A stretch of DNA of 49,743 nucleotides, counting the filler, from Bipalium vagum (taxonomy: Eukaryota): assembly GCA_037834085.1 (NCBI GenBank). It is 2 parts of 2 records of this genome, joined end to end, with 100 filler letters (N's around TTAATTAATTAA, not from the genome) between each part and the next. Parts side by side here need not be neighbours in the genome. Positions count along the whole stretch, not along the records: positions 1 to 31,742 come from JBBMKC010246989.1; 1 more part is not named here. One strand, given 5' to 3'. The notes under the pieces are model-generated. The model was not told the DNA's origin and did not search any database. It saw only the letters and a list, made by a program, of their open reading frames with translations. The position numbers were made by a program, and so were the translations under genes. Shown one piece after another: positions 1 to 49,743 of the stretch. The stretch's first letter is position 1. The number at the start of each line of letters is the position of its first letter.

Positions 1-77
1 TTTAAAATGATATATAATATTGCGCCAAAAAATATAGTAATAATGAAGCAGTAAAACAATTTCAATTTATTAAAAAA

Positions 78-106
78 CCGCTAATAACTTTTGACTCAAC
101 TTGGTA
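78..106. mobile_element. Isolated mariner-type terminal inverted repeat remnant
   Basis: ccgctaataacttttgactcaacttggta resembles the mariner end at 31421-31446 (gcatgaacttttggctcagcctaata). No coding remnant was recognised next to it. Confidence 0.35.
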
Positions 107-885
107 TATCGTAATCAAAAGACTTGAACTTAGATGATAAAAGTCAAATACCAGAATAATGTTTTTCCCATATTATTTAATAACTTAAAAATAATAAATT
201 TAAATGGAAAAATTAAATATGAATAAAATAATGATATATAACTAAATTTTAATGTTTTTAGTGTGGGTAAATAGTTTTTTTTAGAATAAACTAATAGCCC
301 AGTTATGGAAACAATAATTAGTTTAAAGTAAAAGTAAAATGTAATGCAGTTTTATGTACCAGAAATGAGGAAGAAAATTTAATTTCACAATTGGAAAGAA
401 CTAAATTGAGTTCAGCGTTATATAGAGAAGTCCAAGAAAAAAGCAAGATGAAAAAGTTTATAAAGAAGTATATGACAAAATGAAGTGAATCAAAGACAAC
501 CAAAATTATTGAGAAGATGATATGTGACTTTTTTCAATAATGGCGGGGTCAGTGTAGTTGACATTGAAATGATTGGAGTTTAAGATCAATAAAAAAGTTA
601 CCTCAAGCAAACTAGTGTCTCGATTGCATAAAAAATTTTCTGAAGTATGCTGAAAGTAATGAATTGCAGAGACGATTAGAGACCCTGTGAGTATTAGTGG
701 GCTTCGTCTTAAGAGGGAAGTACTATATGCCACAGAGACCTCCACTCCTTCCACACCAAGGCAACTTTAATATTTGTATATGTAATTTAAATAAATAATG
801 TAGGTATTTTTGAATTATAAAATTACTTTAGTTTATCAGTAGAATTAGTATTGTAAATAAATTTTCTACTACTTGTTATGTATAA

Positions 886-1340
886 TATTAGAATAAAAAA
901 TAGTTCGATCCGTTTTTAAAAGATGGCTCTGGCTATAATAAATCTAATAATTACTGCTTAATTCAATTGGTTCGGAGAAACTAAACATACGTGAATCATT
1001 TTCAGTTCAATTAGATTAGATTTTTCTTACAAATTAACATCGTTTTACTGCATTAATTATGACAACTTTTCAAAAATTAACTTTTTCAAATAATAACAAA
1101 GCAACATTTGCGGGAAGTTCTAGTTTTTGGTTTCTTTTGTGATAAAAGTGCAACTCAAGCTTATTGAATAGTCGTTGAAGTGTATGAGAACAACGCTTCG
1201 AGTAATAACTCATGTCGGGCTTGCCAAAGTTCGACATTTCAAAAATGGTGATTTTAGTGTCGAAAACAATCCTCGTAGTGGTCTGCCAAAAAAATTGAAG
1301 ACAAAGATTTAAAAGTATTATTCGATAAAGATTACTCTAA
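886..1340 (+). mobile_element. Mariner 5' fragment (Mos1/mauritiana-like N-terminal HTH), degenerate
   Basis: Translation KQHLREVLVFGFFCDKSATQAY*IVVEVY...RHFKNGDFSVENNPRSGLPKK.EDKDLKVLFDKD matches the Mos1-type N-terminus pattern (FKSGDFDVDD..GKPPK.ED.EL.ALLDED). Contains stops and frameshifts. Confidence 0.75.
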
Positions 1341-2159
1341 CATTTTTATATCGTGCCTATTAATTACTATTATTATAATAATTATTGTTGATAATATAAG
1401 ATATATTATTAGCCAAATTTTACAGGTGATTCTTCACTTATTGTTGTGTCCTTCTCCAAACCAACACCTTAAAAACACAAAACTTATATTTGAACTCATG
1501 AAAAGTCATTAAAAGTTAAGTCCATATAAAACCACAAATCGGATCCTCTCGCGATGATCAACGATAATAAATATGAAATTCAAAAGGGTGCTAAAATTAA
1601 AACACAAGTCAGACCTGACAATCGATGATAAAAAACTTAGGTCATCTGAGTTTCCCTTAGACTATTATTGGGTGGAGTCATAAAAATAATTTTTGAACAA
1701 CAGATTCGTTTATTGGAATCTTTGAAACTCAGTATAATTTATGTATTTTCTTATAAGTCTATTAGTATTTGTGAAAAAGCCTTCATTTTCATTTATTTTA
1801 CAATGCAACAGTTGAGATGAAGAAAAATATTATTAGTTTGAAAATAAAGATTACCTTTTTTAATAAAAAAAAATTCATAAATTAAACAAAAGCCTTTTTT
1901 AAAATTATTATACAAATTTGTAAGTTACTCCTTTAATTCTATTACAGAGTATCTTACAAAGCATATTCTTTACGAAATCTTATATATACATATAATGCTA
2001 CTTTAGATTATTAAACAGAACTTTAAAAGAAGATTAAATATTTTTCATTATATATTAACGATATTTATAATTTAATTCACTTAAAATCAAAAAATAGCAG
2101 AAGCATACCTGATTATATTAATAATTATTTTATATTTAAAGAAATTATTTAAAGTTTTA

Positions 2160-2908
2160 TCTAGATTAAATAGAAAGCTATATTCTCGTCAGATACCACA
2201 TATCCTAAAAATTGATCAAAAACGAGAAAGCTATAGTCGATAATTTTAGGCTGGAAGTCTAAAAACATGTTTATGAAATGGTGAGTGGCGATGAATCATG
2301 GATATACTCATATGAACCAGAGACAAAGCAGTAGTCAACTGTGTGGGTGTTTCAAGGAGAAAAAGTAATAACGAAAGGTTGTTTGATCCCGGAACACCTC
2401 TAAATAAATGGCTGCCTGTTTCGTAGCCAAACCAAGTCATATCGCTACCATTCCTTTAGTTGATCGTCGCACAATTACTTCAAATTGGTATATCATAGTT
2501 TGCTTGCAAGAAATCCTCAAAGAATACAGAAAAAAAATTTAATACGCTTCATTATGCTTCTTTATGAAGCATAGCTCCACTTCCCATATCACCCATAAAA
2601 CAATCGATTTTTTGAGGATTCAAATGTTAAATTATTAAGCTATTCATCCCATAGTCCTGATAAGGTACCAAATGACTTCTTCACATTTAGTTTCATTAAA
2701 AAATTGCGTGGGCAGTTTTCATGTCCCAAATAGACTGTAGACATATCGATTTTGGATTGGAACAAATGTTGCAATGACTGGTTTGACAGAATGCAAAAAT
2801 GTATAGACTGTGACGGTGAATACTTCTAAAAACAATTATGTTAAATATTATCAAAAAAATATTTTGTCTGTGTGTCATTACCACACTTTTCGACTGATCC
2901 ATGTATTA
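2160..2908 (+). mobile_element. Mariner transposase remnant (catalytic half and 3' end)
   Basis: VSGDESWIYSYEPETKQ*STVWVFQGE..., HIATIPLVDRRTITSNWY, a degenerate HSPD.VPNDF motif, and C-terminal NDWFDRMQKCIDCDGEYF*. TIR-like end near 2905. Confidence 0.85.
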
Positions 2909-3049
2909 GACAAGTACTTGCATTTTAAAATATAACATAAATAGAATAATTTGTTTATAAAAAATGTTTTACAGGTAATTTATTTATAAAATTTAACAAT
3001 CCTGTTCATATTTATTCGACCTAAGGAGAAAAAAAATATTTATTTTATA

Positions 3050-3310
3050 TCATATATAACATATATAACCTCCATGATTTTTAATAACAACTACACTAAT
3101 CCTCGCCATACGATTGAGCAAATTCCATAGAATTTCTGGTGATATTGCAAGCCATTGTAATTGAAGAGTCTCCCAAAGACTCTTTGCTGAAAATAGCTGC
3201 TGTTGCATATTTTTTCTGTCCAATTCATTCAAGAGTGCTTCAATAGCGTTATGATATGGTAATCGAGAAGGTCATTCTATTACTTGGAGGATATTCTGGT
3301 GTTCTAACTC
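3050..3310 (-). mobile_element. Tc1-like transposase C-terminal fragment
   Basis: E*PSRLPYHNAIEALLNELDRK...SAKSLWETLQLQWLAISPE.L.NLLNRM.RI...VIKNHGGY matches the Tc1 WP.QSPDLNPIE..W.ELDR...VIKAKGGY C-terminus. Confidence 0.75.
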
Positions 3311-3699
3311 CTCCAACTAGGCATTCATATCTTGATAGTATATATATAATTCACCCCGAATTTATCATGGTATAATTAAAATAAAAATTAAGAGGTCTTA
3401 ATTAAATTTAACATTCTTTTTTGTAAAAAAAATTTATTCTAAAAAATCTACTAGTTTAAATATTTATTTAAAAATTATTTCAACTAAATTTGTGGGTCCT
3501 GTGTCAATAATTTGTTTGAATGGTTGTCTTCCAATTAATCACCGGAGGCTTGTGTTAACATTTGATTTTATTAAATAAATAAATAAAAGACTACTGAAAG
3601 ATTGGACATATTCAATATTTATGAGTAAAAGTTCTAGATCTGATTTTCGACTTCTCAAAATATTTATTATATGGTGTTATTATAGAAAGAATCAATCTT

Positions 3700-4045
3700 T
3701 TGTTTTCACATTTTGTATGATGATAAGACGAGTGGTTTATGTTTGAGAGCACGGTAGTAGATGACGGACTTGTGAGGCTATCGCCTAACTGTTTTTAATG
3801 AAACAGAAATATTTAGATTGACATTGAGTTCTAGTCTCACTTTGGCTCTAGGTGGTTTATCATTTTTCTCAACAGTCTTCTTCAAAGTGAATCGTTCTCT
3901 TTCATTTAGTTTACAGATATAGTCACTCTTTGACTTCACAGATATTGTATTCCATTGCGTTATATATGCAAAAATATTGGATACCACTGTACAGCTACTC
4001 ATGCACCAACAATAATATCTTTGAAAATCGGAAAGATCTTTCATT
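3700..4045 (-). mobile_element. Tc1-like transposase N-terminal (DNA-binding) fragment
   Basis: ORF 3778-4068: MKDLSDFQR...KLNERERFTLKKTVEKN....AKVRLELN..L...VSLKTVRR*.HK...KPL, a typical Tc1 HTH region. Confidence 0.75.
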
Positions 4046-4964
4046 TTACAATCTGAAATTAAGTACAAATGAATTCTTATAAACAGTGCAACATAATTAA
4101 ATTAAAGAAGACTGAATTCAACTTATCAATGTACATCAACATATGTAGATGAATGCGGAAAATTAAGATGTCATTAATAATATTATTAAGTGTTTCCATG
4201 ATTCTGTTCACCGGATGTTTTTCTCCTTGAATTTTGGAAGAATTAACAAATAATTCATGGTTATGCTTTTTGACTGAAATGGAATTTGAACCAACTCCCA
4301 CTTTTTGACAATTTTAAAAAGCCTATCCTTTGATTTGATTAAGGGTTTAAGGATTGATTTGATTTGTTACGATATTTGATATTTATGGTTGATTAAAAAT
4401 CTATGATTTGATTAGATGTTTCTGACACCAAACTGCTGTTGCTGGATGGAAACTAGGATTTTTACATGAAATTATTCATGGTTTTGGACACGGAGAATTC
4501 ATTGTTAAGATTGATCACTTTAATTAGAAGGTGATATTGAAATTATGCAAGAACTGTTATGGGTTTGGATTGTAGAGTTATTATTACTCTTTTTTGATTT
4601 ACTATTTGATAGATCATTTCACCTCGTTAATTTTCTAATTTAAATTTAATAATTAATTATTTTTATAAATAAATAATTTTCTAATTTAAATGTTCAATTT
4701 AAAAAAATATATTTAAAAAAATATAAATATTCTCCAAAAATTTTAAAAATTATTAATAAAGATATTATTACATAAATTAAGTAAGACGAGATCGAGGTTT
4801 ACCAATAATTGCATTTATTATTTATTAACTTTTGTCACCAGGATGTCAATTATATAACATTTTATTCCATTTAAATTAAGGTCAATTAAAGTTTTTATAT
4901 CTGTCACATGAAATATAACTAAACATAAAATTATAAAAATATACTTTAAAAAATTAACATACAC

Positions 4965-5152
4965 AAGATAAAATCAAGTAAAAATGAATTATGTGAAAAA
5001 TGTTCTCATTTTTATATTTAAATGTAAAAATTTGTTTTATTGATTAAATATGCTCATTCTACAAATATAAATTATACAAAAAAATAAATATCGAAGTTTC
5101 CGAATATTAGTGATAAGAAATTTTTTTGGAGAATTACAAATTATTGAAAAAG
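4965..5152 (+). pseudogene. 5' fragment (upstream flank plus first ~20 codons) of a third UBE2K-like paralog
   Basis: 5091-5152 tcgaagtttccgaatattagtgataagaaatttttttggagaattacaaattattgaaaaag aligns with 6001-6062 atgccgtttcttaatattagttctaaaagaattttaggagaattacgaattattgaaaaaaa, with the ATG lost and a 1-nt insertion. Upstream aaaatcaagtaaaaatgaattat (~4970) resembles aaaatcaaattaaagtgaattat (~5890). Similarity ends where the Gypsy integrase sequence begins. Confidence 0.7.
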
Positions 5153-5750
5153 ATAGTGTTTGGTCTTTTCATCATAGTTTGGAGCAGAAAAAGTGGCCTA
5201 TTATATGAAAGACAATTATTTAATTCCAAATCTTAACTAAAAAGTTCAGGAAATCATTAAAACACGTGGGACTTGTAAGAGATATAAGTCGTCACAACGA
5301 AGACTAAGTGGTACTGAAGTAGAAGCTTCAGAAATTTTTGAAAATATATATGTAGATATATGTGAGTCTCTAAGGGAAGCTACCGAACGAAAAAATATAT
5401 CCTTGGACTAGTAGATAAATATAGAAAATACATTTCTTTGACTGATATGGTTAGACAAGAGAGAACCCCATGCAAAAGATAATTTTGAATAATTGGATAC
5501 TGAACTTCGGAAATCCAAAAACTATAAATGTAGAGCGTGGTAAAGATTCTGACTCAAAAGACATGAAGGATTTTGAAAAGAGAGTTAATGCCAATCTCTG
5601 TTTTTCGAGCCCATACCATTACTTTAAGCTACAGACGACTAAGCCGAGATCTTTCCAGAAGTAGAAATAATCGCTACAGAAAATAATCGGAATAAGTGCA
5701 GTTGAAATTGTGTTTGGTAGAAAGATTTGATCAAATTTAATGAAATTTAT
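5153..5750 (+). mobile_element. Ty3/Gypsy integrase fragment (H2C2 zinc finger and rve core), degenerate
   Basis: ..HH..GAEKVAYYMKDNYLIPNL..KVQEIIK..GTCKRYK...EIFEKIYVDIC...YILGLVDKY.KY...WILNFGNPKTINVERGK...FSSPYH. Same type as the integrase at ~32600-33400. Confidence 0.8.
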
Positions 5751-6000
5751 GACGAATGCTCGATTGTGTAACATTTTAAATTTCGTTAAAAATTTTAAAA
5801 ATATTATAAAATTAAAATTTTGTACTTTGATAAAATTATTAAATGACAAATGAAAAATGACACAAATAATTTCTGAAAAATTACATTAAAAAATCAAATT
5901 AAAGTGAATTATTTAACATGTGTAACTGTTTCCTTAATTAAATCAATTTGTTTAATTACGTATGCAGTATTAAAATATCAATTAAAACAAAAATAGTATA

Positions 6001-6600
6001 ATGCCGTTTCTTAATATTAGTTCTAAAAGAATTTTAGGAGAATTACGAATTATTGAAAAAAAAGCCGTTCCAGGATTTTCTCTCAAACTTCAATCACCGG
6101 AAAATTTGAAAAAATTAGATGGAATATTTTTTGGGTTTCCTCAGTCCCCCTATGAAGGTGGTGAATACATAGTGGAATTTAAGATTCCTGAACAGTATCC
6201 GATAAAACCACCAAAAGCTTATTTTAAAACGAAAATCTGGCATCCAAACATCAGTTCAAAAACTGGTTGTATTTGCTTAAATATTTTGAGTTCCGATTGG
6301 GAACTTAAGTTAAATTTGTTAGATGTAATGCAGGGGATTTATTCGCTGCTCGTTTCAGCCGAGCCTGATGATCCACAAGATGCACAAGTGGCAGCTCAAT
6401 ATAAAAACCATGCTGATTTATTTGAGAAAACTGCAGCATTCTGGAATTATCAATATGCTGGAGGAAAACGACGAGATGAGTTTGATGAGTTTGAAGCGAA
6501 AATCAAAGAAATAATGGAAAGAGGATACAGTAGAGATGAGTCCATTCATGCGTTGTCTATGAAAAATTGGGATGTTACTGAAGCATTTAATATCTTGTAG
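6001..6600 (+). CDS. UBE2K: Ubiquitin-conjugating enzyme E2 K-like (E2-25K/HIP2/Ubc1 family; UBC + C-terminal UBA), paralog 1, intronless, 199 aa
   Basis: PYEGG, WHPNISSKTG.IC92L.IL, AEPDDPQDA.VA.QY, and a UBA helix ALS.KNWDV..A. Catalytic Cys is at position 92, as in human UBE2K. AATAAA at ~6634. Confidence 0.93.
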   Translation: MPFLNISSKRILGELRIIEKKAVPGFSLKLQSPENLKKLDGIFFGFPQSPYEGGEYIVEFKIPEQYPIKPPKAYFKTKIWHPNISSKTGCICLNILSSDWELKLNLLDVMQGIYSLLVSAEPDDPQDAQVAAQYKNHADLFEKTAAFWNYQYAGGKRRDEFDEFEAKIKEIMERGYSRDESIHALSMKNWDVTEAFNIL

Positions 6601-6879
6601 TGGAAATGTTTTAAATTGAATGGAAAAGTATTGAAATAAAGCACTAGTATTATTTAATTTAAATTTAAAAATATGTATAAAATTTTTGATGGCATTAGCA
6701 TCTGAACTTGAATTAGTGCTCCGATTTTAATGCGTGTTTAGAAATGTATGAGATCGAATATACAGTTTGTCGGGAAATCGAGCAACACTACTGTTATGAT
6801 GCGTTATTTCAGTGTTTACTTTTTATTCACTAAATGTGATACAAACTAGAAAAAATGCACAAACTCGAACAGATACTTA

Positions 6880-7400
6880 ATATTTTGTCTGTCTGTACTT
6901 TTTTAAACTTTAATTTCTCTTAGCCTATTGGGCATAGAAAACATCATTTTTTGCAGAAATCAGTACATAATTCACTGTTCCACATTTTAAGTATTACTGA
7001 AATAAGCTCCATTTTGTTTTTAAAAATCTTTAAATGTTATTTTTTGCTCATTATCTCTCACAGATTTTCTACGGGTTCAGATCTGAGCTATTAGGTGGCC
7101 AGAAAACTATTGGAATACTTTCATTAGGAAACCATTTTTTGACTGTTTTTGATCTATAACATGGTGCATTGTCGTCTTGAAATTTAAAATAATCTAAATT
7201 AATATCAGAAAAATAATCTCCTGTTGAATTTAATAGAGATCCTTCTAATATATTTATATAATTCAAAATTAATGGTACCCTTGCAGATTTTAAGTCTTAC
7301 TATACCTTTATTGGTTAAACAGTCCCAAAACATTACGCTATCAAAAAATTTTTCAGTTAGTGTAATACAATCTTGAATTGTCTTATCTTCTGTAATCCAG
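6880..7400 (-). mobile_element. Tc1-like DD34E transposase C-terminal half, degenerate
   Basis: SVMFWDCLTNKGIVRLKICKG...NYINILE...FKFQDDNAPCYRSKTVKKWF....IVFWPPNSSDLNP*E (ORF 7069-7266). Confidence 0.85.
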
Positions 7401-7414
7401 ATATTTGTAATATT

Positions 7415-7720
7415 TTATTGGTCTTCCTTTCCTATTAAGCACCATTTGATTGGGCAAATCTTTTGGTAAAACCAGAACGAATTTTGTACCATTCTTCTAT
7501 GAGACATGCTTTTAACATTTCTTTTTCTGGTTATCTCTCTCTTCCTGAGTTTTCTTTTCAAGTAGGCCCATAAATTCTCAATAGGATTCATGTCCACTGA
7601 TTGACCAACCCATTTCATGATCTCAATACTTATATCTTCGAGCCACTTTGTCACAATCTTCGCCGTATGTTTCGAATCCTTGTTATTCTAAAACTTTAAA
7701 TTATTTTCCATATCAAGTTG
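7415..7720 (-). mobile_element. Second Tc1-like DD34E catalytic fragment
   Basis: F*NNKDSKHTAKIVTKWLEDISIEIMKWVGQSVDMNPIENLWAYLKRKL corresponds to FQQDNDPKHTA...WP.QSPD.NPIENLW. Confidence 0.85.
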
Positions 7721-8911
7721 TTGGGGGGCTTGTATGTAAAATATTATTATATATAATAATTATAAAATAATTAACAATAGTTAAAATACATAATTTGTAT
7801 AATTTAAATAAATAAAAATAAATAATTATCATAATATTAATAAATAATATTTTTAATTGGTTAAACAGAAAGCTTTAAAATCAGTTGTCCTTAAACTGTA
7901 AAACTAATCTTCCCTAAACATAAATGTAAAGTGATGTTTCGTCTGAAAAAAAAAGTCAGCCGCAAAAAAACAAAAGGCAGTTTTTATTTTTGATTATTTC
8001 ATGACACGCTCAAATGACAACAAATAAAGAGAGAGAAAAATAAATTTTACCCACTAAGAAAATTTAGAGAACTTTGACAACTTTGCAAATAATTAATAAT
8101 TTTGTAGAAGTGCTTAATTTTCTTCTACAAAAATAAAAATGTCAAAATGAACCAAAACCCTTACAATAATAATATTTATGGAGTACAATTAGTGGAATAT
8201 TTGCCTAGCTGTCTTAGACATTTTGCTGAAGTAATATATTTTAATGCTAAGATTTATTAAGTGATAAGCACGTTCGAGCTTTCATAATCAGAAATTTATG
8301 CCTCTAATGATATTTTCCACCATGTCATTAATATATGAATTAATGGTCCTTTTAACAAACTATTCAACTAGTAATATTCTCCTTAAATATATCCTTATTA
8401 AGAAAAAGGAACAATATATATTTTTAAAAAATTAGCGACTTGATTAGAATTGAGTTCCATGTTTTTCTTTACAAATTATCATCTTTTCCAGAAAAATAAT
8501 TTTAATTTTTGCCAAATATCATTATAATCTTTGAATTTTTAACATTTTTTTATAAGGTTTATGAATTGTTTAGTTTCTTCCACAATGGACTTCGCTTAGT
8601 ACGATATTTCACGGACATCAAAAAATTATAGTACTAGCCGATATAACGTATTAATACAAGTGTACTTAATATTATTTTCGAGTCCTCTGATGCTTTCACT
8701 TTTCTTTTCCAATAATTCCATAGGAAACAACGAATTACAATTTTGTCGATATCCATTTCTTGCATAGTAATTTATATAAAATTATATATTTTTTAAAGTA
8801 ATCATAAATTAACGGATTCAGATAAACCAAGGCTACAGGTGGATATCAAATTTATTATAGATGTTACTATTATTAATATTATATCTCATTGTTAATATTA
8901 TATCTCAATAA

Positions 8912-9666
8912 TGTAAATGCGATCGTCTGCCAGTGACTCCTCAATTTACTAAAGTTGTGCTCGAAACTTGGCTAACCTCAGCTTGAATCAAACTCCTCAC
9001 AATAAAACTTTATCTAGTGAATCAAAGCAAATCACAATAAAACTTTATTATAGTTACATGTACCACCCAAAATCACAATTTAAATCAATTCCATACAAAA
9101 ACCAATGTAAATCAATTCTCTGAAAAATCGAGTCAATGTAAGCGAATTTTAGAATAAGATAGGATATTCAAAAGAAAAATATTTAAACAATACTAATCAT
9201 ACAAACAAAACTGAATATAATCAATTAAAATAAAATTAAGAAAATCAAGTAAATAATCTCACCAGAGCGAAAGGGGTCCCCGGGTCGTACACTAAGCCCT
9301 TTTCAGGTCGCCTAGGGATTCCCAAGCTCGTTTGGTCCCCTTGTGTAATCCAGTTGCAAAGCCATATTACAGGAGAAAAACAATAATTATTATTGTAATC
9401 TCATCTACAAAATTCCAAAAATCTGATTAGAATCTTCGTCTTCTTCAGAAAAATTAAATTAAACTCCGGCAAAAATCTAAAAATCTGTCTGCAAACTCTG
9501 TAAATTCTTGTCAATATTTCCTAATGGACACTGCACGAAAATAGCTGTCTCTTTATATAGTCGCAGAGATTTGGCTACGATCACCAATCCCTACGACCCG
9601 AAGCGGTTATTTAGAACAAAAGCCCATTAGATGAAATATTACTCAGACGACGGAGTTAATTTGGCA
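8912..9666 (-). mobile_element. Probable solo LTR (TG...CA) with CCAAT-like box, TATA, splice donor and poly(A) signal
   Basis: Minus strand reads TGCCAAA...gATTGG...acTATATAAAgag...GC-rich block...ctg|GTGAG...T-rich...AATAAA...tttaCA. It abuts Tc1 coding sequence at 9667. No target-site duplication was recognised. Confidence 0.45.
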
Positions 9667-10080
9667 TTTTACGGAAGACCAGCACTCTTACATCTTTCTG
9701 GCTGAAGCAGCCCAAAAATCCATGTAAATTTCGATGTTTTTGCAAGACATTCCGGTAGGAAGACTTCATTTGATCTTCAAACTCTGAGGATAGGAAACGC
9801 TTCGAATTATCAAAGCAATCATTTTTAAATATCTGCTATACCTTGGCGTCGTTTTCAATGGCCTATCACTACCTTTTGTTCTGCTTACAGTCACAGTTGT
9901 ACATTCTTTTAAAATAATCTTCCGAACAGCAATATAGGAAACAGATAACTGATATTTCTTCAACATCATCCTACTTATCTGTTTATAGGAAAACCCTAAG
10001 TCACGAAATGCACATACCTTTGAACGGTTTTCATTTGATAATTGATAGCCAAGTGTGGAATTCATTACTAAGTGTACTAA
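9667..10080 (-). mobile_element. Tc1-like transposase N-terminal fragment
   Basis: ORF 9766-10065: QLSNENRSKV.AFRDLGFSYKQIS......VS..AVRKII.K...T.TV.R.KGSDRPLKTTPR..R.L, a Tc1 HTH with a GRP-like linker. It may be the 5' half of one of the 6880-7720 fragments. Confidence 0.8.
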
Positions 10081-10829
10081 CCATTAGATAAAGATACGGT
10101 TGGTGAATTTTAAAAATATCTTACTTCAGTATTATAAAAATAAAAGATAATGTCAAATTTTTAAATTTGCAATTCTCAAACCTAAATTTAAATCATACTA
10201 AAAGATTTAAAGTATTAAATGATATCGTTTTAGCAGATATTTTTTTTTAGGTTAAATGTACCTATAAGAAAACGGATTCAGTTATTAATATTATAACATC
10301 ATCCTAAGCGAAGAATACTACACTTCATATTTTACGGCAAGCGTTTATTTTATTCTCCTTATTCTAAAAATAATTTCAGAATATCTTTCCTTTCTCTTTA
10401 CCTAAACTCCTTTTGTAATATACAAATTAAATTAATATTTTTATGCTTAAGAAATTATCTATATTATTTAAGGAAAATTTGATAATAAAATCTTATTCAA
10501 TTTTTGTTTCGTTGACCTATCGAACTTTTGATCTTCAAAAAAAAATAAAAATGATCCTTGTTAGTTAAAGAATTCTGGCTTTAAAATAATCTAATAAAAA
10601 GTTATCAGTTATAAAATATTTTGACAATTCACGAGATTATTTCCAAGTACAACAGATTTTTATAAGACCTTCCAGAAAAATTATTAATAAATATGCAATA
10701 GTCGATCTAGAAGATAAGGCATAAAGATTTATATTTTTTTCATTATTTCTTCAACTTTTTACTAACATATTTATTATTTTTTCAGTTACTTCTTTATTAA
10801 TTTTACTTCGTGAATCTATTGGTGAATCT

Positions 10830-11095
10830 ATTATCATATCTTTGCAAGATTTTTCAATTTTTCCTCTGGAACAGCAGCCACATTTTCCTAAGTAGTCATA
10901 TCTGTTTTACAATCTGAACGTGAAGTCATCAAAGGATGTTCTTCCCGCTCAAAAGGTACGGAATCAACGCCTCACTACTTGGTTCCAAAACATAATTGAT
11001 TTCATTGCCAATGTCTATCGCAGAACTTTTCTTTTTAAAGCAGTACGAAAGTAACGCTCATATTTCTTCAGAACTAAATAAAAATTCTTTTTGAC
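10830..11095 (-). mobile_element. Mariner N-terminal remnant, highly degenerate
   Basis: EEI*ALLSYCFKKK.SA..I..EIN.VL...SFDDF.RS......T*ENVAAV resembles the mariner N-terminal HTH/linker. Confidence 0.4.
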
Positions 11096-11749
11096 TTATT
11101 TTGATTTTTAATAATTATTAATAATAAATAAAATTTAGAACCTGTATTTTTAAAATTAATTTTTATTTGATTTAATTAAACAAATATTAATATAAGCAGA
11201 TGTGAGCCCTGGATGCTGAAATGCTCAAGACTTTTCAATTATATTAATATACAAATGATTCGAGTAGGATAATGTGATGCTTAATATACGTGAAACCCTA
11301 AGCCAACAAATTCAAAAAGTATTCCTTTAATTTAGTAATGGATTATTTTATTGTCATAGGTATACTTTATGAGTACCAATCTTCAAAAAGCGTTGTGAAG
11401 AGTAATTATGAATTTCTTTTAATGTCTTTGAAATTGAATTACAATAACAACAGGAGAACGAATAGAAAAATACTCAATATTATTATTATTATTGCAACTA
11501 TTTGATTAAGTAATAACCATAATTACGCAAATTAATAAAAATCTGTGCCTTGAAGCAATATAAAAATATATGGTATTTACTTATACTTTGTTCTCAAAAT
11601 ATTTATCCTAAAAATTATTTTAATTTAATAAAAATTACTTAACGATAGATTAACCACCATTACAAAAATGTTATGTATTGTTATGTATAATAAAAGATGA
11701 AATTATTAAAACAGCTATTATTTTCTTTACAACCTAATAAAATAAATAA

Positions 11750-11909
11750 AACTTCCGTTGATACGAACTCTGTCAAAATATTTCTTAAACCCGGACTAAA
11801 TTTCATGCATGAAAATTTCATCTTGAAATTATTATTAAACGCTTAATTTGGATAAGACTGTCCGAAATTTCTTGGAACTGGTACTCCTATTAACTGAGAG
11901 CTACTGTAT
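11750..11909. mobile_element. pogo/Tigger-type terminal remnant
   Basis: Ends in ...taactgagagctactg-TA (reverse complement TA-cagtagctctcagtta), a Tigger-like CAGTA terminus. The partner end was not found. Confidence 0.35.
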
Positions 11910-12004
11910 ATATTTTGCAAAATATTATAAAATTTTTTCAGTATTAGTAGAAATATTAAGTAATCAGTAAAACATTTTCTTTTATTTATAACTCAGTTTT
12001 AATG

Positions 12005-13046
12005 ACACGTGATACATATCCTAAATATCCGGACTATGTATGAAAGGTAACACTCAAGCAATCAATTTAAATAAGAATGAACAACTATAATATATAAATT
12101 TATTTTTAAATTGTGTTCGAGATACAATTCTTACACCGATGCATGAGTTCCAAAAATGCTCGTGGGTAGAAACGCCCCTGAAAGTAATTTCAGCACTGCT
12201 TCATATAAATTCTCAGTAGATTCGAATTGTCTGCTTCATTTTTTTTTTCAAAAGTCGGAAAAGCCAAAATTTACTTTGTGCAAGGTCTGGACAATATGGC
12301 GAACGTGGGACAACAATAAAAAACCAACATTAGTCATAGCAGTGGAGGAGAGAACACTTTTGTGGATTGGTGCTTTGTCTTGCAAAAGCAATTGTGGTAA
12401 GCCTCTAGGCTTTCGTCGTAGAAAGCGAGTTTCCATTCATGTTTGCTCGCAGGTATATATAGAGACTTAGAGGCGTTTCACAAGATTCTTGGGAAACTGT
12501 TCTCAAAATTTAGACAACAGTGCAGGCAATCTTCACAAATCTCGATAGATGGAAAAGATGGGATTAATAGAGATGAAAACTTTTGAATTTCGAGAGAGGA
12601 AAATGTTTCTTGCATTTTGCGCACGTCAGTGTTAAGCCTCCTGGTCAACTCCTTGATGTTAATCCTTCGTTCATTTTTGACCAGTTTCTTACGCCGTTTC
12701 TTTAATTTTTCTTCATTTCATTATAAATACTTTTTCTACCACGATGAAACTCGGAAATCTAACAATAAATAGTCGTTTTGAAGAATATTTATAGCCGTAC
12801 GTATCAAATAGTTAACTCTGAATATTGGCATTTGATTCTCCACAAAACGAGATATTTTATGAAACTTCTATATTCGATTGAATCCACCTTATTTTTTATT
12901 CACACACTTATTTATTACAAAAGAATTTGTAAATAAATGAAATTCCATTTTCATAACCTATATAAATTGTGTTTTCAAATAAAATCAATTCATAAATTTC
13001 CAATATTTTCATACCTAGTCTAGGTATTTAGGATACGCGCCACATA
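12005..13046 (-). mobile_element. Internally deleted mariner with both TIRs
   Basis: Imperfect ~40-bp TIRs: acacgtgatacatatcctaaatatccggactatgtatgaa and ttcatacctagtctaggtatttaggatacgcgccacat. Internal LLLQDKAPIHKS (HDNAP.H-like), frameshifted YSPDLA region, and ERRINIKEL N-terminal remnant. Confidence 0.85.
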
Positions 13047-13061
13047 TTAATATTAAAAATA

Positions 13062-13947
13062 CAGTCGTGGCCATAAAGTTAGCATATTTTTAAAAACTTA
13101 ATAAAATTAACAAAATCTTAAATATCACTAATTATATTTTAAAATTTTTTAACATAATCACAAGAATATTGAACACAGGCCTTTATTTAGTCATATGGCC
13201 TATAGCTGTGATAACTGACTTCAATCGCTGTGGAATACATATATGTTTAATTTTCTCTTGTAGATCAACCCAGGTTGACGGACCGAACTTCTATAATTTG
13301 AATTTACGAATGACCTAGCAATTTTTTATCGAATTTATATCGGGTGAGTTACCTAGCCATAGACTTATCACAGAAACTGGTTTGATGTCAGTCAGTTTGT
13401 TATCTGCCGAGAAAGATGACAAAGGACATCATCCTGATGAAAATATTAGCAATTTAGACTTTCCATGCATAGCAGAAGTTTATCATGCAATATTGTACTA
13501 TAAACATTACCATATATAGTGATATTTTGCGGGATGAACCACAGATCACAACATCCTCTGCTACTTATGTAACACAAAATCATATGTGAATGAGAGTGTT
13601 TGACGGTTTGCGTTGTAAAACGAGGATTATAACGTTGTCCAGGTGAACGTCGAACTCTAATCTTACCAAGCTGTTGAATAGATGTTTTCTGAGGTCCGTG
13701 TTGATATTTACGGTTAAAAATGAGTTGATCTTTGATGTTTTGGCTGTCAGTCTGGGCTTATTTCCATATATCAATAAAAGATAATGAAAGATTTATTTAC
13801 AGTTATGATTTATTGATAAATTTATTTCAATAGTCTACTTTCATTAATATTTAATTAATATATATTAAAACTTACAAGTAGAAAGTTTAAACAATAAACA
13901 AATTATAACAAAATTTTCAAAATATGTTTCTTTTATGGCCACGACTG
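13062..13947 (-). mobile_element. Non-autonomous Tc1-like element with perfect 16-bp terminal TIR core and TA target duplication
   Basis: TA-cagtcgtggccataaa...tttatggccacgactg-TA. Internal WLGNSPDINSIK and IPQRLKSVITAIGHMTK* Tc1 motifs. Confidence 0.9.
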
Positions 13948-13950
13948 TAT

Positions 13951-14290
13951 ATTAGGGATTCAATTTAATTATGAGTCCCTAACCAAAAATACTTAAAAAT
14001 AAATTTTATTATTAACAGACAAATATTAATTGATTAAATATTCTCCATCAATCTCGAATAATCTCTAACATATATCTACCAAATAATGAATTCCATCGGA
14101 ATAAAATTCATAATTTTTGATAAAAAATTGTCTTAAGACTTCATAACACAGCTCTCTTAATTATTTTTTTTTCATTTTTGATGCATGAGGTTTAGTATTA
14201 TCATGCTGGAGAACCCATTTTCTGATAACCAAATTAAATTTATGAGAAAAATTATTTGATTGTGCTTTTGAGTTGCAAAAACTGTCACGG
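13951..14290 (-). mobile_element. Mariner 3' fragment
   Basis: TIR-like ttagggattcaatttaattatgagtcc, WVLQHDNTKPHAS, and C-terminal EFYSDGIHYLVD....EIDGEYL. Confidence 0.7.
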
Positions 14291-16158
14291 TTTTGTTAAA
14301 ATCGCATTCCAAAACCTTTTATGAAAAAGGTATTTTGGATTTGTTGTCTCGTTCGCAAAAATGTGTGGAAGTTGGAGGAGGTTATATTGAAAAATAAATA
14401 TAAACTTGATACATATTTGTTATTGAAATTTTTAAAAAATCTGTTGTATATTTATAGTTCCGTTTAAATATTTAATGGGCGATTTGCAAAATTTTATTTA
14501 AATATTTTCAATATTTCCGATAGAATATTTCTAAGTACTTTTAAGCCTTACCATGTTTATGGGGTCCCGGTTAAAATAAAGCTTTTAATGCGACTCTCCT
14601 AAGAAGAAGTTTGTTCAGTCTTAGCTTAAGCAATCATTAAATTGATAAATGAAAATTAGTACTGAAAAATGGAATATTTTTTTAATTATGTTTTTTGAGA
14701 TGATTTAATTTAAAAAAGATTAAAAAAGAGAAGAAAGATATATATAGGAAATACAAACAAGACAGAAAACAATCATTATATTGGGTCCTCACGGATGATA
14801 AAAAAGAGAGCATTTTCTAAAATACAAAGATTCTGATTTTCCGTGACACTGAAAATAATGCTTAATTGATTTAATACTTATTTTTACTTTAATTGTTTAT
14901 TGTTATATTATTTATCTTCATTTCTGAAGTTCTCTGTCACTATCTGATTTTTAGAAAGTAACAAATGTTATTTTACAATTATTTACATATTGTGGTGTGC
15001 ACATTCTCACAATGATGCCATCTAATTTATTATTGTACTTCAATCATTAACTTTTGGACGGTAAAAGTATTTTCAGATTTTAAAACGAGCTGATTCGTGT
15101 TCGGGGTTTTCAATCAGAATGGGATTCAGGTTATGAATACTCGTGGGAATAAATGTAAAACGTTTATGGAAATCATAACAATATTTATCCATTACATTTC
15201 TCAATGGTCCTGTTTTTTTGCTCACGACTTCTCTTTGCCTTTCTGCATGTTCGTTGTGGTAAAATAAAGGATGTGATCTAAAATGATTCTATGGACAGTA
15301 GATTCAAATGCACGACGATTCTGCTGTATGATCTACTAAATGATCAAATGTAATGAAATACGAAAGAATAAAAGTCTAATTAAGGTGGAATATAAAGATC
15401 AAACGATATCAAGAGATCAATAAAACAAATTTGAATCGAACTATTCTTTGAGAAGGTGACCAGAACTCAGTAACATAAAAATTTTAAGTATAATTTAATA
15501 ATAATTCTTAAAAAGTTGTGTAATAATGAACAGAAACGTTAAGTTTTCAATGATTATTACGAAATAATAATGAACCATTATTTATTAAAGGGTTTAACTG
15601 TATTCACTGAAGTAATCTTTGTTCATTAAAACCATTTTCTCGAGTTATATTCGAAAAAATATGTCAAAACTTGAAAGTTTTTACTGAATTGTATTAACTC
15701 TTTGCTCTTAATTTTTAAAAGGACATTTTTGTTTAATATGATTTTTTTACTATTTCTTTTTTCATGAAATTTCACAAGAAATTCGAAAAGAAAAGAATAG
15801 TTATTTTTTTATTAGATATTATTTATTTTTTTTCAAATATTTTTTAAGATTAGAAAGGTGATGTAATAGTGAGGTTTTGAGTAAAAGTAAAAAAATAAAG
15901 ATAGAAAATGTAACCTTAGATAAGTTGTGGGGCATTTTTTGTTTCTTCAATATTTCAAATTTATCAATAATCAATAATAAACAAATTGATTAAAGTTAAA
16001 TAAAGTGTGAAAAATTTAAAATTTCAAAATGACTTTAAAAATATAATAAACTGGTGGAATGGTCATAAAAATTCATATATTTTCCTAAACAATAATCGAT
16101 TGCATGGGAATGAAATAAAAATAGTGCAAATTATTTTATTCCATTAAATTCGATTTGA

Positions 16159-16758
16159 TTATAAAAGATCTACAGCTTCACTGACATCCCAATTTCTCAT
16201 TGATAATGCGTGAATAGAGTCTTCTTTGCTGTATCCTTTTTTCATTAGCTCACTGATTTTTTCTTCAAACTCATCAAACTCATCTCGCCTTTTACCCCCA
16301 GCATAATGATAATTCCAAAACGCTGCTGTTTTCTCAAATAATTCCGAATGGTTTTTATATTGAGCAGCCACTTGCGCATCCTGGGGATCATTGGGCTCAG
16401 CTGAAACCAGAAGCGAACAAATGCCCTTCATTACATCCAATAATGTTAATTTCAATTCCCATTCACAGCCCAATATACTAAGACAAATATAACCCGTTTT
16501 TGAACTGACATTTGGATGCCAGACTTTGGTTTTGAAATATACCTTTGGAGGTTTTTGTGGATATTGATCGGGAATGTCTAATTCAACTTTGTACTCTCCA
16601 CCTTCATATGGTGATTGAGGCAATCCATAAAATGTTCCTTCTAGTTTTTTCACATTATCAAAAGATTCAGGTCGGACAGAAAAGCCAGGAATGGGTTTTT
16701 TTTCAAAAGCGTTTAATTCTTGCAAAATTCTTTTAATACTAACATTACTAACCTGCAT
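16159..16758 (-). CDS. UBE2K: Ubiquitin-conjugating enzyme E2 K-like (UBC + UBA), paralog 2, intronless, 199 aa
   Basis: The ATG at 16758 (MQVSNVSIKRIL) gives 600 bp, collinear without indels with 6001-6600. Contains WHPNVSSKTGYIC92LSIL, AEPNDPQDA and a UBA tail ALSMRNWDVSEAVDLL. The ORF-track start at 16782 is a non-ATG codon. Confidence 0.93.
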   Translation of the reverse strand: MQVSNVSIKRILQELNAFEKKPIPGFSVRPESFDNVKKLEGTFYGLPQSPYEGGEYKVELDIPDQYPQKPPKVYFKTKVWHPNVSSKTGYICLSILGCEWELKLTLLDVMKGICSLLVSAEPNDPQDAQVAAQYKNHSELFEKTAAFWNYHYAGGKRRDEFDEFEEKISELMKKGYSKEDSIHALSMRNWDVSEAVDLL

Positions 16759-17029
16759 TAAATGATTTTTTATTTTAATCAACTATCTTTAATATGCTTT
16801 TTTTAATTAATAAAACAAATTTTTCAGCCTAATTTAGCGGATTATATTATATTAATTTAAATTTTTAAGATGAGGTCACGAAATATAATAAATTTATAAC
16901 AAAGTTTAAATAATTAAAAAATTTCTAAACAAATTTATTACCCGGGCTTTTTTTTACTGAGCTTAACTTTCTTGTCAACTTCAAATCTTTTAGCTTTATA
17001 TAATTGCATTAAAGATTACATTGAAACAA

Positions 17030-17250
17030 TCCGTCTTCTCTCGGTTCTTCTTTAGCAAAGATAATTTTCATCATAATATTTTGGGTATTTTTAAGGTTTT
17101 ATTATCGACATCTGAACCGTAACAGTGAAAAGTATTCATCAACGGCTTCAAAACTTCTGATTTTTACTTTCTGAATGTACATTGTCCCCTTCAGTACAAA
17201 TTATCCCCGTGAAAATTTGTTCAAGTCTACACTAATTTTAAAAAATGTGT
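17030..17250 (-). mobile_element. Possible mariner N-terminal remnant
   Basis: QIF.GIICTEGDNVHSESK.R and YYDEN....RRRI resemble the mariner 'L...YGD..PS.ST.R..W' and 'T.ENI....DRRI' segments. Heavily decayed. Confidence 0.3.
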
Positions 17251-17919
17251 CACCAATAAGATCTACGTTGGAATGTTGAACGATGTTGGAATGGAGAGAA
17301 TAGGTATATGTTAGTTGATGTAATGGTCTCCGGTATCACTTTTATCACTATTTAAAACTAAAAATTTATTTAAAAGAAAATAAATCTTTTAAATTTAATG
17401 AAACATTTTAAGTCACGTTTTTCTTGACAATTTCAAAATCGTTTACCCAGTTAAAACTTAATAATTATAAATTTATAAAAATTAATATAAGATAATATAT
17501 ATTACAAATAGATTTATCTTTTCCTGAACTCAAATGAACTATGGCATGTATTTTACATTATGTCAGTTCCATTTTATTTTTGATAGAAACAAAGGGTACA
17601 TTTATTTCAACAATTTACATTAAATATCTAAGGCTATTGTATCATCCAATATATGATAATAAATGTGACTTTAAGATTTACAAATGGAATATCATAAATG
17701 CAACCAGGAAAAGACCTTAATCATAAAAACAGGAATTTTAAAGCAATTTTTGGTGAAATTGTTTTGTCATTTACACACACTACTGACATTTTAAAGCAAT
17801 AAAAGAAAACAGTTCAAGTTTAGTCATGAGAATAACCCAGCATCCGACATTAAATTTAAATTGTGCATTTTTTTAAACTGTTAATATTTCGAATCTGACT
17901 TCAAAAATTTAAATATATT

Positions 17920-18427
17920 AAGCGGACCGATAAAAGACAATTAAACAACAGTCAAATTTATTAAATAGTTAAACAAAAGAAAACACAAAGTCAATTTCTA
18001 CAAGTAGAATAAATGTTAATAACGATCGAATTGAGTTCTCTTCAAAATCGGTCACTTTGAATTCGAATAAATTGTCTTCAACTGTAATTCTTCATGCAAC
18101 TTTAATTCTTAGATTTCTCTTCAATTCAATTTTCACTATCACTTCAATTCTCAGCAAACCTCAATTTAATTCTCGCTTATTTTTCACTTATTATTTTGAT
18201 TAATTCTCAATTTCTTATGACTTTGGGGGCTCTATAACTCCATTAAATAAGAGTTTTCCGATTTTCTTTACCAATCACGGCATCCCAAACAGCCACTGCT
18301 GTTTCGTATTAATCAGGTATGTCCTCCTTCATCTCCCAGATCATACTGATCAATGCTGAAACCGAGAGTCTCAAACAACAACTCAGCTCAAATTCATTCA
18401 TCCAAGGTTAAATAAATAATTCTCACA
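17920..18427 (-). mobile_element. Probable Gypsy-type LTR remnant
   Basis: Minus strand starts TGTGAGaattatt, similar to the TGTGAGtatttaa LTR start after the PPT at 22772. It then has gATTGG, a TATA-like tatttaa, a purine-rich stretch and AATAAA. Confidence 0.35.
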
Positions 18428-18530
18428 ATTTTTTTTCATTTAAAAATGAAACGCCGGGAGTTTCAAATATTAAAAGCAGCTCGAACGTATTTGCTTGAGC
18501 TCAATAATTAATTTATATAATAAAATATAT

Positions 18531-19300
18531 ATTAGGTTTGTACATAAATTCCAGCATTTTTGTTATTGCAAAGCTTTTTGTGAAAACCAACTATTATTTT
18601 GTTAATATTACAAATAATAAATCAATCAGTAATATGGTCTCCGTTATTGTTCACGACTTGTTCCCACCTTTCGACCAATTTGTTGATACCATTTCTCTAG
18701 AAATCGCCAGTCCGGGTCTCAAAGAATTTGTTGAGCCAGTTTTTGAGATCCTCCCCGTTCTTGAATGTCACACACCTCATTTGATTGGACAATGAGCGGT
18801 AGAGATGAAAGTTAGTTGGCGCAAGGTCAGGAGAGTACGGCGGATGTTGAAGAATCTCCCATTTGAGCTCTTGGAGGGCTATTTTGACTATATTCGCTGT
18901 GTGTGGCCGTGCATTGTCATGAAGCAAAATGACATAACTGAGACGATCTGAACTTTTCAGTTGAATAGCTTCTTTCACTCTTTGCAACTGGGATACATAG
19001 AGTTCTTGTTAATAGTCTCATTTTTCTCAAGTACTTCCCAGTGCACTAAACCCTCCCAGTTCTACCATACATATATCATTGCTTTCTTGGGATGAAGTTC
19101 TTTTTTTACTCTTGGCTTAGGCGTGACTCCTTTAGCTATCCACTCCTTCCCCTGTCTCATATTGACGTAGAGACACCATTTCTCGTTTCCCGTGACGATT
19201 CTCTGCAGAAATCGTTTCGTATGGCCGCATGTCGCTTGTGCCGAGCAAGATGTGCTGCGATTTGGAGACAATTTTCTTTGTCTTGGTCGCTGAGTTTTTT
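18531..19300 (-). mobile_element. Mariner DD34D transposase, 5'-truncated, few lesions
   Basis: FLQRIVTGNEKWCLYVN...LHPKKAMI.VW*NWEGLVHWE...ILLHDNARPHTA...LQHPPYSPDLAPTNFHLYRSL. TIR tattaggtttgtacataaattcc at 18530. Confidence 0.92.
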
Positions 19301-20547
19301 ATTTAATATATAATAACGTTTTGATTATTGTTATTATTATTATGAGATGGTTAAAAATTAACAAATAATTGTTGATATTCTAATTACATCATAATTGAAG
19401 TTTAAATTTTCGAGCAGCTTGTCAGATTTTTAATTAGTAATTTATTAATTTAATTAAATAAATGTTAAAATAAAAGGAATTGAAATAAAAAGGATCTTGA
19501 AACGGATTTAAGTAGAATAAACCCTATGCGTCCCTACAGAGATGTGTTGAACACTGGATTTCAAAGAAATCAAGAGTCCAGGGATAGAAATACATAAAAC
19601 AGAGACAAGATACAGACCCTTAATTTTGAGTCCACAAGTAATATACTGATCGTGCAATAAACATGTCTACATAAGTCGGAATTTTCATGAAAGTGGTTGT
19701 TTTGATTCAATATAAATTTGTGTAAGCGAAACGAATACAACATTTGAAAGTAAGAAGTTATCAATTTTCGAGCGAAAGTTACTTGTTAAGGTATAATAGT
19801 AACAAAATAAATTTTATTGTTTCTTATAATTGTTATATAATAAAATATTTCGTAATTACTTTTATTTTTTTCCATTAAAATTATTTAATTAATAAAAATG
19901 TTTAAATGAAAAAAACAAAATCAACATAGAATCAATTTTTATTGAATTGTTTAAAAATTCCATTGTTTAGAATTTTTAAAATCCTTGAAGGGTAGTCATT
20001 TAAAACTTTTATTTTGACATAAACATTATTTATTTATTATACTCCGGTTCACCATTTCTCAAGATTTCTAGTTATTATTTTATGAAATAATTTTATTTTA
20101 CCTAAACTTGTATTTATTCTCAGAGCTGCGATCACTTATGAAGTATAATTTTATTTTCATTTAATTTTTTATATTTAGTTATTTTATTTATCAACCAATA
20201 TAATTATTTATAGAATTTTTTTGATTTTGTTAAACTATTGTCTATCTTTTATAATTGTAGAAAGGTATCCTTGGTATTGTTAATCATGTTTTTCTGTGTT
20301 ATTGGCGTGACAATCAAGTGACCAGAAATTCAAAAATATACTATTTTTAACTTGTTTGCAATTTTTTGCCGCCTACATTACAATTTTCTAATTTTTATGT
20401 ATTTATTTTACTTAATATTTATTATTACTCAAAATTAAATAAAGCTAATATTTTATATACCAATTTTATGATTTTAATTTTAATAAAATGTTAATATATT
20501 TTTTAGTAAGCGTTTTGGGCTATTTATTTTAAAATAAATTTATTTTT

Positions 20548-21263
20548 TGCAAGGAGGAAACGAAAGAAATCAGAGTATTTTAGAGATTTAATTCATAAAA
20601 GCACACTTATTTTTTTTCATATAAAAAATACAGTTTTCTCTAACCTACCAAAATTTTCATTAGTCGTGGACCAAAATACTATATAAGGAGAAGGACTTCT
20701 CCATAATTTCGCCCTCAACTAGAAACAGTTATTTTGGTTTAGAAGACCTTATTTGCCGAAGACTATCATGAAAACTATCGTTGAAGACATATTATCGTGA
20801 AGACTATCCAGATCTGAAACCCAAGTACTTTGTAAAAATGATATCTTGCCTGGGATTGTATTTGAGTTCACCCCCAGAGGGCTATTTCTGAGCAACTTAA
20901 AGGCTCAGCTAATAGTCCGGGAAGCTTAAGCGAAGATAACTCGTAAGCTTGTTCCATTATTTTTTTATTATTACATATTAATTTGATTATAATTTTTCTT
21001 ATTTGATTGTTCATTAATTTTAATCATCTAATTGTGTTTCGTGACTCGTTATTATTAACTTTTGTTTTTGATCGATTACCCCAAACAATTACAGATATTT
21101 CAGACCTTATTGTGATTCCTTTCTCTTAAGTTTGGCGATTTTTGTGTTATTATTATCACTGTGATTTCGTGTGAACTTTGTGTTATAAATACAAGTTATT
21201 GCTTTACTGATTGTTATTATTTTTGCACCACCTAAGAGTTGGAGTCAGGTTTAACTTTGATAC
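20548..21263 (+). mobile_element. Probable solo LTR with the same layout as 8912-9666
   Basis: TG...acTATATAAggag...gaagactatc repeats...GC-richer block...ctc|GTAAG donor...T-rich tract...CA. Non-coding. No TSD recognised. Confidence 0.4.
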
Positions 21264-22587
21264 ACTAAATAGTGAACAAAATTAAAAAATCTTGTGCATC
21301 TCATTCGAAATAGCTGCAGCATATTTCTTTTAAATGACTAAAAGTAATATTAATTTTTAGCTTTACTTTTGTATCTATATGATATATTATTAAAATTTAG
21401 CAAAAGTGGTCGCTATTAAGATCGCCGCTCTCCATAAAACGCTTCACGAATTAAAAATCGCTCTGTAAGTCTGGATTCTAAAAAAAATTGTAAGAATAAA
21501 AATAAAGAAATATTAAATTCCAATTAATAAAGTTTTAAAATATATTGAAATTGATGATTAAAAATCTCTTTTATTTAACACTATTTTCTACTAGAAATCT
21601 TTAACCAATTTAATTATGAAAGGAAAATTAAATTTAGATAAAGTATACCAAAAGAAACACATAATATTTAAATATTTAAATAAAATATAATCTAACTTTA
21701 CAAAGCATTACTATAATATTAAATGTCTATAATATAAAATGTATATATAAAGTAAATTATTATTTTTATAGATTTTTTATTTTATGTAAAAATATATATT
21801 TATATTTTCTTAGTTAATTTAAAATCAAATTAATTAGAAAATTGACTAGAATTAGTTTATTTTAGAATAGATATCACTAGAATCATAAAAATTCGAAGAA
21901 ATTATATAAAATGGTTCAGAAACTATTCCGCAAAAAGAAAAATTTTTGAAAAAATATTTTCAGTGTATTTTTTCTTTTGTTATGTCGGAACAGGATTATT
22001 CAATGAGTCCCATGGAGCTTTGGAATTCATAGGCGACCGTAGAAGACCTAGCGGACGATCTTGAGAGCCATTGCTCCCTCCCGTACGAGACTCTTTTTCT
22101 TTTATGGGTTGATTTCTGTTTTACTTCTTAGTGAGAAATAAGTAAATCTAGAGTTTACAGTTACACCTTTACATGCAAATATACATGTATAAACGTAACA
22201 ATACTACTTTATACCTTTCAAAAAAATCGAAAAAAAAGTTTTAGATTGAAGAATTTAAAAGACAAAAATGTAATGGTAAAAACAAAAAGTCAATCTTTAG
22301 GATTGAGTTATAATTTTTAAATATATAAAACAAATTTGAGGAGTATTCTACAAAATTAACAGAAGAAATATTACTATAAAATATATTAAAACATAACCCT
22401 ATATTTTTTCAATATTATTTTCATAAATTTTATAAAAGTGATAAAATTATTCTTCATGTGATATCTTTTATAAAATCTGATAATTAATTTTAAAAAATAA
22501 TTTTTTAATTTATATTTTTCTTTAAAAATTTAATAATTAATTGAATAATTAATTAACTAATTAATTAAATTGAATAATTATAATTAT

Positions 22588-22784
22588 TGTGAGTATTTAA
22601 AGTTCGTCCTGGCCCAAAAAGTACTTGTGAAGGCCGAAGGCAGAAATAAGGATAGAGAAAGATACGAAGGTCCATAAACGGTGCACAGACAAGAGATATG
22701 CATTGGAAGATAGAGAGGGAAAATAATTGAAAGGAATGTGGAAAAAATTATAAAATTCTTGAGAAGGGGGATGTGAGTATTTAA
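22588..22784 (+). mobile_element. Gypsy 3' end relic: integrase tail (GPY/F region), polypurine tract and LTR start
   Basis: RYEGP*...DKRYALEDREGK.IERNVEK, then gagaagggggA PPT and TGTGAG. Shares ggaatgtggaaaa with the Gypsy 3' end at ~32505-32520 (minus strand). Confidence 0.6.
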
Positions 22785-23312
22785 TCTGATTTTTAATTTT
22801 TTATATTGTGCAATATTTAAATTTTTAATTAATTTAATTTTAATATTTATTTTAAAATAAATATTTATTGAAATGAATTTTGATATTTAATGGCACAATA
22901 TATTAATTTATTAGGAATGGCAAATTTGTTTAAGTATCATTTTTTAAAATGCTTTCAAAAATATATTGTTCAAACTATGACTGATTTTGTTGATATCGCA
23001 GCTAACAATTATTAATAATAACTGACTAATAATTAATTTTCTAAAAAATTTACCTGCAAAAACAATTTAAATTTTTTAAAAAGTTCAAGGTACATATTTA
23101 TCAAATTCATTTGATTTTATTGATAAATAATAAAAATTACCATTATAATTTAAAAAATTACAATCTCAAATATTTATCAAAATGTTAAAATTTATTTACT
23201 GTCACCAAAAATATCAGTATTTTACATGAATGTATGAATATTTTAATGGTTAGATTTTTTGTTTTTAAAGAACTATATTAATAATATTTAAAAGATTATT
23301 ATTTATGATAGA

Positions 23313-25109
23313 CAGTACATTTCGCTTAATCCGGTTTTGGAAAATCCGGATTTTCGTGAAAACCGATGAAATATTTCGGTCCCAAATAAATTACGTATTA
23401 ATTGTGACTAATCAAATTTTGCGTAATCCGGTTTCGTGAAATCCATAGTACGATAAAATTTTTAAGTTCCTCAAAAGGATTTCATACTTTTAATCCGGAT
23501 TTTAATTTAGATTTAATTTAATTTTGTTACTTTAAGTATTTTGTTGTTTAAGTTATTTTTTTAATTTTTCTAAATTTTTTAGCTTTAAATATCAAGATGT
23601 CTTTAAAAAGAATACGAACAGAAATAAGTCTAGAAAAAAGTACGAAATTATTTGTTATGCTAGAAATCAGTAAAATCTCAAGAAGATTGAAATTGCTAAT
23701 TATTTCGATGTGAAACAGCAAATCCTTGAGTGACATAAAAAACACAGAGAAAATAAAGGATAACTACCAAAAAGAATGTGTTTCTGGGCAAGTCAGGAAA
23801 ATGAAGCAATCAAAATTTCCACAAACTGGTATGGTTTTGTTGCATTGGTTTTCTGCAATAAGAGCTGATCGACCAGATATATTTCTCATCCTACAGGCCA
23901 CCAAATTTGCCAGAGAACTTGACGAAGAGAATCAAAATGAAGAAATTAATATGAGTTGATTTTAGTCACTGGAAAACCTATCATGATGTTACATTAAAAA
24001 AAAATCAGGAGAAAGCGCTTCTGTATCCGATGAGTCCATTCGTCACTGGAAAGATGTCGTTAGTAAGGTAATTATGCAAAAATATTCACCGAATGACATT
24101 CTGAATTGCAATGAATGTGGTTTATTTTGGCAATTAACACCAGATAAAACACTTGCTTTTTCGAATGAGAAAGTTCATGGCGGGAAAAAATCCAAACTGC
24201 GATTTACAATTTTGAACTGTGTTAGTATGTCCGGTAAGAAATTTCCTATTTGGGTTATTGGAAAATATGCAAAACCACGATGCTTCAAATATGTCTTACA
24301 TATTTCAATAATCTATCGTGCGAATCATAAAGCAAGAATGACTTTGTTCATTTAATTGATCAGCAAATGAGGAAAGAAAATCGAAAGGTAGCTCTCATTC
24401 TCAATCGATATCCAGCACATCACCAAAATGGAGTTTCATTTAAATCTCCTTGGTGCCTTAAATATGATCAAAATAACATGGGATTCGGTTTCGGAAGAAA
24501 TTGTGGTAAACTGCTTTCGATATTGTTTTGCACCAGAATCATTAAATGAACTTGCTGAAATCAAAGCAAACCAAGACCACCAAGAATTTGGAAATATTTT
24601 TGATCGATTAAAATCATTTATACAAGTACCCCAGTAAGTTTCATTTGAAAATCTTGTCGAAGTGAATCAAACCTTGCCTACTATCGCTGTAGTATTGGAA
24701 GAAGACATTTTGGAAATGTTTAAGAAATCGAACGCAATCGCAAAAAATGAAGTTGAAGATTCAATTTCTGTTGTAGTTGTGCCATCTTAAACAGAAGCCA
24801 TTCAGGCTTTGAATACGATTCATCTGTTTTTACAAACTCCCAGCTGGTTGGAAAAGCATCTCTCTGCTATTGAACATCTCAAAGATGATCTCAACTCAAA
24901 AATAACTAATGAATTGAAACAATTGCAAATAACCAATTTTTTCAAAAAAAATTAATAAAGACGATCTTTTATTTGAATAAATTATAAATAAAGTTCTCTT
25001 TTTCTTATATACTGTATTGGGTTTTTAAATATTTTGGATAATCCGGATGTTCGTGTAATCCGGTGAAATATTTCGGTCCCAAAGACATCGGATTAAGCGA
25101 ATTGTACTG
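23313..25109 (+). mobile_element. Near full-length pogo/Tigger DNA transposon (TIGD-like CENP-B HTH + DDE_1), inactivated
   Basis: TIRs cagtacatttcgcttaatccg and cggattaagcgaattgtactg-TA, with subterminal aatccgg repeats. MSLKRIRTEISLEKKYEII (psq HTH), WFSAIRA, YSPNDILNCNECGLFWQLTPDKTLAF..EKVHGGKKSKLRFTIL.C.SMSG.K, RKVALILN..PAH. Multiple frameshifts. Confidence 0.92.
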
Positions 25110-27039
25110 TATATAATTTATGATATTCTTTGATGTGTTTCGATTTTTTTCATTTCATTTTTTAAATTTTTTAATATATTTCTTTAACTCTTTCTTAAAA
25201 ATACCAATAATCGCGATTGTTTAAGATTTTCTTCATTAGGTAAAACTAATTTATTTAATTTTAGAAATAAAATTATTTCTAAAATCAAATACTTTTTGAC
25301 TGACTACCATGATTACAACTTAAAGATTTCTTTTGATATCTTACATCCTATGATATCCTATGAATAGGATATTGCAGAAATATTATTTATAAGGTTCATC
25401 TGAATTGACAAATTTATAAGTTTTGTTTAAATCTTTGATAAGTTGATTCGATTTAAAATAATTATTGTTGACAGAATTTTTGAATTTTAATTGTATCAAT
25501 TGTTACTTGATGGCATTTATTTTTAAAATTATTTATTTTATTTATATTAAGTAATTTATGGCTCAAGTTATTTGTTAGTTTGAAAACAAAAAATATATTA
25601 TATTCAAAGATATTGTTAGATATTTTCTTTATAATCTTTCTATTTCATTTGACATTATTTATATTATTATTTAAATTTATTGACAAAACTAAACAGTGAA
25701 TTTTAATTTTCAACAATTTCTTTATGGTTTAACAGATTTCCATGCTCTCAGAATTTAACTTACAGAACCAAATCGAATATTGATCGTACATTTCACTGAT
25801 TTTATTTCGAAATTTAAAATATCAAAAGATAATGGAATACAATTTTAATATAATAATTTTTGTTTATAACAAATAAACAAAATCGAATTTTTGGACCACT
25901 CTAAACAAAAAATAATCAATAAAATATAATTTAGCAATTTTTACATAATTTTTTTTTATTTTATATATTATTTATACGTTTAATTTAAATTAATAAAAAA
26001 TTTAATAAATTTTTATCACACTATAGCACATCATAAAAGTTGTTTTTTCTTCGTTTTGATTGGTTTCAGATATTCTCACCTATTTTTGCTTGTTTACTGT
26101 TTTTGATATTTTGCTATATTTTGATTTTTTTTATTATTGGATTGATATTTTGACATTTCAACAAAATATAAATCAATCATCAAATTTCATAAGAATATTT
26201 AACCATAAATATACTTCATAAAGTAGTTAAAAAGCATTTTATTTTAATAAGCGTGATTTGATTTTATAATTATCCAAATCAACCGCCCTTTTGAAATTAC
26301 CTAATCTCAATCAAATGATTTATTTAATTTCTTTAAGTATGACAAATATATGAACTGATTTTATGAGAACAATTGGTCTTGAAAATAAATGGGATAAAGT
26401 ATTTTGTTAAAGATCTTAGTGAAACAAAAGTTCTTTAAACAAAATCTTCAAATGTTAAATAGTTTATTAATGAACGATTTTTTACCATTTTAAAAGTTAT
26501 TTAATATCAAAGAAAAAATTTTTTTGAAACATTTTATTTATGCAGGTATGTCATTTTAAGCTTTTGAAATTTCTAATATTTTGAATATTTTAATACTTCG
26601 AAATATTATAATAATATATCTAATATTGCAAAATTAAAAATAAATTAAAAGTTTACATTTAAAAATAAACATTTAGAAAAATATTAATATTTTGAAATAT
26701 TTATGTATTTTATTGATATTAAATTTTAAAAATGGAAAAAAAATTTTAGATCAAATTAAGATTCCATCCCACATATTTATCAATTGTTACGAAAATTGGC
26801 TTTAATAACTAATTCTGAAAATTGATGATTGATAATGATAATTTTGAGAAATAGAATTATTGTCCATAAAAAAATTTAATTGATTTTTATTAAACAATTT
26901 GTTAATTAAGTTTATTTCATTTTTAAAAATAAATAATTTCCGGGTTGTTATATATATTTGTGTTTTCTCAATTTACATAAATCAATTACATAATTTCACT
27001 TCCAATAGCTATCTTTTATTTTCAATACTACTACGACTA

Positions 27040-28296
27040 ACGTGTGCGAATAAATGTTGATTTATTTTATATACGCACCAACCAATTTAAAATTCAAATA
27101 TTAATAAGTTATTTTTTATTATATATGGTTTGTTTAAACTAAGTGAAAATTTAATAATGAAGGTCGAAGAAGAGTAAAAAATGAATAATGTAGAAGAGTG
27201 TTTGCATGCTTGGACGACACTCAAGAAGTTTTAGAACACTAGAAAGAGAAAGTAAGTCGCCGCACATTGTATTTAATTTTTAGGAGATGGCGAAGCAGCA
27301 ACTGGAGTTATAAAACCAGATAGGCCACCGATTCTAAATGAAATGCAGGGTCAAGTTGCAAAAAAGATGCGCAGGACAAAATCGGTCAATCCAACCGTAT
27401 TCTTAGCCGTAAATATCACATTTCTAAAGAAACTGTGCGTCAAAATTGCTCAAATGTAAAGTCAAATATCATAAAAGAGTCCATGTTCCAAAATATACCG
27501 AGAAACAATTGGATTATATACCGAAGAAATGCAGATCCCTTAGAAGAAATTTTTTCACTTCTGATGTCAAAATAATTCTAGATGATGAATAATATTTTAC
27601 TTTATCGAGGATTAATGCATCACAAAATCAAAGATTTTATGCTGATGACATTGAAAATGTTACAGGTCATAATAGATTCACTCCTAAAGCTAAATTTGAA
27701 CCCAAAGTATTAATATGAGCTGCGATATCTGAAAAAGGTGTGTCCAAGCTGTACATTTAGGAATCCGACAATGCAGCGATAAGATCAGATGTGTATATTA
27801 AGAAATGTCCTCAAAATTAAAAAGATTCATCACAAAACCCATAAAGATGATAACCATTATCTTCTGACCTGATTTAGCAAGTTGCCATTATTCACATGAA
27901 AAATTAATATAGTTAGAAGATAATTACATTCAATATGTACCAAAAGTTTCGAATCCACCAAATATTTCCAAGGCTCGTCCAATTGAAGATTTTTGGGCTA
28001 TATTATTTTCAATAGTTTACAAAAATGATTGGAAAGCCAAATCAAAGAAACAGCTGATAAGCAAAATTAAAAATTCCATAAAGAAAATTGATATGAAGTC
28101 CGTCCAAGCAATGATTTCTGATATCAAAAGAAAGATTCGCAAAATCGAAGATGAAGGTCCTTTAGCCTTATATGAAAAATGACAATATTCTGTTGAAATA
28201 TGTTAATTTATGTCTCTGAAATATTGTTTGAATAAATTTATTATAAAGAATAGTAAAGCATCATTTTTTTTGTGCATCTACTTTATTCGCACATGT
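27040..28296 (+). mobile_element. DD37E (ITmD37E-type) DNA transposon with both TIRs, inactivated
   Basis: TIRs taacgtgtgcgaataaa and tttattcgcacatgtta. IILDDE*YFT, KAKFEPKVLI*AAISEKGVS, PDLASCHY...NPPN...ARPIEDFWAIL. Manual count gives 37 residues between the second D and the E. Confidence 0.88.
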
Positions 28297-28679
28297 TACT
28301 ACCACTACTGCTAATAAAATAAAAAAAATTAATATTAATAACAACAATAATAATAATAAGTTGCCTTTAGATTTGTTCTCGATTAATAAATGGTGGAGGT
28401 ATATCACTTTTAATAGGTCCAAAATCTTCAACTTTCCAGCGATTTTCTGGCTCTTTTTCTTCATCTTCCTTCTAATCCATGTAAATAAACAAAAATTAAA
28501 AAATTATTTTAAAAAAACGATAAATTTAAAACATAATAAATTGTTAAAAAATATTAAAATCCAGAATGAACGATGAATATTTATTTTCAATTTAACATTT
28601 TTATTTGTTAACTCTTCGATAAATAACACTTGTCAATCATATTACGTATATAAAGAATTCGATGTTCATATTCTAGCTT

Positions 28680-28916
28680 AGTTATACTGAGTTTGATTAG
28701 GAACATTTCGATTTGATTAAATGATTTTCTATTATTTGTTTGACATAAATCATCCTTTCTTAAACACATACGACTTGTATCCCTTTTTTGATCATGGACA
28801 GAATTTCTGATTGTTCCTTCTGAGATCTTAAAATTTTTGGCAAGGGACCTCATGAAATTTCTTGGGTAGCTATAAACAGTATGCTTAATTTCCTTGACAA
28901 AATAGTCTGTTATCAT
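28680..28916 (-). mobile_element. maT/DD37D-like transposase N-terminal fragment
   Basis: FVKEIKHTV..YP...MRSLAKNFKISEGTIRNSVHD...RKGRFMS...NHLIKSK.L resembles the DD37D pattern 'P.KSMR..A....SE.TIR..VHEDL..KSY....GQF.S'. Confidence 0.55.
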
Positions 28917-28984
28917 AACTTAGTTTATTAATTAATGATATATATATATATATTACACTAAAAAGCAGAACAAGAGTTAATAAA

Positions 28985-30010
28985 AATATATTTATTCAAA
29001 CTGTCCATTATTTTATTTGCATAAAGCACATCTTTCTAGTATTGAATTTACGCAATTGGTTAGAAGTATTTGTGATATATTATTGTAATGCTCTTCAATT
29101 TCGTCTTTCGTTCTGATGTTGATTGAAAATTTTTGGCATTAACTTTGTGTTTTATATATGGCCAAAGTCAGTAATAGACTGAAGTCAAATCTAGAGAATG
29201 ACTTGGCCATGCAAATGGGAAACCCTGACTGATTACAGGGCTTTCCCAAAAATTTTTGAAAGAAACTTTCGTGTTGGTAATGCTGTATAAGGTGTTACAC
29301 CACCTTTTTGGAAAAGGGTATTAGAACACTCTTTTTCGCTTTAAACCTGGAATGACATGAGTTTCCACCATATCCTTATAACTTTCAGCAGTAACATTTT
29401 CGTTAAAAAAGAAAGGTACGATTTTGAAATTTGAAGAGAATACTGACCACACCATAACTTTTTTGGAAATTGTTTACAAGGAATTATAGTTGAAGATTGC
29501 GGTTCTCTTCAGGCTGGAGACCAAACTCCGTCTTTCTGCTTATTAAAATGAACATTCAGGTCGAAGAAAGATTCGTCTGTGAAAAGAATTCTGTCCATAA
29601 AGTCTGTGCATGTTTAACTTTCTCCGTTTCACAGAATTTAAGTCTTTCATTAAGTGCTGCAGGTGAAACATAATTTTCATATCTTTTTTATGGAAGTAAA
29701 TTTATTTTATTTCTTAGAACTCGCTGCACCGTTGATTTTGAGATACCTGTATTCAAACTCAGTGAATGTACATACGTTATTGGTGTTATTCTTCCAATAG
29801 CCTCTATATATTTCATTGAATTTCTTTTATGCCTGGTGGACTTGCTCGCAACAAAGATTATGTTCTTAAAAACTTGTGAATCAAGTATTCTACGGAAGAG
29901 TAAGGAATTCTTCTGTCCTTGTTGTAATGACAAGCACGTTGTCCCTGCAAAACGGACTCTCAATGTAAATAATAAAATTTTATTATTAAAAGTTTATAAT
30001 CCAATGACAA
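28985..30010 (-). mobile_element. DD41D (rosa/VS-type) transposase remnant
   Basis: ILFTDESFFDLNVHFNKQ...VWS, KVMVWS.FS....PFFFNENVTAESYKDM, VISQGFPFAWPSHSLDLT..Y*LWPYIKHKV, C...NGQFE. Confidence 0.8.
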
Positions 30011-30416
30011 TTCTATTTGACGATTCTCCCTATGTTATCTAAAATAAAGTAGTGTGACAAAACAAAACCCATCATTATATACATTTAAAATCTAAAATAT
30101 TTTTTCAAAAAAATAAAATTTGAAAAATTTGTTGATTTTTTAATTTCACAGGTATTTATTGGACATACTAAATTTAATAAAATTAAAGTTATGTCCTTGA
30201 GGCCTGTTTATGAGGCCTGTTTTATTAAGAAAACTTTTAATATTATAAAAAAATATGGTAAAAGTTGAAAAGAGAACTAAACAATTTATTATAAGGAAAA
30301 GTTTAATATGACTAAATAAAACTCGATTATTCATTTGTTAGGTAATAACTCAAAACCTAGTGACCAATTCTTTATAATTTTTATTATTCCGTGAGGTCTC
30401 TCAAATGCTTTTTATC

Positions 30417-31446
30417 TATTATGGTGGTCGGAAAGTCTCTAGACTAACTTAAGATAAATCCAAAAACGTCATAAAATATATAAAACAAAATTTTATTCTT
30501 TAAAATATTGTCCATTGTGCTCAATAGTCGTTCAATATTTCCACAAGCTGATTGATTTCTCAGGCATACAATGCACTGCCTTTGGAAGAGAAAAATTAGC
30601 GGCAGGAATTTTTGACTCCGTCAAACGAAGCAAAGAAGTATCCCCATAGGAAATGTGTCATTAACCTGAATATGTTGTAGTCAGAAAGTGCTAATTTTTC
30701 ACTGTAGGCTGGATGAGAAAGAAGATCAAACTTCACACTTCATTTTTTTGGTGTTTTACCTTCGAAGTATGCTGTTTGGGATTACCATGTTGAAGAATTA
30801 CGTGTTTACCATGGACTAAGGAAGGAAGAGCGACACCTCAAAGCTTCAAGCAAACGTTCTAATTGCATTGAATAGAATTCGGTATTGATGGTTCGCCTAC
30901 TTTGAAGAAGCTCAAAATGCACTATTCTCTCGTAATTCCACTAAACACAGAGAAGAACGTTTTTTTGCAATGCGTTCTTTTTTTAGAATTGCAAAAGCCT
31001 GTTAATTTAAATCGAGCCACTGATTTTGCTGTTATAGTTGATAAAATAAATCCATTTTGCGTCTGAATTGATGATTCGTTTAAAAAACCGTTCATCACAT
31101 GGATTACGTAACATTTTAAAACAAATTTCGATCCTTTTGATATGGGCTGTGCGAATGGCGACAGCATCTTTTTCTTCAATTTCACATATTCTTGTGGCCG
31201 CTTTCTTAGCATTTGAATGCTGTTTCCAGTATAGACGCGTAATAAAACTAATTTCAAAATTGCTAAAATATAACAGTTGTATTATTGAAAGAATTTTTAA
31301 GATTTTACAGTTCATATTAAAGGTAATTTAAATTAATAGATCTATAAGATGATGTATTATTTACCGAAATCAATAGAATATATCAACTTTAAATATCACA
31401 ATATATAGTGTATAAAAAACGCATGAACTTTTGGCTCAGCCTAATA
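30417..31446 (-). mobile_element. Mariner remnant with non-matching ends (possibly two fused elements)
   Basis: 5' end tattaggctgagccaaaagttcatgc and NAKKAATRICE, FFKRIINSDAKWI, ILQHGNPKQHT, SHPAYSEKLALSDY. The left end ttatggtggtcggaaagtctc does not match the right TIR. Confidence 0.8.
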
Positions 31447-31524
31447 CTTTATGTAAAAACATATTTTAATACAAATTTTATAACTTCATGAGCAAAATAA
31501 GTTTTAACGTATTTTATCAACTTA

Positions 31525-31742
31525 CAGTGCGCGTAAAAAGTCTGTTTACCCCTATCAAAAATACTAATTTTGATATATATTTCAATTTAATTATAAATAG
31601 TTTTTTAAATATTAACTTTTTGTAAAGATATTTAAATAATTTAATCAAATATAATATATTTTTAAATGTATAAATTTATTGTTTTAGATAAATAAAATGT
31701 CTAGAAATTTAACAGAATTACAAAGATGTTACATTGCTGCAT
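31525..31742 (+). mobile_element. Tc1-like element 5' end running into the assembly gap
   Basis: TA-cagtgcgcgtaaaaagtctgtttacccc TIR. ATG at 31697 gives MSRNLTELQRCYIAA (Tc1-type 'LT..QR..I.A'). Confidence 0.65.
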
Positions 31743-31842
31743 NNNNNNNNNNNNNNNNNNNNNNNNNNNNNNNNNNNNNNNNNNNNTTAATTAATTAANN
31801 NNNNNNNNNNNNNNNNNNNNNNNNNNNNNNNNNNNNNNNNNN
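31743..31842. other. Artificial contig spacer (44 N + TTAATTAATTAA + 44 N)
   Basis: Exactly 100 nt and symmetric, with a centre that gives stop codons in all six frames. Confidence 0.95.
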
Positions 31843-31920
31843 ACGCCAAATTTGTACAGATTTTAAACAAATATCAATATCTTTCAATGCATTATTAATT
31901 CTTATTTCGTTTTGGTTTGT

Positions 31921-31986
31921 AAAAAAGAGAATCTTATTTTGAAAAAAGATAATCTTATTTTGAAAAAGGAGAATTTTATTCTGAAA
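31921..31986. repeat. 21-bp tandem repeat x3 (aaaaaagagaatcttattttg consensus)
   Basis: Three adjacent imperfect copies. They account for the spurious QNKI(L/I).F repeats in ORF 31795-31992. Confidence 0.7.
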
Positions 31987-32469
31987 ATGCAATATAAAGT
32001 TATCTTACTTTTCTGATTGACTTCCAGAACCAATTAATGTTATCGCTGTGGTTTATTCTGGAAAATTATTAATATTTGATATTGACCAAACACCATACTC
32101 TGACTTCTTCACCTTTACAATGTTTGGATTCCGCGATAATCTTCTCAGTAAGATAACTTATTCAATAAGATTCAATTTACAGCGCTTCAACAAAATGACA
32201 AGGATAATACGCATAAAGTGTTAGTATTATTATTGCGAATAGATTGAAAATGGCTAGTGGAGACCACACCAAACTATAAATGGTTGGCATGATCTCCACC
32301 AGATATTTTTTACCCTGCTACAAGATTAGATTACCAATAGATCTTTTTTCACGTATGCTCCTAATTTTATATTGTTAATTTGTTCTAACTATATTTAAAA
32401 ATCAATAATTTAAATAATTTTAATTATTGATTTTACTGAATTATTAAGATAAAAATAAAATCTTCATAA

Positions 32470-34270
32470 TTACTTATATCCCTCTTTAAAGATATCTCTT
32501 CAGCTTTTCCACATTCCTTTCAATCTGCTTGCCGTCACTACTCTGTAGGATTTTTCTTCGGTCATGTACCTTTATCATTACTTTGTATGGTCATTCAAAG
32601 CGTCCTTGATCCTTTTTCCAACACTTCTTTCAAATTAAAACGTCTTCTGATCTCTGTTATATCTATAAAATTTCCTGTGATTATTTCACTCGTGTGTGGT
32701 TCCCAATTTGTTCTTGTACCTATTCTTGTATCAAACACAAATTCACCTGGGCTTGCATTTATAGATTACTTTCATAGACTACTTTCAAATTCGATCTCTT
32801 TGAGTATGTCAGACAAATCTCTAATTTTACTCTCTTCAAACATAACGTTCATTAGACCTCTCATCGTCCGAAACTGTCTCTCAATCTTACCATTCGTGTT
32901 GGGATGCTAAAAACTTGAAAAATATCTTTATATTTAGTTTTTCTGCAAATCCGCTCACGCGTCTTGATTCAAAAACTCTCTCACAATCCTGTCTTTAGCA
33001 TCCAAATTTCGAAATCCATTCGTTCATAAAACTTTTTTGAATTGTGTTTTCGTTTGTTTTACATTCGATTCTAATTTTACATACTTGCTACTTTTATCGA
33101 TTATTCACAAAACTTACCTCTTACATGCCCACCGTTTCTCTTAAAGGACGACATATATCCGCATATATGTTGGCGAATATCTCACGGTCTTGAACCACCG
33201 TCACTTCATCTTTCGTCTTCGAAGTCAGAACTGTATGCTTCGTATACTGACAAGCTCTGCATGAATGAACTATCTGTTTAATCTTAGTTCTCATATCTTT
33301 TATTCTACATTTATCTTCTATTTATCGGTATACTTTTTCTGCCAACACATGTGTGAACTGATTGTGCGTCACTCGGATTATTTCACTTTTTCGTCACTCA
33401 TTTAATCATCACAGATTTATCGTCTACTGTCATCACATCTAATCTTTTCTAACTTGGCATCCTTATGTTTTGTTTGACAAAGCATGCATGTCGAACATTC
33501 ACTTCTTGAATATATATCTGAATTACCATTGTGCTTCTCCTTTTCTCTATCTTAATTTTATATCTAAAATATGTAGATAATTTAACAAATTCTGGAATTG
33601 TGATGTTATCAGTTTTTTGTTTCCAACAAGAATATCATTGCCTTGCAACCCCTTCTGAGTAAGTCTCCTGTCGTAAAGATAATGTTTAAAATTTTTGTAA
33701 AAATGGAAAATTACCTGTAATTCTTTTCGTGTGACGGAGTAACCTCTTTCATGTCTATTCAGGGAGTAAGATCCATACACTATTATCCTTTCCAGCCTAT
33801 TTTCATCTATTTGTGCCAAAACTGCTCCTATTGCTCCAAAATTAGAGTCGGAATCCAAAATAAATCTGTGAAGAATTTCATAGTGGACTGCAATCATCTG
33901 ATTCCATTCCATTTATCCTGAACAGTCGTGATTTTTCTCTGTCGACTCTTTCTTATCCATGTCTCCCCCTTGTGTTATGACCCTTCCTGTTATATGAATT
34001 TCTAAAAAATCTGATCTGCAATGTCCGCTTTGTCCGCAGTCTATGCAAAAAATCGTGGAGCATCTCTTTTTGTATAATTCTTAATCATATTCTTCACATC
34101 CCCAGAAATTTATTTTTCTGAATTTAGATCTATCTATGTGCTTATTTCCAACATAGTTCTTCTTTGATTCCTAATTTCCCTGTGTTTTGAATGTTTTGTA
34201 CAATGTGGCTGGATTCTATTTGACTCTGTCTGATCAACTCATCTTCTCGCTTCTCCCTGCGGTCTTATGT
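32470..34270 (-). mobile_element. Deleted Ty3/Gypsy retrotransposon (gag zinc knuckle, RNase H, integrase, PPT; RT largely missing)
   Basis: CIDCGQSGHC knuckle (~34020-34050). RNase H RFILDSDSNFGAIGAVLAQ...IVYGSYSL...ERGYSVTRKEL....F.HYLY. Integrase QIVHSCRACQ, EIFANIYADIC.PL, WISKFG. Purine tract aaagaggg near 32480. Confidence 0.88.
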
Positions 34271-34601
34271 TGGCTTAATGAATTAAATGCCAATAATTTT
34301 TTGAAGATTTCATATTTAATTTAGTAAATCGAAAACAGAATATAGTATTTCGTAAACTGAAATGAATTTACTATTGATTACAAAATCTTCACATTAATTT
34401 TAAGGAAAAATAATCTTTATTAGTTATTAATCTTAATTTTAATAAAATTATGTTAGTTATATATTTCATTTTATTCTAAGAAAAATTATAATCACATTAA
34501 AAAATATCATATTATCAAAGTTAGTATTCTGAGTTTTGTAATGACATTTTAGTAAATTTCTAATACAGCATTATTATAAATTTTGTTTAAATAATCTAAA
34601 G

Positions 34602-35799
34602 ATGCTAAATTCAAAAATGAAAAAAATTGCTGTTTCAGAAGTACTTAATTTGCTATTTTAATTTCATTAACATAATTTAAGATAACTTTCTTGTGTGACT
34701 TGGACTTAAATAAATCTCAAATTGATACAATTTTTAATGAAAAAAATTATTTTAGTGTAAAACATTTATCTTTGTATAGCATTATTGATGATTTTTTTAT
34801 TGAAAATTTTGTAAAGAAAGGTAATTAATTATAATTATATGCTGAGTAATATTACTTAGGTAAGGTTGAAATTTTACCTTTTGGGAATGATCATGAAGCA
34901 TTTTATTTTTCACTGACTAATGGTAAGTAAAGTACTTTTTTAGATTTTTTAAAACCATTGATTTTAGGTAATTTACTCATTGAATTTAGTGAAAAGTACA
35001 AGTCATATATTAATTACAACCATTTCAAAAAATTTGCAACTAAAAAGATTGTGTCGTACAGTAAAATATTAATTTCGATAATTTTAATATTACAGTGTTA
35101 ATCAGAACAGGAGTTTGATCTTCTTTGCGATCTAGATAAACTGCAAAAGATATTCACTGATTTTATCAAACCAAATGTTCCGCCACTTAGTTGTCTTGTT
35201 TGTTTCGAGCCAAAACCTGAGTTCTTCAAACCAGAACAAATCCCTCATTCGATTTCATTACCGTCTTTTCTCGATCCAGAAAATTTTCTAGCACATAAAT
35301 ATGAAGTGGAAAAGGTTAAATTGGATCCAGCAAGTACTAAGTGGCCAATGTTGATTGATGAGTCCCAAGATAATTATGATCTCATTCTCGATTACTTTAC
35401 ACGACTTGTGTTTTGTGCAAGGAATTCGTAATATTTATCCAAAATCTCAATCAATTTGACCTTTTTTTGTTTTAGAACTACTCTAGAGAACATCAATGAC
35501 AACCATGTGAAAATTGACGATGTAAGCAGAACTGGAACCGTATTGACCTTCAGAGGATGTTTCAGTTCGAGTAAAACTGAACAAATCGTTTCCCGTTTCA
35601 GGTATTTGATATGAAACGACAGATGTGTGTTATAATTTCTTGATATCGATTTTTTATTAGGAACGTTTGTGTTCAAAATTCCAATATTGATGCCGTTTTT
35701 GTCCTTAACGATTTATTCCAGATTAACACAGAAGTGACATTTCAAAAATCTCAAATTAATTTGACGAGTTCTTACAACACGCGATCGCGTATTCCATGA
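34602..35799 (+). CDS. RPP40: Ribonuclease P/MRP subunit p40-like protein, 7 exons, ~306 aa (N-terminus may extend upstream)
   Basis: Exons 34602-34640, 34682-34820, 34860-34922, 34968-35060, 35106-35427, 35476-35601, 35661-35799. All introns are GT-AG, 39-59 nt and phase-consistent, with no internal stop. NYFSVKHLSLYSIIDDFFIENFVKKG...SLTNGNLLIEFSEKY resembles RPP40 YYFVKNLPLHELITPEFISTFIKKG...LLPNGKLILSLDKDTY. AATAAA at 35815. The frame is also open upstream to an acceptor at 34568. Confidence 0.75.
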
Positions 35800-36199
35800 A
35801 AATTGTTTTTATTCAATAAAAATGTTTATTGAAACTGATCATTCACTGAAATTATAAAAACTTTTTATAATAAGGACATTATTTTACAAGTAAGAAGTGG
35901 ACACATTGATGTCGGGTCAAAATAACTGGATCTAGTTTTCTAGGCGCGGTAACCGATTTGAAATAAATCACTTTTTGTTTTAATCAATAAAACAATTTTG
36001 TTCATTATTTCGGTTTCCAGCTAGTTAACAAAATAGAAGTCACAATTTTGATATTGCGCAAACAATAGGTTTAAATTAAAATTTTTCATTGTTTTTTTAA
36101 ATCAATATGCAGTATGAACCTTTTTTTGAGAATTTTTGGTTTTTAAAGTAAAATGGTTCTCTAATTATTTCTATCTCGTACAATTATTCATTTTGTATT

Positions 36200-36930
36200 T
36201 AATCTCCAGTGCCTGAAACAAAGTCATATTCCAGAGTTGAACAATTGTGCAATGTCTATTCGTGTACTCTGCTCGTTTACAAATGACTGTTTTGTCGGGC
36301 TTTTTTAAAGTTCATTTGTTCTTACTAAGTCAAATAAGTACAAATCGACTTCTTGTCTCAGAAGGGTCATCTTGTTTTTTGATGCAATGTTTTTCATTGA
36401 TTGTGATAATAAGAATCTATTTTACCATTGTTCACATGGTTGGACGTCTTATGTAACTATTGATTTATACAGCTAAAAATACAGTCAGTATCAACATCAC
36501 TCCTGAAGAAATCCAAACCTCTGGTTGCACAAAATTCCCATTCAAAATTGGTTTGTGATATGCCATACTCGTCCATTGTATATTTGATTACTATATCTGG
36601 GAATGTCAAGCCCAGGGAATGTCAATAAATGCCCCAAACTACAAGACTCACTGTCTTTAACAGAGACTTGTTCGTTTTTGTTGAAAAATAATACCCTGGA
36701 CGAAACTGCATTTTCTGGCCTGACATCATGCAGTTTCAAGTTTTCGTTATCTGGAATACAAAAAATCCATGTAATGAAGAAGTGCAACAATCCAAATAAT
36801 GTCCCTCAGTGCCCTCCCATTGAACATGAAGAGATCAAAAGACGAGTTTTCGATAACAAGTTTCATCCACAGTCAGCAGCTCAACTTAAATTGCATCTTT
36901 GTGCAGTCATGGATGAATTGGTACTTATAT
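36200..36930 (+). mobile_element. Second DD37E-type transposase remnant, more decayed
   Basis: TPEEIQT...TKFPFKIGL*YAI...SINAPNYKTHCL*QRLVRF, CIFWPD, and NNPNNVPQCPPIE..IKRRVF (NPPNVPQ.RPIE motif). Confidence 0.75.
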
Positions 36931-37920
36931 GGGAGAAAAGTGATTCTTATAGGTATTTTTAAGGTGGTGGGTTCTTTTTATGTGTAATTTTTCTGAGCGG
37001 TAATTCCTGAAAACTCTACACATATTCCAACACCCCTTGTTTACTCCGAGACACAATTTAAGGTCTTATATTCTTATCTGAGATATGGTTTCAATTGCTT
37101 TTTGACGTAAAGCACATGGAATAGACAAAAGGGTGATGTGTAGGGGGAGTTGGGAAATACACCATCTAGACTCAAGTTTTGTTTTTTTTATATTTATTGG
37201 AAGGTTATTTTTCTTGTGTATTGTAAGTGAACGGGAAGAAAATCAGCGCAGCCGAAGACTGGCGAAATCAGGTAATTTTCTTATTGTTTTTGAGCGCACT
37301 CTGCCTGGTGATGATTGCCAATAAAGAAACCAAGAACACAATGCCAATATAAGCCGATGAAGGGCGAAACAAAAATAAAACATAGGACGATAAAAAAGGC
37401 AGAACATAAAAACAATTGCGAATTTAAAAACAGTATTAAATGATGATGAAAAAGCGTATCATAAAATAAATGTTGATTATTTTTTCATTCTCCTCCTTAC
37501 TATACTAACTTTTGTAGTAAAGTACGGGTCCTGGTTGACAAAGCATACCCAGATGGATTGTCTGTTCATAAATAACATGTTGTTATATTTATGTTCTTTA
37601 ACATATTCATTACTCTTACTTTTCAAAACTATAAAAATAAAATTCTACGAATCAATTATACACACCTTATGCAGTTAACATCAGTTAATCTGAATATTCC
37701 TTTAACCTTGAATAAATTACCTACAGGTTTCAGTAGGTTCAGAAAAATTTCTTGTTCAAGTAATTAGAAGAAACATGATTTTAATGTATTATAAAATGTG
37801 CCACGAAATTAAATGTTAAGTCAATCTTAAAATTGTCTGTAAAATGTTTATGTTTTATGTTAATTCAATATTCTAAGGTATAATTTATAATTAATTTTGG
37901 TTCGCTTTTGAATTTTAACA

Positions 37921-38412
37921 TATTAGGCAACCGATAAAGTTCGTGAGTTTTTTGCCTATATTTTTTTATTGATAGGAATTATTTATATTTTGTTATTTGG
38001 GTTAGGTAATATATTTTCTTTCAAGTAATTTATAAAAATTTATCAATACTTGTTTAGACGCTCAGTTACATAAATAAAAATGGCCTCAAAAAAGTGATAA
38101 TAATAGGTTGCATACTCTATGAGTACAAGCTTGGCAGCAAAGATAGGTATCGGGTTTTGGAGATGATGCTGTAAGTGATTGGACAGTTCAGAAGTGGTTT
38201 AAAAAGTATTCATCGGAGATTTCAGCTTTACCGATGAAACACGTCCTGGAAGGCGAAAGGTCATTGATAACAATAATCTAGAAAAATGGTCGAGGTAAAT
38301 TAAAGTACAATGTGCTTTGAAAAATTAAATTTGAGCAATGAAACCATTCGGATTCATCTTCATCTGATGGGGAAAAAGTGAAAATAAAGCAAATGAGTCA
38401 AACATGATTTAT
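37921..38412 (+). mobile_element. Mariner 5' fragment
   Basis: TIR tattaggcaaccgataaagttcg, ILYEYKLG, FGDDAVSDWTVQKWFKKY.SGDFS.TDE.RPGR, TIRIHLHLMGK..K...*VKHDL (WVPHEL-like). Confidence 0.85.
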
Positions 38413-38897
38413 GATTTCATTCATACCATTATTTTCTATTAATTTGATTTTTGTACTTTCTTTTAGTACTTAAATCAATTTATAATCATTTTGCCATTGA
38501 ATTTAGTTTGTGATTGATTTTTTAATTATAGGTTTTAATAAAATAAAGATTAGTGATTATTTTGATTCATTGAGGGTTATTGTGAGTAAAGTGTAATACA
38601 GTTATTTTGATTCACGAACACAAAAATAATTCAAAAACAAGTCAGAGTTTACGAGGACAACGTTAAATTTTAAGTATAATAGTAACAGAAGATCATTTGA
38701 ATATTGAAAAATCAATAAAATATTGTTTCAAAGCATTGTTAAAGGGCTACGAAACTCGATGAACGGAAATTTTTTAGAATACCATGAAAGATAAAGTTTA
38801 CCATTTATATCATTTTTCGAAAATAAAACAATATAAAATTAAAACAATTATTTATTATAGTCTACGTTAAACATCTTGATAATCATCTATGAGATTG

Positions 38898-41800
38898 TTA
38901 TAACAATAAGACTGTTTCATCTACCTCATGATCTTTTACTTCAAATGATTTTACAGTTCCTAAATTCAAATTATCTTGGTTGACATCAACGGTACCATTG
39001 GATATCGTTATGGGTTTATGGATCAAAGAATTTTGATTGTTATTCTGTTCAATATCCTGAACTGGAGAGCTTTGTCTGGAACCTAAAGATATATTTTAGA
39101 TTTTTAATATATAATAGAATAGAAATTTTAATAAAATATTAAAAATTTTCAACAAAATGTAATATGAAATTTTTGTTATTTTTTATTTTTACCGGTCTTA
39201 AATTTAATAATTTTTTAATTATCTTGAATTTTTTTAAATTATTAAAATATGACATTAGTGTAACATATTGTATGATTTCCACAATTTTCTGAATTCAACC
39301 TTTTTGCTACAATTGAATTTCTATCTAATTTTTAAAAAAGCCAGATGCACAATTTCCATGACATTGTAATATTAAGATTTAAATCATATTTTTCGGTTGA
39401 GATCTGATTTAATTATCGCATTTAAAAGTTTTTTATAATTCTGAAATCTGGAAACTTTGGAGCTCCATGTAGCAACTTTAGAACTTTAGCGTATCATCTG
39501 ATAGCCCGGATAATTCTGCTGTGTTTCGTACCTTAGACAGTCAAATCAAATTATTGAAGCCGGTGTTATCTAAGGTCGATGACACTATTACGAGGGTTAG
39601 AAAATCCAGTTGACATTGGTGCCATACTTTTTGCTCCAATGGGGTTGATGCTCGCTAATGAATTGCAGTTGCCAGACAATCATTGTTACGTCTATTGGTG
39701 TGCTGATTGGCAGATATGTGAAGCGAATAACATTTCCTGGTAATCAGAAAGTCGTCAAAATATGCAACAGTTAAATCAAAATAGATCTACATCTTTTTAT
39801 TTTCCGAAAGATTTTTAAACTTTCTCAAAGTATGATTGCATTAAATATACGGTAAAAAATTTCAAAAGCCTTGATTTAATAATGAAATTTTTGCATTTTC
39901 AGACCATTTGTATATAAATTAATTATTTCTTAATATTTTTTTTACTAAATTTCCGATTTTCTTCTAATTTTTTACATGTATCAATAGTAAAGTATTTCAA
40001 AAGTATATAGTCTTCTGAGAGCAGAGATAATCTATGGCTAAGTTTTATTTAATTTCATAACCCTTCTATCATTTCTTGAAATATTATTAACAAATGATAA
40101 GCAAAATATTCTGTCGTTCATTGTTAGAGATTTCAACATTATTTCTTAGGGAACATGTTTTTTAAATTATTGTCTTACATCATTAACAAGTCTCTGGTAT
40201 CTTACAATGAAAAGATCAGACTAAAAAATAGTAAAATAAAAATAACATAACCATAACAACATACGAGTTTCTTGCAACTTGACTCTAGCAGAAGATGCTC
40301 GAACATTACCACTATTAATTGGTTGCCGTGGGTTCATTCGTACGGATGATTTCGGGCGATATGTAGCAAAACTACGAGCCTGATTTCTCTGGTAAAAAGT
40401 TATAAAACAATTGAAAAAGTATTTGTAATTGTTATTTAAGTAAAATGTTTGAAGCATCATTCAAATCTCTTGATTAGAAACAAGGTCATAAATATTTATA
40501 AATATAAATAATTTTTAGAAAAATATTAATTAATAAAATCATTTAACATTGAAAAAAAGTAAATATCTCATTGCTGTTCATTCTCATGTTAAACAATTAT
40601 TCTATCTCTAAAATATTACTTAAGTGGTTTTTGTTTAATTCTGTATTACAATTACTTTAAAATTAATTTTATTTCATTAAGTATTATATATACACTCAAA
40701 ATGATTAATTAAAACAAGACTTATCGAAATTTTTAAAAATAATATTGGTGAATGATTCTTGAAAATGATTATGAAAGAATTTATGAAGAGCTCTTAAAAA
40801 TTCAATATATTATACAGACAAGTTCTATTCAAATATATCTTGTAAGTGTTCAACAGAATTTATTGATTGATTGATTTTTTAATTTTCAAATCATTTGTGA
40901 AATCATTATTTAATCCATCAATTAATATTCTATCGAATTCTAACTGGTAATTTCAATCAATAACCCAAAATAACATAATAAAACTTCGTGTTATTATCAT
41001 TAAATAATTAGGATTCTTTCAAAAATGTTTGCAAACCTGTGTTTCTTATGTCGACAGCTGTTCAAATTATATTAATTACAAATATAAATTATCAATCGTT
41101 TTTCATTTTAAATGTAAATAAAAAAAATTCCGGTTAACATCATGATATTTTTACTACAAATAAAATTTATTGACAACTGATCCTTTTATTTCATAAGTTA
41201 AATTTTATTATTGATTTGAAATATTTTATTAAGTTTTAAAGATGAAAATAAAGTAAAAAAATCACTGTTACAAAATATAAAAATCCGATCCAGAGAAGCA
41301 GAGAAAGAAGCCTTAGTTAATTTATGTAAATTTAGAAATTTAAATATAAATAATTTGCAATAGAAAAGTGACAAATAGGTAAATAAATAAATAAATAATT
41401 TAGCCAGACCAATTGAAGATATTTGTTGACCATCCTCGACTTAGAAACTGAAGTTCATTGATTTTTCTTTATTCTTTAAGTGAGAAATAAATTTCCATAA
41501 AATAATGTTATCAGTAAATATTTTCGAAAGTCTCATATTTTATTTTTTTAAGAAGATAATTAACTTTTTCAGAAATTGTACAATAAACAATGTCAAAAGA
41601 GACATAAAATATACACGTCGTTATTACAAAAGATTATATTGAAATAATAAAACAAAATTTCAAAAGCTATTTAAGAATATTGCTTCAATACCGAGACGAA
41701 TTCTTTATAATTACCATTAGAAGTTTCAAGGGTTTCTTGGAGTTCAGACCTGTTTGAAAAAGTCAACCTTTCTGATTATCTCATTCTTGTTATACTCGAT

Positions 41801-44800
41801 TCAGAATTAAGTCAGCAACAGAGTGAAACCGCGTGGACGGAAGTTTGTAATCGATAGTAAACACGGTTATTATTTGACTCAAAAAGATTTGTATAAATTA
41901 TCTTTTAACGGCTACGTGACAAACAAAATTTTAATACTTCTTTAATTAAAAGTAAAGATTTTTCTTTTCTGGAAAAATCCTGAATGAGATTTACGTTTCT
42001 TCCATGTAATTCTGCAGAAAAACGAGAGCTAGTTATAAAAATTTAATTTCCTGACAATTATTAACGAACTCTCTTTACAATAACAGCTGATTGTTGGTGA
42101 TTTAATTTGTTGCTGAGAATTTTAATTTAAATTCCAATTTCACTGATATCAGATTCATCATAATAACATAATTCGTTAAAATGTTTTGTCAATAAAACCT
42201 TTTTAGTTTTATCTCTTTATTAAAAAGTGCACGAGTATACTTTTCAACCCAATATTAACTGTACTTTAGCACAAAAACTATTTTATTGGGATTCAAAGTT
42301 CGACTGAACTTCAGTATTTGTAATTCAATTTTTGACAAGGATTGTCTTCCACTTGTACTGGATTCCATAGAAATTTGATGCAAACTTTACATAATGAAAA
42401 ATTGTGCAAAATAAAACAAAACATAAAAGAGGATACATTTATAAAATATATAATTTTGAGAAATTTACTGCTTGGGTTGGGGTCACTGGAGGAAACTTAT
42501 CATTTTTCGATTGATCAGCCAATGTAGTCTGACTTCGGTCAAGTCGACCTTTATAAATATGCCCATCGATTCCTTGCAATTCAAGTTCCTCTCTTATACA
42601 ATTTTATTAAAAAAATAATTATAACAATGACATACTTTACTGCTTTTGGACGTGAATCTTCTTCAGGAAATGAGTTGCTGAATAAAAATTTTTAATATTC
42701 CATAGAAAAACTGCTTAAAATTATTACTTAACACTACCTGGTCTAGCAATTTTCTTTGAGGGATAAACAGTGCCACCACATGGACGAGATGGTTGATAAA
42801 CGTCAATTATATCAGCTCCATAGCTAATTATGAAAGCAAATTATTCATTGAGATACATGTGAATTATGAGTTAGATCTAGCAGATTGTTTTAGGGTAGCT
42901 ACAGATGAAATTAAAATAAAAAGCAAGTCTGCACTGTATTAAGTCTATAGAAAACGTTTACATTTTAGCAGCTGTTACCTGAAATATTTTGGGTTTCCAA
43001 TTTGAACATCTTGAGAGCTAATTGAAAAAGGATCATAAAGTGGCAGTCACTACATCTTAGTAAAGTTATATCATACTCCTTTCAGGTGAAATTCATACTT
43101 AGGTTAGTAAATCATTAAAAGTATTTAAAATATATCCAATGGGTAAACTGAACATAAAATACCGACTAAGTATATTTAAAAATATTAAAATTACACGGGG
43201 AATTCATTAATTTAGTATTATATGAAAGTTAAATTAAAGATATATGATCGAATTCACGAAGCTTCAATGTCAAATTAAGTACATAAATTGCTTACCTAAC
43301 CATATTCAGATAATCCAAGGGTTCTAAATTGTTTAGTTATGAATTTCATTACTATGACAATTTCATAATGAATAATGAATGAATGAATAAATAAATAATA
43401 TAATTTAAAATTATATTCTTTTTACAAATATTTACTGAGTTCAGTTTCAAAAATTTCGCATTTTATTCTTTTCTTATGAGTCTAGCTATTAGGTCTACCG
43501 GAAAGTTCTGTCAGATTTTTAAGTAAAAGAAAATGAGTCTTTAACAGGTTTTTAAATATTTATTCAATAACGTAATTCCCATTATTATTAACAACTTCTT
43601 CCCATCTCGAAGGTCTTTGTTTTGTTCTTAGATTTAAAAACTTCTCCAACTCATTTTTCACATCTTCATTCATTTTAAATATTTTTCCATTGAGGAAATT
43701 CTAAAGCGCCAAAAAAATGGTAATCAGATGGCGCTAAATCGGGAGAATATGGTAGTTGGATTAATATTTCCCAATTAAGTTCTGCTATTTTTGTTTGGCT
43801 TACAATAGAAACGTGTGGCCTGCAGCAGTACAGCTTGGTTCCTATTGATTGGAGCTGAACGTTCAGTTCGGCTGCTACTCTGTCCAACATCTGGTAGTAT
43901 TTGTCTGAATTCACAGTTTCGTTTATCCTCAGCAATAAATAATAAATGGGACCTCGCATATCCCACCATATGAATAGCAATCTCTTTTTGACATGTAAAG
44001 CTTAAGATATCACTGGAGCTGTTGCCAGAGTTTACAATAGGCTCTTTTTCTTATTACATTATTGAATTTTATCCATTTTTCATCGCATGTAACCAAGCGA
44101 TGCAAGAAAGATTCATTTTTATGACGAGAGAGTGTCGCACTTCAACCTTTTAGTCTCTTGGTCATCTGATAGAAGTGAAGATGTTCTTTGAGATACGAGT
44201 CTGAATTCTTCATGTTTAATTATTCTTCCGACACTAGTTATTGAACGTTAATCTTCTTTGAAATGTCACAGATACTACTGGAGCAATGTTTAAGAATGGA
44301 ATTTGTTACTGACACCCGTTCTTCAAAGTTTTCAATACAAGTTTTTTTCCAACCTTGTTTTATTGTCACTTTCAAAAACTTATCCCGCAAATATATATAG
44401 ATTTCATTTACGTCGATTAAATGCCTTGGATAAATCTTTGATCGTTGCGTATTTTCGTCCCACTTTCCCAACTTAACTAGTAATCAGTCATAATTGAATA
44501 ATAAAAGCATTTTATCTTTTAATTATAGAGCTGAAATTTAAAAAGTTTGCTTAAAATCAAACAAAAATATCTATTTAAAACAACATCTAACTCATTTGAT
44601 GAAAGTTGATAAAATACCAAAACAAACTTTTTAAGGTTTAGGGGTAATATATAAATATTTCTCCATATCATTTATAAAGCTATATTTTGAAATTCAAGTA
44701 ATAATTTTAGTTTTTAGTGTATATATTATATATTTAATAATTTATTTATTTTATATGTTTAAAACAAAAAAAATTAATAAAAACACTGGAAGTAAAACTA

Positions 44801-47800
44801 GAAATTGCTTTAAAATTATTTATTAGCACAACTTCATTAATATTAACCTGAAATCCCGTATCTAAAATCAATTTTTTTGGGAAGAATTGTTTATAAATAA
44901 TAGAAAAATGTATTTTTTGTTAATGAGAAGAGATCAAAGAAATCTAACAGAAGGTTCAACATTCACTATTGGATTATTTAGTATTTATTTTGAACCTATT
45001 TATTAATTGGTAGTTTTTATGAATTATTAATGATTAAAAAATTTAAGTTTTGAGTAATAAAATTTTTCAATCACTTCTTTTAATTTTAATCTCTTTACAA
45101 TTTTCTTAATTCCAAATGACAAGTAAAAGAAAATAATGATTGAACTTTTAAGAAGCCAGATATTTTAAAGACAATCACAATCCAATATATTCTTAGTTAT
45201 AAGGATTATTTTATTTTATTGGAGTGAAACAGGGAAATAGATAAATATACCTTTTCATTTGTTGTCGAATACCTTCTAAGTCATAAGTAATATATGGCTT
45301 TAAAGATCTTGTAGTAGACAACCCTTTCTGATCAGGATATGTGGTACTGTGGTTTATTCTAAACAATCCAATTATAATGATTTTTTTATTTTAAGAAATT
45401 AAGTAACCCTTGAGATAAAATATCTAAAGGCCTGTCACACGAAATACAATGAAAGTGTTGTAATAACTGTTTTCTAAACCCTGCAGCATCATCTTCAGAT
45501 AATCCGCCTGCATTTCTAACATTCTTCAAGCCATCTGCTAATTTACGAAATCTCTTTTCAAACCATTCTTTCAAGGAATTTAAATCATCCTTATCAACTT
45601 TACCATTTACATCTTTTGATAACTTTAGAAGACTTTTTAATTCTTCTTCCTATTTAATAAAAACATGAAATTATTTCTAGTTAATTAACAGACAGCTGAA
45701 AGCAATTTCTTCAAAAGGTCATTTATTAAACTTTTTAGGCTTTCGGTTGTTTCATCGAAGAGAGAAGTGCTTAGCTTTGTGTCTAAAAGGATGGTATCAG
45801 CTTTCTGAAATAAAATATAAAATGATGATTATGCATAATATCGCAATCTATATATTTCTATATCTAATATAAGTAAAAATGTAACGAAAAACTTTATAAA
45901 AGTGATCACACAGAGCATAAATTTATAAATATCAAAAGAGCCTGGTGAATTATCAATTAAATTACAAAGATCATTAGGTAAAAATTTTTAGTCCATCACT
46001 AATAAAATGAGTACATGCAACATATATATAAGGTAAATTAGGATAAGCTTGTTTTTCATGCAGACTGTAACTGCATTCCTCAAAATTTCACTGATAGTAA
46101 TAGTATGGATTATTTAGATGATTGTTCTAATCTATTAGGTAGCTAACAGGATGAAAATGTTTTCGATCGGCTAATAACTGGTAATGAGAGATGGATTGCG
46201 TAAAATAATATTGTGTATAAATGAGTTTTTTGTTTACCTGATCAAGCCCCACCCTTTATTGTAAAGTTCAATATTAAATTAATTATAATATAATAGATCA
46301 TTATTAATTATTAAAATCTATGCTGTACATCTGATGAAATAACGATGTCCAATTTATAACGAGTTACTTCTTAAAAGTGAAACTATCACAGTTAATGTTT
46401 ACCAGAAATTAACTGACATGAATGTGTTATTCTGCTAAAAGATAGCACCTAAAGGCAGATGAAAACTTACTGAGAAGTTCTGGTACATCTAATATATAGC
46501 CCAGATATTGGTCCATCAGATTATGGTTTCGATCACATTTTATATGTGAAAAATCATTTAAAACAGATAACGGTGTTAAAAATTTATTAAAACAATTTTT
46601 TCTGTTCAAAATTGAAGAATTTCATTCAAGGGACATTGATTTGGGGCTAAGATGGTTAATGGTCATGTATAATCTTGATTATTATTTTAATGAATAGTAC
46701 ATTTTTCTACATAAGATCCGAAATTTATTTAGGACCAGGCTAATATTAATAAATTTAACTGAGTAAAATAAAATTGAAGTGAAACCAAAAAATAAATAAA
46801 ATCAAATATTTCTATTACAAATATTACCTTCTTAAAATAGTAACAGAAATTAATAAAATGTTTTCGAAATATTGCAAATTATAAATAGATCTATTTTTTC
46901 TTATTTCATTCTAAAATTTTCAAGATAAGAAATTCAATAAACATGGACTGAAGTTGGCAATGTTACGAAGCCATAAAACAACGGGTTCTTTTAATATAAT
47001 ACTTACCTGTTGATATTCAGCTAACACAAATTTTAATTAATAATCAACCAATACAAATTGTTAGAATATATAAAAATGTTTCAGAAAAATAATTACCATT
47101 TATGCTATTATATTATAATTCAATGTGTATGCACATCAGGTGTCGTCTTAAATATTTACAATTACAATATTTAATAAACTTCATTTTTACTATATTTGAA
47201 TAGAACAATAAATTTGATTTTCCATGAGAAAAATAGGTTTAAAAAAGGAAAATATATTATTATATAATTTCTAATCTTTTCATTATTTTATCCTATTTTT
47301 TATTATTCTAATTTATAAAAATATTCCATACTTATAGTACTAAGCTGTTTTATGTGACGGTCACGTTATCATGGTTTCCAATAATTCAGAGACAAATAAA
47401 TCACACACTAAGGCAATATAATTTATCATTCTCCAACAAATAAACAATTACATTACCCAATTAATTCAAAAATGTTTTATTTTCAATCAATCAAAAAATA
47501 TTTAACGCCTCCCAAATCGTATTCAAATACGTTTAGAACTGCAATATAATATCAATAATACAATAGATCAAAAACTAATACTGCTTAAAGTGTTAAAATA
47601 ATCAAATAGGAATACTAAGAGTAACAAAATAAAAGACGTAATGAATATTAGTGACGGCAGTTCTGTTAGTACAAAATGATATAATTATATACTATAAATA
47701 ATTAGCTAAACTACGCTAACTCATTTTAGGTACTTGTCACAGGACTCTAAAATTCATTATTTTTCATTTACAGACAAATCCACACGCTTCATATTTATTT

Positions 47801-48568
47801 TTGAATCCACAAATTTTAAAACTGTAAAATTTTTAATTTGCTTACAATAAATGCCTTATTTCTAATTAATTTAAATAGAAATATTTGGGACCTGATGTTT
47901 TTGATAACATTAACCGTGATCACGTGAAGCAGATTCTACTGTTTTAAAATATTATTTAATTTTTTTCTAATTAAAATCATCTCTTATATTTCAATATTTC
48001 ACTATTATTATTACCATTGTTACTAGGTCGAAAAATCAACAAATTTTTTATTAATGATTTAATTGATCATACTTTTATATAATCATGTCGTCAGATTTAA
48101 CAGATAATATATATATTTTTAACGGATATATATTTATATTTTAATTTATTTTTATTTAGAAAAGGGATTATGATTTTAATGATGTACTCACAAGTTTCAC
48201 TTCTTTAGAAATTATTTAATGGCCTATCAAACATGCCATCTTATTTAATAGATCTATGAATTGATTGAAGATTGATTATAATAAATATTTATTAATTATT
48301 ACACCGAAAATTAAAATGTTACCATTTTCAATAATTCATCCATGTCCTGGATATCAGCTTTTCTATGATCATGGTCTTTGATAGCTCCAAATGCTTCCTG
48401 TATTTTCAATATAAGTTTTTCAAAATATAAAATTGCTTATATTACTTCTATTTTAAGCAATAAATCTTTGTTTTCAAAAGAGATTTTGTCCAATGTGTCA
48501 TTGAAAATGTTCATTTTATGTTGTAAATCAATTAGATTTTCTTTAATTTTTAAAATGTCTTCAGAATC
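38898..48568 (-). CDS. QRICH2: QRICH2-like / DUF4795 coiled-coil protein, last 10 exons (5' part lies beyond the window)
   Basis: Exons in transcript order: 48568-48446, 48397-48323, 45804-45694, 45649-45408, 45358-45251, 42823-42728, 42677-42636, 42592-42469, 40388-40265, 39082-38898. All GT-AG and phase-consistent. Motifs KADI..., KADTILLDTK.S..LFDETTE, AAGFRKQLLQHFHCISCDRPL, LKPYITYDLEGIRQ, RPCGG and EELELQGIDGHIYKGR match the QRICH2 C-terminal region. Confidence 0.88.
39330..39800 (-). mobile_element. Possible reverse transcriptase remnant (DIRS/Ngaro-like), intronic
   Basis: VAYFDDFLI at 39742-39768, followed with a frameshift by PIGAKSMAP..LDFL.LVI, reminiscent of the DIRS-type 'P...KS..P...L.FLG..I' segment. 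Confidence 0.35.
43488..44480 (-). mobile_element. Mariner DD34D remnant, intronic
   Basis: TIR tattaggtctaccggaaagttctgtc, SFLHRLVTCDEKWI, LFIWWDMRGPIYY, LNWEIL.QLPYSPDLAPSDYHFF. Confidence 0.9.
46060..46745 (+). mobile_element. Mariner remnant, intronic, antisense to the host gene
   Basis: FDRLITGNERWI.*NN, YNELLLKSETIT...Y, YSPDIGPSDY. 3' TIR ...atttaggaccaggctaata. Confidence 0.8.
47335..47941. mobile_element. Possible Tigger-derived MITE, intronic
   Basis: The right end (reverse complement cagtagaatctgcttcacgtgatcacggttaatgttatc...ggtcccaaatat) is Tigger-like. The left end tagtactaagctgttttatgtgacggtcacgttatc is a weak match. Confidence 0.4.
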
Positions 48569-48645
48569 CTTAAAATTTAATATTTTATGAAAAATAATAA
48601 AAGAAATTTAAATAAAAAACATAAGATTAAGTTAATAAATAAAAT

Positions 48646-49580
48646 AATAGGTTGGTGCATAAATAAGTCTTGTTTTCAGACAAGAATCAAACTAAAATTG
48701 TTATTAAAAATCACATTTAATGAGAGAATTGTTTCCGTTCTGTTCCACTTAGGCTGCTTTGAAGTAACCTAAAAAGGTGATAATCAGTTGGTACAAGGTC
48801 GGAAGAGTATGATGGATGGCCTAAAACATAAAATTTGACTTCCTCAAACTTGTTTCTGGTGGCCAGAGACAACTGTAGTTTAGCATTATCTTACTGCAAA
48901 ACAAAAACCTTTCTGTTGTCAAATGCAGGGCGCTTTTGTTCGACGGCTTCAATTCACTTACTTGTGAACAGTATTTATCTGAGTTAATAATATCCTTATC
49001 AGATAAGAGGTCATACAAGATTATTCCCTTGCAGTCCCACCAAATAAATATCATTATCTTCTGTTGGTGTAAACTGGCTTTGAAACTAGATGGCGGAGAT
49101 TCTCCAATCTTAGACCATAATCTCTTGCGTTTAAAATTATTATACAAAACTAAATTTTCATACCATGTGACCAAGGGCTTTAAAAACGTGTCTGTGTTGT
49201 TAATTAATCGATCTATTCCTCGGTTATTTCATGAGGTACCCATGAATCGAGCTTGCCAACCATTCCAAGTTAGTGCAATAGTCTATATACTGTTGAGTGA
49301 TTTATTCTATAAGTGTTACCCATCATTCGCGTTTTTAGATGCCGGTCATTTTCAATTAGCCTTAATAAAACCATGTCAGAAGTGCCAACAGGTCTCCCGA
49401 AAAGTGGGGCGTCGGAAAGATCAAATTTTTTGTTTAAATTTTTGAAACCAATTTCGAGTCGGGGAAATATCAACTGAATCTTCGTAGTACACGTCGCATA
49501 TTTTCTTTGTCGTTTGGGCATCATTTTCCTATTCCGAAAGAAAAACACCATGAAGTGACGAAAATGCACTTTATTTTGAA
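48646..49580 (-). mobile_element. Mariner (mellifera/Famar1-like) remnant, intronic
   Basis: HFRHFMVFFFR, FDLSDAP..GRP, KLDSWVPHE, FLKPLVT, VLYNN.KRKRLWS, LHQQKIMIFIWWDCKGII.YDLL, SYSSDLVPTDYHL. TIR taggttggtgcataaataag. Confidence 0.9.
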
Positions 49581-49743
49581 GTTATTTAGTTTGTTTGTAA
49601 TTTTTCAAAAAAAAGTGATTTTTCAGGCAATCGATTATTACAACTGATTTAAATAAACAATAACAACAGTTTATATATAAAATTGTACATTTAAAAGAAA
49701 TTTCTATCATAAATTAGTGTAAATAACAAAATGATATAAAACA

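Follow-up and report, generated by a model that had tools for sequence, protein, structure and literature searches.

UBE2K normally exists as one gene that evolves slowly. Old intronless paralogs of ubiquitin enzymes that expanded by duplication are familiar in nematodes, flies and mammals, and rodent UBC4-testis is one E2 case of a germline retrogene. Several residues of UBE2K have been assigned to functional surfaces: Lys/Arg97 touches Glu51 of the acceptor ubiquitin (PMC4655369), F68 and A102 take part in RING docking (the main text gives F62A, the Extended Data legend F68A), M172 and L198 form the ubiquitin-binding patch of the UBA domain, and the D94A substitution abolishes the activity of human UBE2K (PMC8964413). 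The window analysed here, a stretch of 49,743 nt from Bipalium vagum, is a pack of joined parts, of which positions 1-31742 constitute one whole contig.

Two UBE2K-like E2 genes reside in this contig, g1 on the plus strand (6001..6600) and its inverted paralog g2 on the minus strand (16159..16758). Each has 199 codons and a stop, and the stop codons are 9,558 bp apart in a tail-to-tail arrangement. Alignment showed no indel, 55 amino-acid differences (72% identity) and 132 nucleotide differences, those in sense codons being distributed 32/25/74 over codon positions 1/2/3. The preliminary description of two indel-free 600-bp ORFs about 9.5 kb apart was therefore accurate, and the 22% nucleotide divergence confirms that the copies are not an assembly artefact. 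The word "intronless" holds for the coding region, which is a single open frame; an intron in the 5′ UTR could still exist. Both proteins match Pfam UQ_con and retain the catalytic Cys92. UBE2K chains are the best solved relatives of g1, and the AlphaFold2 model of g1 (pLDDT 86) gave a TM score of 0.91 to UBE2K 7myh. Foldseek identified a C-terminal three-helix UBA fold in the model; the Pfam UBA scores of 20.1 and 19.8 bits fall under the 22.4 cut-off.

Apart from g1 and g2, the stop-to-stop frames of 1-31742 are all 122 codons or shorter, and Pfam matches with E < 1e-4 among the 106 ORFs scanned were limited to transposon fragments. A decayed DDE transposase remnant (7072..7687, minus strand, DDE_3 fragments) lies between the genes and is given as context only. 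The two intron-rich host genes earlier taken as neighbours are both in the second stretch, and because 1-31742 is one whole contig, they are not neighbours of g1 and g2. The region upstream of g1 (5890..6000, plus strand), which blastn and flank alignment showed to be common to the stub described below and to the family gene C105221, carries a short T-rich motif that was seen about 50 nt 5′ of the ATG in 5/7 aligned 5′ ends; it is a putative promoter or 5′ UTR. The upstream region of g2 (16759..16821, minus strand) can still be aligned with that of g1 (blastn HSP 5945-6584 vs 16821-16175).

The truncated third copy proved to be a genuine 5′ pseudogene stub (4970..5151, plus strand), with 70% identity over 183 nt to 5890-6060 (blastn, E 3e-12). 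Its local alignment score of 82 compares with a background maximum of 37 (mean 21.6, SD 3.8) in 602 tiles of the same contig. The stub is composed of about 110 nt of upstream similarity followed by about 25 degenerate codons, and it has lost the start codon and gained a 1-nt insertion. It is truncated by a decayed high-copy repeat (about 5180..5619, plus strand), the limits of which were placed at 5180 and 5619, where many contigs have loose ends. This repeat weakly resembles the integrase zinc domain of LTR retrotransposons (Integrase_H2C2, E 0.0097, under the Pfam cut-off, with stops read as X). Another candidate DNA match to the stub, C206955, was rejected as AT-rich noise in which no E2 frame was seen.

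The genes had been regarded as a local family, a description that did not survive the genome search, which detected family sequence on 11 other contigs besides that of the window. The assembly holds at least eight family genes in two subfamilies, further intronless copies among them. All of the family rows (17/17) form one clade (support 100/99), which takes in nine proteins from public assemblies and is nested in a 46-row animal-type group (100/99) separate from the sampled protists and fungi. Each subfamily mixes sequences of this genome with outside sequences. For example, C156835 and metagenome contig L031 share 72% identity at a dS of 1.4, and the L031 protein is an apparent orthologue. 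None of the nine outside proteins carries a name (seven were looked up). No planarian-named protein was found even with an exon of the canonical gene as the query, so that the lack of named members from planarians carries no information. A metagenome scan yielded one family locus among the best 80 of 305, a 50%-cluster search yielded one family representative and no remoter member at the top, and the ESM Atlas returned only generic UBC+UBA and ubiquitin clusters. We found no description of a flatworm UBE2K paralog family in the literature searched, which included Schmidtea with UBE2K and covered few subscription journals.

Analysis with the GY94 model gave a dN of 0.151, a dS of 1.57 and an omega of 0.096 for g1/g2 (p 8e-22 vs omega=1). 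These genes are under purifying selection, as the preliminary description had supposed. Similar values were obtained for g1/C105221 (0.093), g2/C105221 (0.205) and C61804/C243925 (0.091), each with p<1e-9 vs omega=1. The divergence of the family from the intron-bearing canonical gene, C36003, is saturated. With this dS and a clade that includes proteins of other organisms, the young age implied earlier has to be abandoned; on its sequences, the family is old and spread over multiple contigs. Amplification by DNA-level duplication after intron loss was upheld, given that flanking DNA is common to the copies; in three nearly identical 3′ ends the common flank continues well beyond the stop, with 91% identity over 258 nt in one pair. 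The family, which holds both intact copies and decayed stubs, is turning over. In contigs of the run X1, depth, which is no measure of copy number, was 19-27 on the window, 14-22 where pieces of the canonical gene matched exactly and 64.6 for a C17510-type contig, and would fit collapsed copies. A whole-genome duplication origin was rejected, as the dS values of eight other E2 pairs ranged from 0.37 to saturated with no single peak.

We favour, with a probability of about 0.6, the explanation that g1 and g2 are intact, selected genes with a single coding exon and come from an old family on multiple contigs, which probably goes back to one retrocopy, spread through DNA duplication and, by prediction, supplies a ubiquitin carrier with new partners. 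The intron-containing UBE2K that this requires was found on another contig. C36003 has four GT-AG introns, after CDS nt 63, 216, 299 and 528 (lengths 45, 47, 46 and 52 nt), and groups with named flatworm UBE2K (97/87). All four are absent from g1, g2, C105221 and C61804, which are complete single-frame ORFs. The C-terminal motif LSMKNW was found, among 372 fetched proteins, in four family members, six proteins that are named as flatworm or cluster with flatworms, a truncated relative of these and a single protein without placement. Because all four introns are missing and this motif is shared, founding by a retrocopy of an intron-bearing UBE2K gene is likely. Moreover, reverse transcription of a spliced UBE2K RNA has happened at least once in the lineage, since a repeat family of the genome carries a spliced UBE2K. 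The loci L027 and L030, considered as independent processed pseudogenes, are both copies of that single repeat. Inspection of the family flanks by eye in the alignments revealed no evident poly(A) tract or target-site duplication, and none would be expected at such an age.

The proposal of a retrocopy thus held with respect to the four empty intron positions and the presence of a parent-type gene, but the tree does not place the family beside C36003. In the free tree, a long stem (0.72) leads to the family, which branches outside the set of canonical animal sequences; AU tests rejected neither a sister relationship to C36003 (p 0.17) nor one to the flatworms (p 0.19). At 14 flatworm-diagnostic sites, the family matched the flatworm state in 39 cases and that of other animals in 48, and G54 is present in 16/16 family rows vs A in 9/9 flatworms. 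The retained G54 and the equivocal sites argue that the family was not derived from the modern form of C36003. One could instead envision that UBE2K was duplicated long ago at the DNA level, or that the gene came from another animal lineage, with introns lost or never present and no retrocopy involved. The long stem would agree with this, as would the equivocal sites, the weak placement of the family beside the P0010/P0132 group (88/29), which has the same 26-residue linker length, and the fact that several other E2 genes of the genome likewise match in one frame. We nevertheless think it unlikely. It leaves four empty intron positions in four complete genes and the LSMKNW motif common to family and flatworms to be accounted for. 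GC3 is alike in g1, g2 and the canonical gene (0.27-0.28), and a repeat shared with a polyubiquitin contig argues against the window contig being a contaminant.

Under the retrocopy explanation, what the enzymes do would depend on which residues were kept. Cys92, HPN, S85 and S86 are invariant in 17/17 family rows, and D124 and D127 are found in 16/16 filled rows; g1 and g2 retain the S85-S86-x-T88 loop, with K replacing V87 in both, and the D124-P125-Q126-D127 acceptor site. Other positions have changed. Position 97 is S in g1 and G in g2, and K/R at this position is found in 0/11 rows of subfamily A vs 372/404 other fetched proteins matching the pattern. In subfamily A, F68 is present in 0/10 filled rows and A/P102 in 0/11 (g1 and g2 have I and Q at 68, and L at 102); F68, K/R97 and A/P102 are each present in 34/35 other UBE2K rows. 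D94 is replaced by N or S in the window proteins, the activity of which is not guaranteed given the effect of D94A in human UBE2K. In the UBA patch, residue 172 is R or K, and residue 198 does not exist, the chain being one residue short. These changes in the E3-docking, K97, D94 and UBA-patch residues were overlooked in the preliminary description. Residue 11 of helix 1, which we take to be an E1-contact position, is non-basic in 15/15 filled family rows vs basic in 35/35 other rows. Co-evolution of K97 with ubiquitin E51 was rejected, since canonical ubiquitin and the closest ubiquitin variants keep E51.

We predict from these residues that g1 and g2 are E2s with rewired partners rather than generic K48 builders, and that the family is specialised in its role. 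A single retrocopy of an ancestral intron-bearing UBE2K would have founded the family, and DNA duplication would have spread the copies. An E1 would charge Cys92, and the loop and acceptor site would still frame the active center. Replacement of F68/A102 (RING docking), K97 (acceptor contact), D94 (donor priming) and M172/L198 (the UBA patch) would leave an enzyme that no longer acts as a generic K48 chain extender, stimulated by RING proteins and brought to primed substrates. More likely, it would work with a dedicated lineage-specific E3 and attach ubiquitin singly or in short chains. By analogy with retrogenes of other animals, we put a male-germline role at about even odds. On the other side, the one transcript named 'e2 k' in the main text on Dugesia ryukyuensis is asexual-biased and weakly expressed (PMC6467871). 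A family in which the K48 acceptor loop is retained but K97, the RING contact and the UBA patch are gone provides a natural test of the surfaces for linkage choice and E3 use, and, if its host is a planarian, its role can be tested by RNAi and in situ work.

The genome also encodes single-domain ubiquitin variants in which K48 and K63 are replaced and the terminal GG is followed by one further residue. Among its E1 genes are three UBA1-like ones and a single UBA6-like one. The third of the UBA1-like genes, C224867, is divergent, with 45-67% identity to its paralogs over those exon stretches that were compared; its exons are open and the catalytic motif is present.

A more elaborate scenario is that the family forms the E2 arm of a second, partly insulated, lineage-specific cascade. 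The divergent UBA1 paralog would load the K48/K63-less variants onto intronless E2s with rewired E1-, E3- and UBA-binding surfaces, capping or replacing degradative chains, plausibly in the germline. Selection on the variants (C119120/C196067, omega 0.18, p 3e-5), the open exons and catalytic motif of C224867, and the non-basic residue 11 would be in keeping with this; only if the link were true would the finding rise above the ordinary. We regard it as quite unlikely, however. The physical link, co-expression and binding that it invokes are assumptions. E51, D58, Y59 and R72 are all retained in the three closest variants, two of which also have an intact RLRGG tail; the lost K97 thus finds no counterpart in an altered charge, and the variants could be loaded by an ordinary E1. 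Furthermore, another divergent group of single-frame E2 genes (C210594, C259173, C199979, C136207) is an equally good candidate partner.

It is very unlikely that the family E2s are catalytically poor, UEV-like ubiquitin-binding or decoy subunits. One might suspect this from the combined alteration of D94, K97 and the RING surface in g1 and g2 and from the inactivity of human D94A (PMC8964413), but the catalytic and acceptor residues are conserved throughout the filled rows, two other E2 genes of the genome (L022 and L029) likewise have N or S at the D94 position, and the main ubiquitin-binding patch of the UBA was lost rather than kept. Finally, recent and strictly local amplification of a newly formed retrocopy, which three copies inside 12 kb and unplaced contigs (other copies could be close) might suggest, is exceedingly improbable, its young age being already contradicted by the dS of g1/g2, the saturated divergence from the canonical gene, the mixing of own-genome and outside sequences in both subfamilies, and the C156835/L031 comparison.

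Like UBE2K, also known as E2-25K or HIP2, and yeast Ubc1, the window proteins (43-44% identity) combine UBC with a C-terminal UBA fold and have HPN, Cys92, the S85-S86-x-T88 loop and D124-P125-Q126-D127-A128. Unlike them, the family is multi-copy and lacks coding introns, and in the window proteins F68, D94, K97, A102 and M172 are replaced and L198 is absent. The HIP2-like ubc-20, ubc-21 and ubc-23 of C. elegans are likewise additional UBE2K-type genes, specific to their lineage, that accompany an essential one; a review table gives larval arrest for ubc-20 and a wild-type RNAi phenotype for ubc-21 and ubc-23 (PMC3926112). The expansion reported here is independent of theirs. The family also resembles the male-germline-biased retrogenes of flies and mammals (PMC5470649) in being an intronless, selected and probable copy of a broadly used intron-bearing gene with later DNA duplication, but it belongs to another E2 class and phylum and is much older.

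Positions 1 to 31742 of the window make up the whole of contig C246989 (G+C about 27%), from an assembly of 441 Mb and 272,664 contigs. As the preliminary description had stated, two intact genes for UBE2K-like E2 enzymes lie here, g1 (6001–6600, plus strand) and g2 (16159–16758, minus strand), each of 199 codons and matching UQ_con; they align without an indel and differ at 55 amino acids and 132 nucleotides, mostly at third codon positions. UBE2K was the nearest of the solved structures searched with g1, and the predicted g1 model (pLDDT 86) gave a TM score of 0.91 when superposed on full-length UBE2K. The truncated third copy noted there is genuine as well: this stub (4970–5151, plus strand; E 3e-12), whose start codon is gone and which a high-copy repeat cuts short, scored 82, against 37 or less across 602 background tiles. 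Elsewhere on C246989, a scan of 106 ORFs from the whole window, selected in part from a set of 182, yielded transposon fragments only. The two putative intron-rich host genes mentioned earlier sit in the second stretch (31843–49743) and are not neighbors of g1 and g2; that stretch also holds mariner remnants and a retrotransposon RNase H remnant (33550–33912). A repeat at 20849–21284 is found also on a polyubiquitin contig and in the flanks of two family contigs.

The family had been called local, a description that must be abandoned. Of 62 candidates from a genome-wide search, 32 matched, with members on many other contigs and at least eight distinct genes in the assembly. Complete single-frame members are g1, g2, C105221 (87% to g1) and C61804 (44%). 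Open frames that are contig-cut or split occur on C243925, C54853, C17510, C251683, C238211 and C42218, and C99500 is a frameshifted 3′ remnant. C156835 and C249409 together form an open split member, overlapping by 77 identical nucleotides; at these loci (L004 and L028) the 5′ end is present on one contig and unrelated sequence takes its place on the other, so that the pair represents either an allele carrying an insertion or a duplicate that was cut short. C251683, C238211 and C42218 have a common flank reaching far past the stop codon, and about 110 nt of upstream sequence are common to g1, the stub and C105221. These common flanks show that the family spread through duplication of DNA, in a birth-and-death process.

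Purifying selection between the paralogs, as had been proposed, was confirmed by pairwise GY94 fits: omega was 0.096 for g1/g2 (p 8e-22 against 1), 0.093 for g1/C105221, 0.205 for g2/C105221 and 0.091 for C61804/C243925. For pairs with the canonical gene, dS was saturated and omega is without meaning. In a tree of 52 rows, from which the stub and the shortest fragments were excluded, the family clade comprises two subfamilies, A and B, each a mixture of our own and outside sequences; one 17-member clade (100/99) unites 8 of our rows with 9 unnamed proteins of public assemblies. The metagenome contig L031 is an outside member with DNA, single-frame across 180 codons with a 1-nt slip near the 5′ end. 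It is 72% identical to C156835 at a dS of 1.4, a distance about equal to that between g1 and g2 (dS 1.57). From these sequence comparisons we consider the family to be old and dispersed, and g1 and g2, judged by selection, to be real, functional genes.

The genome also contains the intron-bearing UBE2K that had been sought. This gene, C36003, has five exons, with introns after nt 63, 216, 299 and 528, which correspond to the sites of four introns in human UBE2K, and clusters with cestode and trematode UBE2K (97/87). This placement makes the host a flatworm and, taken with the base composition, suggests a triclad. The proposed retrocopy origin is likely, in that all four of these introns are absent from the family genes, the LSMKNW motif is common to the family and flatworm UBE2K, and spliced UBE2K RNA has been captured in this lineage. 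A plain parent-child link from C36003 to the family is doubtful. Against it, in the free tree the family branches on a long stem and falls outside the canonical animal set; AU tests (29 rows) did no more than fail to reject sisterhood to C36003 or to flatworms (p 0.17 and 0.19); and over 14 diagnostic sites the family rows carry the flatworm state in 39 instances and the other-animal state in 48, an equivocal split. Divergence of the founder probably predates the present form of the flatworm UBE2K gene.

Spliced pieces of canonical UBE2K mRNA are carried by a repeat (G000; C232177, C220864, C136076 and others; L030, L191–L218) with at least 64 matches on 40 scored contigs of 159 candidates. 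The first junction is spliced in 19 and the last in 18 of the 25 copies examined. Most copies have the same internal deletion (about nt 105–306) and the same non-UBE2K flanks, and a subfamily also lacks 401–508. These features indicate a single event, much younger than the E2 family, in which a UBE2K fragment was captured via RNA and then amplified.

Between residue 31 and the end of the UBC domain, residue numbers in g1 and human UBE2K coincide; the human row of the residue alignment is an M172A construct. Both g1 and g2 retain H81-P82-N83, S85, S86, T88, C92, D124, P125, Q126, D127 and A128. Replaced in g1/g2 are R11 (G/Q), F68 (I/Q), V87 (K), D94 (N/S), K97 (S/G), A102 (L) and M172 (R/K), and L198 is absent. 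Among 404 other pattern-matching proteins (469 fetched), F/Y68 occurs in 399, D94 in 396 and K/R97 in 372; subfamily B has F68 in 5/6, D94 in 6/6 and K/R97 in 4/6. The rewiring is thus strongest in subfamily A, that of the window genes. According to Middleton and Day (PMC4655369), S85, S86 and T88 are essential and K97 touches acceptor E51. Nakasone et al. (PMC8964413) report that F68A/A102R loses RING stimulation and retains E3-free activity, that M172D/L198R no longer binds ubiquitin and is no longer recruited to primed substrates, and that D94A abolishes di-ubiquitin (for mechanism, see also the review PMC9987950). We infer that g1 and g2 would be active E2 enzymes without the generic RING and UBA contacts, paired with an E3 of their own.

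An alternative is that the family forms the E2 arm of a parallel cascade with a divergent E1 and ubiquitin variants. A ubiquitin search of the genome (30 matches among 91 candidates) recovered canonical ubiquitin, NEDD8-like genes and single-domain variants that share about 45% identity with ubiquitin. Variants L131, L132, L133, L136, L138, L143 and L145–L147 lack K48 and K63; several single-domain variants end in di-glycine and a short tail, and one pair is under purifying selection (omega 0.18). Such proteins are possibly chain terminators or separate modifiers. E1 searches identified two ordinary UBA1-like genes, one UBA6-like and one divergent UBA1-like gene. The last, a third UBA1-like E1 (L167, C224867), has open exons and the catalytic motif. 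Both its C-terminal domain and its crossover loop are altered, and L188 (C205955) may be its 5′ half. The UBA1-like gene of C11241 (L165, 4457–6457) has an uninterrupted frame of 667 codons in a region that many introns divide in its paralog C207175, which we read as partial intron loss. We consider the parallel cascade improbable: no link was found between g1/g2 and the variants or the divergent E1, the variants retain E51, and the partner could equally be one of another divergent set of four single-frame E2 genes (L011, L012, L013 and L015; 69–82% identical, omega 0.11–0.29). A further E2-like single-frame ORF, L016 (C220562), has Gly at the catalytic Cys position.

Extra HIP2-like paralogs are already known in C. 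elegans, according to a table in PMC3926112; a flatworm UBE2K-like family was not described in the literature searched, most subscription journals lying outside it. Germline bias of retrogenes, as outlined in PMC5470649 and PMC5131818, is a general prior only. In a Dugesia ryukyuensis study (PMC6467871), ubiquitin-mediated proteolysis heads the sexual pathway list, and the sole "e2 k" transcript of its main text, not assignable to the family, is low and asexual-biased. Compared with UBE2K itself, g1 and g2 match the fold and catalytic core but fail on K97, the RING surface and the UBA patch. Because these three tested features fail, g1 and g2 are best regarded as a derived UBE2K variant rather than as plain members.
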